From Lingula anatina (Eukaryota > Animalia > Brachiopoda), in assembly GCA_051362555.1 (NCBI GenBank), contig CM120647.1, forward strand, positions 16,468,651 through 16,532,650: 64,000 nt of DNA. Direction: 5' to 3'. The translations under genes and the position numbers were made by a program. Of the stretch, positions 1-64,000 are shown piece by piece. Below the pieces are notes generated by a model, which had not been told where the DNA came from, ran no database searches, and was given only the letters and a program-made list of their open reading frames with translations. How positions within the stretch are numbered: position 1 is the first letter of the stretch; every line of letters begins with the position of its first letter.

Positions 1-1874
1 ATATTCAATTTCTGCGGTAAGGTCTATTAGGTACAGTTTATCTGTTGATTCATAAATTACATGCAATCATTGTATAGTCGTAAGACCAGCAGAAAACCAC
101 CTGAGAGAATGAAATGGACAATAGAAAAAATGCACAAATTTTAAACTTCATTCTGTGTTGAGTGTTATTAACGTTCAAGTAGTTAATTTTGAAATTGCAT
201 CAGGCTTCGGGCTGTTGCTTGAAAGACAAACTCTCGATAGACCCATTGATATTTATCTGCTAAAAACAAAAAGGAAAAGAAATGGCGCGTCGTTCAAAAC
301 TCAGATCGGTCCAAAACCGGTTAAAATCCTACCACGTGATCGGGCCTCAGATTTATGAATGAACTGTGCTTAGATGTATTTTGTATTAAAGGATATTATC
401 AAGTATGCATAGCGTGGTTATCGCCACAGTAAACAAATACTCATTGATGAGAAAAGAATTTCGTGCATTTCTTAATAAACAAAATTAGTCCTAGGCTTAA
501 GCGTTTTTGGATATCGCCTTTTACCTTGTGGACGCTACCACGCACCTGAATTAATTAGATGGTATCTACGATATTTAAGTCACCTTTTCCTTGTTCATCG
601 GCTGTAACATCTACCAGTCGCTAATGGACAAATTTGCTGCTGACACGGGCAGGTACGAGATAGATTGGTCGGTCTACACTGTCCCGTTTGGAGCGACAAA
701 GACGCTACTGGTTCACCGAATGTAAAACTCTCCCCCAACTTTGATGGAAGGGTTTTTTTTTCTTGTTTTGTGAAAGCGGTGTGGACTCTTTAGGACTATT
801 TAGAAGAGTGCTCATGTGTTGCAGCGGGTGATTTAATTGCATTACAAGGGGTTCAAATTCCATGAAAATTCTTAACCTGTGAATGTCATTTCTTTTTTTC
901 TTTCTTTTCTTTTTCTAATTAATTAATTTATTTATTTATTTGTTTTTGTAAAAGTCTCATAAAAATCGAAAAAAAAAACAACAACTGTGATAATTTAGTT
1001 AAATCATCCAAGTCAAGGTTTTCGATTCATACAGCGATTGGTTTTCACAGTTACATTTATTATCTGGGTTTGAACACAATCTGGTCCAAGCTGAAGGGAA
1101 CTGTGAGAGACACGATCCAGAACAGTGTGTGTAAACCTTCCTTCCTGTTTCTTAATGGTAACGGGTGACTGTAGATCTATCGTGATAGCGAACACCTGCA
1201 TTTGATTAGAAATCCTGTAATAGTGGTAAAACTACTACGGTGTACGTTATAATTTACAGGTTGTAAGAATTCGTTTGCACGTACGGCCTCTCAATCTCTT
1301 CCCTGAAGCTATATAGTAGTTTATTACTGACATGTCGTAAGAGAAGTTTTTTTCTTTTAAACATCAAAGTTTCGTGTTCGTTGGTGGTGCATACTTTACG
1401 TTGTAAGCCATCAATTTTTGCACGAGATTTTGAGATTTTAGATGTTAAAACATCTCACTCCTTTCATCAACCCTAAAGTTGCCTAACGTGTTGTTTTTTA
1501 CCAATTGCTATTTGATTTCACTGCACAACTACAAATTTATCCTGAACTTTACTGGACTAGAATTTTCAGTGTTAAGATTCTGACCAATTTTCTAAGTATA
1601 GAGTTAGTGCTTCAAACCAACCCCTATGCTGTCAACGGTATAAACTTCCTGGCACGGGTTGATATATGGACCGCACCTGTTGCTGTCACCTCTCTTCTTA
1701 CCTGTACATGTCACATGTCGCACACCTGCTTGTCAACCCTGGTGTCAGCCTTCCACCTCACCTGTCAAATCAGGGGACCGCGAAGATGAATATCATCGGG
1801 GAGCAAGGGGGGGGGTATGGTGTTTTTGATGCTCTCTGACTCTGTTATTTTGTCTTTTATTTATCGCTCGCTGG

Positions 1875-1877
<3 letters not shown>

Positions 1878-1913
<36 letters not shown>
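1878..1913. repeat. (CT)n microsatellite
   Basis: Directly visible. Similar CT/AG tracts occur at ~5567-5627, 14620-14710 and 22250-22280. Confidence 0.95.
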
Positions 1914-1914
<1 letters not shown>

Positions 1915-4900
1915 AATCAAACCAATGTTCCGTACGATTGACTTTACTACACTATCCACATTTCACGGGCCTTTGGTGTTTACTCATTAATTTTTTAACA
2001 ACAACAAAGTCGCCAGCTTCCCCTGTGCAGGAGGTCTAAAAACCCATATATACGGGAATGTAAGATTTCAAGAAAAGGGGCGGGAAAATAATTTTACCTC
2101 CCCCCCCTTACCCGCCCTTTCTCTCCCTCATTTCTTTAAACTTGGTATTGAACTTCTGCCTTTTTGTAAAAATGGGGATGATATATCAGCCTATTTTCTT
2201 AGAGGGGGGGGGGGGGGGTGGAGGGGGGTTACAATATCCCCAGATCCGTTTAAGTTTCACCGTCTATCTTCTACCGTCCTTTATTTTAGAAGTGGATGGC
2301 GGTGCACTGCCAATGTTCCTCTGAAATGGATTGGGGGGGGGGGGGGGGGGGGGTGCACCGCATCCCTACACCGAGATTCGTTTCTACCTATTACAGAGGC
2401 TATGGTTTCGACGCACACGTGTTTATGCAGCGTTCCATGTTTGTTGGCTGTTCTCCGGTTATGGGTCATATAGACCTGTCAGGGTGGAATTCGACGAATG
2501 CCATGCTCACGTTGAGTTTACGAGAAGGCAAAACTTGGAACGTGTTCGTACTGTATGGAAACAAGGTGCTTCTTGGAATGTGCTGGACCTACTGTTATGC
2601 AATACCATACTTTTATATATATTATAATTGAAAATATCTCTTCTGAAAACACACTACACAATTTCTGTCTATTTTTGTGATCCTCATACTAAAGCCAGTA
2701 CATAAGTGAGCTTAAAAACGTAAAACCATTTGAAGCTTCATAAATTAAATTTTCAATATATCTATTATCATTAACCAGCTATTGAACTTGATATTTTGGT
2801 TTTTCACACCCCAATCTCACGTGTTCTCCGACACGCAGAAATATCGTCCACTGCCCTTATTTACAGCCGCTGATATATAGAAACAAATAAAAACTGCTAG
2901 TTAAATTACATAAATAGGCCTTATGACGCGAATTTCATAGTTTTTTGTCTTTTTTCTTCATCAAGCAGTTTAGTAAATTCAGTATATTTCAACACCGATG
3001 ACAATGAAACGGCCCCTAATTAGATTTCCGGTTCGTTCAACAATCACTTAATCAAGGGACCCGAAAATTATGTTCAAACGGCTTCAGACACTAGTCCAAA
3101 AATGTAAACTAACTCCTTTTTCACTTTCCTTCACCCAAAATGAATCCATTTTGCTGTGGGCTAAATTTTACACGTTGTGTTTGTTCGTAAGGCAATCAAC
3201 AACGGTCTCCAATCAAAGTGACTTAAGGAAAAACACCAGCCGACGCCTTCGAGCGAAGACGTAACGCAGCGTTAAATGGTTTGGTTATCTTCACAAATTA
3301 ACGGGCCAGCGGTCACTGTTTGTTTTTGCTCAGCACGTGGATGGAGATAAGGCATCAAAGGGATCTCTCTGCCCCATGCCCCCTCGCACGTGCAGTGCAT
3401 TTGAACGGGTTTGCGGACAGACCGTGCTACGACTCTCTACCAGCTGAGCGATGACGCCATTTTTTTTCTTAAAAAATTCTTACCGGACAAAAGTTCAGAG
3501 AATTAACCCCCAAAAAAAATCTCTGAAAATTTAGTGGTTTTTCATTTTTCTGTGATCCTGGAATAGAGGATACCGCAGTTGGCCCTACGCCGTTAATTTT
3601 TTTTATCCAAAAACCAAAATTGTAAAAACAAAATACTACGACACACACAATACACACACCTGTCACTGGTATCTGCATTCTCAAAGACGGTAGGATGTCC
3701 CTGATATCAAGAAAACTCCTTGCTGAGATAGAATACCAATTTGTGCGAGGCACAAACCTCAACTTGCAATATGGAAACGTGAAGAGAGGGACTGTTCCCA
3801 GAACATCCCTGAGAGACCACAGCGTTCGACCAAACGAAGAGCGCTTATTTTATTTCCAAAGCAATCAAATTTATATAATCAGGTAATTTGGTGTTAGATA
3901 TTTTTCAGTGAGAGACTTGACGCTGCGGCGGGCACAAAAACTCTCTGAGTTTCAGAGATTCTTGGCAGCTAACTACTATACTATCAGCAGCATGCTGTTG
4001 CCGTTTACAGTCACCTCCAAAACAGGGGTTGCACGAAACAGCTGAAATAAGAATTTCAGACCATTTGCGATTTTCTAAAAATTGCTTCCTCTTGTTTACA
4101 CAGTTTACTTGCGACAATATAACCAAATGCATCGAAAAAAATCAACCTACTATAATCAAAGCACTAGTAGGATGTGGAAATGTTTATCTAACAAATCATG
4201 AACACTTTAAGAGGTTTGCTGTGATTATTTTAAGGGCTGTGTGTGACCTTGTGCATGACCTCTCGCTACAACGAGACTTCTAGCACGCTAACTTAGAAGT
4301 CTTGCACACGTCTAAATCTTTGTAATGGGTATTTAAAGGGATTCGAATGACTTTTGCTTTGACCTTGCGTTGCAACAGACGCTGACTGGAATATTCAACA
4401 AACTCCAAATGACCTTGACCTTGACCTACCACTGTGCAAAACGTCAGCTGTAACTAACAAAAAGTTATGTATACGAACATTAACTTGAAGTGGCAAAAAT
4501 CTGATAGAAACAGTTTCTCTATGTTAAAATCTACTTTTAAACCATTTTGTTTGTCTACATTAATTAAGGGCGTTTTATGATTTTTGTCTTATGATTTTTG
4601 CTTTTCTTTCTCATAATTGATGTGCTCAACATCTGTAAGTTACACAATGGGCGTTAGACCTCTATATAACAAAAATTATAAATATTCATAGGTAACGATT
4701 TTTCAATGGTTTTGGATGGGGTATAACATGACTAAAATTACCAGGAAAATTATGTTTGTGCTGCAAACATGTCTAATGGATGCCTTTAAATGAATGACGA
4801 CTGAATCACCTGAATCAACTGGTGAGGTTTCCAGGACAATTCATTTTCTTGCTATTTGAAGGGTCTATCCCACTCAGGCTGTCTTTAAAGTCAAGTATCT

Positions 4901-5328
4901 GTGAAGACCTAACTATATCATTACATATGAAACAGACCCGCAGCGAGCAATTTTAAAGTGACAATTTTTTTTTTCAGAAAAAATCTTTTTCCGCTCGGTA
5001 GACCCAACTTGAGAAATGGTATAGAACCTTAACCGAGTTCTGGTTCAGAGCGGACATTTTCCTACCAAAAGCCTGTGGAACCATTCTCTCAAGATGACTG
5101 TTAACCAAACTATTCTCTTTAAAGTACCTCTGAACACAAGTGTTAGTAAAGACTGAACGCTGAGATGATTACTGCTGACAGTTTATGGCAGTAGCTGCGG
5201 TGCAGTTGCCAACGCCTACTTGAAAAAAGATTTGATGTCTTCATGTGCCGGGTTCGAGTCATTTTCACAGAGTGCGTTTCAGTCCTCATCACAGAAAACA
5301 TATGCTGGACTGCAATCCATTTTCATAG

Positions 5329-5365
<37 letters not shown>

Positions 5366-5585
5366 GGGGGGGGGGGGATGGGGGCCGCAGGTGTTATATT
5401 TGGCAGTAATATTGAGTACAGAGCTTGTCCATAACTTTATATCAGCCGCAGGCTTGGTGAGGGGAAATTTTGCCAAACTGATTTGGCACTTACAAAATTC
5501 TGTCCGACTGGCCAGACGCATTTTATGTGTAGGCCCTATATATAGGACGTTCTGCGAATTCGGGATCTCTCTCTCTTCTTCTTCT

Positions 5586-5631
<46 letters not shown>

Positions 5632-6744
5632 CAATCTTTCGTCTGTCATTTTAACTTTCATTTTTTCAGAATTAAAATTCGTCTATAAGTCTACCCTATT
5701 TGGCTATTTATAATAACCTGCTGTTCCATTTATATTTCTTAAAGTATTACGGCTTTTTTCAATTTTAAAACATCCACCAAAAACGTGAGAGACTACAACA
5801 TGGATATGCGAAAAAGTTTGAATCAGTGATCGATAGTAACCAAATATATTAAAAAAAAGAAAAAAGTAAAAACTCGGCACTTTCCGTAATGAGAACAGAC
5901 ATTGGATTGTGGCGGTGTGCTAATTTGCAGGAACTCCTCACATTAGTTATTGTCACTTTTCCTCAACGAAAAGCAAGTCAATAGTCTCTCCTCCAGACGT
6001 CGAAGAACTTTCCCATACTCATGCTCACAATGACGTCCTACAACTGTCACCAACATTTGCTCCTCAGCAAACATAAATGACAAAATTTCATATGTTTTAC
6101 GGCACAAAGTTCCAGATCTAGAATCAGATAAAATTGTAAATTTTTGACCTGAGCAACTGAATGGGCAATTCCTTTAATACTGCAAAATGGTTTACCTTCC
6201 CTTTCATATATAATTATGTCATTTTATATTCAATTATCTTGTACTAAACCACTGCTACTTTCATATTCAGAAAATAACCCCACGCAGCGGCTTAGCTCTC
6301 CCTTCATTATTGCTTCCTCATCATTATATATCCATTTTTTATATTTATCAATCCAATAATAAAGTATTTGCCAATAATGACATCAATGTATGGGGCATAC
6401 TGGTAACAATTTGTCACATCCACGACATCGCAACCGATTAAACCAGCTTTACGCTTATCATTTTCCTTTTAAAAAACGTATCGTATGAATTAACCTTCAG
6501 CCTGAGCCCTCGCGAGAGGGTACAGGAAAAATTGACACTGACACTGATGAAGACAGCAGACAGGCTGATAGCTGCGTGGCAAACTAATGATGCAGGTGTG
6601 TTGTTTCAATTGTGACTATTAACATCTTAAACAAGCCGATTAAATTGTACCAAGCTGAGTATTTGACACCCCGGCCAATGTTTGCAAAAGGGAGAGGAAG
6701 GAATGGTGTGAAAATTGAAGCCGTCAGTTCACGCGTGGTTGGAA

Positions 6745-6748
<4 letters not shown>

Positions 6749-6785
<37 letters not shown>
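6749..6785. repeat. (GT)n microsatellite
   Basis: Directly visible. Others occur at ~45570-45601 and 46757-46781. Confidence 0.95.
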
Positions 6786-6788
<3 letters not shown>

Positions 6789-7042
6789 TAGTATTCGCGA
6801 TATGTGTTTGTCGGTGTGCTGCGTCTGGTTGCCATTAATATCTGTGTGCCCGCGCGCGCGCGTGTGCGTGAGTGTATCCAAGTAATGTATTTGCACTTGT
6901 CTTTTAGCGCTCATGCTGGTGTGAAATATTATTACTTGAGCATATGGCGTTTGTGTGTACGTGCATATCGGGTTTTAGGGGCGGCACTAAACTCGCCCAT
7001 CACATAGCACCAACAAGAGCTTAAGATGGTGCTGATACATAT

Positions 7043-7300
7043 GACCCCATCTCCATACCTAGATCGATCTAGCAGGATTTTCCACCTCCGAGGAGATTCT
7101 CGCTAAATTGCACTTAGCTTGAGCAGCTTAGATGACTGGCACGCCTACTGAAGCTGTTAGGGGGTAATTAATTATCGTTTAGCAGCGTCAGTAGACGTGT
7201 CAGACATCTAAGCCGCTTAAGCTGAATGTAATATGGCGAGAATCCCCTCGGTGGATATTGGTCGATCTTGCTGGATCGATCTAGGTATGGGAATGGGCTC
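7043..7300. mobile_element. Palindromic MITE (PIF/Harbinger Tourist-like), copy A, in BMP intron 1
   Basis: The ends are GACCCCATCTCCATACCTAGATCGATCTAGCAGGAT ... ATCTTGCTGGATCGATCTAGGTATGGGAATGGGCTC, followed by TTA. Almost the whole element is self-complementary. It is homologous to 13101-13357. Confidence 0.85.
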
Positions 7301-7758
7301 TTAGACAGTGATGGTGTATTTGTTAGTCAATTTATCTATCTAGATATAGTGCTTTTGTTTCTGTCTGAGTAAAGGAGGCCCCGAAAGAAGTTTATATGTG
7401 AAACTTTGGGTGTGCCAGAGATCCCCTTTTTGATCTCGTTGCCCTTTCTTCATGTTTCGCATGGGGTAAAATTTAAAACAAAAGAAGTTTTATCGTGATG
7501 CGTACCACTGTAAGAAAGTTGGTTCATTTAATATGAATTCAATTTGATAAAGCGGTAAAAGATAAAGAGATTGATGTATGTGTGCTTGCGTCCACTAGCT
7601 TTAAGGAAGGGGATTTCGGTTGGGGTGTGACGGAAAGCTTTGTCCTCCTTTCCGACACAATAGGGAGAAACGATTGTAAAAAAAAGTACACAATTCATGC
7701 AAAGAAGAAAAGTGGAAACATTTCTCTTTGAAAAAAAATGCTAAATTACTAGACTTAC

Positions 7759-8158
7759 CGTGATTCACAAAGCTCATGATCATATCAGCGTCATCAATGG
7801 TCTTCACATTCCCCAAACTGCTGTTCAGATGCCTCTCCTTTAACGCGTCCGTGAACAACTTCTCATCAATCGAACCGTCCTCTTCTTTAAGCGTGTTATA
7901 CAAATCCAACATGAACTTGGGCGCGGACGCTGATTCTGCACTCCCGTGAGTTAACGGTTTCGGCCGATGGTGCAGTCCCAGAAGAGTGAGAATTTCTTGT
8001 TGCATTTCTCTTTGCTCTTTCCGTCGCATTCGATCCACTGCTATCGTTTGGTAAACGCCGTTGTCGGCGTAGAAGCCACTGTCAAAAGCATGTCCACTCA
8101 GTGTAAGGAACGCCAAAAAGGCGATTAAGCTCCCTAGAAGTCTGTGAGACGTTTCCAT
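7759..8158 (-). CDS. BMP5-8: BMP5/6/7/8 (Gbb/60A)-type TGF-beta ligand, first coding exon (signal peptide and start of prodomain); the rest of the gene lies left of the window
   Basis: The ORF starts with a hydrophobic signal peptide. It contains REMQQEILTLLGLHHRPKP, SAPKFMLDLYN and DADMIMSFVNH, which match BMP5/6/7/Gbb prodomain motifs. A phase-1 donor CACG|GTAAGT at 7759/7758 follows MSFVNH. No exon 2 was recognised in 1-7758. Confidence 0.92.
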
Positions 8159-11100
8159 GTTGGTGGAGAATCGATTTGTGATGAACTGAGGTTAAAAACA
8201 AATTTAAAACAAGATTTTTTTGTCCTGGCTTAGGCGATATCAGAAATGCTGTGCTTTGATGATACTGTCCTCTCTGACTGAACTAGGATCTAAAATAAAA
8301 TATTCACCGCACATTTATTGCTGAAGGAGATGAAGTTTTAATGAACTGTCTTCCCACGCTTAGTCGTCTGTGGCAAGGACAAACCGATCTTTTGTCTCAA
8401 TCTACCAGATGGATGAAACAATCCGCTTACTGGATGTAAAAATCAGTTTTCTTTTACTTAACGAACTGCAACGAAATCGTCAATAATATAAATATAAATG
8501 CTCTCAAACTGCAGTGGATTTTCTCACAAAAACTCTTTCCTTTAGTTCGCTCTTTGTTAATCAGTTTCCTTTAATTGTATGCGTTTCGTTAACGTTTTAT
8601 CTTTTTTTCATTCGCTAAAACTTCCTCCACCTGTAGACTGTTACGCAAGCTTAATCCTATTCGCCCTGTGTCTATGTGCTTACATCAAAAATCTGCAGTA
8701 CATCATGAAAGCAAACTTTTCCCTTTCCTTTTCCAAAAGGCAGACCACTGTTCTAAATTCTCTCAATATTACACACACGGCACTTTTCTCATTCAACAGA
8801 ATTTTAAATCTTAATAAACCTCTTTGAGTTCGAAGTTAAAATAAACCCAATTTTCCTAACACTCATACGATTTATGAAAAACTCTGTTAAGTAGGACGAC
8901 AAATCCTCCTCAATTAACAACTTTAGAGATTAATTCCGTAGATAATAAGTCAATAAAACTTCTCCGTCCGATAAGTGTAGAAGGCACAGACTTTTGCGAT
9001 AAATCCTATTATCAAAGCAGGTGTAGATCGTTACAAAATCTGTAGAAAACCAAACTAATCCACTCACTTCTTCCAACACGTGTAGATCGATATAAAACTT
9101 GTAGAATAAAATACACAACAATTCCCTTTGCTCTGCGGATAATCACCCGCAGAAATTCCGCAGCACGAGTATTACGTGTAGGACCCCTATCGCACGTGTT
9201 TTGCAGGTATCACAGCCTAAGCCTGTAATATCCCCGTATGTACTTCCTGTGTGAGTAAACTTTGTCCACCACAAACACACACTGGACGCCGCTGGTCAGT
9301 TGAGCCGTTTAAGCTGCTGGATATTACAGCATACAAAGCCCCTCTCCTAATGTGTACCTGTTTTACGGCGGTGTCCGTTTGTTGAATCACCGTTCTCTTG
9401 GCACACGTTGAATACACGCCGTCGCTGAGAAATAGTTTACGTAGATCTCAAACGAAGTTTTATTGCGTTCTGTGTGAAGAGGTTAAGACGAGTCTCTCTG
9501 TCGCTTCTCGTCGTAATTCCTTCGTCTGTCTTTGTCGTACAACTTCTCTTCAACAACAGCGTCCTCTACAACGTAACACTTTCTTCTGTTCGGACAAGGA
9601 TAGCCAATTTCACTTTCTTTGAAAACACACCTCGATTTTCACACGTGAACATACGAATAAAACTCAGGCAATCTATCTTCTACAACTCGCCTGTCGTCGT
9701 ATCCACGGCGAAATTCTGTGCGCTGTGATCCTTGAGTCCCTCGCTCTCTGTCTTCTCCCTCTTTGCTGGTTCTCTCGTCCCCCGACCTCTGTCTGGTCCC
9801 CTTTAAGCCACGCTGTGTCAATATATTCCCCCTCGGACTTTAACGGCAGCTGAACTTCGAAACACGGGTCGCCCCTGCTCCTAAATGTAACGCGCCGCGA
9901 CAACGCTATAAATTAGTATAACCTTTCTTTGTGTTGGTCGGCCCTCCCGCTACGCGTGTGTGTTCTGGGCTTCGCGGCTCAGGTCCATTAATCCGGTGCA
10001 ATCCTTGTGTTATAATCGGGGAGGGTTAATCTTCTTGTAATGCCTCTATTCAATAATTCCTCATAACACAGTGAAGTGTGGAGGTCGACAGGTAGAGAAA
10101 GAGAGAGCCGGCGTTATCGAAGTCGTACGTTTAGTGTTGGAGATTGTAAACCCCAATTTCAGTGCTCGCTGTCTCTCTTTCTCTACTTGAGTAATTTTGT
10201 GCTCGTTGGCTCAACACATGTTCCTTGTTGAGAAAACCTCATTACAAAAACTCCCAGCACGTTCCCGTTCAGTTTTGCTCGCACGTTAATTATGCCGTTG
10301 TCGTGAGTGTCGTCGTTGAGGGAAAGGCGAGAGGTGAAAATATCCGTTCCTTGTCTTTCTCTCCGTTTATTTGTCGTGTTCAACGAGATGACTTGTTATA
10401 GCCACTCCATAACACTGGTTGCTATGCAACAAACAAGACCACCCTGTTCGTCACTGAATATCTCTGTCTTTTCTCTCCCTCCCTCTCTCTCTCTATCTAT
10501 CTATCTCTCCGCGTGCTTAGGGCTCTTCCTCGACTTGCGGAGACCGCCTAAGTAAGTAAAATATTCGACCCGCCTCACGGAGGGCGATTAGCGGTTAAAA
10601 GACTTACCGGTTTCCCCGTGAATCACTATCAGCTCCTAAAATAAGTAACTCACAGACTTCATTTGGGGTTAAATTAAACTTGAAGTAACCGTAACCATTC
10701 AGCGTCCAGCACACTTTTCTCCGTGTACTTCATGTTAATTCGTCTGCGCATGCGAGATTGAGACGATATGCGGCCAGGGGGCGTCTCAATATTTACTTCT
10801 AACAATGAAATTAATTGGCCCTAATTGAGTAAGGCGGGATTCCCCCTTGAGCGACGTCCGCTTAGCGAAACAATTGCCGGGTTGTTGTGTTCGGCGTGTT
10901 GTTTACAGGTGAGTGGGCGATAAATAGTGCTCTCTCCGCCTGCCTTTCACTTTTATGAGCGAAAACCCGCAGGGTTCTTTATTCGCGCGATGTGTGGAGT
11001 CTCTCATACCTATCGGATCAAAATAGATCGACATGAAAAGCAAATTTATCGGCGTAGTTGACATCTGTGTTCCTTTTGGAGAAAAAAAAATAAAAAAATA

Positions 11101-11266
11101 ATCCCGGAAAATAAACACCTGTGGAGCTGGATGAAATTTAGATTTATTGTTGGAAACGATGCGTGCAGCACATGATAACGGTACTTTGATGTGATGCATT
11201 GGAATGTATCTGTAGAAGAAACCGGGCACGTTCACACTATTAGCTCGAAAGATCTTTAGCCACAAA

Positions 11267-11297
<31 letters not shown>

Positions 11298-12162
11298 AAA
11301 AGGGAACCGACTAATTTTGTCATCTTCAACTAAGGAGTTCCTTTCAAAGATTTTCATTTCCTTGTTTCGATTCAACTATTAATCCACTGAAGTAAAGTAG
11401 CCATTGGTCTGTCTGTTACATTACCAATTTCTTTTATATTACAAAACAGGAGTGATATTTCAATTCAATATTCCATGGATCTTGTGTTAAAATTAACTGC
11501 ACTTCGGTCTAAAGTGAAGTCGGTCTCATCATAGTGACACAAAATCCGTCAGTTTCCATCATAATGGGATTGCTAACATGATGTTACCAAAATGCATGGA
11601 TGTCTATAACATCTTTTCATGAACAATATCCAGCGTTCTTAAATAAAAGAAAACGTGAGTTAAAATGCATCAAATTGATACTGGAATAATTTTATTTTTG
11701 ACGTCATCATTGGCATTTGGAAATGTAACAGACCCCTGCTTAGTATTAGGCTCATCTGATTTAAACAAAAGTTAACCATGTGAAAATGGACCACTGCCTT
11801 ATCTGTTTATTGAGAAAACGCTTTAAAAAATGAACAAAAACACAGAAATCACATACCGTTACATACAGATAAGCTTCCGGGACAGGTATTTCTGGATCAA
11901 ACTTAGCCCGATCCAAATAAGGCTAGTGTGAACGAGCCGTGTTACCTCTCACTCATGACAATAGTATTAGATAGCGGTTCGTCATGTCATGACACCCCCA
12001 ACCCCACAAGTTTCATCTCGCCAGGTGTGTTAGTGTTGTTCTGTGGGATGATAAAGAACATCCGAAAGTGATTAGGGTGTAATAATAGGGGGGAAGCCAG
12101 GTGTCCTGAGCTGAGAAAACGTGCGGTCCTGTTGGGAGATACGACAAGTGTATGTGTTTGTC

Positions 12163-12176
12163 TGTGTGTGTGCGTG

Positions 12177-12238
<62 letters not shown>

Positions 12239-12243
12239 CGCGC
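12163..12243. repeat. (GT)n(GC)n alternating purine-pyrimidine tract
   Basis: A long TG run is followed by CGCGCGCGCGCGC. Confidence 0.95.
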
Positions 12244-12749
12244 TCGTCCGTCTGTGTGTGTGCTAGTTTCGGATTTACACTGGTTGTTCAACAGAGTGGT
12301 GTAAAACTGGAAAAAGAACATTGTAAAAAAAAGGTTTGACATCCTTACATATCTTTTTTTTCATATTTACATAATTATTTATTTATTTATTATTTTTTAT
12401 CTATTTTTTGGTTCATTTCGGCAGTCGAGTTTACAATGGTCATGCAACTGAGTTGCGTCAATTGACGTGTAATGTCAATAACCCTAATTGTAACATATTT
12501 AGTTTATATTTAGACATTTGTGTAGTATCTGGAACCCACCAAACATGTTTGATAGGTCCTAGGTAAAATGGAAAGCTTGTGTCATGTACGTGAGCTCTCC
12601 CTCCCTTCCGTGGTACAGGGTCTGGGTGAATTTTACAGACAAGCCTCGTCTCAGATTTTGATTAATTTGCGTCACGCTTATCCTAACCTGTGTGGATCTA
12701 ATGGAGGAGGGACAAACGTTTTTTCACCGGTAAATTAAAATCAAACTAT

Positions 12750-12996
12750 AGGCTCATTCCCAATGAAATTATCGTTCTTCATAGATCGATCCAACTCCGT
12801 GGGGAATCTCGCTGAATGCAATCTGATAACACGCTTCTTCCTGGCGTTGAGTAGACTACAGAGAAGCTGGTGATTGTGCGAGACCGATGGAAAAAAGAGG
12901 AGGCGTGTTAATTTGTTGATCTGTTTGCATTCCGTGAGATTCCCCGCAGAGTTGGATTCATCTTCGTAGAACGATAGTTCCATTGGGAATGAGCCC
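12750..12996. mobile_element. Palindromic MITE (Harbinger/Tourist-like), second family
   Basis: TIRs are GGCTCATTCCCAATG / CATTGGGAATGAGCC. The inverted arms extend inward (GATCCAACTC..GGGGAATCTC pairs with GAGATTCCCC..GAGTTGGATT). The right flank is TAA. Confidence 0.8.
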
Positions 12997-13100
12997 TAAC
13001 ATTCAGTAATCAACAACCACTGTATCAAAATTCATTTCTAGCTGATTTCTAACCGTGGTTTTAAGTTAAGCCGTACCAACTAGATAGAAAACTCACCTTA

Positions 13101-13357
13101 GACCCCATTCCCATACCTAGATCGATCTAGCAAGATCAACCCATCTCCGAGGGAATTCTCGCTAAATTACATTCAGCTTAAACGGCTTAAATGTCTGGCA
13201 CGCCTACTGAAGCTGCTAAACGATAATTAATTACCCCCCTAACAGCTTCAGAAGGTGTGCCAGACATCAAAGCCGCTTAAGCTGAGTGCAATTTAGCAAG
13301 AAACCCCTCGGAGACGGATCGATCTTGCTAGATCGATGTAGGTGTGGGAATGGGGTC
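13101..13357. mobile_element. Palindromic MITE (PIF/Harbinger Tourist-like), copy B
   Basis: The structure is TTA|GACCCCATTCCCATACCTAGATCGATCTAGCAAGAT ... ATCTTGCTAGATCGATGTAGGTGTGGGAATGGGGTC|TTA. The 3-bp TTA target-site duplication is typical of PIF/Harbinger. Confidence 0.88.
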
Positions 13358-14672
13358 TTATTCTCCATTCTGGTAGTGGGTTATCCCCATCCCACAGAAC
13401 GGGTACGAGTTGAGGTAAATGGAACCGGATTTTATTCCGATTAGATCTCCTCCTACTTCACTCTAAACCAAAAGCGACATTTCAGATTAGTGAATTACGC
13501 TTTTTGATTATTTGAGCGGTCCCCATAATGTCCTTAATGGTAAAGTTTAAGAGCTCGTGAAATGAACCAGATGCGTCGTGTCGGATGCTCAGATTGACTT
13601 ACTTTGACTTGAAGTGATATTTTAAATGACGTCATTCTGGCTTATCAAAGCAATAATATTCTATTACACATTTCTAGATCCTACTAGTATTTCCATTTTT
13701 CTTTCTCTCCCGTGCAAGAGAGAGAGGAACAGGGAGGGAGGCTGTTATCTTGATAAGGGGACAACTTCGAGAGGCAGCGATACATCACAGAAAACAGGCA
13801 CAGGTTCAGGCTAGGTGAATCCTCTTGATATTTTCACTGCACTTAAGTTTTTTTGTTTCCCTTGCACTTGAAATCACCCAAGATAACAAGGAAGTCAGGC
13901 AATATTGGAAGAAAAAGATGGCGTATAATGATATAGATGGAAAGAGAAAGACTTCGTGTAAAAATATTGCTCAAGAGACGAGACTGGCGTTTTAACTCAT
14001 ACAATTTTTTCGACGCATGAAAAAAAAGGTTGGGTTAAAACTGTCTAGCATTACGATCCGTCGCTTCTTTCAAAACATTCCATTATAAAATGGGAATGAT
14101 TAAAAGAAACTAGCAGAGAAATGAAAACAGAAATAAACAAAGAAATAATGAAGTCAAACTCCTGATTGCTACACTATAAAATTTCTTTCGGGACTTTCCC
14201 GCAAAAAGTCCCCGAGAAATTGACCAGGCTTTTTTAAAGTTTACATACACCGCGGGGTAGAGAACTTGTGTTTATATCCGAACTTCCACAACTTAGCTTA
14301 TAAGATGAAAAATAAACAGTTCAAGTGCTTGTTTTGATTGATTAGGCGTTTTCAACATTGCAAAGGACCTGTTTTAGTAATGAAATAACGCTGTTTAAAG
14401 ACTTTTTTCTATTTTGGTTTGGGTTAATTTGATTTTCTAAATGGATTTAAGGATTTCCGCGATGGTTTTCTGTACGTTTGTTCAGTGGTGATTTACGAAT
14501 GTTCTTCGATGGACGTCTGCATAAAGTGCTGAGAGTGTTTGGTTTGCATAGCGATTACGGGGAGAAATATGAAGGTGATTTTCAATTATAACAAAATGCT
14601 GTTTAAGGAGAGATGGAGAGAAAGAAAGAGAAAAAGAGAGAGAGAGAGAGAGAGAAGGGAGAGGAAGAGAGG

Positions 14673-14714
<42 letters not shown>

Positions 14715-15904
14715 GGGAGAAAAAGGGGACATGACGGAGATGGATTGGAGAGGGAATGAAAATAAACAAAACAGAAGATGTAAACATAACAAATGTAGTT
14801 TTTTCTTGTTTTTGTTTTTTTCAATGTCAACCTTCTTACTAAAACAAAAAAGAACTTGCTTCAAATTCCAGACACAGCCTTTGATTCCAAAACAACTCTC
14901 AGTTTTAATTGAAATCCAATGTCACCTCCCCTCACCCTCTTTATGTAACCAGGCCTGTATTTTATCAGATAGGACCGCGACTGAGAGTCGTTTAACTGGA
15001 AAGAATGCAGATGCTGAACACGATAAATGGCAACAACGTTTTACAAACTCAACTACAAAACGGTTGCATTACTCCGGTGTGGTCTCTCGTTACTGGAAAT
15101 ATTTGCTTCGCTCGCTGACTAATTTAGTCTTGTTGACTGGGTTTTCTTTTAACATATTCTCAAGGTTTTATTTTAACATTTTCTCATTTCTATTTTGTCC
15201 TTACTACTTACTCCCTACATCTATCAATATTTCTACTCCGGCTTTCTGTTACTCATTGTTAAGGTTGATGTTCTTCTTGTTTTTCTTTCCTCAATTTTCT
15301 TTGTATTGTAGCATGATTTATAATGTTTTGTGGTACGTTGCGTGACGGTGAGGTGAAAACGTTGACACATAAATGACAATTCAAACAAGATAATAAACCA
15401 TCCTCAACGTGAAGATGAGCTATTACACACGTTTAAAGATATATTAGGATGAGGATGTACTGATTGTGTTAGTTGTGACAGTGGCTCATTATGTTAGTTG
15501 TGCATCACGACAGCATCAACACAGCGCTCAGATAACTTTTATAGACACACTGAACTATACCAATCCCAACTTCAGAGAGAAAACGTTCGATTGAAAGACC
15601 GATATTATAAAGAGACTGATCTCGTTTAATGAAATTGTTCATTGCTTATGAATTTTGTTGGACTTATACACATTCGACAAAATGAGAGACAGAACCCAGA
15701 AAAACTAGAGAAGGAAAAATTCTTAGTATGTAATACTTGCCCTATATACTGATTAGGCGGGTAAAAGATTAACGTATATCAGTCGATCAAGACACTTGTA
15801 GATAGTTCCGTGGTACACTTGGGGATTTTCCACTCACCACATACACGCGTGTAAACCCGTTATCAGTGGCCGAACCGTCATCATAGAACCCATAAACTTT
15901 TACA

Positions 15905-17138
15905 ATGGAGAAACCCAGAGGAAATGGGGAAGGGAATTTCGACATGGAATGTGAAGAAGAAAAATGTCTAATAGAACAGGTAACATATATTTTCCGGGCC
16001 AAGTTTAGCAAAATTCACTAATTGTAATTTAATTGAAATTTGGATAGATTCTCAACTTCATGAAAGATATACTTTCACTGCGCATGCTCATGAAAGGAGA
16101 CGAGGCATTTACAACCTAAGCGCTACCGTTGTCTCAGCAGAGTCTTTGTTTGAAATTAAGATCGGTATTTTGTTCATGACATTCTGATCGCAAGCTTTTA
16201 TTCTACATTTATACACCTTTGACCACTATCCCCACAGCTGTTAATTTGTTCAATCACCAATAGGGCCCTATTATTATACAAAATCTTAAGGGGGTGAATT
16301 CTTGGCGCGAAATACCCTATGAAATGGCCTTTGATCAGGTTTTCTATACATATTCGTTCATGCTCAGTGTCGATCGAGGCAGTTGTAAAACAAGCCTTCG
16401 ATGTTATCTCGAATTCTGATGTTGATTTTAGAACCAATGAAGTTTAATAGTCAAAACTAAGATCCAGTGAAACTATTTTCACAATGAAGTTTTCATTTTT
16501 TTCACAATAATATATTCTTCCGACATCACCTAAAATGGATAAAGGAGACCATAACACCTGCAGCCTCATTCCCTGTGCCCAAGAACCTGTGAAACTCAGG
16601 GTGTGAGGGGGTTACCCAGACTGTCCCCTGTACCCTGAGACCATGTCCTTATTGGGATCAATCAGGCCAGGACTTGATATAAACAGTAAAGGTCTCAGTG
16701 GGGATTATCTACAGTGTGTTCAAATGTCCAGGGAAGAGCAAACTGCTGCAACCTTACCTGATATGACCTAGTTGTACATTACCCTCTACCAGGGCGGCAG
16801 ATTTTATAGGGAAACTTCCATAAAGCCAGAATAGCACAGAATGAAATGACTGTCTATTTATCTAAAGGCAAATCTGGGAATGTATTGTGAAAAATCAATC
16901 TGTCGCCCTGGTAGAGGGTAGTTCTACTTATAGATATGCTAGAAAAACGGTCCATAAAAGGAGGGGCGTCGGGTGAAGTATTTCTCACTGTTCCTGGTGT
17001 ACATGCATGTCAGTGTGCCTTGAAGTGTCTATTTGTCTGTGTGGATGAGCTATATACAGAAGTGCTTACCTTGTCTGTCCGTCAACTGCCTCTACCTCTT
17101 TTGAGTGATCAATTTCGGTTCCTTTTAAAATAATCTAA

Positions 17139-17222
<84 letters not shown>

Positions 17223-20200
17223 AGTTTTCAACTTAATTCAATTCAAATTAATTCAACTTAATTCAATCCGCATACCATTGCCGCTCATTTAACCCATCTT
17301 TTGTCATAGTCTACTATTTCGATAAATGCTTCATTAAAAAAAGAGAATGTTTTTCCCAGGAAAGCACTGGCGGCGGGAAAGCCACCTACAAGTACCAGCT
17401 GGGAGTGATCTTCAGCTGTATGGGTACCATTGTAGGAACAGGCAACCTGTGGAGGTTTCCGAGGATACTTGCACAGAACAGTGATGAAACAGGTGAGACT
17501 GAAATGGATTAAAATCCTTATTTCATTTTTTGTTTTGGATTATTTTCTCTATAGGGAATAATAAGACATGTGTGACATCAGTGTGGGTGTTTTTATAAGG
17601 CATGATGTATGGGAACTCCTTACACGTTATTTTGCATATTATAAAATTGTTGAATGAATAAACCCTCTCTTTCTTTTTTTCTTTTCCCTCCCTATCTTTC
17701 CTTCCCACACTCACACATATACACGAGCACTCTCTCTCTTGTTCTGTTATCACTGTATCCCCGCTCCCTTTGCGTGTGTGTGTGAGTGTGTGTGTGTGTG
17801 TGAATGAGTTCCAAATCTCACAGGTTTGACGTGATTGACAACAGAAATTCTTCCCTTATAGGTGGTCTAGTGTTCCTTATCGTGTGGGTGTGTTTTTTGT
17901 TCATGTGGTCCTCTCCAATGTTACTGCTGGAGTACTCCATAGGGCGATACACGAAGAAGGCGGTTCTTCAGTCTTTCAGAGACTTCGTGGGGGACAAGGC
18001 CACGTGGTGCGGGGCTTTTGTTACCTTGGTGACGTTCTTTATATCGTAAGTACGGTAATTATTAAGAAATTCCAGACACCTCGCTTATTTCAATATCTTG
18101 CTTTTTATCGAGAGGCATAATTTGCCATTACTCCCCCCCCCTCATTCAGTGGACCCCTTTCAACCCTATCCCGCTCTCTATAAAGCAGAACAAGCAAAAA
18201 TCAAGCGATGTCTTTTATTCCTGTATCCTACATATTAGAGTAAAGTTTTTCTCGTTTTTAGTTTTATATTTGCTTCGTTTCACTCGACAAAATTTTATCC
18301 TAGTAATCCCCCTCCAACCCTCTAAGCAATCTCCCAGACCCATCAGCGCTAAAGGTACTCCCAAACTTGTACTGTTTCAGGTAATTCTAAAAAAATTAAC
18401 GTTTTGGCCCATTATATTCTCTTCATTATGCTATTATACCGGGCTCCAATATAGAAATAAATCAACAGTAATTAAAAGGTGATATAAAAGAGTTATGCAG
18501 TTATGACACACAATGTGTGTACCACTGACCTGACTAAGGGGCCATTCAGAATAGGTGATCCCAGTACTAACTGATCCGCCAAATAAACATGGTCGACTCC
18601 ACGTCATAAACGATGCCGCTAATTCCATGATGGTCTGCCCGCCTCCACACTCGCCGATCGCTGCAGTGGCCTAGCAGTTAAACCTCGGAGCTGAGATTTA
18701 ATCCGTTTAATATGTGGAGGCGGGGAGACCATCGGGAATCAGCGGCATCGCTTTTGAAGTGTGGTCGGCCATATTTAGTCGGCAGATCAGTTAGAACTGG
18801 GATCATCAAATCTGAATGTCCCTTAAGAGGGTCACTTTTCTGGGGAGTGATCATTTTGTTTTTATTCTTCCAGCTGTTACTACTCTGTGATATTAGGTTG
18901 GTGTATATACTTCTTCGGATACGCCATCTTGAATGATCTGCCGACCGACAACGTGCAAAGCAAGAAGATATTTGATGACTTTGCCGTAGTAAGACATTGG
19001 TGTTGTACACGTATGCATTTGGGCATTTTGTTGCTTTATAGAGTATTTTTTTTTAAATCCAAATAAATATTTATACTCGGAGTTTTTGAAATTCACTCTG
19101 GATTTCTATCAATTTGTGGTGAAACAATTGTAGCTACTCTTTTAAAATAAGCCGTGGGCTATAGCTTTGAAGAATAATGAAAGAAAAATGTCGATTCTCG
19201 ACGTTGCAACCATATCAAACATGATGTCAATCAGTATATAATCATACAAATTAAATTCAAATTAATTCAAATTAATGTTGAAATGGTTGGGGACATGATA
19301 CTTAATTCAATAACAATGCATATCTTGTGCGAATGTTTTTTTTTCTTTTTTAATTAAATGTCATCGATATTCATTACAATAGGGTTTCGTCTTTTTCAAT
19401 TGTAGAACAGTCGCTGGCCTGTCCTGTTCCACGCTCTCTCGGTTGCTTTAGCCGGACTGGTGGTGACGAAGGGAGTGAAGACGATAGAGAGAGCAAATCT
19501 CGTCATGGTCCCGTCTTTTCTCGCCATAATCCTGTTCACGTTCACGTGGACTCTCACGAGACCTTTCGCAGACATCGGGCTGAAGTACATGTATTCTCCA
19601 AATTGGGGTATGTGGCAAAATTTGAAATTGAAATATTTTTATAAGTACTCATCCTAAATTTCAGAGGTTTGTGGTATCTATTATGACGTATCATATGTAT
19701 GAACTACTTACAAACTTTTGATATTTTTGTGGTCACTACGTAGCGTTTTCTCTTGTACCGGGGTACCAACATTTCATTGTAGAATTTATCGGGTCAATTG
19801 TATAAGGTTAAGTTTAAAAAATAAATTACCCGTTAAAGGATTACAGAATTAATAAAAATTCTTTACAGAATGCAATAGTTTGTCTCTACCTATTTATATA
19901 TTCAGTCATTAATTCACCCCCTTATTCTTTCTTTCTTTATTTTTATTAAAGCATCGTTTGCGAATCCTAGAACTTGGGTGGACGCAGCCAGCCAGAACGC
20001 CTTTGACACCGGGGCAGGAATGGGTATGATGGTCCCGTACGCCACCTATATGACAAGAAAACACGGAATAGTCCGCTATGGTACCTTGTTACCCTCTACA
20101 AACAACATGATTAGGTAGAAAAAAAATTATTCTATATCAAAAGTAAACCGTTTTTGAAGAGGAAAGGCTTGTTTTGTTACTTTTAAGGCATGGCGTAAAA

Positions 20201-22243
20201 TTCTTGTTATTCTTCTTATTCCTCTGGTCGAATTGACGTCTTCCTTCTTTACAGTAGTAAACGAGATACCAAGATACCAGATATGCTAAATGCTGGAATT
20301 AAAATGCGGTTTCAGTCTGATATGCAGCATAAACATTATTATTCCTGTGGTCAATTTTACTCCTTCCCACAATGGTAAACGAAATTACTAACATATTAAT
20401 TAAATGATTAAATGCTGTCCGTGTATTACGGTTACATTTTGGTATGAAGAATAACGTATCATTACTGTTATCACAAGTATATTAAATGCAGTATTTTTCA
20501 TGTATTAAATGCTGTACTGGCGGTTCCAGTTTGATCTGCGGGATGACAGTGATATCCACGGTGTTCTCCTCGCTGATTGCGCTATCTCCGACCTACACCA
20601 CGGACCAGATTGTCAGTATACTGAAGGACAGCGGCCCAGGAAGCACGGGGTTAACGTTTATATGGTGAGCGAGGAGTATTTCGAAAAATTACTGTAAACT
20701 CGAGCTCATTGCTGTTTTTAACGTACATCCTCAGTTTTTTGTAACTCTTACTGTATATGTGAATGTTGGTAGTGACAGTCAACCAGTAGAATAAGAATGA
20801 TGAATATTTTAATATTAAAACGAATCTGATACTGGAACTAACATCAAAGAGTTACAACTCCTTGCTAACATTTAGTAACTGGTGTAAGGCATAATTTCAT
20901 TTAAGGCATAAAATGAGCGTTGAACCTTTATATAGAAAAAAAAACATGGGAACTTTAGAAAATTCTTCTTTATCACCATATTCTTTCCAAACTGCGGAGA
21001 AAATTACAATAAATGTACCATTCGAGTTCCAATATACCTTACACTGTTTGAACGGCTTGACTTAAAGTGTGAGTTTTCATCGGAAAGACTCCTGACCACG
21101 TTATTGTCCTTACAGGTTTCCTGTGTTGTTCCGGGCAGCGGGGCTAGAGTTTGGCCGTGTTTTATGTGTACTCTTCTTTCTGTGTCTTTCATTTGCTGGA
21201 ATGTCCACGCTAATCTGTAACGTTGAACTAACAACACAGACTATTGAAGATTTCGGAGGTATTGTTTCACATTTCTACTTTAACAATACATGTACGTATT
21301 TTCCCTCACATCAATCTCTGCGTTGTCTTTTCTCGAGTTATGTTTAATCCTTTTTTTACTAAATAAATGCCGTTCAAACTTTCTGCCATATTTCGCTTTC
21401 GTCATATTTTCATATTTCTAAATATTTTTCCTCTCTCCGTATTATATACATTTATATTTTCTATATTTCCATCCTTATCACATTCCAGTACGAAGGCTGT
21501 ACGGGGTACCCCTTACGTTGGGAATGACGTTTCTGATTGGTTTACCGTCTGCTCTTAGTCTGGATATATTGTCCAATCAGGTGAGACGTTCCTATTATAT
21601 TTGTATCAACATTTCTGACTAGTTAATAATCTTGATTTATTGTCCAATCAAGTAAGAGGTCCCTTTTACTATTGTATCAATATTTCTAACTGGCTTTTAA
21701 TCTGGCTGTATGTCCAATTATGTCAGCACGATATTCCTATAGACTCACAAAAAGCATTTCTGATTGGTTTCCCATACGCTCATAGTATCGATGTATTGAT
21801 GTATTGATGAATGAAGTTCCATGTCCAGAATTAGATTCTATTTTTAAGTAGTGGGAATTGTGTAACACACGTACCAAGAAGTGTAACTAGCAGTGCATGA
21901 ATTTAGTAAAAAACAGAAGTCATAATTCAATCATTGATAACGTTAATAAAAAGACTTAAATATTTGCTTTTTTCGATATTTTATTATTTTCAGGACTTTG
22001 TTTGGGGTTTTGCTTTGGTGATCAACGGGTTGATGTTCCAGAGCCTCGTTATCATGTATGGCGCGAACAGATACCGCCAGAACATCTTTAATAACTTCTC
22101 TATTGACGACTGGTACCTGCCTAAAATATGGCAGTGGATCGTTATGTAAGTACGCAGGTTTGGGAGTAGAGAACAACAGTGCATGGAGATGGCTAGTTAT
22201 GACAATATTTTAGTATTATTGCAAGCTATTCGAGGTTGTTGCC

Positions 22244-22284
<41 letters not shown>

Positions 22285-23444
22285 GACGTGTGTAATCGTC
22301 CATGTACTCAACTGGCATTTAACTTACTTCTAATGGTTTTTCTTAACAACAGCCGTTTTACCCTGAACCATTGAATTAGTTGTAGTTTATTTCTCAGGTA
22401 CGTCGCCCCGTTAGAGGCCATGGTTCTGCTGGTCTGGTGGGCAGTGGACCTGATAGTCTTCGAGGAGGACAAGGCCCAGAGGTGGTATGAATTCGGTACA
22501 GAGAGCTTCATGGCGACCATAGTACAGGTGTGGTGGACTTCACGGGATGGTGAAAAATAAAGCCTGCTTATAAGATAGTCTAAATAGAAATAATTTTCTG
22601 GATGTGATGTGAACCAGAAAGTGGGTCACAAAAATCGACTGGAAAATAAGAAATATAAATAACCTACATGTATACATTATTAGTAAACAAGAAGTTTTAT
22701 AAATGTTATAAATCAATTAAATTAATTTTCTCATGTACCGGTATGTCAATTTGATACTTATCTTTATTCATTAAGAGTATTTGCTTATCATTATCGGTTC
22801 CGTGTATAAGATATTACGTTATAGTCTTTTGCTTTAAATTTCAGTGGCTGATCGCATTGGTCGTCCTAATAATACTCAATGTTCTACTGCTCAAGTACAA
22901 ACCATCTTGGTTCATGTCGACGAGTATAACCTCAACACCAAGATCCAGCTGTAGTAGTGCTTCACAAGTCTCGTATGGTTCCAATGACGTCAAGGAAGTC
23001 CCTGATGACGTGGTAGTGACGTCATTTGGTGATGATGACGTGGACGTGGTGTCATATGGGTCCACGGGTAGTTCAGAAGCAAAGGAGGATCTATCTGCAG
23101 CACGTGCTGTCTGTCTGAATGGTGGTCTCCTTCCAGAGAGCACGTTCGTTTCCCAGAAAGAGGAATTTCTCGCTAATGGTGAACTAGGTCTAAAGTGCAA
23201 CGCCTCTGAAACGATAGATGGCGCTAAAGATCCTCATGATGAGTCAAAATGTGATATAGTAAATGGTTCAAGAGGCGGCCTAAATAGGCACAGAAATGAG
23301 GACAGTCTTACTTGTGAAAACGCCATGCTTTCGTGTACTATCATGGAACATTTGACAATGTCCGAGAAACAGAAAGCTGACAATAATGCGGACACCGCTA
23401 GTATGCACAGTTCTCATCAAGGCAGAAGAAATACCTCCTCTTAG
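15905..23444 (+). CDS. SLC6/NSS (SNF family) sodium-dependent transporter, prokaryote-like, copy 1; 12 exons, ~707 aa
   Basis: Exons: 15905-15979, 17360-17492, 17862-18045, 18874-18988, 19406-19607, 19952-20114, 20530-20664, 21116-21258, 21489-21580, 21994-22145, 22398-22527, 22845-23444. All introns are GT-AG and the exons total 2124 nt in frame. Motifs include GTIVGTGNLWRFPR (TM1), LLEYSIGRY, YYSVILGW, KGVKTIERAN, QNAFDTGAG, GPGSTGLTFIW and LFFLCLSFAG. Exon 1 (MECEEEKCLIEQ, alternative start 15944) was inferred by similarity to copy 2 exon 1 and is the least certain. Confidence 0.9.
16782..16918. mobile_element. Small MITE with TA target-site duplication (Tc1/mariner Stowaway-like) in intron 1 of SLC6 copy 1
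   Basis: TA|CCCTCTACCAGGGCGGCAGAT ... ATCTGTCGCCCTGGTAGAGGG|TA. The 21-bp TIRs have one mismatch. Confidence 0.8.
17141..17217. repeat. Compound (CT)n(GT)n microsatellite
   Basis: Directly visible. Confidence 0.95.
18538..18823. mobile_element. Palindromic MITE (Harbinger/Tourist-like), third family, in intron 3 of SLC6 copy 1
   Basis: TAA|GGGGCCATTCAGA ... TCTGAATGTCCCT|TAA. Internal arms also pair (GATCCCAGT/ACTGGGATC, CGATGCCGCT/AGCGGCATCG, CCGCCTCCACA/TGTGGAGGCGG). Confidence 0.85.
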
Positions 23445-23500
23445 AATTCTTTCCGGGAAGAGTGCAGAATTATCCTGACTGTAACATTATGGCATAGAGT

Positions 23501-23571
23501 CAGTGGAGTAGCAAGGGTCTTTAAGGAAGCAACGTGCACCTGCCTCGGCGCCACTTGAGTATACGCCACTG
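23501..23571. mobile_element. Possible 71-bp mini DNA-transposon remnant in the 3' UTR of SLC6 copy 1
   Basis: Termini are CAGTGGAGTA ... TACGCCACTG (hAT-like), and AGAGT is present on both flanks. Confidence 0.4.
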
Positions 23572-24701
23572 AGAGTTCTTACTTACCTGTTAGCGTCTGA
23601 TGTTCCTATATATATTGGAACGCCTTTAAAATCACTCCGGTGTTTAATGTCATAGGCCTTTTTCCCGTAGGCCTATATATGCCATTGCTTTGAACATTTG
23701 TTACGGGGAAAGGAGAATAACGGTTTGGGTTGCCTGCAGTGATCTTGGTGATAATGTCAAAAGATAATGGTGAAATATTTTTTTATGTTTATAGTTAACT
23801 TAAAAGTGCTCGTGCGACATATCATTGATTACTTTGTTTGTGGTCGAGTGTGCATGTGTGCATTGAATAAAGAAAAAGCGACATGATAGTCTTTTTTGAA
23901 ATGCAACAATAAAATTGCATTCGTTTTTTTCATAGTTTCTTGTTGTCAGTCATTGCTTCATAATGTATCCTAACAATTAATCTAAGAACCACAGGTCCAT
24001 AAATTAATCGAGCTTTGTAAATTGAGCATTTTTGTTGACTAGTTGTTGACTATAAATGAATGGGGTTATTTGCAGTTAACAATTATGTTTAATTGTTGCC
24101 TAAACCTAAGATCTAATACACATCCATTTATTAGATCTTAGCCTACACATAGGAATGCAGTTCACAGCGCAGCGCTCTGTCAACACTTATCACATGGGTT
24201 CTTGTGCGAAAACGAGCAGTTTAACCCTTTTCTTTTCCTGGTTTTAGCACCAAATTAAATTTTCTTTAAGAAATTGAAAAGGGCAATTTTCTGCTACTGT
24301 TTGACCCGTCGCAGCACTTGAATGTGATATTTTGTACCATTCCAGATTAACCAAATTGGTCCTAGAGGAAACATGTTTCATGTAGACAGCCATGTCGTGC
24401 TTACATTTCAGAAGGAAATATCGGCATTAGGTACTTTTATCTGATGGATTTGATTTTTTAAACGTTTGAATTGAAAAATATAAGAAGTGGCTTTGTAAGA
24501 CATCAGAGATAAAAACGCGTAGTGAACCTTTGATTAACGACACCCTGCCGAGGGAAAGACCCCCGTCTCTCTAACACGTTCAGCATCTTATCAAGGCAAA
24601 TACCAACAGGTGACAAGTTGATACAGGTAGCTAGGGTGTATTTGTACAGCGTACTTACACAAATCACATGCTGGGTCACATGAGATCACACTAAGATCAA
24701 A

Positions 24702-27700
24702 ATGGAGACTGACGAAGAAAAGCTCCTAGCCAAGGAGGTGAGTGAACTGAATACTTGTCACCAAAGTTGTCAGGTAGTGATCAAAAACCGTGGAGCTATA
24801 TGAGATGATATAGTAGAAGTATGCAACTGTTATAAATATTGTCATCATAAATTGTATCATAAATTGTGTGCTGGCTATTCACTAGGACCAAAGAGGGTCT
24901 ATATAATCATTAACAAACGCAGCGTCATGTATGTTTACTTTATCGAAAGCACTAACAGATCCAAAGTTTGACCTGGGGGTGGGGGTGGGGGGTGGGGTGG
25001 GAGATCGAAGGGGCACAGGGGTTTTTAGGACAATTATTGGGGGAAAGGGGGGCACACGGGAAATATGCACTAAAATGCTTATTCTAAATTTATAATTCAC
25101 AGAAGTAATGCTCAGTTTTTGAGCCCTTATATTTTGTTCTCACAATCTAATAATTTTTTTAAATGGTTGAATTTTAAGATTAAAATCTTTATACAGAGTC
25201 AGATGATTTTTATTAGTTTATTTGTGTGCTTAAAGTGGATAAATGGATTTTGTAGAACTTTAGGTTATGAAATAGGCCTATTACTATAAGTTGTAGGCCC
25301 TAGGCCTGGAGACATTTCAAGAGGGACACGCTTTCGGCAATATTATGGTAAATCCATAAGCTTCGGTAATAGGCCTACGTCTTTCGCCCCTTTCCCCCCT
25401 CGGCTACGACCTACAGTATCTCTACCTCACAATCAACCAAACACGACAAACCAAGCAATTTGCCACTCCCATACATATTACAGTAAAATTGCCCGCGTCT
25501 GCTATTTTTTTACCAAACGCGGAAAAATATTTTATTCTTGCCCCCCTTCCCCCTTCAGCATATTCCTGGATATGCTAGGCAGAATGTAACCCATTTTTTG
25601 TCTGGCTGAAGAATAACATCTGAAGATAGGTACCGTATCTAGGGACTGCTACACTGGTGGGTACCTACGGTGCGCCTGTAGCGTTTTGGAATTTATTTTT
25701 TTCTGTGACCTGAGCCTGACCTCGCTACTGAGAGCCTATCTGACCACCGAGTCATTAATGCAGTTTATCTCTAGGCTGAGGCCCATTAAACAACTTTCCT
25801 GGGTTAAGATCTAGGGTATCAGCTCACACATATAAGTCTATTGCTTATATTTATTTAGCTATTCATCTGTTACCTATTAAACAGTACTTTATTTGTATCC
25901 AGTGTTTTTATCACGTGACGGCTGATAATTCGGTCACATTTAGTTGATGATTTATCTTTCAAAAGTATGCAAAAGTTAGTGTAGCACTGACTAACTCCTT
26001 TTTTTATCTGTAAACCCCTGTATTGTTTGTGATTTATCCTCAAATCGATTATATATTAAAAGTTCTATCAAATCTAGATATGATATAATATGACTCAGTG
26101 GCGATATTGGGTATATATTATCTATGGGGTTAGGCGATATCCATTACAAAATCAAAAACAATATAAAAAGAAATCAATATAGGAAAAAAGCGTTTGCCGA
26201 AGTTATATTAGATTAGATTTTATGACTACTTTCTACACACAAATAATAATAATAATGATAATAATAATAATAATAATAATAATAGTAGTAGTAGTATAAG
26301 TAATATGACTGCATTTTTATTATTGTGAATTTCAGAAAAATACGGTGGTAAAATCGACATATAAATATAAACTCGGGGTGATATTTGCCTGTCTCGGCAC
26401 TGTGGTTGGCACAGGAAATATATGGAGGTTTCCCAGGATTCTCGCCACCAATAGTGACACAAAAGGTAAAACAACTTGCCTCTCTTTCATTTATTCCATT
26501 CATTCGTTCTTTCTTTCTTAATTTCTTTCTCTCTCTGTCTCTCTTTTTCTTTTCTAATTCTTTCTTTCCCTCCATTTCTTCGTCTCTCCGGTCAATTCTT
26601 TTGTCCCTTCCTTCTCTCTTTTCTTCCTTCTCCTCCTTCCCCTCCTTTCCTTATTTCTGTCGTTTCTATCTTTCAACTCTATATTGCTTTGCTTTGCATA
26701 TTCATATAATACCAATATCATCTTGAAAAAAATGAAATAGCTAAGGAAGCATAAACATATAGTCACAGTGCACCAAAGTCGCAAGTTAAGTGAGAAATCA
26801 TTAATCATTTTTATTCTCTAAATACGAATACAAATGATCTGATTTCTATATTTCCAGGTGGTCTGGTATTTCTGATAGTATGGCTTTTCTTCCTCTTCTT
26901 CTGGTCCATTCCTATGTTGCTAACCGAGTATTCCATCGGACGATACACGCGAAAAGCCACCATCCAGGCATTTAGACATTTCCATGGCGACAAGGCCACG
27001 TGGGCTGGCGCGTGGGTTACCTTGGTTTCATTCTTCATTTCGTACGTGAGCATTTTATACAAGGATTAAGGCATGAAACAGTTAAGGCACGGGAAAGCAA
27101 TTTGTTTTGGGGGTTCCAAACGAATTCCAATGTGATTTTGTGTTTTATGAACGGATCTGTTTCAGTGGCATTCACTTAAGTTTTGTTGAAGTCGTCCATT
27201 CCTCACCTCTACTCAGATCACCATTATCATGTTGCTTCTGTAATATGTAATAGCATATGTGGTCTTAATGCATAACAGCGTGTGTTATTTGATTTTGAAG
27301 GTGCATAGTGTATATCTCTCTATACATCTCTTCTTATCTTATACTTATTTTGCAATACGCATTTGATGGTACCTGTTGTATTTCATATACGCTGGTAATA
27401 TAAGGGCGTTATGTGCTTAATTTGCACGTATTGACCTTAGTTTTTGCTTACAGTTGCTATTATTCAGTGGTCGTTGGATGGTGCTTTTATTATTTCGGGT
27501 TTGCTATCGGCAACCCTCTTCCTGAAAACAACGAAGAAGGAAAGAAAATATTTGACGATTTTGTGGTGGTGAGTGTCCTCCTGCAAATTATATCTTCCTT
27601 AGATATGCTGTAATTGTAAGATGAAAAAAGGGTATCAACTTATCTTTATATTTTGCTTTTACAGTTTATCACGTTTGAATTTGCAACATTCCTTGTCATG

Positions 27701-28877
27701 TATTATGCCCTTCTCTCAGATATAGCCTGTTACTACGATATCATTTTTTTCACATTGGATAAAATTTCGGGATGAAAGTTACGATAATGATTTCTTCAAA
27801 ACAACAAAGCTAAAATCGAAGTTATTTACCGTATCCCCGGAGGAAGATGATTTGATAGACCAGTCATTGCCAAAAACTTTTCAACCTTTTGGTTTTCTGT
27901 GGGCTCTTATGAACGATAATACAGAAAGTTGTTTCACCTAAAGTAAAAAGCGAACGTTTAAATACGTCTTATTTTCCACACTGACTTTATAATTATATGA
28001 TCGATAGCATTTTTAATGGATATATTTACCAGTTTTCTTAAAGTATTTTGATATCCCATGTTTTTTGTATTATGAACTCGGAACTTCACTCTCTTGGTTG
28101 CTATTTCAGAATAAATTAAAAAAATTAATGTTTGTGCATTTTTGTATATAATATGTTCATTTTAACCAGTTTTCTGTAAGTTTTTTTATATCCTTAGCTT
28201 TCTATCGAAGTTATTTACCGTATCCCCGGAGGAAGATGATTTGATAGACCAGTCATTGCCAAAAACTTTTCAACCTTTTGGTTTTCTGTGGGCTCTTATG
28301 AACGATAATACAGAAAGTTGTTTCACCTAAAGTAAAAAGCGAACGTTTAAATACGTCTTATTTTCCACACTGACTTTATAATTATATGATCGATAGCATT
28401 TTTAATGGATATATTTACCAGTTTTCTTAAAGTATTTTGATATCCCATGTTTTTTGTATTATGAACTCGGAACTTCACTCTCTTGGTTGCTATTTCAGAA
28501 TAAATTAAAAAAATTAATGTTTGTGCATTTTTGTATATAATATGTTCATTTTAACCAGTTTTCTGTAAGTTTTTTTATATCCTTAGCTTTCTATATTACA
28601 AACGCAATACTTAACCCTCTTGGTTGCTATTTTAGAATAAACCATCATTAATTTTATAAATACTTTCCAGCATAGCAGTTGGCCCATACTGTTTCACGCT
28701 GCGGCCATTTTGTGCGCGGGTGTGGCTACATACAAAGGTGTTAAAACCATAGAGAGGGCCTGTATGGTCATGGTACCCACGCTTCTGGTCATTGTCATAT
28801 TCACATTTATCTGGTCACTCACAAGGAAATGGTCTAATATTGGGCTGACCTATATGTTCACGCCAAGTTGGGGTAAG

Positions 28878-28916
<39 letters not shown>

Positions 28917-31900
28917 GATTTAAAGGCATTTTCTAAAAATATCACAAAATCATTGTATAAACTTGTCTAGTAAAACTTGAAGAACCAAATTTTCATCGCA
29001 AGGTTTAACCGTTTACTTGCTTCTTTAGTGTGCACTCTGTTGAAATATTGACCGAAGTCACGTCATATGTTACACTGTTTGTCCCGAGTGAATATATGAC
29101 CCAAGATCTGGTGCCCGAAGGCGATGGGCCAAAGGCAATAGATCTGTAAAACAAACATTCCAAATTACGTTTTGAATTACCCAATCATAGATGAGAGACA
29201 TATAATGAACGTGACATGAAAATATAATAAACAAAATATATAGAGAACAAAATATTCATTTAATGTATCCCTCTGTTTAGAATCATTCGGAGACCCACGT
29301 CTTTGGGTGGACGCTGTAAGTCAAAATGCGTTTGACACGGGTGCTGGGATGGGTCTTATCATCCCGTATGCGGCCTACATGACCTCCAATCACGGTATCG
29401 TTAGATATGGGACCCTGATACCAGCCACCAATAACATGGTCAGGTCGGTGACTCTCTAAGAGGTTTGACCTCGGATTTTTTAAAAATAATTCAATTATTT
29501 GGGATGCAGATTTAAGAATAACAAATCTTGACAAACGGGGGGAAATTGTAAATGTCACTGCTTTGTAAAAATGTCAAAATATCTAATTATTATTACTATT
29601 TTTTTCATATTATTATTATTATTAAATATATATTTTTTATTTTCATGCTCAATATGGACGTTTTAGATCTCATTTTATTTGCATCTTAACAAACCAATGG
29701 CTTGTAATTTCAGTCTAATCTGCGGGATGACAATCATATCCACTGCCTTCTCGTCCCTAGTTGCACTTCAGCCAACCATCACCCAAGAAGATGTCGTCAA
29801 CATTTTAAAAGATAGTGGACCAGGAAGCACGGGGGTTACTTTTATTTGGTATCTACTTAAAGGCGTATAAGGAGCTTTCGACGTTCATGTAGTAAAATAG
29901 TTTTCCTGGAAATTTCAACTTTTCACTTAAAAACGATATGCCATCTACAGAACCGTTCAAAGAATCTGATACTTCTGCAATATAGCAATTTTTGTTGCCT
30001 CAACTATAATATGATATAAATGGTTGGTTTTAAAATGGAAACTCATTCAAATTATTAAGAATACAAAAAAGCTTAAAACAGCTTTGCATCGTTTTTTACC
30101 GTGATATGTAGATGGGCATTTCCAATCTGGGGAAAAGGAACTTGACGTTTTTCCTATTTTTCATGTAAAACATCAACTTTGTTTGGTGGAGGAACGAAAC
30201 ATCACACCTCGTAAATGAATATAAAAAAGTTTCTTTAAAATTGGCTTTCTTCTTTTCTGACTTTATAAAAAAAACGGTGAAAACCCAAGTCCCACCATAA
30301 TTCCAATCTGATTCTTGATTTCCTAGGGTCCCGGTGTTGTTCCAGGCTGCGGGGGACGAGTTTGGGCGCGTGCTTTGCGTTCTCTTCTTTTTGTGCCTGT
30401 CATTTGCTGGATTGTCGTCTTTAATATCCAACGTTGAACTTCTTGCGCAAACCATGGAGGATTTTGGACGTACGTTAAAGACTGTCTTAGACATGTGTAT
30501 GGCAAAACATTTTATCGTAATATTTTTGAGATCGCCATGAAAACATTTCATTGTTGTTTAGAAAAAAAAAACACGTTTCTAAAACGGTTCATGATTTTTT
30601 TTCCATTAATTACCTCAGGAAGTTGTGTTTATATTGCATCTCACTGATTTTCCAGTAACCACATTATTTAAGTAATATTCTAAAATTTTAATTTAGTTTT
30701 AAGTTATTTAGATGTTGCACTAACCATTTTCTCATCTTACTACCTTCAGTTAAGAGGAAATTCGGCAGTCCCATATCGCTATTGTTGGTATTTCTTATCG
30801 GGCTTCCGTCGGCTTTTAGTCTTGATTTTCTATCAAACCAGGCAAGTGAGAGCTTCTTAAGAATTTCGTCGTTTTATCTCAGTAGGCTTATTAAGTGAGG
30901 TGTGCCCACATGTCAGTTGTGTGACAACAGTTCAAATAGTATTATTTTATGATTTTTGGCACTTAAGGGATAATAATGGACGAATTAGGATAATTTCTGA
31001 CTAACACAGCCAAAAAAAATCAAAGCCTGTTATCTTTTTGCATTTAATTTTTTTTCAATTTATTTCTGTACTGGTACATAGATTGTCATGACCTTGTACA
31101 ATTTGATATACTAATGATGATACAATACAGTTAGTGCATTACCATCTTTATATAATGGACATACGTATCAGTAAAATTACTCATAAAATATTCTATCTAA
31201 GCAATGCGATAAACCTTGGTGTGATTTTAAATTTACCATAAACATACTATAAACATGTTACACAAAAAGAATATGTTTAAACTTAAAACCAAGGTTACAT
31301 AGCTGTTTAAGGCCAGTTTGATGACATGGATAATTACGACTAATGACAATTACATAAGACAGATAAGTAAATAAGTGACACAGATATAAATATTGTGCCA
31401 TGTTCAGTCCCACTGCCGAGTCACTTCTCACAACAGTGGGACCATACACTGACATTTTAAGGGATATGCTAAGAGTTACCAAGCAGAGCAACCACTTCAC
31501 TTCTTTTCTTGAATGATTTGATTATAAAGTTGGAGAGGGACACTAGAGTATCTTTTTTGGCACTGTTAAATACATGGCATAAATGACTGTCTGGTGACCT
31601 GGGATCAGCTTTTAGGATTGAGGTTTTACTTAAAAAAGTGACTCGGTCTGTTTTGTACATTGGGCATTGGAATATAAAATGGTATTCATCTTCAATTACC
31701 CCTTGGGTGCACAGGCGACAGATTCTGTCGCACCTTTCAGTTTTTGGCCTGGTGTGCCGCCCAGTTTCGATGTGGAGTTTATGGTCACTAAGACGTAGTT
31801 TAGCAAGGGTTGACAAGGTGTCATAATTTGTTATTTTATCAACATAAGTTGCCCTTTCACACTTTTGGTTAAGTATACGGAAGAGAGACAATTTACTGTT

Positions 31901-32633
31901 GGCTTGAAGTTTGCTATTGCACATTTGGGTAAAGTGGTCAGTTTTTTAATATTATCTTGATTGCTAAACATTTTATACGCATTTTTCTCATTTAAACACA
32001 TATCATTTTTATCAGTATCATAACTATTAACTTGTTCATTATGGATTACGAATCAAGCTTTTCTCGGCGTCAACATACTCCAGACATAACCCTTTGAACA
32101 CTTTTACTTCAGGATTTCGTCTGGGGGTTCGCGCTGCTCATCAACGGTCTGATGTTACAGGGCCTTGTTATCTTCTACGGCGCCAATACATATCGCCAAA
32201 CTGTGTTCAATAATTTTTCACTAGACGACTGGTATCTGCCGAAGTTGTGGCATTGGATAGTCAAGTAGGTGATATATTTGCAATGCATTTTCTTAGTAGT
32301 ATATCTGTATGTACATGGCTGTACGCGTAGGACTGAAACACAAAACATTTAGACCTTTACATAGCCACAAAAAATGTTATTTCTGTTTTAAATTTTATCC
32401 CGTTTCCTTTTCTCGCTCTTATCAAGGAGTTATATCTGTTATAACTCCTTGATATAAGTTTTTGAGACATCCTTGTACTGAAGATGGAGATTGGCGACTT
32501 TCATTCGTGGCGGTAAAAATTATACATTGAGAACTCGACGGATTTATAGATCGTAACTTTCTGGACGGCTTTGACTAGGTTATATTTGATTATACATGTT
32601 AATTTGTTGAAATCTACCAGATTTTAATATCTT

Positions 32634-32664
<31 letters not shown>

Positions 32665-33512
32665 TTGCTAAAAAAAAGTCCAGACGCGCATGGTATGTCT
32701 TGAAACCAATTTTCTTCAATCGCAGGTTTATAGCGCCTCTGGAGGCCGTGGTGCTTCTGGTATGGTGGGCCATTGACCTCATCGTGTTTGAAGAAGAGAA
32801 GGATCAGCGTTGGTACGAGTTTGGCGCGGAGAGCTTTATGCTCACGATAGTACAGGTAGGCCTACGTATAAGCAGCGGCGACGTCCATTTTTTGGTTCTT
32901 TTCGGATATGGAAAATACATTCATGAAGTGACGTCACTGGTTACGTAGTAAAAACTTGTCATTTACGCTTGTTTACAACTGGAGTGACGCTGAGAGGGGT
33001 CCCAAACATCTAAACTGTTTTCGAATTCGAAAAGGTCCATTTAATAAATTAATTAATTCATCAAACTGTTAATCAGTTGAAGATTTTAAAGCCTTTTAGC
33101 AGGTGTGATTATTTTGTAATCATCTTACACAGGCATGCGCGCGCACACACTCTTAGGCCTATTCACGTTACAAGCATGCATAGGGCCTAATTATAAAGTC
33201 TGCCCTTTTTGTTTATTACTTTTATTTAGTCATTATGGAAGTTTTTATGGGTGTATTTATCTTGTATTTCAGTGGCTGGGATTTATGCTTCTAGTAGTGA
33301 TTGCGAATATCCTGTTGATCAAGTTCCGTCCGCACTGGTTTCAAGTCGCAGAAGTCATACGTCCCAGTCCTAGCACGCCTTACGTCAAATATGGCGCCAA
33401 CGACGACGGTGTCGACATCTTCAGTACATCCGAGAAACTATACGAAAATGAAGACATGGGGAAGAAAACTAAAATGTACGCTGATCACAGTTCTGAAACT
33501 TCTTTTAAGTGA
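24702..33512 (+). CDS. SLC6/NSS sodium-dependent transporter, prokaryote-like, copy 2 (tandem paralogue); 12 exons, ~573 aa
   Basis: Exons: 24702-24737, 26336-26465, 26858-27041, 27454-27568, 28671-28872, 29281-29443, 29714-29848, 30327-30469, 30750-30841 (GC donor), 32113-32264, 32726-32855, 33273-33512. Total 1722 nt in frame. Exons 3-11 have the same lengths as in copy 1. TM1 reads GTVVGTGNIWRFPR. Confidence 0.92.
26243..26296. repeat. (ATA)n(GTA)n trinucleotide repeat just upstream of exon 2 of SLC6 copy 2
   Basis: Directly visible. (ATT)n also occurs at ~28879-28916 and (AAAT)n at ~11264-11297. Confidence 0.92.
27815..28594. repeat. Near-perfect 389-bp direct tandem duplication in intron 4 of SLC6 copy 2
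   Basis: ATCGAAGTTATTTACCGTATCCCCGG begins at both 27815 and 28204. The two copies read as identical by eye. Confidence 0.95.
31060..31940 (-). mobile_element. 5'-truncated non-LTR retrotransposon (LINE): ORF2 C-terminus with CCHC zinc knuckle plus presumed 3' UTR
   Basis: ORF 31469-31924 contains KLRLSDHKLHIETGRH..RCDRICRLC..GVIEDEYHFIFQCPMY..R, the C-terminal motif of invertebrate LINE ORF2 proteins (RTE-X/L2-type). The boundaries are approximate. Confidence 0.82.
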
Positions 33513-35566
33513 AAAGTAATTTTATCAAAAATATAGCGTTCATGCCAGTGACTTTTGGTGCTCAAATTCCATATTTTATTAGGTAGTTGTAAGGCAATTT
33601 AATTTAATATTTTCACGATAATTATATTTTGCAAAATCATGGGAAATATTTTGAATCGAGTATTATATTTAATGGCGGTTTCATTTATGCCTTTTAAAAC
33701 AAGAACATTTAGTAATAAGACTCTTTCTTTCGTCTAAATTTCTTGATTTCTGTGATAGATTTTCTATAGAAATTTCTCTTTGTATTAAATCAGAGTTATT
33801 TGTTTGAATGCCCTACAAAGCTATTGTTTCCTAACGCGGATCTTTTAAGACAAAAACTCAAAATACCCAATGTTAGCATTTCCTTCCAAAATGCCAGGAA
33901 TTCCATGGTGGTCTTAATTATCTCTTTGTTTTTTTTTTGTTTTTTTTTGATATGCAAATACTGAACACAATACAAAGAGTAGACACTGTGTCTCTTCTTT
34001 GTAAAAAATATAAAGTTGACCAAAAAAAAAATGGTTTACCAATTTTTTAAAGTTTATTATTCCGTGTTCATACAATGACAATACGGCAATGTTAAAAAAA
34101 TATCTACATAATTAAAACAGCTGAGAGGTAACAAAACGAATTTTAGAAATGTCATAATTATACAAACTTTTCAATGAAACTTGGTCAGTGGGAAGGAAAA
34201 AGTTATTAATGTGCATTTAACTATGACCATACCTTATGCAATAATTATTCTAGAGGGCAACATCTTTGCCAATTTAACTGTATGAATCATCAAATATATT
34301 CCAGATAAACATTCACAGAATCTATTTAATTCACAATAATAACACATAATTCAACTGTTAACTGCCTGCACTAATTTCCTCCCAATCTTAACCAATGAAT
34401 GGAATATTAAGCAACTATACATAAAATTCAAACATAAATTTCTCTATTAAGATTCATTATTTCAGTATTCATTAATTTCACTAGTATGTAAAAGAATTCA
34501 GAATTATCAACAACACTGTCTTAAGGGAAATCTATTAAACTTTGTTTTATACACAAAGATAGCACAAAAATATCCCTGATATACAAAATGATCCTTTCAT
34601 TTTTTTAATTATCTACTATTATTACCCACAGAAGTACAATTCCCCACTTTGGATACCAACAAGTTTACATATATACACATTTACCTTTATGACAGACAAA
34701 ATAAAAAAGGTGTAAATTTATTTGGATTGGAGAGGCCACTGTCATCCTTAAAAAACTTAAACCTGAAAATTGGTACTTTCAGACAAGATTTTGATTATAA
34801 AAATTCATAGGAATCCTGTTAAATAAAGTTGGCACTGGTCCTAAACTTTTTTTTTTGTAATAAAACAGGTGCAATATTTCACTAAATTGGACAATAACTG
34901 ATATATATATTCACTCAACATGGACTAGAATTTGGGCCTTAAAGTATACACCAATCTTCAGGGTAAAGTTCTCCAGGGAAAGTGTCCCAAATGAAAACAG
35001 ACCAGACCACCTTTCTGACAGCCTTTACTGAAACAGAGTTTTTACACATTTTCAACAAAATCTGCAAATAACTGACTATTCTTCTAACAAATGAAAGTAA
35101 AAATCCTTTTAAAAAAGATAAAAATATCTCCTGTTAATCACACTGAAGATGGCAAAACTGATCAAGGTAAACTGGGAATTGGGGGGGGGGGGGGGGGGGG
35201 GGTTTGGGGGGGGGGGGAGAGCATGCACTAGGGTCATAATAAACCCCACTTAATATTCACTTCTTACATACAAAAAATATAACATTTAAGTGACTACTTG
35301 ACTTCTTGTTTGTATTTCTACTGATGTACTCTTAAAATCCAAGAAAATGAAGAGTTCCATCCACTCTAATCCTCCTTTCGAAAGTTTAGTTCAACTTCCT
35401 AGTACAACAACAACAACCTCAAAATCATCAAAGCTCTCACATACTATAAACTGTAATACTCCAGTTTTTTTCTGTGCCTGAGAAGACATAGAAGTATTAA
35501 CTTTCGGCTTTTCTTGGTCTCCAAATTCAATACTCGGTCTGCTACTGCCCCCTACAGTCTATTCAA

Positions 35567-38500
35567 CTAGAAGATGTCAACATCATCAGGGGCATCCAAG
35601 TCTCTGTACTCTATGATACTCCTGGATTCTCTGGATCTAAAATATAATAAGTGGTAATTGTTTAGAAGTGTGGTAATTACATGTATCTTGTATATGAATA
35701 CTGTAAATTGACCTACAAAAATGATACAAAATACAACAGTGATTTAAAAATTTAACATTTTAAATAATAAGACCTGTATAAATTAAAATCTATAGTTCTT
35801 TTATTAAACAGCGATTAAAAAATTTAACATTTTAAATAATAAGACCTGTATAAATTAAAATATATAATTCTTTTATTAATGTATTTGAAGTCATCAGAAT
35901 AAAAGAAGAAGAAAAAAAACTAATGTTTGATACCATTAGAGATTAAAATAGAAGTTAAAAATGTTGATATCTGGTTGCTAAAAAGTCTGCAAATAATCTT
36001 ATGTGACGCCAATTTGATGTAAGGGTGGAGAAGGGTAGGAGGGGGTCCAAAATTCTGACAGGCAATTACTCTTCATAAAATAACACTCAGTATCCGACAC
36101 AAAAAAGTGCATTCATATGGTTCTATTCCAAGCCAAACAAGTGCTATTTTGGGGGAAAATTATACCACCTATAATTACAAATAAATTAATGCCATGCAAG
36201 CACCTATATTTTGTAACAAATTGCTGAACACATTTAAAGAAGCTTGAATTCTACAAAATTGCTTTTTCACTTGTTTATAAGCTGTGGCACTGTTGCTTGG
36301 GTCACTTTTCCTCCTGTGGTGGTCTACCTAACTACCACACGTAATTATGAATATTACAGCATTAACATCAACACATCTAACAATGTCCTGCATGGTCCAC
36401 TCATATTCAACATAACCATTAAACTAATTGATTTTGTGTTTCAGCACATACATTTCTATATAGAAAGAGGTTCCCAGTCAAATTTACAAATGTTTATATG
36501 AAGCTCCCTTGTTTCTGGGTTTCCATATCTCATTTTCATGGTGTAGCTGATGATGGTACATGAGCTGACTAAACATTGCTTCACAAACATTAAACTAAGT
36601 TCTACACTTTGTAAACTTTTAAGTAGTCCTCCTATATGGTAACAATTGTTGCAACTGATTTGGGTAATTAACAGTTTTAAGAAGTCAAATGTCCCTCAAT
36701 TTAGCAAAGTAAGATGGTAATATGTAGTTATATGGCTTTATGAATGCAAATTGAATGTGTTGCCCCATTCCAGAAATTGCCATTTATAATTCTAAAATAT
36801 CCATTTTGCCAATTTTCAAGATAAATTCTACTGGACTCTCATAAAACTATGAGCATTTATACAATTTTAATAATATTGTTATTATCATTAATCCTTCTGC
36901 TTTAAATCCACTTAGTCTTTCAATTGATACATTTTGTATGAACTAAATTAAAGTACACTTTTCATTCTTTTGGATACACTAAATATGCAAAATCAAAACC
37001 TTTTCATCTCTTACAAAAATCTAAAACTTTTATCATAATGCATGCCCCTTTTCACCAACCTTGTTGTCATAATATTCATCTAAGACAAGACTTAATTCAG
37101 ATATTTATTTTCTGAGTGCCATGTTAGGTGCCTCTATCAAAATAAATAAATAAATAAACATGTAAAACTTTGGCTGTTAATACGCACACTTAACACAATC
37201 AATCCAAGTATTAGCTAAGCTTTTTCTATATACCATATAACAGGAGAAAACACAAAAATCAAATAAAATTAAAAAAAAAAAAAAAATACACGATTAAATA
37301 AAAATCAAATAAAATTTAAAAAAAAAAATAATAACATTGGTATAATACTGGGGGTAGAACAAGGCCAGCTTTACCTTGACAGTCCCACTTGTCGATCATT
37401 GGGTCTACAAGATAATATTTTTTTTTAAATAAGTGTCACATATTCGCACAATGAAACATTACACTAACAAGGGTCCCTCGCACAAACTACTTTTGTTTGA
37501 GACCAGTGGAAAAAAATCAGGAGACATATTAATATTTGTAAAAGGGAACTTAAAAAAATGTCATAACTCCCCCTCCATCCATCCCATACAGCCACTGTCC
37601 TCTCCACACCCCCCCCCCCCCCCCCCCCCCCCCCCAACTGGGAACTCGATATCACCTCATCAATTTTTCCTCCCAAATATACCACAATAGACAGTCGTAA
37701 ACAAAATCAGCTCAGCCATTTTTAAAATGACTCCTGGGATTCCTCATTTCCTTCAGTTAATCAAGCTGCCAAAGATTTTATATATGCAAAGAATAAAACA
37801 TTTTAACCAATCAAACTTACCTAGAATAGTTGCTGCGCCCCTGAGGTCTATCTCCCAGTCTGAAAAATACCAAGATTACAGATATATACATCAGCACCTC
37901 AAAAACAGAACTTTCAATAAAATTATATTTTTACTCAAATTTTTTGCAAGTTTTACTCACTTACCACTTAAAATTAAACTGAATATTGCAAATATATAAA
38001 TATTTCCCATGCTGGCTCCAAAAACTAAAACACGTGACATCTGGTAAGTCTCTTCCTTTTCTCCATTCATCAATATGAAGTGACCTTAACCTCACCTTGA
38101 CCTTGCTGATAACTGAGGTCTCCTGTAAGGATCCTGTCTGTATGGCTCCTCTCTCCTCCCTCCATAGTTAGGGGACTGATACTGGGGCGGGGGACCTCCT
38201 GAAGATAAATAAGCAAAATTATTATTTCAATACAGAAGGGCATTTTACTACAGGACTATAGATTGGTATCAGTTACCACAAACAGCAGCTACAGTAGCAT
38301 CATTGGACATCTTTAAAAACACAGAAACTTAAGAACTGAATCTATGTTCTCTCTCTCTGTCTCTCACAACAATTCCAGTATTACCACAACTAGAGATATA
38401 AAACCTGAGACATTTATTTATTTGGGTATAACTTTCACATAATTTTCCCTTAGAAGACATTATTTGTTTCCTAAAAAACAAACTATTAGCTGGGTAAAAG

Positions 38501-41500
38501 CAGTCTGTATATACCATTCTGACGAAAAAAAAAAAAAAAAAAGGAATCTGCAAAAAAAAAAAAAAAAAAATCTAAGCGAGCACAAGAAAACATTTAAGTC
38601 TTTTGCTGATAGTATCATGCAAGTTATAAAAGTGAAAACGAAATATATAAAAGAAAATGCACATGATAGCACAAAGGTCTATGTGTTAAAGTTCTGGAAC
38701 CTCAGACAAAACACCTCAACATCCAGATTTTCAGATTAATCCAGAAGAGGTTCATCTCTTGTCATAACACTGGGGGTGGGGGGAGGGGATGTCACCAAAT
38801 CCAAAACTTACGATCACGTCCTTTACCTTGGTATCCCATCATGGGGGGTCTGGGCTGATTGTAGGCCATGACCCCCTGCTGAGGTGGCCCATACCCGCCC
38901 CCTGGTGGCATGTTGTAGTTGTCACGCCCTGGGGGCATCGGCATGCCGCCCTGACGATTGGCGGGATGTTCCGGTAGCTGGGGACGCTTGGTGTCCAGAA
39001 GATAGTTGTTGAAGAATGCAACCTATGAATCAAGACAAGTTGAAGAATGCAGTCAATAATTCAAGCAGAGTTGAACAGTACAAACTTTTAATTAACAAGA
39101 GTTAACAAATACAATCTTTAAATTAAGAAGTAGAAAAATACAGCCTTTTAATAAAAGAGCTGAAGAATAAACCTTCAATTCTGAAAGGTTTTTATTTGCT
39201 TCTTTGAAAAAACTTTTAAAGGTTTTCCCTTTTTCTTCTTTTTCAACAACTAAATCTCTCAAAATACTTCTCTCACGAAAAAATTAAATTTGTTTTTCTT
39301 TTTCCGTCTCTTTTCTAACCTCTTGTTTTACTTCATCAATCTTCTCCCCATGTTTGTTTAGGATATGTTTCCGTACAAATTCGGGGCCTTTAAATTTCTT
39401 CCCACTCAATGGACATAACCACTTGTCCTTTCCAAGCTCCTGAGTGTTGGCGTTCACAAATTTTTCCACCTCTGTGACAATTGTTAAGGTTATTTAGTCT
39501 CTCTTTTTTAACTTTTGGTTATTTAAATGTTTAGTATAAAAGTAGGAAAGAACTTGGAGAGTGCTAGTGTGATGAAACCGAGGGTCCCTGGAGTAGAGGG
39601 TCCACCCTCCACCTTAGGGTAAGCCTCACCTAAATGGGTCAAAATCTAAGACAAGGCTTACTGTCCAAATGAATGGGAACTGGACTCTCTATCATGGGGG
39701 ACTCTTTGTCACATTACACTGGCCTCACCAAGGTATATCAATTCTCATTATTATTTACACAATACATTACGGAACACCCTAATCTAATGGATTTTAAGTT
39801 AAACTTTTATCTGAATTTGAATATTATTATTATTCAAAATCATTTTTAGGTCTGGCTTACGAAGACAAGTCATTTTGCAAGATGTGAAGACAGGGATACA
39901 TATGTTTCTGGGCATTTACAATTTCGTGCAGAAAGTCAAAAAATATTTTGCAAAAAAATTGTACTAATCTGAAGTTTATATTTTAATTGGAGGGTGACAC
40001 TACTGCCAGTTTATCTTTCTAAATATTTTACTGACATCAGTTGAATGGAATTTTTTTTTTTCTTACAGTGTCTGCAAAACAAGTTGAAATCGATGCAGGC
40101 CCATTACATAAAGTGTTAATTACTTCCGACAAAATTTGCACACCTAACCCTTTGACATTCATTAACTTAATATGTTAAAGAAATTATGAAATATATGAAT
40201 TCATTCCGGAAGTTCACAGTCAGGTTAGACCATGGCAGGAAGCTAACGAGACAGTGTTTCCAGACAGTGTAAAACAACCCAGACAAAATTTCCAACATTT
40301 CTTGAAGTCTTTCAAAACTGTATTCACTAGGTGTAACAATCTATGCAATAGTTGTAAGATCTGACTGATCAAAATAAAAACAGACAATTGCAGTGTCAAT
40401 GTCTGACAATTACAATGTATGTAAATAAATAAATATATAAATAAATATTTTTGAGTTCCATTTTAAAAGTGTAAACAAAGCACAACTCCAGGCACCAATG
40501 TTACCAGAACAGTGACACAAACAAACACCACTTTTACTCAAATCAGTGACAAACAACTCTTGGCATTAGGACAATAATCTCCATTCCTCATCCCTCCACC
40601 TTATCCATATCACTGTTTTCCATCAGGACCAAGGGACTGGCAAAATTTTAATGACACTCCTGATTGCAATCAAGGGTTGTCCATCCAGGGTTACCTGTAC
40701 CTAGGTAAACAATAGGTGACACTCTTAATTGCAGTATTAAGCTGGTTACCTGGGCTGGGTGTACCACACCTATCTGTGCAAAACTCAGGTGAGCAATTAT
40801 AGTCACTCTTGATTGCAATCAAGACAATTTACCTAGGCTACCTGGCTACAGGTAAACAATACCTGATCCCCCTCTTAACTGGATGGGTGAACTTTTTACC
40901 TGGAACTTGTTAACAACTAAGTTAGGTGCTAATCAACTGTGTCGCAAACACTCCTGCCAACTTTGTATTAAAATCCAATCAACCAATCACTGGTAACAGT
41001 CCAAAGTCAACTTGACAGGGTGGCCAATCATAGGTGTGGAGACAAAGTGGCAGCTGGCAGGTTGTTGGCATGTTATAAAAGGGGAAGCCCCATGGCATGT
41101 GTGACATTTCTGGTGTCAACCTGCCAGCCTCAAGTGTCAGCCTCTGTGTCAGGAACCAAGAAGTTATTGTTGTGGAATCAAGATACACTGCCATCAAGTA
41201 CAAGGTGCCAGCAGTGCCAGTCTCAACTGCTAAGAAGTGTCAATTGCCAAAAATAGTGTCAACTTCCCCAAATGGAGAGCAAGCTGAAGACACCTGTTTG
41301 TGACAACTCAGAGGTATGTACGATGTTACAGTGTCACATCTCCAGTTCAGGGATGAGACTTCTTGGCTACCAAAATTTCGGAAATCCACTGTTGGAAATA
41401 TCCAATTAGTTGGAAATCCATAGAAAGTTGAAAAAAGTCATCTTTGCCAGTGACAGTTGTATCATATCATCATCTATGTCTTATGGTTTTTCATAGAGCT

Positions 41501-44500
41501 GCCCCTTAAATAAACTATTACATGATCGTTATTTCAACTTGAAGCAAAACAATTTTATGAAAACATCTGATATAAATACTTTTGGTTAATAGTACAATAG
41601 AGAGTCACTGCGATTCAAATTCTGTTGTCTCTTCTAGATCATGTTCATTTTCATACAAAAAATATTTTCTGAAAGACAGTAATAGTAGATGTGGGTTTTT
41701 TCATGCTCATTCAAAAATAATTTTTCAAATCAAAGCAGCCATAGTTGCCCTTAATGAAAAAAAATAGACCCAGTATCCTTATTCATTAACAAGTCACAGC
41801 GGGTCTCACTTTCTGTTACTTCCTTTTCCAAGTAATCAAAACCTATTGTATTCAATTTGCACCTATGACTGTAAACCGCAAAGAAGTTATTTTTGTGCAT
41901 AATGTATTCCCAGCTCATATATTAATGCATCCTTTCACCTCATTCTTCCAGGTTACATCGGACCATGCGCCAGGTCTCTATTCCTGCCGTCAAACAGATT
42001 CCTCCATGACGCCTAGTTCACCAAGCACCGAGCAGTCCGTCGGGCATTTCTCTTATCCGTCACTTACCCGAGAGGCACCAGGAGTAAGCGTAGGCACTGG
42101 GGCAGACTACATGGCTTTATACAACTTGCTGCAACAAGAGTGTTACTCCACCAACATGCCCTCCAGCCTTCTCTGCAGCCTCCCCCGTCCGACACAAGTC
42201 CCCATCAAAACACGAGCGTCGTTTCTAGAGCTGCAGTTCATGCGTCTCCAGTTCAAAGCCAGGGATCAGGTGAGAGACTTACGCAGTGTGTATCTGGATC
42301 AACGACATCAGCTGGATGGGGAACGTCGTCAGGCTCTAGCATCCGTCACCAGTGCCGGCTCCGACCCTGTTAAACAAGCTATCAATCATCATTACGATAC
42401 GATTGAATACCAGCTGGTGGAGCGTGTGCAGAAGAGTCTACAGCTTCTAGAACAGTTCGTCTCTCAGAGGACAGACACGGAACACTCAAATCTTCTGACT
42501 GTCACTTGTGACGCAGACTTTGCACGCAGCTACGAAAGCCCCATTTCACCTGAAGCGCCATCTATACCAGAGACCTACAAAGCACCTGTTCCGAACAATC
42601 GTGAAAATTGCGACAATTTTACAAGTCCCATGACCACATCTCCTCCATCTTGTGGTAGCACAGTCGTGTCCTCCACAGTCACACTGACTCAGCGGAAACC
42701 CAAAGGAAAATGTCGTCCAGCTCCATACGTTCCACGCCCAAGTAACCAAAGCTTTTTCACAAGCCCACTTCGAAAATGGCTGTCTGAGAATGGATACAAC
42801 CTATTTCCTAGTCACAAGGTTATTATGGAACTGTCTGTCACGACGGGCCTGACTGTCACTCAAGTTACACGGTGGTTTGAGAACCAGAGGGCAAGACTTG
42901 CTAAAAGGGCAGCAAACTTATCATGAACTTGTCACAATCTAGAACTGTTCGTATGATCACAACTTTACAGTTGCCAAACAAACCTCATACTTCTCTTGAA
43001 CTGAAACTGTATGTACTATCAGAATACAAGACTGCCTAAGACACTTCATTCTAATCATGAACTAGGACTGTTTGTAGTCAGAATGTGATATTTTACTTGC
43101 CAAATAACAACCTCTGTTAATAGCCATAGAACCCCTTACAAAGTAAATGGTGTACTTCAAAAGAATATTAAATGTAAACTTGTGACTAATTATGTTAATA
43201 TTGTAAATATTTTTGTATCAGTGTGTGCAAAATTGGAACTATCTGTACATTTATCTGCCTAAGCATGTAAAATGAATCTTGTTCAGAGGTTTGATTTCAG
43301 TAATAATACTGTTATACAATGTTTCATTTCAAAATCTCATACTGTGTCAATCTTAATGGTAGTTAGTCTTTTCTCCAGAAAGTTTGTCAAATGTACAACT
43401 GGTTGCATAACATTTCACTTATCATTGTGACTAATTATTTATTCTATGGTATTTACATCTGAGGTCTCATGTCTGCCAAATGTTGCATGCACATCTTGTT
43501 TAATTGTTTCTATGTTACAGTAATAAAACAAAATATCATCAAATGCCTTTTTTCTTGGTGCACATTCTATACCCAATACTTGATGATAAGTATTTGTACT
43601 TGCAGTTATTTAGTAGACTTATAGAGAGTTTTCTCAGTCAAAAAACTATATCCCTACTGGTCACTTTCTGAATTTTCAACACCAGGAGAAGTCACATGTC
43701 CATATGTGACTTAATAGTTTATGGAAAGTGGAATTAACTTGATTCTAGGATGAGACTAACATCTTAAGATAATTCACAAATGAGCTTTTAGATGCCAGTC
43801 AACATTCAATTAGCATTCTTGAACTACAATAACTATGATAAGCTATCTGTGCAGAGCACAAAGAACCCCGTTACATCCTTTCATATCACCTACTTCAGGT
43901 TGAAATAATCCAAAATATTGTTTAAATAATTCTGTGACAACAACATGTTAACATGGATGAAAGTTGTAGAAACTGTAAAGCCTGATGATATAACTTGCAA
44001 TTTCTCATTGGATTTAGACCACTTCAAAAATGAAAAAAAAAAAATCAAAATGAGGGCTGAAAATCATGAAATCAGGCATCATCCTAAAAACTCTCACCCA
44101 TGTTTAGTACAACACAGCAAAACATATACATCAGGGTCTTTCTTTGTTTCCCTGCCTCTTTGAGAGGAGTTCACAATTCCTAATATGACATCTGTCTAAA
44201 ACTTTTCTGACCCAAGTAAAGTAGTAAAGAGTAAAGGATATATATCTGGGTCTTTCTTTCCCAGTTTCCCTGCCTCCTCCTCCTCTAGCTGTCCTTTCAT
44301 CTCCAACAGGTGCTTGATTTTCTGCTCAAAGTTGTTCACCCACTCACTGACTGGAAAAAGCAGTTGACACTCAGTGAATCAAATGCATTGAAAATGATTG
44401 GCAGGTAAATCAACTTAGATAATATTAACAGTGAATAAATCACCTGCAATGAAGATCAGCATACAGTAAATGGACTGCAAATTGATAAGCAGTTGACTGA

Positions 44501-45568
44501 CAAAATAGTTGAAGAATGGCTTGTCTTGCACTCAGTGACATCTATTTTGCTGCTCCTTATTGTAAATGATAACAGTGACCATTCTCCCTTTCACAACGAT
44601 TTCACAATGCAACTTTAGTCCAAAATGCATTAAGCAGAGAGCTGGATGAATAAAAACAAAATTAATAAAAAAAAAGTTTGGATCAAGAGTCTGCTGCATT
44701 GCACTTACTATTTTAGAGACCAAGCACACATTAGATAAAAGAAATTAAATGTGCAAGATTAAATAAGATATCCATCTCTACTTACTGTCAGACTGAGTCA
44801 GCTTATTAATGGGGATAGCTGCGCGTGCATGCATGATCCCACAACGATGTGGCATCTCATCTTCCTGAGGATATTCTGCACCGCTGTAGTAGTCAACAGA
44901 GAACACAATACGCAGGTAGAGTATCATCTTGTCCAGTACCTAAAGTATGCAGTTAAAGGATCAGGAAAGAAAAAAAAAATAGAAAAAAACTATTTTTTTT
45001 AATTTTGTTTACAAAATTTTGTTTGCAATAAGTCACTTTATCATTTCAACAGTATATTTTAGCCTAAGTTACCAAGTAAAATTATCTCAAAATGTTTATG
45101 TTGAAGATCATCTGAATATTTTTGCCATTGCAATTTAACGCTGAATAAACATGCTCAAGCTTCAGATCTAATAAACCTGCAGCAGCAGTCAACTCAGTTT
45201 GCAAGGGGACTTCATCAACTAACTAATGACCTGCTTTGCTGCTTCAGAAGTAAAAAGATTTTTTTCAGCCAAGAAGGCAAAGCTTTCCCCGGCAAACTGA
45301 CCTTCATCACTTTTTCATCTCTCTCTGGAGTGATCTCCCCGTTCTGGCCATCTTTCTTCTCCTCCAGTGCCTCCTCTCCCAGTAACTCCTCCTCCTCGTA
45401 ACTCCCCTCCTCTACCAAGTAGTCTGTTATGTTCTTCAACACTGGGTTTTTGGATACTAACCCAAAACTCTGAAAACCATGAGACATTCTTTATAAAGAG
45501 CTTTATACAGAGTGGACTTCTGTAATAAAAAAAATCCTGAAAATATAAATGCAGCTCTATATGGGAGT

Positions 45569-45618
<50 letters not shown>

Positions 45619-48600
45619 GGGGGGCGGGGGGGGGGGGGGATGGGGGGTACAAATACAACACCCAAGTAATAACCTGTTGCAAAAAAGAGCTTCAGATCCC
45701 TAAAACTGCTCTGAACATTAAGACCACAAATCTGGAATTTCTAGATAAATCCACAGTGGTCCAATTAAATGCAATGTTTTCTCTTTTTTTTTCAAAACAA
45801 GAAAGACCAGGCTTGGACTAACCTGACGGCAAATAACTGAGAATGGGGAACAGATTAGGTGAACCTTAAAAAGAAAAATACAATATGTGAAATTCACAAT
45901 TTTTCCCCATTGTTAAAGATTGAGTTATTACGATACCTCTTTCTCTTTGTCTCCCTTCTCGTCTCCGTCCTCCCAGAGCCCCCACTTCCTGTCCAGGACC
46001 TGGATGATCTTGGCGGTGTTTTTGATATCTTGTCTCATTATTGCGCGATGACACGTGATGCCGTTGATTGGGCGGATACGCTGCTTAATGTCGCGATTCA
46101 CTATAGCACCCATTTCACAGTCACGGAGCTGTAAGAAAAAAAATTCAACTTGGTCTGAACTTCCTCAAGATATTTAATAAGATGACACTTTTATCTAAAC
46201 AAATTTGGAAATTGTTGTAGATCTATTATTTTCAAATATATCTGACATGAAGTAAAACAAACAATGCATCCCCATCTCTGTTTCTCCCAAGAAATTACTA
46301 AAAAAAATTTTTGTTTAATGAAAAAAGGAAAAATTTGCATTTTTGTAGCCAAATTAAATCATCTTTTATGCATGGCAAAAATCTCTCAATTCCTGGCAGA
46401 GTAAAGAACTATCTTCCCCTTACCCTTATATTATTAAGATTCCAGCAGATATCCTTAATGTTGACATTGCGTTCAAATGTCACCCAGCCCCTCCTGAACC
46501 AGCGCCTCTCTGGCTGTGGGTCTTGAAGCGCCACTCTCATAAACCCTGGGTAACGCTTGCACATCTGGAAGAAGTAAGGGGACAGTATAGAGGTCACAGG
46601 TACTGCTTTTATTATTACTAATTGTGAGGGCTGATAATTTGTTCACAGGTTGTGTTTTGATCCTTGTGCAATGCTTGCACATGATGCATATCTGAAAGGA
46701 AGGGATATGCAGAGCAGCTCTCTTGCCGTCTCTCTCTTGCTCTATCGCGTGCGCACGCACACACACACACACACACACACACGGATATGTATATAACTAT
46801 GATCTTGTTTATTTATTTGTAGAAATTATAAAAAGTTAACCACTCACTGCTTCAACTTCCTGCTTGGTAATTGTAGGGGCCAGATTTCTCAGGAATATTG
46901 ACAGAGTTTGGTGCAGAGGTCTAGGTCTGGTGTCTGCCTCTTCTTTCTCTTCTCCTTCTTCAACCCCAGATTCTGAGACTGGGTTAAAAAATCAAAAACT
47001 GTTTAAATTGCACATCATCAACATCATCACCATCGTTACAATTTATACCAACAGTCCAATCTAGCAGACACCACTTTGAGTGAAAAGGACCATAGCCACA
47101 GATATCAGTTATTCATAAATGCAAGGAGTCCAGAATTTTCTTTCAAAATTGCATTATTGTACATAAAATATAGATAATATAAAAACCCTGCCCACCTCCT
47201 TTCTCCTCTCCCTGTTTCTCCTCTTTGGTGTCCGTCCCAGGGGCCTGCTCTCCTGTCCCTGGGGGTGCTGGTTCATCATCAACCCCAGGGGGCGCTGGCT
47301 CTGACTCAGAGTCAGATCCACTCTCAGATTCTGAGCCACTTTCGTAGCTGTATTCCGTCTTGTCACGATGGCGTTTCTTTTTCTTGTCCCTCTTCTCACT
47401 CTGGAGGAAGGAAAGACTGGCGCATTGTAACAATTCTTAATTTGAAAGCATTTCTAAGATTTGTGGTATTCGTTTTTTTTTTGTCAAAGATGCTTTATTA
47501 ATGATTTAACAAACATTTTGTTTTATTTCTCAGACAAGATACTGTCATGTTGAATTTAATTGTGCCTGAAAAGGTATTCATATCATGATGCTTCATTTTG
47601 ATTTGTGAAACATTATCATGGCTGTACAATAATAATGCTAAACAAGTATTTTTCCAAAATGGTTTTTCTTTATTACCTCCCCTTCTTCCTTGTCCTTCTG
47701 CTTGGAGAATTCCTCAGCCTTTTTCTGTAATTCTTCTTGTTCTGGATTTATATTTAGTTTAACAGGTTCCTGCTTTATTAAAGAAAAAATAAAAACAGTA
47801 TACATCAGACCTGTATGCTACTCATAGATAATACCAGAAAAACAACTTGACATTACTAGAAATTTTGTAAAAAAATTTTCCAAAGCAAAGATTTTTTTCC
47901 ATCAAATATATATCAAAACATAGTACAGGGAGGAACAAAATATTTTGATCAAAAATAAAAAGCAAACTTACGTTATCTGACTTTTGGCGATCTTCCCTTC
48001 TGCTGCTATCATCAGATGCCCTGTTTTTAAAAGTTCAAGGTCATTTAAAGGTCAAGATCATACTAAGGTTACAATATAGACAACTTAGTGTATAAACAAA
48101 GATGCTTTAAAAGATAACCTTAGTTAAACAAGTTTTTAAACTAAATTCTTTTTACCTGCCCCTATACTACTTCAGCAATGCATTCAGGGAATGGTGCAGA
48201 ATCCTCCTTGCCTAACCGACAAACTCAACTATACCCACCATATTTAGTGTCCAAACCCACTTGTACCCACCCTTTATCTGGTGTCTGTGACTCTGAGTTA
48301 GGTCTGCTTCTCCTTCCCTCCTCCAGTTTCTCTGCAGGCATCTCCAGTACCTTGAGGTCCTGCTCATTGCCTCCTTCCAGCAGTATTATGGCTGTAATAT
48401 TGAATTGTGTTAGGTGAGACACAAGGAATTGGCTGTGAAAATTGTGATAGCTGTGATAACTGAATATACAATTGTGTATTTAATACAGTGGAAATTTCCC
48501 AAATTATAATACCCCTACCCCAGTGAAGACACAACTCACCTGCATCCAACAACTTCACCAAATTATCCGTCTTCTCGATATCCACGCTACAACTGTCCAC

Positions 48601-51574
48601 CTTGCCCATCTCCATCAGCTGTGTAAAAACTCTCGCGCGAAACTTCAGCGCCCCCATCATCTCCTCGCGCCTCTTGTCGCACTCCTCGGGGTGGTACTTG
48701 GCCTTGAACCTTCAAAGACAACCAGAGAGAGCCACTGATGAGTTTATAAGGGTGAGGGACACTATTAAATGGTGGTCACATCTGTGTACACAGACATAGT
48801 GAACAATTTTTGGACTGGCAGAAACCACCTGTTTACCAACAATTTTTTTTAATCATGCAATACTTAAGTTAAACAATTTCTAGTAAATGCCAATTATTAA
48901 TTCAAAATCCCTCTCAATCTTTTCTTTCCTTTTTCTTCAAGTCATTTCACAAACTTCTGAATATCTGTATTTTATGGAACAACATCACTTGCTTTATTTC
49001 ATCACTTTAAACTTGGAGTCAAAATTGCTAAAGCAGTGAAATTTTACACACAATTCACATATTTCAACAAAAAAAAAATCGTTCTCCAGTAGTAACCATG
49101 ATGCACTTATGCAGATGCACTGTCACCCATCCAAACCTTACTATCTTACCATACCTACGTCCAGTCCTCCATCGAAGCAGCGTTATAAAACTCCACGCGA
49201 TTTAAATGATTTGACCTATTTATCTACCTAACACTTTGGCAGCTACTGCATTAAAAGCATGCAGAAGGATGATTGCTAGCTAGCTAAGGTACAAATAAAC
49301 GCGAGTCTTGGCAATCCAACGAAGAGCTTGTCTTTGGCGAAGGTCTTTGGCGCGAAATATTTACGAAGGTATAAAATTTCTTGCCATTTCTTTGTCGTGG
49401 ATGAGCTGGTGGGTGAAGAAATTTGGATTAGACACTCATGGGACAAGAAGACAGCTTTTAAGACAGAAAATCAGGGTAGCATGCTTATGTACCGTATCTG
49501 AAATTTCTATCAGAATTATTAAATGATAATTTTTCAGCATCTTGTAATTGAAGAATAGAAAATTTTCACCATTTTGTTATGGAATTTGCATATTGACAAA
49601 TTCAGTTACTATAAAGTTACTAATGTAAAAAGACAGATGAATTTATTCAAAATCCTCAAAGATAATATCAAAATTTATTTGTTAAAAGAGAAGTATAATG
49701 GATATGAAAGGCTACCACACAAACATCTGCCATCAAGCTGTCTCACTGTACCCCTGACATCAATTTATATAAGGAACGCAAAATTACTGATAAAATTGTG
49801 AAAATTCAACAATTATTTTAGGAGCACTTTGGACATAAATATACAAGAAAAATGTATATAAATATCTATAATATCTGTGAATAATAAAAAAAATTATTGA
49901 AAAATAAATTATTTGAGAAATTGAAATAAAGGGGCACTAAGCCCCTCTCCCCCCCCCCCAAAAAAATTTTTTTTTAACATTTGAATTTTGTATAATCCTT
50001 GATTATGCATTTCGTATTTTTGCTTATGCAAACATAAACTAAACAAGATTTCACAACTACTACATGCAACATATAACTCCATGATAAAAAAAAGATAAAA
50101 AAAACAACAACACATTATTTAAAAATTTCCCAAACTAATTCCACCTACCACTCTTCCTCTTTATGTTGAAGGAAGAAATCATTGATCTGCTGACGAGAGA
50201 AATCAATTTTATATTCGTTGTATTTTTTCACAGCATCCTGGTCACTAATGGTGTCGTCTTGCTGACCTAGAAATTGCTTGAAGGTCATCATGGGAGGCTG
50301 GGTCGGAAAGTCCGGCTCCTGACCTCTGGAAGTAGAATAATGACCATTGATCATTTATAATAATAATAATACTTAATAATAATACTTCATTACAAAATGC
50401 AACCCATTTGGTTGAAGTTTTCCATGAGAGACATATATTCTTTTCAATGGACACCGTTTTCTGTTCAGTCAATGTCTTTTTCTTACCAAAGTATTATCTG
50501 AAACTATTCTAGCACCCTTAAAGCATGACTAAATATTAGCCAGAGTTTCCAGACTTCATGGCCCCAGGTATGAATCCAGGCAGTAGTTACCTATGACCTG
50601 GATAATGTTGCTGTGGAGGGGGCATATCACCAGGTCCTGGACCCCAGCCATGGGGCGGGCCCGGGGGTCCTCCCCCACCCCCACCTCCTCCTCCGCCACC
50701 TCCATAAGGCATGTCATAGCCATAGGGGGCATCGTCCCTGAAAATAGACAGACATGTAATGTTTGAGGGTTCTTTAAATGAGAAAAACAAAGTTATCAAC
50801 TGATGACACAAGCAACAAGTGAAGGCATTGCAGACAGTTATCAGATATACATCCAAACTTACATTAGAGTGTTATAATATCAGCTGGTGACAGAAAATTT
50901 ACAAAATAATTGATATTGATATTTCATAGCCTGTTGACAAAGCCATTACTTGTTGCCTCAAACCTTGTCATCATTCTCAAAGTATAAAATACCCACCAAT
51001 CTCTTCTCATCCTCTTCATGGGGGGGCTGACATCATGACGGGAAGGGGAGTATCGATCCCGTCTTCCGCGCTCATAATCCCTGTACATATCTCGACTTCT
51101 CTCACGATTTCTGCTGCTCCAACTGTCTCTGTTCCTGTGGATTGTAAAACAAGGTATGGAGATAATCAGGGATGAGACTGTCTTTTAGTAAAAGAAGTCT
51201 GAAAAATTTGGCATGTTTCTTTTTTTTTAAATAAAGTTCACTTGAATGAAAACATCAAAGGACCAGAAAACTTGTCTTTACAGGGATTTGACGGCCATTT
51301 AGCATAAATATGGCATGGGGCCCAGGGTGCCTCTTTTACCAAGGGTACTTCTGGCTCCCAAAAAGTCGGAAAAGCACCGACAGTTGAAAAATCTCCTTGA
51401 TATCCCTGCAAATTAAGACACCCCCAAAGCCTGAGCTCATAGAAACCCTGCTCACCTAGAGTCATCCCATGGCTCTCTCCTCCTTTCCTCCCTCCTTCCT
51501 GCATAATCATCTCTTTCACGGCGAAATTTATCACGACCACGTCTTCTGTCGTATTCTTCATCACTGTCTCCCAT
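35567..51574 (-). CDS. SRRT: Serrate RNA effector molecule homologue (Ars2); 21 coding exons, ~901 aa
   Basis: Exons (5' to 3' on minus): 51456-51574, 50997-51134, 50591-50737, 50149-50325, 48540-48709, 48271-48391, 47972-48020, 47677-47769, 47196-47400, 46848-46978, 46424-46564, 45937-46128, 45302-45469, 44786-44939, 44242-44350, 39320-39473, 38827-39022, 38096-38198, 37821-37859, 37375-37404, 35567-35636. All phases are consistent and the total is 2706 nt. Hallmarks are the N-terminus [47 protein letters not shown], the zinc finger [24 protein letters not shown] and the C-terminus [16 protein letters not shown]. Confidence 0.96.
35741..35880. repeat. ~72-bp AT-rich direct repeat, 2 copies, in the last Ars2 intron
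   Basis: AAAATTTAACATTTT(T)AAATAATAAGACCTGTATAAATTAAAAT.TATA.TTCTTTTATTAA occurs twice. Confidence 0.85.
39520..39735 (-). mobile_element. Degenerate SINE-like remnant near the 3' end of the U12 intron
   Basis: GAAACCGAGGGTCCCTGGAGTAGAGGGTCCAC resembles the GAAACCGGAGTACCCGGAG..AACCCAC core of invertebrate tRNA-SINEs. An A-box-like GGTGAGGCCAGTG lies on the minus strand at the right end. Confidence 0.4.
40970..41085 (+). promoter_or_regulatory. Core promoter of the nested homeobox gene (three CCAAT boxes and TATA)
   Basis: CCAATC occurs at ~40976, ~40983 and ~41024. TATAAAA is at 41074-41080, about 200 nt upstream of the ATG at 41272. Confidence 0.65.
41272..42926 (+). CDS. Divergent TALE-class homeobox protein (spiralian SPILE/PADRE-like); 2 exons, ~338 aa, nested antisense in Ars2
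   Basis: Exon 1 is 41272-41313 ([14 protein letters not shown]|GTATGT). Exon 2 is 41952-42926, in frame after TTCTTCCAG. The C-terminal segment [43 protein letters not shown] aligns without gaps to the TALE pattern LRAWLxxHxxHPYPSxxxKxxLAxxTGLTxxQVxNWFxNxRRR. A central helical block ([34 protein letters not shown]) resembles the PADRE domain as I recall it. AATAAA is at 43522. Confidence 0.85.
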
Positions 51575-54500
51575 GCTTGTACCTTCCGACTCTAAAGATC
51601 TAAAATACATAAATGTAAATCTACAATTTGAGATATAAGAGATTAAAAAATGCATCACCATAACATTGCTAATAAGTTTTCTTTTACGTGAAAATTAGGG
51701 GATTCCGTAGAGTATACATTATAAACTAGTAGATAAAATTCTACAGACAAAGGGGGTTATTTTTAAACAATCGTTTAACCCAGATTATAAAAAATATAAC
51801 AACGAAATCAATTTGTTAAACCACTGTCGTGAATTTTGGTGATTTATGATAATTCTATTTCATTTCATGTCTCTGTTTTTTCTATTAAACGAGCAAAGGA
51901 TAGTCTCTTTTCTTTTCTAACGCTATCGTTAATGGAAATGAGAGGAAAAATTTCCCGGCAAAAATAACTAGAGTGCATTCACGACGTTTTAAGACAAGCA
52001 TTCTATAAAGACGCATGCTACAAGAACAGATCCATTTTCTTACATACCCCTTAAAATTCTGGGCTTGGAAATTCAAAAACCAAGCTGATCAGGAGAGAAA
52101 AATATGACTGATTTATTTAAAATCACGCCGATCGGCCATGTGCACGCATTCCCACAATTCCTCAAAATGACCTAGTTTCAACATCCGCTTTCTACTTTCT
52201 TAGTGTTGTGTGGAGTTTTTTCAACTGTTATAAATGTTTGAAAATCAAATTAGATGGGCCTTCTTCATGTTAGATCTACATATATAGGTAACACTATTAA
52301 TGTTAATGACACGAAGTGTTTCATCACAATATAATGACACTTAAACCAATAAGACGATAGGTGCAGCCTAGGCTACTGAGTACAGATTCCTCAACTTCTT
52401 GGAAGTTGGAGAAGATTGCAGAAAACTTACTAACCAGAAGAGAAAGACTTCACACATTGGAGAAATTTAATGAATGATGTGGGGACAGTGGTGGGACGTT
52501 CACATGAAATTATCAGTGTGTTAGCCATGAAGGAATTCATATTGGAGAGGAACGTATTACCCCCACCCTGTAACTTTCTGTAACTTTCACTTTTCAAACA
52601 GTTTTTTACATTTTATTGTTCATCTATGTCAAAGCTGTTGAAATAAAATGCTTTTGTAATTACCTGTGGACTTTTTATTAGTTTTAATCACGTTTAATCC
52701 AGCCCATTGAAATACAATGTTAGAATCTTCAATTTACACCCGCAGTCAATGACTTGCCGCATTTTCGTTGGCTAGCTCTAAGGTAATTTTATGTGAACAA
52801 GTAGCTCATAATAATTTCACAGAGGAAGTCCAAGTATACAATGTATCAATCCTATGTTCATCATATTGATGCGTCAAAAGTAGTACTGAGCCATCACACA
52901 AATTACAGGTAGTCAAAAAAGAAAACGAGGAAGAGCATCCTGCAAGAGGGCGACCATATCCTGTTGCTTTATTTAGAAATCAATATCTGTAGTTGAGTGT
53001 AATAGATTGTATTATGGAGAATTTGAGGTTACATGTAGTTTCATTATTCAGTTTTATCACATGTAATCAGAATGTTGTAATACTTACAACATTGGGATTA
53101 TCTTGTTGAAATAAAGCCCATTTGATGACAGTTGTGTTCTTCATCTTATTTTCTTTATGTGTGCACATGGTAAAGTGATGATAATAAGTTTTCAATGGCA
53201 GGTCTCTTACAAGACAATTGCCGTTTTCTAACTCCAGCTTTAGAATTGAGAACACAAATGTACATATTACCCACAAATTGACTATCTCCACTTTACCATG
53301 AGGAAAATTCGGAGCTTGACATTAAGGGTTGGGTTGTTTATTTTGCAACCGCTTTTCCCTCTCAGACAACCAAATCTTGACCAGCAGTTGCTCAACTATG
53401 CAACTGATTTGAATTTAAGGGTTTTGTAACACTTAATTATCATCCAGACACCGGAATGAGGTTTTCCTGCATCTAATTATTCAATAATGCATCTATCTTT
53501 GTGCTGATTTTAAACAATAAAAATCTAGTAAATATAGAATATAGGCGTTTATATTTCTTGTTGCAATGTATACGCATGGGGAACTCAAAGTGTTAATGGT
53601 CAATTTAACACTTTTATATTCTGAGGTGAGATAACAAACGACGTAAATTCATCCCTAAACAAGATTTTATCACAAAAATTGACCACGAGTGTATAGGCTA
53701 CAATCCCATGACGTTTTATTGGTTTAATTGTGCTTTTTTTTTTTTTTTCAGAGTTATGAGACCCTAATAACAGACTTTTATTAAACAAATGCATTATTTT
53801 GTTTTATCAACAATAAAATCTGAACTAAGATTTTTAGAAAAGTTGCTGGCAGGGATTTGGAGTACTAAATGGTGTCATTAATTCAGCGTTGAAACGGGGA
53901 TCGTGGGTGCTCAGGCACAAGAGAAATTTTAGAAACCGACTTTTTCCTTTTTACCCTAAAATCGCAATTAAGACGCCACTGTAAGATGACGTGTGTAAAT
54001 GTTAATCAATTTAGTCACTGAACACTAAAGATTTATCAATTACCCGAAAGAATGTATGTAAGGCAGTAAATGGTCAGAAACAGAAACCTCAGTGCAAAAC
54101 AAAATGAAAATAAAAACATCTGAAGTCTTCTTAGGCCTACTAGGAACGTTCCAAGCAAGCCTATCTATGAAAGCGATCAAACTTGAATTGATTAAGTAGC
54201 CTTTCCCGGTATAACAGCAAGTCATACCACCAGTTAACCGTCTTCAGCAGAAAAACGTTATCTTCTCGGCGGAATTATTTGCCAAATATGTTTTACTCAA
54301 AATTTCCATCGTTTCATTTGCTTAAATGGAAATCAAACCAGTAATTAAACATTTGATTTTTAACATTTTTAATTCCCTCTTAATTAATTAACTAATTAAG
54401 ACCCTAAGGGGACTCGCTTAAACTAAACCACGGCTGTTATAAACCGCCTTTCATCCAGTTGTAGGGCTCTTTAATATCATAGGGAAGCCAAAATTAAACT

Positions 54501-56435
54501 TCTCAAACGCGTTCTCAAACGCGGCTTCTTGTAGCCTACATCATGAACTTCAACGTCCATGATCGAGGACTGGGGTTACGTGGGATGAAATACGAATTAT
54601 CCGTGACAATGTTGAAAGTTTCCATCTAATCTTCCATTGTGAACGAAACTAGGGGCGCCGGTTTAAACAAAATTTAAAAACACGATTAGACGTTGTAGTT
54701 ATCAGGGCGCTCTCGTGGGTCCTAGCAAAATACCTTTTGCATAAAAATACGGTATACTTTAGAAAGTTTACATTAAATGATCGATTTAAAACGAACATAT
54801 TGCTGGTCGTTAGAATAAAGTCTGCGTCGTCAATAATATTTCCTTTCTCTTTAGCTAAAAGTCCATAGATTGGTGCCACAGATCTTGTACTTAAATTGAG
54901 CTGTAGCTAACTCCGTATGTTCTGCATTTCATCAAAATGTGCTATCTTCTCGGTGGGATTATCAAAGAGAACCTTTTTATTTTTTTTTACAAAAGCCTCT
55001 ATTGCTTTTAACAAGCACACATTTTGTCTTTTCATGCCTTCCTTTCCTTTTCTGCGCCCTTGCTTCTCAAGACTGTTCATGTGTTCATACAGTACCCGGG
55101 GCAAGTCCGCGGTCGTCATTTGAACGAGTAAAGACTACTCAATACTAAAACCGCCCAGGTGTGAACAGCTGTGGACCTCGTCGCACTGTATATCGTCAAA
55201 GGCGAAAGCAAACGTTATCTCAGTGCAAAACAAAATAAAAATAAATAAGTAACTGAAGTCATCTAACTAGGAACGTTCCGAGCAGGCCTATCAATGAAAG
55301 CCAACGAACTTGAATTGAATCAGTAGCTTTTCCGGTATAACAGCACGTCATACCACCTGTTAACCGTGTTCAGCAGAAGAATGTTATCTTCTCGGTGGAA
55401 TTATTTGCAAAATATGTTTTATTCAAAATTTCCATCTCTGGTACCGTGGTTCGAGACCCACCAAGTATAGTACCGTATATATTTTTCCAAAATTATGCAA
55501 CGCAAAGTCACGAGTTCGAGTCCCGGATGAGGCACGTCAGTCCATCACGACAACGACCGAGCAACTGAATCGGGACCCGGAAGTCACGAGAACGAATCAG
55601 GGCTCTCGTGGGTCCTAGCAAATTTCCTTTTGTAGTCCATCCTCTATTGCTTTTAACAAGCACACATTTTGTCTTCTCATGCCCCTCCTTTCCTTTCTTG
55701 CGCCCTTGCTTCTCAAGACTGTTCATGTGTTCATACAGTACCCGGGGCAAGTCTGCAGTCGTCATTTGAAAGAGTAAAGACTACTCAATACTAAAACCGC
55801 CCAGGTGTGAACAGCTGTGGACCTCATCGCACTGTATATCGTCAAAGGCGACAGCAAACGTTATCTCAGTGCAAAACAAAATAAAAATAAAAGTGTATCT
55901 GAAGTCATCTAACTAGGAACGTCCCTAGCAGGACTATCAATGAAAGCCAACGAACTTGAATTGAATCAGTAGCTTTTCCGGTATAACAGCACGTCATACC
56001 ACCTGTTAACCGAGTTCAGCAGAAAAATGTTATCTTCTCGGTGGAATTATTTGCAAAATATGTTTTATTCAAAATTTCCATCGCTGTAATTGCTTATATG
56101 GAAATTGCACCAGTTATCAAACATTTGAATGTTTTTCCCCTCTCTTCTTAAGATCTCGCAAAAACTAAAGCACTCCAGTTGTGAACCGCCTTTGATCCTA
56201 TTGTACTTTTTAATATCTTGGGTAAAACCCAAATCAATCTTAACATAAAACAATCTTCTACCTCCGTGTCGGGTTCTGAAACACGCATGGGTTCCTGTAC
56301 ATCATAAATTTTACCGTTCGTGATATATGCGGCACCTGGTTTATCGATTGGGATAGCAGATACACACGTTCATCCAAGCTGGCCCTCTCCGTGGCAAGGT
56401 TGAAAGTTCCCATCCGATCATTACGTATCAACGAA

Positions 56436-56532
56436 GCTGGCGTGGCTCCGTGGTAACGATGCTGTCTCGCATACAGTCAGACACTGGTACCCTGGTTCGA
56501 GACCCACCAAGTATAGTACCGTATACTTTTTT
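56436..56532 (+). ncRNA. Putative ~97-nt Pol III-type cassette (tRNA-like or vault-RNA-like); also at 58931-59027, 60352-60448, 61771-61867 and 63194-63290
   Basis: It has an A-box-like T(G/A)GCTCCGTGG, a B box GGTTCGAGACC, a terminal hairpin AAGTATA-GTACCG-TATACTT and a T6 terminator. The acceptor, D and T stems do not pair, so it is not a canonical tRNA. Confidence 0.45.
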
Positions 56533-56602
56533 CCAAAATTAAATTTTGAATATTCCGTTTGGTTACTATAAGAGGAAACTCGTAAGTACGGAGGGTGGGC
56601 GG

Positions 56603-56804
56603 GTCTGTCACGGCGCAGTCGGTAGCGTGCTTGGATGCAAATGAGATACCAGAAGCGCCATCAACCATGGCAACGCAAAGTCACGAGTTCGAGTCCCGGA
56701 TCAGGCACGTCAGTCCATCACGACAACGACCGAGCAACTGAATCGGGACCCGGAAGTCACGAGAACGAATCAGGGCTCTCGTGGGTCCTAGCAAATTACC
56801 TTTT
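56603..56804 (+). ncRNA. Putative ~200-nt tRNA-headed structured cassette (SINE-like or Pol III ncRNA); copies start at ~59098, 60519, 61938 and 63360
   Basis: It has a D-arm/A box GGCGCAGTCGGTAGCGT and a B box GAGTTCGAGTCC. Downstream hairpins are GTCCCGGATCAG/CTGAATCGGGAC and GGACC..CACGAGA/TCTCGTG-GGTCC. It ends in TTTT, and TATAAG lies ~35 nt upstream. Confidence 0.45.
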
Positions 56805-59800
56805 GCATAAAAATACGGTATACTTTAGAAAGTTTACATTAAATGATCCATTTAAAACGAACATATTGCAGGTCGTTAGAATAAAGTCTGCGTCGTCAAT
56901 AATATTTCCTTTCTCTTCAGTTAAAAGTCCATAGATTGGTGACACAGATCTTGTACTTAAATTGAGCTGTAGCTAACTCCGTATGTTCTGCATTTCATCA
57001 AAATGTGCTATCTTCTCGGTGGGATTATCAAAGAGAACATTTTTATTTTTTTTACAAAAGCCTCTATTGCTTTTAACAAGCACACATTTTGTCTTTTCAT
57101 GCCTTCCTTTCCTTTTCTGCGCCCTTGCTTCTCAAGACTGTTCATGTGTTCATACAGTACCCGGGGCAAGTCCGCGGTCGTCATTTGAACGAGTAAAGAC
57201 TACTCAATACTAAAACCGCCCAGGTGTGAACAGCTGTGGACCTCGTCGCACTGTATATCGTCAAAGGCGAAAGCAAACGTTATCTCAGTGCAAAACAAAT
57301 TAAAAATAAATAAGTAACTGAAGTCATCTAACTAGGAACGTTCCGAGCAGGCCTATCAATGAAAGCCAACGAACTTGAATTGAATCAGTAGCTTTTCCGG
57401 TATAACAGCACGTCATACCACCTGTTAACCGTGTTCAGCAGAAGAATGTTATCTTCTCGGTGGAATTATTTGCAAAATATGTTTTATTCAAAATTTCCAT
57501 CTCTGGTACCGTGGTTCGAGACCCACCAAGTACAGTACCGTATATATTTTTCCAAAATTATGCAACGCAAAGTCACGAGTTCGAGTCCTGGATGAGGCAC
57601 GTCAGTCCATCACGACAACGACCGAGCAACTGAATCGGGACCCGGAAGTCACGAGAACGAATCAGGGCTCTCGTGGGTCCTAGCAAATTTCCTTTTGTAG
57701 TCCATCCTCTATTGCTTTTAACAAGCACACATTCTGTCTTCTCATGCCCCTCCTTTCCTTTCTTGCGCCCTTGCTTCTCAAGACTGTTCATGTGTTCATA
57801 CAGTACCCGGGGCAAGTCCGCAGTCGTCATTTGAAAGAGTAAAGACTACTCAATACTAAAACCGCCCAGGTGTGAACAGCTGTGGACCTCATCGCACTGT
57901 ATATCGTCAAAGGCGACAGCAAACGTTATCTCAGTGCAAAACAAAATAAAAATAAAAGTGTATCTTGTATGTCGTTAGAATAAAGTCTGCGTCGTCAATA
58001 ATATTTCCTTTCTCTTCAGTTAAAAGTCCATAGATTGGTGACACAGATCTTGTACTTAAATTGAGCTGTAGCTAACTCCGTATGTTCTGCATTTCATCAA
58101 AATGTGCTATCTTCTCGGTGGGATTATCAGAGAGAACATTTTTTTTTTTTTTTTTACATTTTGTCTTTTCTTGCCTACCTTTCCTTTTCTGCGCCCTTGC
58201 TTCTCAAGACGGTTCATGTGTTCATACAGTACCCGGGGCAAGTCCGCGGTCGTCATTTGAACGAGTAAAGACTACTCAATACTAAAACCGCCCAGGTGTG
58301 AACAGCTGTAAACCTCGTCGCACTGTATATCGTCAAAGGCGAAAGCAAACGTTATCTCAGTGCAAAACAAAATAAAAAATAAAAAAGTATCTGAAGTCAT
58401 CTAACTAGGAACGTTCCGAGCAGGCCTATCAATGAAAGCCAACGAACTTGAATTGAATCAGTAGCTTTTCCGGTATAACAGCACGTCATACCACCTGTTA
58501 ACCGTGTTCAGCAGAAAAATGATATCTCCTCGGTGGAATTGTTTGCAAAATATGTTTTATTTTAAATTTCCATCGCTGCAATTGCTTATATGGAAATTGC
58601 ACCAGTTATTAAACATTTGAATGTTTTTTCCCCTCTCTTCTTAAGATCTCGCAAAAATTAAAACACGTCTGTTGTGAACCGCCTTTGATCCCATTGTATT
58701 CTTTAATATCTTGGGTAAAGCCAAAATCAATTTGAGTATGAAACAAACTCCTAGCTCCGTGTCGGGTTCTGAAACACGCATGGGTTCCTGTACATCATGA
58801 ATTTTACCGTTCATGATAAATGCGGCACCTGGTTTATCGAATGAGATAGCAGATACACACATGTTCATCCAAGCTGGCCCTCTCCGTGGCAAGGTTGAAA
58901 GTTCCCATCCGATCATTACGTATCAACGAAGCTGGCGTGGCTCCGTGGTAACGATGCTGTCTCGCATACAGTCAGACACTGGTACCCTGGTTCGAGACCC
59001 ACCAAGTATAGTACCGTATACTTTTTTCCAAAATTAAATTTTGAAAATTCCGTTTGGTTACTATAAGAGGAAACTCGTAAGTACGGAGGGTGGGCGGGTC
59101 TGTCACGGCGCAGTCGGTAGCGTGCTTGGATGCAAATGAGATACCAGAAGCGCCATCAACCATGGCAACGCAAAGTCACGAGTTCGAGTCCCGGATCAGG
59201 CACGTCAGTCCATCACGACAACGACCGAGCAACTGAATCGGGACCCGGAAGTCACGAGAACGAATCAGGGCTCTCGTGGGTCCTAGCAAATTACCTTTTG
59301 CATAAAAATACGGTATACTTTAGAAAGTTTACATTAAATGATCCATTTAAAACGAACATATTGCAGGTCGTTAGAATAAAGTCTGCGTCGTCAATAATAT
59401 TTCCTTTCTCTTCAGTTAAAAGTCCATAGATTGGTGACACAGATCTTGTACTTAAATTGAGCTGTAGCTAACTCCGTATGTTCTGCATTTCATCAAAATG
59501 TGCTATCTTCTCGGTGGGATTATCAGAGAGAACATTTTTTTTTTTACAAAGTCCTCTATTGCTTTTAACAAGCACACATTTTGTCTTTTCATGCCCTCCT
59601 TTCCTTTTCTGCGCCCTTGCTTCTCAAGACGGTTCATGTGTTCATACAGTACCCGGGGCAAGTCCGCGGTCGTCATTTGAACGAGTAAAGACTACTCAAT
59701 ACTAAAACCGCCCAGGTGTGAACAGCTGTAAACCTCGTCGCACTGTATATCGTCAAAGGCGAAAGCAAACGTTATCTCAGTGCAAAACAAAATAAAAAAT

Positions 59801-62800
59801 AAAAAAGTATCTGAAGTCATCTAACTAGGAACGTTCCGAGCAGGCCTATCAATGAAAGCCAACGAACTTGAATTAAATCAGTAGCTTTTCCGGTATAACA
59901 GCACGTCATACCACCTGTTAACCGTGTTCAGCAGAAAAATGATATCTCCTCGGTGGAATTGTTTGCAAAATATGTTTTATTTTAAATTTCCATCGCTGCA
60001 ATTGCTTATATGGAAATTGCACCAGTTAGTAAACATTTGAATGTTTTTTTCCCCTCTCTTCTTAAGATCTCGCAAAAATTAAAACACGCCTGTTGTGAAC
60101 CGCCTTTGATCCCATTGTACTCTTTAATATCTTGGGTAAAGCCAAAATCAATTTGAGTATGAAACAAACTCCTAGCTCCGTGTCGGGTTCTGAAACACGC
60201 ATGGGTTCCTGTACATCATGAATTTTACCGTTCATGATAAATGCGGCACCTGGTTTATCGAATGGGATAGCAGATACACACATGTTCATCCAAGCTGGCC
60301 CTCTCCGTGGCAAGGTTGAAAGTTCCCATCCGATCATTACGTATCAACGAAGCTGGCGTAGCTCCGTGGTAACGATGCTGTCTCGCATACAGTCAGACAC
60401 TGGTACCCTGGTTCGAGACCCACCAAGTATAGTACCGTATACTTTTTTCCAAAATTAAATTTTGAATATTCCGTTTGGTTACTATAAGAGGAAACTCGTA
60501 AGTACGGAGGGTGGGCGGGTCTGTCACGGCGCAGTCGGTAGCGTGCTTGGATGCAAATGAGATACCAGAAGCGCCATCAACCATGGCAACGCAAAGTCAC
60601 GAGTTCGAGTCCCGGATCAGGCACGTCAGTCCATCACGACAACGACCGAGCAACTGAATCGGGACCCGGAAGTCACGAGAACGAATCAGGGCTCTCGTGG
60701 GTCCTAGCAAATTACCTTTTGCATAAAAATACGGTATACTTTAGAAAGTTTACATTAAATGATCCATTTAAAACGAACATATTGCAGGTCGTTAGAATAA
60801 AGTCTGCGTCGTCAATAATATTTCCTTTCTCTTCAGTTAAAAGTCCATAGATTGGTGACACAGATCTTGTACTTAAATTGAGCTGTAGCTAACTCCGTAT
60901 GTTCTGCATTTCATCAAAATGTGCTATCTTCTCGGTGGGATTATCAGAGAGAACATTTTTTTTTTTACAAAGTCCTCTATTGCTTTTAACAAGCACACAT
61001 TTTGTCTTTTCATGCCCTCCTTTCCTTTTCTGCGCCCTTGCTTCTCAAGACGGTTCATGTGTTCATACAGTACCCGGGGCAAGTCCGCGGTCGTCATTTG
61101 AACGAGCAAAGACTACTCAATACTAAAACCGCCCAGGTGTGAACAGCTGTAAACCTCGTCGCACTGTATATCGTCAAAGGCGAAAGCAAACGTTATCTCA
61201 GTGCAAAACAAAATAAAAAATAAAAAAGTATCTGAAGTCATCTAACTAGGAACGTTCCGAGCAGGCCTATCAATGAAAGCCAACGAACTTGAATTGAATC
61301 AGTAGCTTTTCCGGTATAACAGCACGTCATACCACCTGTTAACCGTGTTCAGCAGAAAAATGATATCTCCTCGGTGGAATTGTTTGCAAAATATGTTTTA
61401 TTTTAAATTTCCATCGCTGCAATTGCTTATATGGAAATTGCACCAGTTATTAAACATTTGAATGTATTTCCCCTCTCTTCTTAAGATCTCGCAAAAATTA
61501 AAACACGCCTGTTGTGAACCGCCTTTGATCCTATTGTACTCTTTAATATCTTGGGTAAAGCCAAAATCAATTTGAGTATGAAACAAACTCCTAGCTCCGT
61601 GTCGGGTTCTGAAACACGCATGGGTTCCTGTAAATCATGAATTTTACCGTTCATGATAAATGCGGCACCTGGTTTATCGAATGAGATAGCAGATACACAC
61701 ATGTTCATCCAAGCTGGCCCTCTCCGTGGCAAGGTTGAAAGTTCCCATCCGATCATTACGTATCAACGAAGCTGGCGTAGCTCCGTGGTAACGATGCTGT
61801 CTCGCATACAGTCAGACACTGGTACCCTGGTTCGAGACCCACCAAGTATAGTACCGTATACTTTTTTCCAAAATTAAATTTTGAAAATTCCGTTTGGTTA
61901 CTATAAGAGGAAACTCGTAAGTACGGAGGGTGGGCGGGTCTGTCACGGCGCAGTCGGTAGCGTGCTTGGATGCAAATGAGATACCAGAAGCGCCATCAAC
62001 CATGGCAACGCAAAGTCACGAGTTCGAGTCCCGGATCAGGCACGTCAGTCCATCACGACAACGACCGAGCAACTGAATCGGGACCCGGAAGTCACGAGAA
62101 CGAATCAGGGCTCTCGTGGGTCCTAGCAAATTACCTTTTGCATAAAAATACGGTATACTTTAGAAAGTTTACATTAAATGATCCATTTAAAACGAACATA
62201 TTGCAGGTCGTTAGAATAAAGTCTGCGTCGTCAATAATATTTCCTTTCTCTTCAGTTAAAAGTCCATAGATTGGAGACACAGATCTTGTACTTAAATTGA
62301 GCTGTAGCTAACTCCGTATGTTCTGCATTTCATCAAAATGTGCTATCTTCTCGGTGGGATTATCAGAGAGAACATTTTTTTTTTTTTACAAAGTCCTCTA
62401 TTGCTTTTAACAAGCACACATTTTGTCTTTTCATGCCCTCCTTTCCTTTTCTGCGCCCTTGCTTCTCAAGACGGTTCATGTGTTCATACAGTACCCGGGG
62501 CAAGTCCGCGGTCGTCATTTGAACGAGTAAAGACTACTCAATACTAAAACCGCCCAGGTGTGAACAGCTGTAAACCTCGTCGCACTGTATATCGTCAAAG
62601 GCGAAAGCAAACATTATCTCAGTGCAAAACAAAATAAAAAATAAAAAAGTATCTGAAGTCATCTAACTAGGAACGTTCCGAGCAGGCCTATCAATGAAAG
62701 CCAACGAACTTGAATTGAATCAGTAGCTTTTCCGGTATAACAGCACGTCATACCACCTGTTAACCGTGTTCAGCAGAAAAATGATATCTCCTCGGTGGAA

Positions 62801-64000
62801 TTGTTTGCAAAATATGTTTTATTTAAAATTTCCATCGCTGCAATTGCTTATATGGAAATTGCACCAGTTATTAAACATTTGAATGTTTTTTTCCCCTCTC
62901 TTCTTAAGATCTCGCAAAAATTAAAACACGCCTGTTGTGAACCGCCTTTGATCCCATTGTACTCTTTAATATCTTGGGTAAAGCGAAAATCAATTTGAGT
63001 ATAAAACAAACTCCTAGCTCCGTGTCGGGTTCTGAAACACGCATGGGTTCCTGTACATCATGAATTTTACCGTTCCTGATAAATGCGGCACCTGGTTTAT
63101 CGAATGGGATAGCAGATACACACATGTTCATCCAAGCTGGCCCTCTCCGTGGCAAGGTTGAAAGTTCCCATCCGATCATTACATATCAACGAAGCTGGTG
63201 TGGCTCCGTGGTAACGATGCTGTCTCGCATACAGTCAGACACTGGTACCCTGGTTCGAGACCCACCAAGAATAGTACCGTATACTTTTTTCCAAAATTAA
63301 ATTTTGAAAATTCCGTTTGGTTACTATAAGAGGAAACTCGTAAGTACGGAGGGTGGGCGGTTCTGTCACGGCGCAGTCGGTAGCGTGCTTGGATGCAAAT
63401 GAGTTACCAGAAGCGCCATCAACCATGGCAACGCAAAGTCACGAGTTCGAGTCCCGGATCAGGCACGTCAGTCCATCACAACAACGACCGAGGAACTGAA
63501 TCGGGACCCGGAAGTCACGAGAACGAATCAGGGCTCTCGTGGGTCCTAGCAAATTACCTTTTGCATAAAAATACGGTATACTTTAGAAAGTTTACATTTA
63601 ATGATCCATTTAAAACGAACATATTGCAGGTCGTTAGAATAAAGTCTACGTCGTCAATAATATTTCCTTTCTCTTCAGTTAAAAGTCCATAGATTGGTGA
63701 CACAGATCTTGTACTTAAATTGAGCTGTAGCTAACTCCGTATGTTCTGCATTTCATCAAAATGTGCTATCTTCTCGGTGGGATTATCAGAGAGAACATTT
63801 TTTTTTTACAAAAGCCTCTATTGCTTTTAACAAGCACACATTTTGTCTTTTCATGCCCTCCTTTCCTTTTCTGCGCCCTTGCTTCTCAAGACGGTTCATG
63901 TGTTCATACAGTACCCGGGGCAAGTCCGCAGTCGTCATTTGAACGAGTAAAGACTACTCGATACTAAAACCGCCCAGGTGTGAACAGCTGTGGACCTCGT

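Follow-up and report, generated by a model that had tools for sequence, protein, structure and literature searches.

The locus described here raises the question of whether a gene nested in an intron of another controls its host or is simply tolerated there. In a 64,000-nt stretch of the Lingula anatina genome, called the window below, a homeobox gene lies on the opposite strand within a U12-type AT-AC intron of Ars2 (SRRT). The initial annotation of this DNA supposed that transcription of the guest might interfere with, or pair to, a rate-limiting intron, so that an embryonic transcription factor would be coupled to ARS2 dosage. The evidence assembled here makes it probable that the nested PADRE-TALE gene is a later, DNA-level duplicate that came to rest in an old Ars2 intron and is carried there as a tolerated passenger, not as a regulator of ARS2. 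A literature search that covered mostly papers open without subscription yielded no prior description of the locus or arrangement, and no report of a U12 intron that houses a coding gene.

Table 1. Features of the Ars2 locus and its nested gene (positions in the window)
Feature	Position	Strand	Remarks
Ars2/SRRT host gene, coding span	35567..51574	-	20 coding exons; exon model with Pfam SERRATE_Ars2_N and ARS2
Ars2 last exon (exon 20)	35636-35567	-	
Ars2 coding exon 16	39320..39473	-	Pfam ARS2 51-101, E 1.5e-28
Ars2 intron 15, U12-type AT-AC, 4768 nt	39474..44241	-	signals; shared with related loci
U12 branch point and terminal AC	39474..39489	-	CCTTAAC 39489-39483, AC 39475-39474
Repeated-motif cluster, putative enhancer	40648..40924	+	upstream of nested gene
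Putative core promoter	40975..41080	+	from sequence; three CCAAT boxes; TATAAAA 41074-41080
Nested gene exon 1	41105..41313	+	putative 5′ UTR, no upstream ATG; start codon 41272; 14 codons
Nested gene intron, GT-AG, 638 nt	41314..41951	+	phase 0; junction agrees with RefSeq protein
Nested gene exon 2, coding part	41952..42926	+	324 codons and stop (42926)
PADRE domain, residues 98-182	42201..42455	+	predicted helical hairpin
Divergent TALE homeodomain	42723..42911	+	LFP replaces PYP; Glu50 at 42879-42881
Putative 3′ UTR	42927..43545	+	AATAAA at 43522; cleavage site predicted
Candidate intronic poly(A) sites	43438..43504	-	AATAAA (43443), ATTAAA (43504); face 3′ end of nested gene
Decayed tandem copy of exon-15 end and donor	44092..44165	-	114-118 nt inside intron
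U12 5′ splice site ATATCCTTT	44233..44241	-	starts 44241
Ars2 coding exon 15	44242..44350	-	split codon (phase 2) at end

The Minor Intron of Ars2

A hand-built model of Ars2 runs through exons 1–19 as 866 stop-free codons, crossing the AT-AC junction, and ends at a stop codon in exon 20 (Table 1). Exons 15 and 16 match positions 14–49 and 51–101 of the Pfam ARS2 family, exactly one split codon is left between them, and the AT-AC junction alone restores the residue spacing seen in ARS2 orthologues. Exon 16 carries the motif WLCPLSG...HILNKH, which we take to be zinc-finger-like. A Lingula Ars2 protein did not appear among the best 120 of 1677 matches of one protein search, nor as the one listed of three candidates in a second. 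The donor, ATATCCTTT, agrees with the U12 5′ splice site criterion ATATCCTT and occurs only twice in the 64-kb window, both strands taken together. At the other end the branch point CCTTAAC is followed after 7 nt by the terminal AC, and a polypyrimidine tract is absent. Other boundaries were considered and rejected: a search of the 60 nt around each end gave no GT-AG pair that keeps the frame, and each of five GC-AG pairs would remove at least 12 residues, conserved ones.

By its signals, its frame and the conservation of its site, intron 15 is confirmed, at the level of sequence, as a U12-type AT-AC intron; every element of the minor-spliceosome signature that the initial annotation ascribed to it (donor, CCTTAAC, terminal AC) was recovered. 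Its description as the longest coding-region intron of the gene is also correct, its 4768 nt comparing with about 2.18 kb for intron 19, the next in length, 1439 nt for intron 4, and 148–628 nt for the remaining 16.

The Same Intron in Other Animals

The comparison with other animals drew on the best 80 of 174 confirmed Ars2 loci. A complete AT-AC intron stands at the identical phase-2 site in 35 of these 80 (seven clusters at 85% exon identity), and all 35 introns begin with ATATCCT; three of the 80 have a GT-AG intron at the same site. In 16 of the 80 the upstream exon lies outside the contig, so that introns are seen in part only (up to 3.0 kb). The complete orthologous AT-AC introns measure 209–1558 nt, with a median of 485, and the Lingula intron is thus about 10 times the median and three times the longest complete orthologue. 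A FastTree phylogeny that held 17 of the 35 placed these and the window in one group apart from fish (support 0.989).

No homeobox gene was detected in the best 80 of the 174 loci, where none of 155 homeobox queries found a match; 143 of the 155 match the window. Nor does intron 15 show DNA similarity to any of the 80 at E 1e-3. The comparison demonstrates that the intron is conserved in the absence of the guest. With the same-site AT-AC intron present in related loci, none of them with a homeobox gene, the minor intron is old and common to other animals, and the guest is likely to be a later arrival. Since none of the 80 loci was recognized as coming from a phoronid or a second brachiopod, the comparison sets no limit on how old the nesting may be inside that branch. 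The initial annotation had proposed such a comparison of orthologous introns; its outcome, U12 status common to 35 of the 80 loci in short and guest-free introns, argues against a conserved coupling.

Like other U12-type AT-AC introns, that of Lingula Ars2 has a consensus donor, a branch point 8 nt before the terminal AC and a site conserved across animals; it differs in its length and in housing a protein-coding gene. Lingula has been reported to be relatively rich in minor introns (PMC10639083). SRRT gave no match in eight supplement files of human and mouse minor-intron lists, in which the control, Ssu72, was found. The picture is of an old U12 AT-AC intron that an invertebrate group has in Ars2. 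Elsewhere the same site carries a GT-AG intron or the intron has been lost, and neither the human nor the mouse list includes it. With the same intron short and empty in relatives, the locus offers a natural test of minor introns as rate-limiting switches.

The Nested Gene

The nested gene matches the L. anatina RefSeq protein XP_013395155.2 (338 residues) at 98%, with an identical exon junction. The 14 residues of exon 1 are the N-terminus of that protein, and six of the 324 residues of exon 2 differ, none in residues 98–184 and three in the homeodomain. The reading frame is intact in both sequences, the window and RefSeq. Promoter, start site and poly(A) site were read from the sequence alone, the start (41105) being placed by the TATA box. 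With ends so predicted, the unit (about 40650–43545) falls wholly within intron 15, ending 696 nt from the U12 donor and starting 1631 nt from the acceptor, in the one assembly in which the nesting is seen. At this level the anatomy first described, with promoter, two exons, 3′ UTR and poly(A) signal on the strand opposite to Ars2, holds. The putative enhancer contains CAGGTA six times in 300 nt, together with repeated TGATTGCAATCA palindromes, as against a simulated maximum of three (40 windows); CAGGTA was picked after being noticed, and six other hexamers also reach six somewhere in the window.

The early assignment of the gene to the TALE homeobox class is borne out and can be sharpened. 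Its homeodomain scores 33.7 bits against Pfam Homeobox_KN (cutoff 24), and its best sequence matches in the PDB are TGIF1 and Meis. The three-residue TALE loop extension between helices 1 and 2 is present, alignment to TGIF1 being gapless across the loop, and Trp48, Phe49, Asn51, Arg53 and Arg55 of the recognition helix are retained. The predicted structure has three helices (pLDDT 86–97) and superposes on Meis2 with Z 9.8 and rmsd 1.4 over 55. Upstream, a PADRE profile built without Lingula rows matches along positions 1–83 of its 85 at E 1.5e-22, and the predicted structure has pLDDT 88–98 over residues 101–190. One member of this profile, P0098, agrees with oyster TALE13 (supplement) in its printed N-terminus and in the literal PADRE motif. 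By its domain make-up the nested gene is a PADRE-domain spiralian TALE gene with a divergent, Glu50 homeodomain. The homeodomain reaches 31.8 bits, where the family median is 88.6, and has lost the family-invariant Tyr after the helix-1 Trp, the PYP loop, the Lys before WF, and Ala/Ser50; position 50 is mostly Ala (66) or Ser (12) in the family. A likeness of PADRE to the PBC domain of PBX was unsupported: no Pfam family was found for exon-2 residues 70–178 at E ≤10, PBC was not among the families listed for the PADRE alignment (25 of 60), and the ESM Atlas returned a blank. Fold searches with PADRE gave generic helical hairpins only, and a PBC link is still possible.

Among 1.84 billion representative sequences, the nearest relative is the Lingula protein XP_013413649.1, with its 99% twin XP_013411077.1, at 35–37% identity. 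The three group at SH-aLRT 99 on a long stem (1.06 changes per column). This was a quick tree of 74 mostly unnamed rows and 139 columns, with a long branch and no canonical TALE outgroup, and firm support in it is confined to the Lingula trio. The available text of the published TALE survey gives four Lingula genes (TALE-I, III, XIII and XVIII), and the nested gene is not among them (PMC5322547, PMC6118893, PMC8524836). On present comparisons the best reading is a lineage-restricted, fast-evolving duplicate, although the length of the stem leading to the Lingula genes would permit an old origin.

A PADRE domain of about 85 residues upstream of a TALE homeodomain is also found in the PADRE-bearing SPILE genes, which include oyster TALE9–13 (TALE-VI), limpet SPILE-A, -C and -D, and the two-homeodomain TALE-IV/SPILE-B (PMC5322547, PMC6118893, PMC8524836). 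In contrast to these, the Lingula homeodomain is far more divergent and has Glu50, and the animal is described as cleaving radially. In molluscs, maternal or cleavage-stage expression is a trait of the family, which is active in early embryos of oyster and mussel. That a spiralian described as radially cleaving has a fast-evolving PADRE-TALE pair absent from the catalogues, one member with Glu50, bears on the role of “spiral-cleavage” genes once spiral cleavage has been lost.

Guest and Host

If the nested gene is a passenger, as seems probable, U11 and U12 would excise the intron from its ends alone, and the opposite orientation would conceal the splice and poly(A) signals of the guest from the Ars2 transcript. 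The TATA promoter of the guest would drive its transcription, probably as a brief early-embryonic burst like that of its mollusc relatives, and its product would be a transcription factor with DNA contacts altered by Glu50. It would have relocated as DNA, because its intron and upstream motif cluster are retained; no convincing terminal repeats were found around it. Any clash with Ars2 transcription would be brief and free of selection.

Such a pairing has parallels. In Drosophila (PMC3814207) and in mammals (PMC11694760), antisense guests are usually young, quick to evolve and narrow in expression, and their hosts conserved and broadly expressed, mostly with no correlation between the expression of the two; in flies, nested genes make up about 10% of the total. 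Like other opposite-strand nested genes (PMC3814207, PMC11694760), including OMG, EVI2A and EVI2B in NF1 (PMC4394429), the Lingula guest is a young, fast-evolving duplicate in a conserved host; it differs in being a developmental transcription factor and in having a U12-type host intron. Against this reading, the unusual length of the intron might itself slow splicing, and nested transcription is able to alter host processing. At H13/Mcts2, promoter activity of the nested gene can drive intronic polyadenylation of the host (PMC13309782). That guest, however, is a same-strand, imprinted mammalian retrogene with a demonstrated effect, whereas the Lingula guest is antisense, intron-bearing and known from sequence.

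It is possible, but rather unlikely, that the guest profits from its host. Ars2 would be a housekeeping gene in oocytes and early embryos, its open chromatin would have aided survival of the duplicate, and a brief, unselected dent in Ars2 output would result. Hosts are typically broadly expressed and conserved, and co-expression of a guest can alter host isoforms (PMC3814207, PMC11694760); the motif cluster of the guest, within about 450 nt of its TATA box, has also been counted in favor. On the other side, the sister genes of the guest persist on records of differing length.

Coupling to ARS2 dosage finds no support here, because the intron long predates the guest, the predicted guest RNA would miss the splice signals, and the poly(A) signals are unshifted. 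Both “rate-limiting” for the intron and “embryonic” for the guest are extrapolations from other systems. The proposal that guest RNA pairs to the splice signals of the host intron is geometrically unlikely given the distances to donor and acceptor, and masking of these signals by the mature antisense RNA was rejected on the same ground. Head-on transcriptional interference, including a transient form in early embryos, is possible. In its fullest form, which we judge distinctly unlikely, a cleavage-stage burst of the guest would collide with Ars2 polymerases in a slow intron and so tune ARS2 dose; intron retention, or cleavage near 43443–43504, would give an ARS2 cut short at a stop 12 codons into the intron, with exon 16 onward missing. 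The convergent geometry is suitable: two Ars2-strand signals lie 18–80 nt from that of the guest, the U12 donor lies about 700 nt beyond, and read-through at the donor runs into a stop. Precedents exist in the interference-driven polyadenylation at H13/Mcts2 and in premature cleavage in the PTEN minor intron, and mouse ES cells are sensitive to the level of Srrt (PMC6969169).

Several observations weigh against such tuning, beginning with the absence of the arrangement from the best 80 of the 174 loci. The raw AATAAA/ATTAAA density on the Ars2 strand seemed low (4 in 4768 nt vs 23 in 8568 nt), but a purging of signals was rejected, since the count in the non-coding intron is ordinary against dinucleotide shuffles (4 vs 5.9 expected, P 0.27), neither purged nor enriched. 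Srrt works on first introns via the cap-binding complex and U1 (PMC6969169), so self-feedback through intron 15 is not expected. A broad survey found that much of the evolution of minor introns may be due to neutral processes, and that minor-splicing efficiency does not rise in proliferating fungal cells (PMC10639083). A true coupling would tie blastomere fate genes in cis to a core RNA-processing factor. The value of the Ars2 intron, of the PADRE-TALE pair and of the locus as a test is modest and stands without it.

A narrower version, which we regard as quite improbable, holds that a brachiopod-specific Glu50 PADRE-TALE gene fires at cleavage and stalls or truncates Ars2 head-on, lowering full-length ARS2 in the same blastomeres. 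Were it true, an embryonic fate gene would directly lower ARS2, with a U12 intron as the basis of a cell-type switch. It is very improbable that the guest is a duplicate in decay or one unable to bind DNA (a young pseudogene, or a competitor with PADRE alone), or that its nesting is an assembly artefact: the low homeodomain score, the lost invariant residues and the three RefSeq differences in that domain would suit decay, but the frame is open in two sequences, the recognition-helix residues are retained, the predicted model superposes on Meis2, promoter, intron and poly(A) signal appear complete, and the window has no Ns, with both U12 ends intact around the guest.

Two minor observations concern the rest of the intron. 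Rfam gave no match inside intron 15. The decayed tandem copy near the donor, 71 nt at 76% (E 8e-8; repeat families D2 and D8), has its own donor degraded to ATATGTTT; the GT of this copy was considered as a twintron donor and rejected, as it sits beyond an in-frame stop.

A Homeobox Gene Inside an AT–AC Intron of Ars2

Reconstruction from sequence, homologues, and papers yields two intact convergent genes, Ars2 and a homeobox gene, here called the guest, that lies within Ars2 intron 15. The minus-strand Ars2 model has 19 exons and 866 stop-free codons, and its 18 other introns have GT–AG ends. Intron 15 begins with ATATCCTTT and ends with CCTTAAC, seven nucleotides, and AC; no frame-keeping GT–AG alternative lies within 60 nt, and the U12 signature described in the initial annotation stands. 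The bordering exons cover Pfam ARS2 positions 14–49 and 51–101. The distance from a conserved Lys to EVEKF is identical in all orthologous proteins that cross the site (120 fetched, mostly fish), and the AT–AC junction gives the same spacing; two of the 120 translate into intron sequence that is itself branch-point-like. The intron is also, as claimed, by far the longest in the coding region of the gene, the next being about 2.18 kb and 1439 nt.

Features of Ars2 and the guest gene, in window positions
Feature	Position or extent	Strand	Remark
Ars2 exon 20	35636–35567	minus	protein end
Ars2 intron 15	44241–39474	minus	4768 nt, phase 2
Guest promoter (putative)	three CCAAT boxes; TATAAAA at 41074	plus	from sequence
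Guest start codon	ATG 41272	plus	
Guest intron	638 nt, GT–AG	plus	
Guest exon 2	324 codons	plus	
Guest poly(A) signal	AATAAA at 43522	plus	

The guest protein has a sole close match among 1184 candidates, Lingula anatina LOC106162408 (XP_013395155.2, 338 aa, 98% identical), which places the window in that species or one closely related to it. Comparison with this RefSeq record shows an N-terminus of 14 exon 1 residues fused to exon 2 as predicted; the shared exon junction agrees with the two-exon antisense gene first proposed. The two sequences differ at six residues, no more than would fit a species with a reported heterozygosity of 1.6% (PMC4595640, on Lingula).

Upstream of the guest, at 40648–40924, a CAGGTA(A) cluster lies beside TGATTGCAATCA palindromes. 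The cluster is similar to early-zygotic CAGGTA elements known from flies; it holds six CAGGTA in 300 nt, against a maximum of three in 40 simulations, for a motif chosen post hoc. Six of the window's 43 GTGTCA copies, on the plus strand only, fall at 41113–41336, in the guest 5′ UTR and intron start. Their reverse complement is similar to the TALE-protein site TGACA, and they could be DNA or RNA elements.

The Guest Protein and Its Relatives

Assignment to the TALE class holds: Pfam Homeobox_KN matches above cutoff, and the best relatives of solved structure are TGIF1 and Meis. AlphaFold2 confidently models PADRE as a helical hairpin and the homeodomain as three helices; the homeodomain model superposes on Meis2 with Z 9.8 and rmsd 1.4 (55 aligned). 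PADRE, a companion domain of ~87 residues described in lophotrochozoan TALE genes (PMC5322547), occupies residues 98–182 and matches a profile of relatives with E 1.5e-22 (59-row alignment minus both Lingula rows). Among these relatives is a protein that agrees with the oyster TALE13 sequence printed in the PMC6118893 supplement. Most SPILE clades are reported to carry PADRE, and zygotic SPILE members of mussel and limpet to have their onset at the 4–16-cell stage (PMC8524836). The guest homeodomain is highly divergent, scoring 31.8 bits where the family median is 88.6. LFP replaces PYP, and residue 50, which across the homeodomains of 81 PADRE-positive proteins is Ala in 66 and Ser in 12, is Glu in the guest only.

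Nearest to the guest is another Lingula protein, one with two homeodomains (35% identity, 303 columns), which joins the guest with SH-aLRT 99 on a long stem. Two such Lingula proteins, LOC106175991 and LOC106174190, have 494 aa, PADRE, and two divergent homeodomains with Arg50 in the first; they differ from each other at five positions, may be alleles or recent paralogues, and are not in the 2018 TALE table. That survey describes four non-canonical TALE genes in Lingula, with homeodomains unlike the guest's; its supplement has no match to the guest accession or motifs.

Conservation and Origin

A metagenome scan gave 297 candidate Ars2 loci, 174 of them confirmed; the best 80 were analyzed by tblastn with exon 15 and inspection of the intron ends. 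A complete AT–AC intron occupies the identical site in 35 of these 80 (24 clusters at 97% exon identity, 7 at 85%), with lengths of 209–1558 nt (median 485). In 16 more an acceptor is present (15 AC, 1 AG) and the upstream exon lies outside the contig. Three loci have a GT–AG intron of 59–86 nt at the site, likely a U12-to-U2 conversion, and in two the acceptor is shifted 15 nt farther upstream. The remaining 24 have no intron at the site; in 20 of them, possibly transcripts, the following intron is missing too, and four look like genomic losses. In a FastTree analysis of 46 rows (the window, five reference proteins, and 40 of 42 picked loci, two with <80 residues being dropped), all 17 included AT–AC loci group with the window (0.989), separate from fish and GT–AG loci. 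SRRT/Ars2 does not appear in human and mouse minor-intron tables (eight supplement files of PMC6717393; the control Ssu72 was found). Survey, tree, and tables together argue for a genuine, ancient intron that other lineages have lost or converted.

The nesting itself appears not to be conserved in the sampled animals. With 155 homeobox queries, tblastn gave no match in the best 80 of the 174 loci, whereas 143 of the queries match the window; the guest unit is roughly 2.9 kb, a length that most of the complete orthologous introns could not accommodate. Since no brachiopod was recognised among the 80, the insertion can be dated only to after the split of Lingula from the sampled animals. The guest retains an intron and a promoter, and this favors copying at the DNA level over retroposition. 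Nested genes are generally pictured as young duplicates that evolve fast, are expressed narrowly, sit in conserved hosts, and mostly show no correlation with them in expression (PMC3814207, PMC11694760), and this pair fits that picture; nesting is reportedly common (PMC4394429). The case combines known kinds: a nested antisense gene, a U12 intron, and a PADRE-TALE gene. In the open-access literature searched, bioRxiv supplements excepted, we found nothing on an Ars2 minor intron, which intron databases may list, no account of the guest's genomic position, and no case of a U12 intron with a coding gene inside it.

Coexistence or Coupling

In the arrangement we favor, the minor spliceosome would excise intron 15 by its ends, and antisense orientation would hide the guest splice and poly(A) signals from the Ars2 transcript. 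The guest's own promoter and upstream motif cluster would drive its transcription, probably briefly in the early embryo.

The initial annotation went further, proposing that guest transcription could affect intron 15 processing and hence ARS2 dosage. The genes converge, and about 700 nt separate the guest poly(A) signal from the U12 donor beyond it, a distance that a terminating polymerase could still run. Two poly(A) signals on the Ars2 strand lie opposite the guest 3′ end, translation past exon 15 into the intron reaches a stop, and interference-driven intronic polyadenylation is on record (PMC13309782). However, the arrangement is found in none of the 80 loci, poly(A) signals occur at chance frequency (4 versus 5.9 expected), and the reported Srrt anti-termination acts at first introns (PMC6969169). 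A pan-eukaryotic survey in which Lingula is relatively rich in minor introns favors their largely neutral evolution (PMC10639083). Mature guest RNA ends 696 and 1631 nt short of the splice signals, which puts both beyond its reach. Regulated coupling seems to us quite improbable. The structure first described is confirmed, and the interpretation given with it is partly supported.

Neighboring Sequence

A decayed tandem duplicate of the exon 15 end and U12 donor (44092–44165, minus) sits 114–118 nt into intron 15; its donor lacks CC, and it may be a scar marking the edge of the intron's expansion. At the intron 16 acceptor end are 31-nt tandem repeats (39008–39130) with partial copies of the exon 17 start. 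A sub-threshold Rfam SCARNA7 match in intron 10 (46696–46861, minus; 31.5 bits, cutoff 65) is probably due to a GT repeat. On the plus strand, about 17300–31000, lie at least two tandem multi-exon genes that resemble sodium:neurotransmitter symporter (SLC6) transporters in their GTGNxWRFP motif; Pfam gave no match for the single piece scanned. Nor did it match two open frames of a tandem array at about 54700–64000, whose units of about 1.42 kb are 92–99% identical; the array adjoins the upstream side of Ars2 and continues past the window end.

Follow-up and report, generated by a model that had tools for sequence, protein, structure and literature searches.

A candidate SPILE-family TALE protein of Lingula anatina with an ordinary PADRE domain and a divergent homeodomain

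Introduction

The PADRE domain was defined by Paps et al. (2015; PMC5322547), who also described novel oyster TALE genes expressed early in development. Among SPILE genes, PADRE occurs in clades A/C, B and D, and rapidly evolving members are known from mussel (Phuangphong et al., 2021; PMC8524836). In spirally cleaving embryos SPILE genes set quartet fates (PMC8524836). The brachiopod Lingula cleaves radially (Luo et al., 2015; PMC4595640). Four non-canonical TALE genes (I, III, XIII and XVIII) have been listed for Lingula, together with separate Tgif and Pknox genes, in a study whose authors caution that surveys of this kind overlook genes (Barton-Owen et al., 2018; PMC6118893).

Three described systems are useful for comparison with the gene presented here. 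Genes of the SPILE A/C clade (oyster TALE9-13; TALE clades VI, VII, XV and XVII; Paps et al., 2015; Barton-Owen et al., 2018; Phuangphong et al., 2021) share with it a short PADRE upstream of a single TALE homeodomain, an R5-P6 arm and a non-basic position 31. They differ in carrying K46, K47, A50 and K52, where the Lingula protein has T46, R47, E50, Q52 and also A54, and the Lingula protein is further set apart by an L-F-P loop, L20 in place of Y20 and a radially cleaving host. The TGIF1 homeodomain (PDB 6fqp, 6fqq) is the top sequence match and has a non-proline residue 24 and a Y-N loop in common with the Lingula homeodomain; however, TGIF1 lacks a PADRE, has I50 and R54, and scores no better than Meis. 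Finally, STRER (T46 R47 E50 R54), an engineered Engrailed variant that binds TAACGG (Chu et al., 2012; PMC3460184), shares T46, R47, E50 and N51 and shows that a homeodomain with E50 can bind specifically, although it is artificial, has a non-TALE scaffold and carries R54 instead of A54.

Results and Discussion

The gene lies on the + strand of the window, that is, the whole stretch of 64,000 nucleotides of DNA that was analyzed, and encodes a protein of 338 amino acids. Coding exon 1 (41272..41313; 14 codons) begins with the ATG at 41272, matches the N-terminus of XP_013395155 and is covered by RNA reads of run X1. It is joined in phase 0 to coding exon 2 (41952..42926; 324 codons plus the stop, which ends at 42926), which contains both the PADRE and the homeodomain and has no further intron. 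The 638-nucleotide intron between them (41314..41951) starts with GT at 41314 and ends with AG at 41950-41951, and this exact joint is spanned by 15 X1 reads with 10 different start places. The span 41272..42926 proposed in the sequence-only reading was therefore borne out as a spliced two-exon open reading frame. Only one database entry matches it closely, namely Lingula anatina LOC106162408 (XP_013395155), an NCBI allele that differs at 6 of the 338 positions, three of them in the homeodomain.

Four of nine same-species raw RNA runs (X1, X4, X7 and X9) were mapped on 38700-45450. Transcription and splicing of the SPILE-type gene were seen in one of the four, X1, in which exon 2 was covered 15-45 fold by reads with a mate orientation opposite to that of the host gene described below. 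In X4, X7 and X9 the coding depth was near zero (0-1.3) compared to approximately 2-11 fold on host exons; as most reads of X7 and X9 match at just 90-95%, part of their signal may have been lost at the mapping threshold. X1 has at least 13 coding variants; the 13 listed, from a variant table with 160 further rows over the whole stretch, comprise nine synonymous and four nonsynonymous changes (773 nonsynonymous and 241 synonymous sites), for which pN/pS was about 0.14 (p = 7e-4). In addition, the gene has an in-frame 3-nucleotide indel allele, and its 338-codon frame is open in two assemblies. LOC106162408 is a real, spliced and functional-looking gene with mostly synonymous polymorphism. The chance that it has no current function, as an artefact of annotation or a duplicate in decay, is exceedingly slight. 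Little or no RNA signal in three of the four runs, and the absence of an orthologue outside Lingula from the best 150 of 162 database matches, would fit such decay, but the open frame, the in-frame indel, the spliced poly(A) reads and the synonymous excess led us to dismiss the pseudogene reading.

The PADRE domain with its upstream helices occupies residues 65-186 (42102..42467, +). A profile based on 59 proteins, none from Lingula and one of them oyster TALE13 (K1RAG1), which belongs to the published PADRE alignment (PMC6118893), scored the query at 95 bits, compared to at most 5 bits for proteins without the domain; E-clade-like rows reached at most 3 bits, as published. What had been proposed as a PADRE-like helical domain is a true PADRE, and its combination with a TALE homeodomain is the reason to file the gene with the SPILE family. 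The region is predicted to form five helices, the last two of them long, with AlphaFold2 pLDDT values of 90-98 over residues 101-190. Its median identity to SPILE PADREs is 30%, against 29% among SPILE proteins themselves, a figure inflated for the query because the set was partly gathered by likeness to it.

The TALE homeodomain (63 residues; 42723..42911, +) was delimited by Pfam matches and ungapped TALE numbering. Within exon 2, Homeobox_KN matched over positions 1-40 of 40 with 33.7 bits (cut-off 24) and Homeodomain with 34.3 bits (cut-off 22.9). The domain reads R5 P6 S7, W19 L20 and G23a Y23b N23c L24 F25 P26, followed by the recognition helix T46 R47 W48 F49 E50 N51 Q52 R53 A54 R55; R5 lies at 42735, L24-F25-P26 at 42801-42809, W48 at 42873 and E50 at 42879, all on the + strand. 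Ungapped alignment with Meis and TGIF places the three extra residues of the TALE class between helices 1 and 2, and the W48 F49 N51 R53 core and three-helix fold are present. The AlphaFold2 model is confident and superposes on the homeodomain of Meis2 with Z 9.8 and an rmsd of 1.6 for 55 aligned residues. Several features noted from the letters of the DNA, namely the exact TALE-type spacing, the LFP loop and the WFEN motif, were confirmed without change, and the predicted structure folds as a homeodomain. The claim of a degenerate or displaced N-terminal arm held in part: position 3 (V), position 8 (N where L/F is usual) and the beginning of helix 1 are degenerate, but Arg5 is in register (R5-P6-S7).

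The PYP loop and the small residue 50 (I, A or G) of typical TALE homeodomains are absent from the query, which has L-F-P and E50. These are typical features and not obligatory ones, as TGIF has A-Y-P, and L-Y-P occurs in a PADRE protein of Owenia. Glu50 had been contrasted with the Ile, Gly or Ala of classical families. The residue was correctly identified, but the proper comparison is SPILE itself, in which position 50 is A in 127, S in 16 and G in 10 of 160 ungapped homeodomains (from 123 non-Lingula PADRE proteins, with near-duplicates included and one gapped domain left out). E50, A54 and T46 each occur in 0/160 of these homeodomains, L24 and R47 in 2/160 each and F25 in 1/160, and the query has also lost Y25 and K46. 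Residues conserved in SPILE and kept here are W48 (160/160), N51 (157/160), R53 (159/160) and R55 (152/160), and Arg is the commonest residue at position 5 (45/160). The charge of helix 3 is +4 (SPILE range 3-6) and that of the whole domain is +6, inside the SPILE range. The helix-3 motif WFEN was also found in five other retrieved protein clusters, none of them PADRE-bearing.

Among the best 150 of the 162 matches in a representative search, many of which match residues 65-186, the best one other than the gene itself is a paralogue from Lingula with a PADRE and two similarly divergent homeodomains (LOC106175991 / LOC106174190, records that hardly differ and could be alleles). This paralogue shares 48% PADRE identity (57/118), L20, L24 and Q52 with the query. 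It differs in having two homeodomains, both with R50, of which the first has N55 and the second lacks N51. A tree of 41 rows was computed on PADRE and homeodomain together, 7 of 48 picked rows being left out for PADRE scores below 25 bits. The two Lingula proteins grouped with each other (99) and fell outside the B+D clade (97), and their neighbors were long, unreliable Owenia branches. The Lingula stem branch was 0.51 long in the tree of PADRE and 2.88 long in that of the homeodomain, and homeodomain identity was 24% between query and SPILE compared to 38% within SPILE. The divergence of the query is concentrated in its homeodomain, while its PADRE is ordinary. Sequence comparison supports its assignment as a PADRE-bearing, SPILE-family TALE protein, in agreement with the earlier suggestion of a fast-evolving SPILE-type member.

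Grouping with a canonical family had been named among the observations that would count against this assignment, and in this regard the homeodomain by itself rejects neither a SPILE nor a TGIF-like position. In a test on 42 rows and 63 columns, a set that omits the long-branch rows of an earlier quick homeodomain tree, p-AU was 0.45 for grouping with SPILE and 0.22 for grouping with a single TGIF-like protein. A chimera, in which a SPILE PADRE was joined to the homeodomain of a canonical TALE gene (TGIF or Mkx), would concern the origin of the gene and not its function, and we regard it as quite improbable. It would account for the TGIF-like helix 1 and loop, for the match scores (TGIF1 30.2 and Meis 30.1 bits as the best in the PDB; PADRE-bearing proteins at most 30.0 and mostly much lower), and for the free LG+G4 tree, in which the Lingula pair adjoins an Mkx-like row. 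However, the SPILE grouping beats the TGIF-like grouping by 1.6 log units, the latter being represented in the set by one protein only. The mixture-model tree also falls on the SPILE side, although this quick search was poorly optimized, since both constrained trees beat it. PADRE and homeodomain share one unbroken exon, and positions 50 and 54 fit no canonical family in the TALE alignment compared. TGIF, Meis, Pknox and Mkx are marked by WFIN or WFAN, R54 and no PADRE, as opposed to WFEN, A54 and a PADRE in the query. The G50 of Pbx is absent from the query.

Our main reading, to which we give a probability of roughly one in two, is that the homeodomain of this SPILE-family protein would bind DNA but recognize a word unlike that of its SPILE relatives. 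Helix 3 would continue to dock on a TGA core through N51, R53, R55 and R5, as their conservation argues, and R47 together with E50 would shift the 3' bases toward C/G. Affinity would probably be lower because position 54 is Ala. Pbx uses its homeodomain peptide pocket for Hox partners; in the query, the L24-F25 loop would remodel this pocket, and pairing with a further TALE protein would go through the PADRE helices. In early embryos the gene would have a role like that of other SPILE genes. It is in favor of altered specificity that the divergence is concentrated in the homeodomain, yet W48, N51, R53, R55 and the helix-3 charge are kept. The synonymous excess among the listed variants and the homeodomain fold of the model count on the same side. 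Loss of P24 alone is compatible with binding, as TGIF1 (A-Y-P) has a solved DNA complex.

Precedents for E50 point in two directions. When homeodomains were selected on TAACGG, R47/E50/R54 was the principal combination to emerge, and G at base 2 is specified by K3 and R55 (Chu et al., 2012; PMC3460184). On the other hand, Q50E abolishes DLX1 binding (bioRxiv 2020.04.09.012385) and K50E renders PITX2 binding-defective and dominant negative (PMC2093940). E50 cuts both ways, killing binding in DLX1 and PITX2 yet being present in a selected TAACGG binder. Against altered specificity, A54 removes the third contact in a homeodomain already missing Y25 and K46, and the E50 binders cited have R54 and an Engrailed scaffold, whereas the query has A54 and V3 instead of K3 (the supplement of Chu et al., 2012, may hold R47/E50/A54 variants). 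The three allele differences in the homeodomain, half of the total, and the inflated PADRE identity of the query also speak against it. It is somewhat unlikely, though the DLX1 and PITX2 cases speak for it, that the homeodomain no longer reads DNA and persists as a folded scaffold, the protein being a PADRE cofactor or a dominant-negative partner of TALE proteins. A conserved PADRE beside a drifting homeodomain would agree with such a role, as would the paralogue, in which homeodomain 2 has no N51 and homeodomain 1 has N55; three Lingula homeodomains with three different recognition helices, one of them without N51, fit relaxed selection. This explanation is countered by the retention of R5, N51, R53, R55 and a basic helix 3, and by R47, rare in SPILE, standing beside E50 as in the selected binder. 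Moreover, PADRE dimerization is not shown in the literature surveyed, in which the text available from Paps et al. (2015; PMC5322547) only suggests that the domain is functional. Of the earlier proposal of altered or lost specificity, possibly in a dominant-negative cofactor, the altered specificity is plausible, and the kept residues do not favor loss of binding or a dominant-negative role.

By its predicted long helices and by analogy of position, PADRE may be a pairing surface. PADRE presumably resembles PBC-B in sequence. Like PADRE, the PBC domain of Pbx/Exd has five predicted helices, two long ones at the end, and lies N-terminal to a TALE homeodomain (bioRxiv 2026.02.16.706105). Sequence likeness and helix count would be the grounds for a putative homology of PADRE with PBC-B. 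PBC and MEINOX domains lie N-terminal of the homeodomain in other TALE classes (PMC6219170; bioRxiv 2026.02.16.706105), and no solved PBC structure is reported in the latter source. Fold searches with PADRE matched only hairpins and bundles of a generic kind, with Z of at most 9.9, below the helical noise level, a sequence search of the PDB gave no match under E 0.16, and the ESM Atlas query gave generic helical matches and no usable feature match. PBC, Meis and KNOX were absent among the 25 families listed in Pfam scans of 61 and 66 SPILE proteins, single-sequence scans that miss remote homology. A Pbx-aimed protein search gave 69 matches, none with a PBC domain listed, and a word-based search with alignment A1 returned two proteins only.

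The wider proposal is of a Lingula-specific SPILE subfamily in which the helix was rewired to a natural R47/E50 reading of a CG-type word, in a lineage that has lost spiral cleavage, and in which PADRE is a derived PBC-type dimerization domain. Taken as a whole it is unlikely. If PADRE were of derived PBC type, SPILE proteins would be Pbx-like partners or competitors of Meis/Pknox. With a Lingula subfamily that kept PADRE and changed the DNA-reading helix, one can ask in concrete terms if the loss of spiral cleavage went along with a rewiring of SPILE targets, and the query allows the R47/E50 recognition rule, which came from selection, to be examined in a natural protein. SPILE duplicates that evolve fast and are confined to one lineage have been described before, and judged by its sequence the query is therefore an odd member of a known family. 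Motifs of the query and its paralogue do not occur in the parts surveyed of the Barton-Owen et al. (2018; PMC6118893) supplement, and both genes are SPILE variants missing from the published Lingula TALE list as surveyed. No description of LOC106162408 was found in the literature surveyed; Morino (2017), outside this survey, may list the gene.

The SPILE-type gene (+) is nested antisense within an intron of the housekeeping gene Ars2/SRRT (-). This host intron (39474..44241, -; 4768 nucleotides) is flanked by exons with ARS2 Pfam matches, and its joint is supported in all four RNA runs. It has AT-AC ends: it starts with the donor ATATCCTTT, has a CCTTAAC branch site approximately 10 nucleotides before its end and finishes with AC, signals that we take to fit the U12-type consensus. 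The reported U12 branch distance is 11-13 nucleotides (PMC6717393). Upstream of the SPILE-type gene, a putative TATAAA box (41074..41079, +) is accompanied by CCAAT boxes at 40975, 40983 and 41024 (+), and + strand RNA depth climbs from the bin 40960-41185 onward. The motif TGACA shows no enrichment in the sequence before the TATA box, with 3 copies observed and 1.6 expected. A cluster of nine YAGGTA motifs and two TGATTGCAATCA palindromes, chosen post hoc, spans 40620..41070 and is in part a degenerate 148-nucleotide duplication. At the 3' end, X1 read depth fades past 43220, short of a candidate AATAAA polyadenylation signal (43522..43527, +).

Candidate regulatory sequences of the SPILE gene

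The word TGACA, the core site of TALE proteins, occurs seven times at 41070-41320, across the 5' UTR and initial codons of the SPILE gene, against 1.65 expected (p 0.002), and these occurrences sit in short degenerate repeats. It is possible that they serve auto- or cross-regulation. Immediately upstream, at 40620-41070, word counts of motifs picked post hoc gave nine YAGGTA (0.7 expected) and seven TGATTG (0.3 expected), and the palindrome TGATTGCAATCA, likewise picked post hoc, is present twice. This cluster, which in part is a degenerate 148-nt duplication, is to our mind reminiscent of Zelda/ZEB and DUX-type early-embryo sites.

Host intron and neighboring sequences

The intron of Ars2/SRRT that encloses the SPILE gene (39474-44241, minus strand) is of the AT-AC type, with a U12-type donor and branch site. 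A minor-class intron with an entire antisense gene nested inside it looks like an unusual arrangement. Short repeat elements at 39660-39720 and 44026-44989 draw in RNA reads originating elsewhere, and the reads on them show loose ends and poly(A) tails.

Among the proteins retrieved as relatives, Owenia fusiformis has its own fast-evolving PADRE genes (P0041, P0113, P0114 and P0046, some with consecutive accessions); P0114 carries the loop L-Y-P and lacks N51. Three further proteins (P0004, P0168 and P0169) form an unnamed family with about seven TALE-like homeodomain matches in tandem, one of which contains WFEN.

Elsewhere in the window, a gene of the TGF-beta family, presumably BMP5-8-like, has its first exon at 7604-8191 (minus strand), where a propeptide match lies. 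Two related exon sets at 22755-33509 (plus strand) belong to a membrane protein that we assume to be SLC6 transporter-like; Pfam scans of single frames gave no match for these exons. A tandem array with a unit of about 1.42 kb occupies 54100-64000, its last copies being 98-100% identical, with partial offsets of 646 and 426 nt.

Follow-up and report, generated by a model that had tools for sequence, protein, structure and literature searches.

What kind of element is the tandem repeat beside the SRRT/ARS2 gene of the brachiopod Lingula anatina, each full unit of which carries two Pol III-like cassettes? The initial annotation of this locus, which lies within a 64,000-nucleotide stretch of contig CM120647.1 (the window), left two interpretations, an array of an uncharacterised Pol III ncRNA pair or a satellite amplified from SINE heads. 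A third reading, beyond these two, fits best: the array is a Lingula tandem repeat of high copy number with two broken tRNA-like cassettes, and we lean toward their origin from a decayed pair of neighboring tRNA genes that was amplified as DNA.

Organization of the array

The features of the array and its neighborhood are as follows.

38792..52134 (approximate ends), minus strand: SRRT/ARS2, the neighboring single-copy gene outside the repeat, with the start codon near 51576
54088..64000, plus strand: tandem array of the 1419-1423-bp unit (repeat comparison, head-to-tail joint), continuing past the right end of the window
54088..54655, plus strand: old, diverged spacer edge copy (~77% identity), which stops where cassette 1 has just begun
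54701..55440, plus strand: partial unit, consisting of the cassette 2 3′ end and spacer
55438..55632, plus strand: deletion variant in which cassettes 1 and 2 are each reduced to the 3′ half and fused, cassette 1 retaining the B box, hairpin and T run
56436..56532, plus strand: cassette 1, copy 1
56603..56804, plus strand: cassette 2, copy 1
57503..57697, plus strand: deletion variant, second copy
58931..59027, plus strand: cassette 1, reference copy, 97 nt
59062..59068, plus strand: TATA-like element, 36 nt ahead of the point where the tRNA-like part of cassette 2 starts
59098..59299, plus strand: cassette 2, reference copy, ~202 nt (A box at 59106, B box at 59181, T4 ending at 59299)
59300..60351, plus strand: spacer of the reference unit, ~1050 bp
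60352..60720, plus strand: cassettes 1 and 2, copy 3
61771..62139, plus strand: cassettes 1 and 2, copy 4
63194..63562, plus strand: cassettes 1 and 2, copy 5

The left end of the array adjoins SRRT/ARS2, which was used as context and as a strand control. The assignment to Lingula agrees with a BMP7 exon whose sequence is identical to that in L. anatina. The start of the array, previously placed at 56436, is actually near 54088/54701, and the array extends beyond the end of the window. The description of the units as highly homogenised holds for the four right-hand units (98.1-99.2% identity to the reference) but not for the left part, a mosaic of 93-98% segments, the two deletion variants, which both lack the two A boxes, and the 77% edge copy; the copy starting at 56436 is itself interrupted after ~1070 bp. 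Contigs of single-copy depth (DNA run X1) span the edge copy with few differences. A Pfam scan of five open reading frames of the unit (77-102 aa) gave no match.

Pol III anatomy and tRNA relics

Cassette 1 starts at 56436, 58931, 60352, 61771 and 63194, with the B box 58 nt further on, and cassette 2 begins 70 nt past the T6 of cassette 1 in 5/5 copies, in agreement with the two same-strand cassettes per unit noticed initially. Both cassettes carry type-2 Pol III anatomy, namely an A box, a B box at a workable distance and a run of four or more T. None of 5000 dinucleotide shuffles produced two such A-box/B-box/T4 cassettes on the same strand of a unit, and 5/5000 produced at least one. In the reference copy of cassette 1, the A box (58938-58948) deviates from the consensus at one position, such that it is found with an 11-nt pattern and missed by a 12-nt pattern at one mismatch, a correction to the annotated box; the B box (58989-58999) is followed by a 7/7-bp hairpin (59004-59023) and T6.

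Both cassettes keep tRNA arms at canonical places, the anticodon arm in cassette 1 and the D arm and acceptor stem in cassette 2. The anticodon-type arm of cassette 1 (58956-58972) is intact (5/5 bp, 7-nt loop), with the acceptor (2/7), D (1/4) and T (2/5) stems broken. The tRNA-like domain of cassette 2 (59098-59202) comprises an acceptor stem of 5/5+2 bp, a D arm of 4/4, a T stem of 3/5 and ~30 extra nt; it is followed by a 3′ extension that includes a duplicated T-arm segment and hairpins. By criteria set after the arms were seen, 170/100000 shuffles reproduced the anticodon arm of cassette 1 at its canonical place and 183/100000 the D arm and acceptor stem of cassette 2. The two cassettes cannot be aligned with each other between the boxes (p 0.77), and neither cassette is unusual in its folding as a whole (z +0.5 and -1.1), the reverse strand folding equally well.

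That neither cassette is a canonical tRNA, as initially proposed, is upheld by the broken arms, by the 0 tRNAs that ARAGORN finds in the window and by the lack of an Rfam tRNA match; a functional tRNA gene is rejected because neither ARAGORN nor the Rfam tRNA model recognises a complete cloverleaf. 5S, U-snRNA and 7SL, which the initial annotation had not seen either, are excluded by Rfam, with no match at the gathering score and, up to E 10, solely chance-level JUMPstart and mir-1842 fragments, isolated cassettes included; nor does the unit have an Rfam match to 7SK. Scans for a telomerase template and the 5S box C were negative. The Sm-like and PSE-like matches are short, AT-rich and of the chance type. 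A retrozyme or ribozyme satellite was rejected, there being no Rfam ribozyme match and, in a scan with a hammerhead core motif, nothing but a single stemless match on the minus strand; a Helentron or MITE (hairpin and T-run) was rejected as well, given that the repeat has neither terminal inverted repeats nor dispersed ends.

When the box and flank pattern of cassette 1 was searched for in viral contigs, 20/20 matching loci overlapped ARAGORN tRNA calls, 14/20 of them Ser or Leu tRNAs, an excess that is partly inherent in the spacing of the pattern; between the boxes, only 5/20 matches resemble cassette 1 at p<0.05. The one match of the cassette 2 pattern is a tRNA-Ile(TAT), with which cassette 2 also shares the 5′ end. 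Metagenome scans for the long-spaced box pattern and for the 3′ hairpin of cassette 2 gave 0 matches each.

Could one of the cassettes be a still-unknown spiralian vault RNA, a class that has a type-2 promoter, pairs its 5′ and 3′ ends and occurs in multicopy clusters? Apart from boxes A and B and the pairing of their ends, vault RNAs have little in common, and their sequences have been reported from deuterostomes and Trypanosoma (PMC7058938). Cassette 1 is of the right size (97 nt), and the 3′ end of its A box and the flank of its B box could form 4/4 pairs; the ends of cassette 2 are predicted to pair. However, no vault model of Rfam matches up to E 10, isolated cassettes included; cassette 1 is often deleted, and its ends pair no better than those of shuffles (982/2000 equally well); and the hundreds of copies would far exceed the reported vault clusters. 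This identification appears very improbable.

Sequence variation between units

Among the homogeneous units, variation in the two cassettes (4/636 and 4/297) is no lower than in the spacer (24/2534; p 0.64 and 0.53); mutation of the cassettes at the spacer rate, which the initial annotation had named as part of what would refute it, is thus what is seen among these units. The pooled counts in the window (10/1159 for cassette 2 vs 133/5937 for the spacer) give an apparent contrast that is rejected because the diverged segments span mostly spacer; the like-for-like count of homogeneous units shows no lower variation in cassette 2.

Copy number and dispersal

Three of the 11 available DNA runs were analyzed. 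In these, the copies number roughly in the hundreds and form a heterogeneous family in which the unit takes several lengths; they are linked head to tail, and foreign flanks are few. The head-to-tail joint 59869->58450 is present in DNA contigs, which give periods near 1420, 1002, 1118 and 866-883 for such joints and in places lack cassette 1 through deletion. Copy number estimation from read depth, proposed in the initial annotation, gave a summed unit depth of ~280-590x single-copy in two runs, a value inflated by contig overlap. Depth peaks in the A-box, B-box and 3′-end bins of cassette 2 (~1860, 1310 and 1670x single copy vs a spacer median of 310), which may reflect blocks conserved across subfamilies or else fragmentation of contigs. 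Run X11 (organism B) yielded 43 records, the listed pieces of which have a depth of 2-4, with none over an ARS2 exon; these matches may be carry-over from organism A and were not counted as conservation.

These data bear on the possibility that the array is a satellite made from one or two retroposed copies of a tRNA-derived SINE, or from a dimeric SINE, which inserted close to each other and were then tandemly amplified. SINE heads typically combine retained boxes with a decayed cloverleaf, cassette 2 could be parsed as head, body and 3′ hairpin, a tRNA-headed element, LinSINE1, exists in Lingula (PMC4824008), and RNA reads include diverged, truncated copies within other transcripts. Furthermore, in one variant (2 contigs) the terminator of cassette 2 is followed by an A-rich run, as in a retroposed copy, and a 13-nt near-direct repeat, at chance level, surrounds the linker and cassette 2. 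Against this origin, the many dispersed copies with unrelated flanks expected of a SINE were not found: only 4 in 100 contigs placed on the unit run on into unlike sequence, and the best listed loose ends comprise 2-7 and 1-10 contigs, whereas a dispersed element at a distance of 600 bp reaches 105-120. The few foreign flanks and the head-to-tail arrangement of the family do not fit an abundant dispersed SINE. The TATA-like element and the 70-nt linker, which a retroposed transcript would lack, are covered as deeply as cassette 2, the terminator of cassette 1 follows directly after the tRNA part, and the supplements on bivalve SINEs contain no exact motif of the window. MetaSINEs, which include LinSINE1, are defined by a 66-bp Meta domain directly behind the tRNA head (PMC4824008). 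Thus, of the initial interpretation, the type-2 Pol III anatomy stands, and the derivation from SINE heads is weakened because foreign flanks are few at the cassette edges and because the cassettes end in separate T-runs and a TATA-like element precedes cassette 2, in the fashion of tRNA genes; on the whole, an origin from SINEs is unlikely.

RNA reads and the case for a possible small-RNA family

The three raw RNA runs analyzed (of nine) are 150-nt paired libraries prepared by PolyA or Oligo-dT selection or of unspecified type, which would miss short non-polyadenylated RNAs. They contain 136 reads, none 99% alike and without pile-ups of starts or ends at the cassette ends. In the stranded run X15, all cassette 2 reads are antisense and derive from diverged copies.

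The alternative under which the array is a working multicopy Pol III small-RNA family, with a stable ~200-nt cassette 2 RNA with paired ends, cassette 1 as an optional partner and the spacer as a carrier, is conceivable, though we consider it doubtful. Cassette 2 combines a good A box, an exact B box, the TATA-like element and T4, and its ends are predicted to form a 13-bp stem (59116-59131/59280-59295) that closes directly before T4, most predicted pair probabilities being 0.87-1.0. The depth peaks fall on the motif blocks of cassette 2, and, by eye, variant contigs and reads seen at loose ends and indels alter the loop and the bulge near the 3′ hairpin. There are precedents both for stabilization by paired ends, in 4.5SI RNA (PMC3440375), and for hundreds of tandem genes, in 4.5SH (PMC7279448). 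However, the end-pairing energy is reached in 183/2000 shuffles, the substitution rate is not lower among the homogeneous units, the X15 reads of cassette 2 are antisense, and the array includes members without both A boxes. An uncharacterised Pol III ncRNA pair may still apply: some family members have lost cassette 1, the cassettes of the homogeneous units mutate at the spacer rate and a sense pile-up was not seen, but the libraries could not capture such RNAs.

Proposed origin of the repeat

In the preferred scenario of a decayed tRNA gene pair, one unit would have captured two same-strand tRNA genes together with their flanks, cassette 1 having a geometry of the Leu/Ser type and the 5′ half of cassette 2 being Ile-like. 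The unit would have increased in number by unequal crossing-over and gene conversion, which would also have carried identical cloverleaf-breaking changes from copy to copy, and a local duplication of the T-arm segment could have given cassette 2 its insert and 3′ extension. TFIIIC probably still binds the cassettes, and Pol III would yield ~95- and ~200-nt RNAs, at a low level or at few stages, as with OAX and PolIII/TAN. Such RNAs are likely to lack a selected role, and any effect on the host would more likely be exerted through TFIIIC-bound chromatin beside ARS2. The exact B boxes in spite of the broken cloverleaves and the end stem of cassette 2 fit selection on transcription and run counter to this best explanation, against which the depth peaks over cassette 2 and the variant with the A-rich run also count; a selected RNA function of cassette 2 is possible.

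Comparison with known systems

The closest parallels are found in amphibians, in OAX/satellite 1 of Xenopus, PolIII/TAN of Cynops and Rana/polIII, where a tRNA-derived segment likewise lies in a tandem repeat; these repeats are reported to lack a confirmed parent SINE, and PolIII/TAN to be transcribed in vitro (PMC10702118; PMC12054243). By the same source, tRNA-derived tandem repeats are known mainly from amphibians and rodents, with an unconfirmed link to SINEs (PMC10702118). The Lingula repeat shares with OAX, PolIII/TAN and the 4.5SH type a tRNA-related cassette in a long, high-copy head-to-tail unit. Whereas PolIII/TAN and Rana/polIII have ~250-360-nt units with one tRNA-like segment each (PMC10702118; PMC12054243), the brachiopod repeat has a 1.42-kb unit with two unrelated relics that possess their own terminators. 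Literature searches, with subscription papers, Repbase and figures outside their coverage, found no published description of it.

Among Lingula repeats, the Helenus TRIMs of L. anatina also contain tRNA-derived A and B boxes; tandem arrays have been reported in one fish family, and the three Lingula consensus sequences differ, by eye, from the unit (PMC10886601). Identity with a Helenus TRIM was rejected, the array containing neither an LTR pair nor the primer-binding motif. The 7.3-kb repeat at human 1q23.3 similarly has kilobase-scale units of the tRNA type in variable copy number, and a boundary role has been proposed for it; it is described as a tRNA repeat (PMC4041453), in contrast to the Lingula cassettes with their broken cloverleaves and no ARAGORN call.

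In rodents, the Pol III unit of 4.5SH likewise has A and B boxes and, upstream, a TATA-like box, and it is present in hundreds of copies in long (4-5-kb) tandem units (PMC7279448), and 4.5SI is of tRNA-related origin and has paired ends (PMC3440375). Unlike the products envisaged for the Lingula cassettes, the 4.5SH and 4.5SI RNAs are abundant and proven (PMC7279448; PMC3440375); 4.5SH is derived from 7SL/B1, with one gene per unit (PMC7279448), and the Lingula repeat has no sequence relationship to either. That Lingula possesses its own abundant Pol III RNA derived from a tRNA gene, an invertebrate counterpart of these rodent arrays, is a tentative proposition; if true, there would be hundreds of tandem cassette 2 genes, each with a second tRNA-derived unit ahead of it. 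Should cassette 2 prove to be both expressed and under constraint, brachiopods, a phylum with barely described small RNAs, would have a new lineage-specific Pol III RNA. The Lingula unit combines two unlike tRNA relics and their gene-like flanks, in an array where old, deleted and freshly homogenised copies coexist, which supports the view that satellite DNA can arise straight from tRNA genes, bypassing a mobile intermediate.

Array structure and neighborhood

A 1423-bp reference unit can be aligned across the window from position 54088 to its right end. The initial annotation described the units as highly homogenized, which holds for the three right-hand neighbors of the reference unit (99.2, 99.2, and 98.1% identity to it) but not for the left part of the array, which is a mosaic: it contains a copy at 54088 with 77% identity, incomplete units, and a deletion variant present twice. 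The principal features are as follows.

54088..64000 (+): head-to-tail array of 1.42-kb units, continuing beyond the window
55438 and 57503: deletion variant, 3′ half of cassette 1 joined to 3′ half of cassette 2
58931..59027 (+): cassette 1, reference copy
59098..59299 (+): cassette 2, reference copy
left of the array (-): SRRT/ARS2

The 77% edge copy is covered at single-copy depth in the DNA sequencing run X1, and therefore the array edge is not an assembly artefact. In the unit at 56436, the first 595 bp are nearly identical to the reference whereas the next 473 bp hold 19 differences, a break such as recombination or conversion would give. Unequal exchange and conversion are established processes in satellites.

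Two further high-copy repeats lie between ARS2 and the array, at 52505-52874 and 53460-54070; the latter, with more than 100 different flanks, is a dispersed mobile element. At 52135-52504 (+), stranded reads of the RNA-seq run X15 point to an RNA on the plus strand that comes from single-copy DNA and runs divergently to the ARS2 5′ end, toward the array, possibly reflecting a bidirectional promoter. A stop-to-stop frame of 378 aa encoding a C-terminal TALE/KN homeobox (41790-42926, +) runs opposite to ARS2, between its exons, and is apparently a nested intronless gene. Farther to the left are a tandem pair of paralogs (17300-23440 and 26800-33510, +; exons 70-75% identical), one exon of which matches the sodium:neurotransmitter symporter family; an exact 389-bp tandem duplication (27815-28594, 100% identity), which is either recent or an assembly artefact; two copies, 80-85% alike, of a 265-bp palindromic MITE-like element (7039-7304 and 13097-13361); and the first coding exon of a BMP7/BMP5-8 gene (7604-8191, -), with 132 residues identical to a Lingula anatina protein and the next matches, from molluscs and other phyla, at 38-53%; this exon identified the host as Lingula.

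Cassette anatomy

The two-cassette layout proposed in the initial annotation is present in all five complete pairs, and two A-box/B-box/T4 units on one strand were obtained in none of 5000 shuffles. As also proposed there, neither cassette folds as a canonical tRNA: ARAGORN and Rfam checks gave no tRNA, the Rfam search placed the unit and its cassettes in no family, and neither cassette qualifies as a functional tRNA gene. Cassette 1 keeps the arm at the anticodon position (5/5 bp with a 7-nt loop), with the D, T, and acceptor stems broken. Cassette 2 keeps the D arm (4/4) and the acceptor stem (5/5+2); about 30 extra bases precede its T stem (3/5), and the sequence extends some 95 nt further, an extension that includes a second version, 76% identical, of the T-arm segment. 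Under criteria set post hoc, the kept arms recur in 170 (cassette 1) and 183 (cassette 2) of 100000 shuffles. The between-box regions of the two cassettes are not alignable to each other.

A pattern derived from cassette 1 matched 20 loci in viral contigs, all at ARAGORN tRNA calls (8 Ser, 6 Leu), and that derived from cassette 2 had a single match, a tRNA-Ile(TAT). Because the spacing of the former pattern is biased to long-arm tRNAs, only 5 of the 20 loci resemble cassette 1 between the boxes (p < 0.05), and cassette 2 yielded one match, the putative isotypes, Ser/Leu for cassette 1 and Ile for cassette 2, are leads rather than assignments.

The only stable fold of cassette 1 is its 3′ hairpin (z +0.5). 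For cassette 2, folding z-scores are -1.1 for the whole and -2.3 from 59116, with -1.9 and -2.6 on the reverse strand; a 13-bp stem (59116-59131/59280-59295) that ends directly before T4 is well predicted, its duplex energy being matched by 183 of 2000 shuffles. Next to the B box of cassette 1, position 59002 lies in a C-C mismatch; two other variants have a standard pair there, through a change on one side in X1 contigs and on the other side in the deletion variants of the window (55448/57513), which hints faintly that the stem is maintained.

Copy number and dispersal

An X1 contig of 2950 bp aligns to 50100-52584, showing 16 differences and 9 gaps; the DNA of X1 therefore comes from the species of the window or a very close one. 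In X1, single-copy sequence has a depth of about 87, and in a second DNA run, X3, of about 35. The summed depth of the unit is approximately 370-590 (X1) and 280-590 (X3) times these values, which is not a copy number, and individual variant contigs reach up to 15-30 times single-copy depth; accordingly, the safe reading of the read-depth check proposed in the initial annotation is tens to hundreds of copies.

By likeness to one unit, 1029 X1 contigs fall into classes of at least 99% (169), 95-99% (232), 90-95% (500), and lower (128). Contig joints place the units head to tail, at periods near 1420, 1002, 1118, and 866-883, and some deletions take out most of cassette 1. The initial annotation had considered that the cassettes might match abundant dispersed SINEs. 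However, only 4 in 100 contigs continue past the repeat into unlike sequence. Among the loose ends listed, those with the best support comprise 2-7 contigs each (with 166 weaker ones besides), compared with 105 and 120 contigs at the edge of the dispersed element at 53462. The cassettes thus move as part of the unit and do not constitute an abundant SINE.

DNA depth peaks at the A box, B box, and 3′ end of cassette 2 and is low over cassette 1. The peaks count against a satellite derived from a decayed tRNA gene pair, our preferred reading; their cause may be conservation across subfamilies or fragmentation of the contigs. Among homogeneous units, the cassettes are as variable as the spacer, in line with mutation at the spacer rate; with low counts and recently formed copies, this test has little power. 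A role for cassette 2 as a selected small-RNA gene appears rather unlikely.

Expression

Three of nine raw RNA-seq runs were sampled (about 6, 6, and 25% of each), from PolyA, Oligo-dT, or unspecified libraries of samples other than the source of the window. Reads on the repeat numbered 67, 22, and 47 out of 9.5, 12.4, and 11.1 million, none at 99% likeness and five at 95-99%; 66-91% of them continue into unlike sequence, the depth over cassette 1 is below 1, and read starts or ends do not pile up on the unit in these three runs. These reads look like diverged pieces within other transcripts. In X15, exons of minus-strand ARS2 give the first mate on plus, and all cassette 2 reads share this orientation and hence are antisense; a sense trace (depth 0.64) covers the deletion variant at 80% likeness. 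Given the library types and sample origins, the reads neither demonstrate nor exclude short Pol III products.

Origin and comparison with known systems

The repeat combines tandem organization, type-2 promoter motifs, tRNA relic arms, subfamilies, and few foreign flanks. Two neighboring tRNA genes with their flanks would have been captured in one unit and amplified through unequal exchange, with cassette 2 probably remodeled via local duplication. TFIIIC binding may persist, and transcription would be low or stage-limited; the roles of A and B boxes, TFIIIC, and upstream TATA-like boxes are those described in accessible parts of PMC7279448 and PMC7058938.

Listings from literature searches of open-access text contained no paper on the Lingula repeat. 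The accessible portions of the bivalve SINE supplements of PMC11481361 contain no exact motif from the window. The Lingula genome has a tRNA-headed SINE, LinSINE1 (excerpts of PMC4824008). The cassettes do not qualify as an abundant SINE, nor does the repeat belong to the TRIM Helenus as far as accessible parts of PMC10886601 describe it. Vault RNA features for comparison came from portions of PMC7058938, PMC10491885, and PMC550661. Judged against the accessible text of PMC10702118 and PMC12054243, the repeat is built like the OAX (Xenopus) and PolIII/TAN (Cynops) arrays in its DNA arrangement, and, by that of PMC7279448, it structurally resembles the rodent 4.5SH arrays, its transcription being predicted. 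The repeat is real and belongs with the tRNA-derived Pol III tandem repeats; what is new is that each unit holds two different relics and that the host is a brachiopod.
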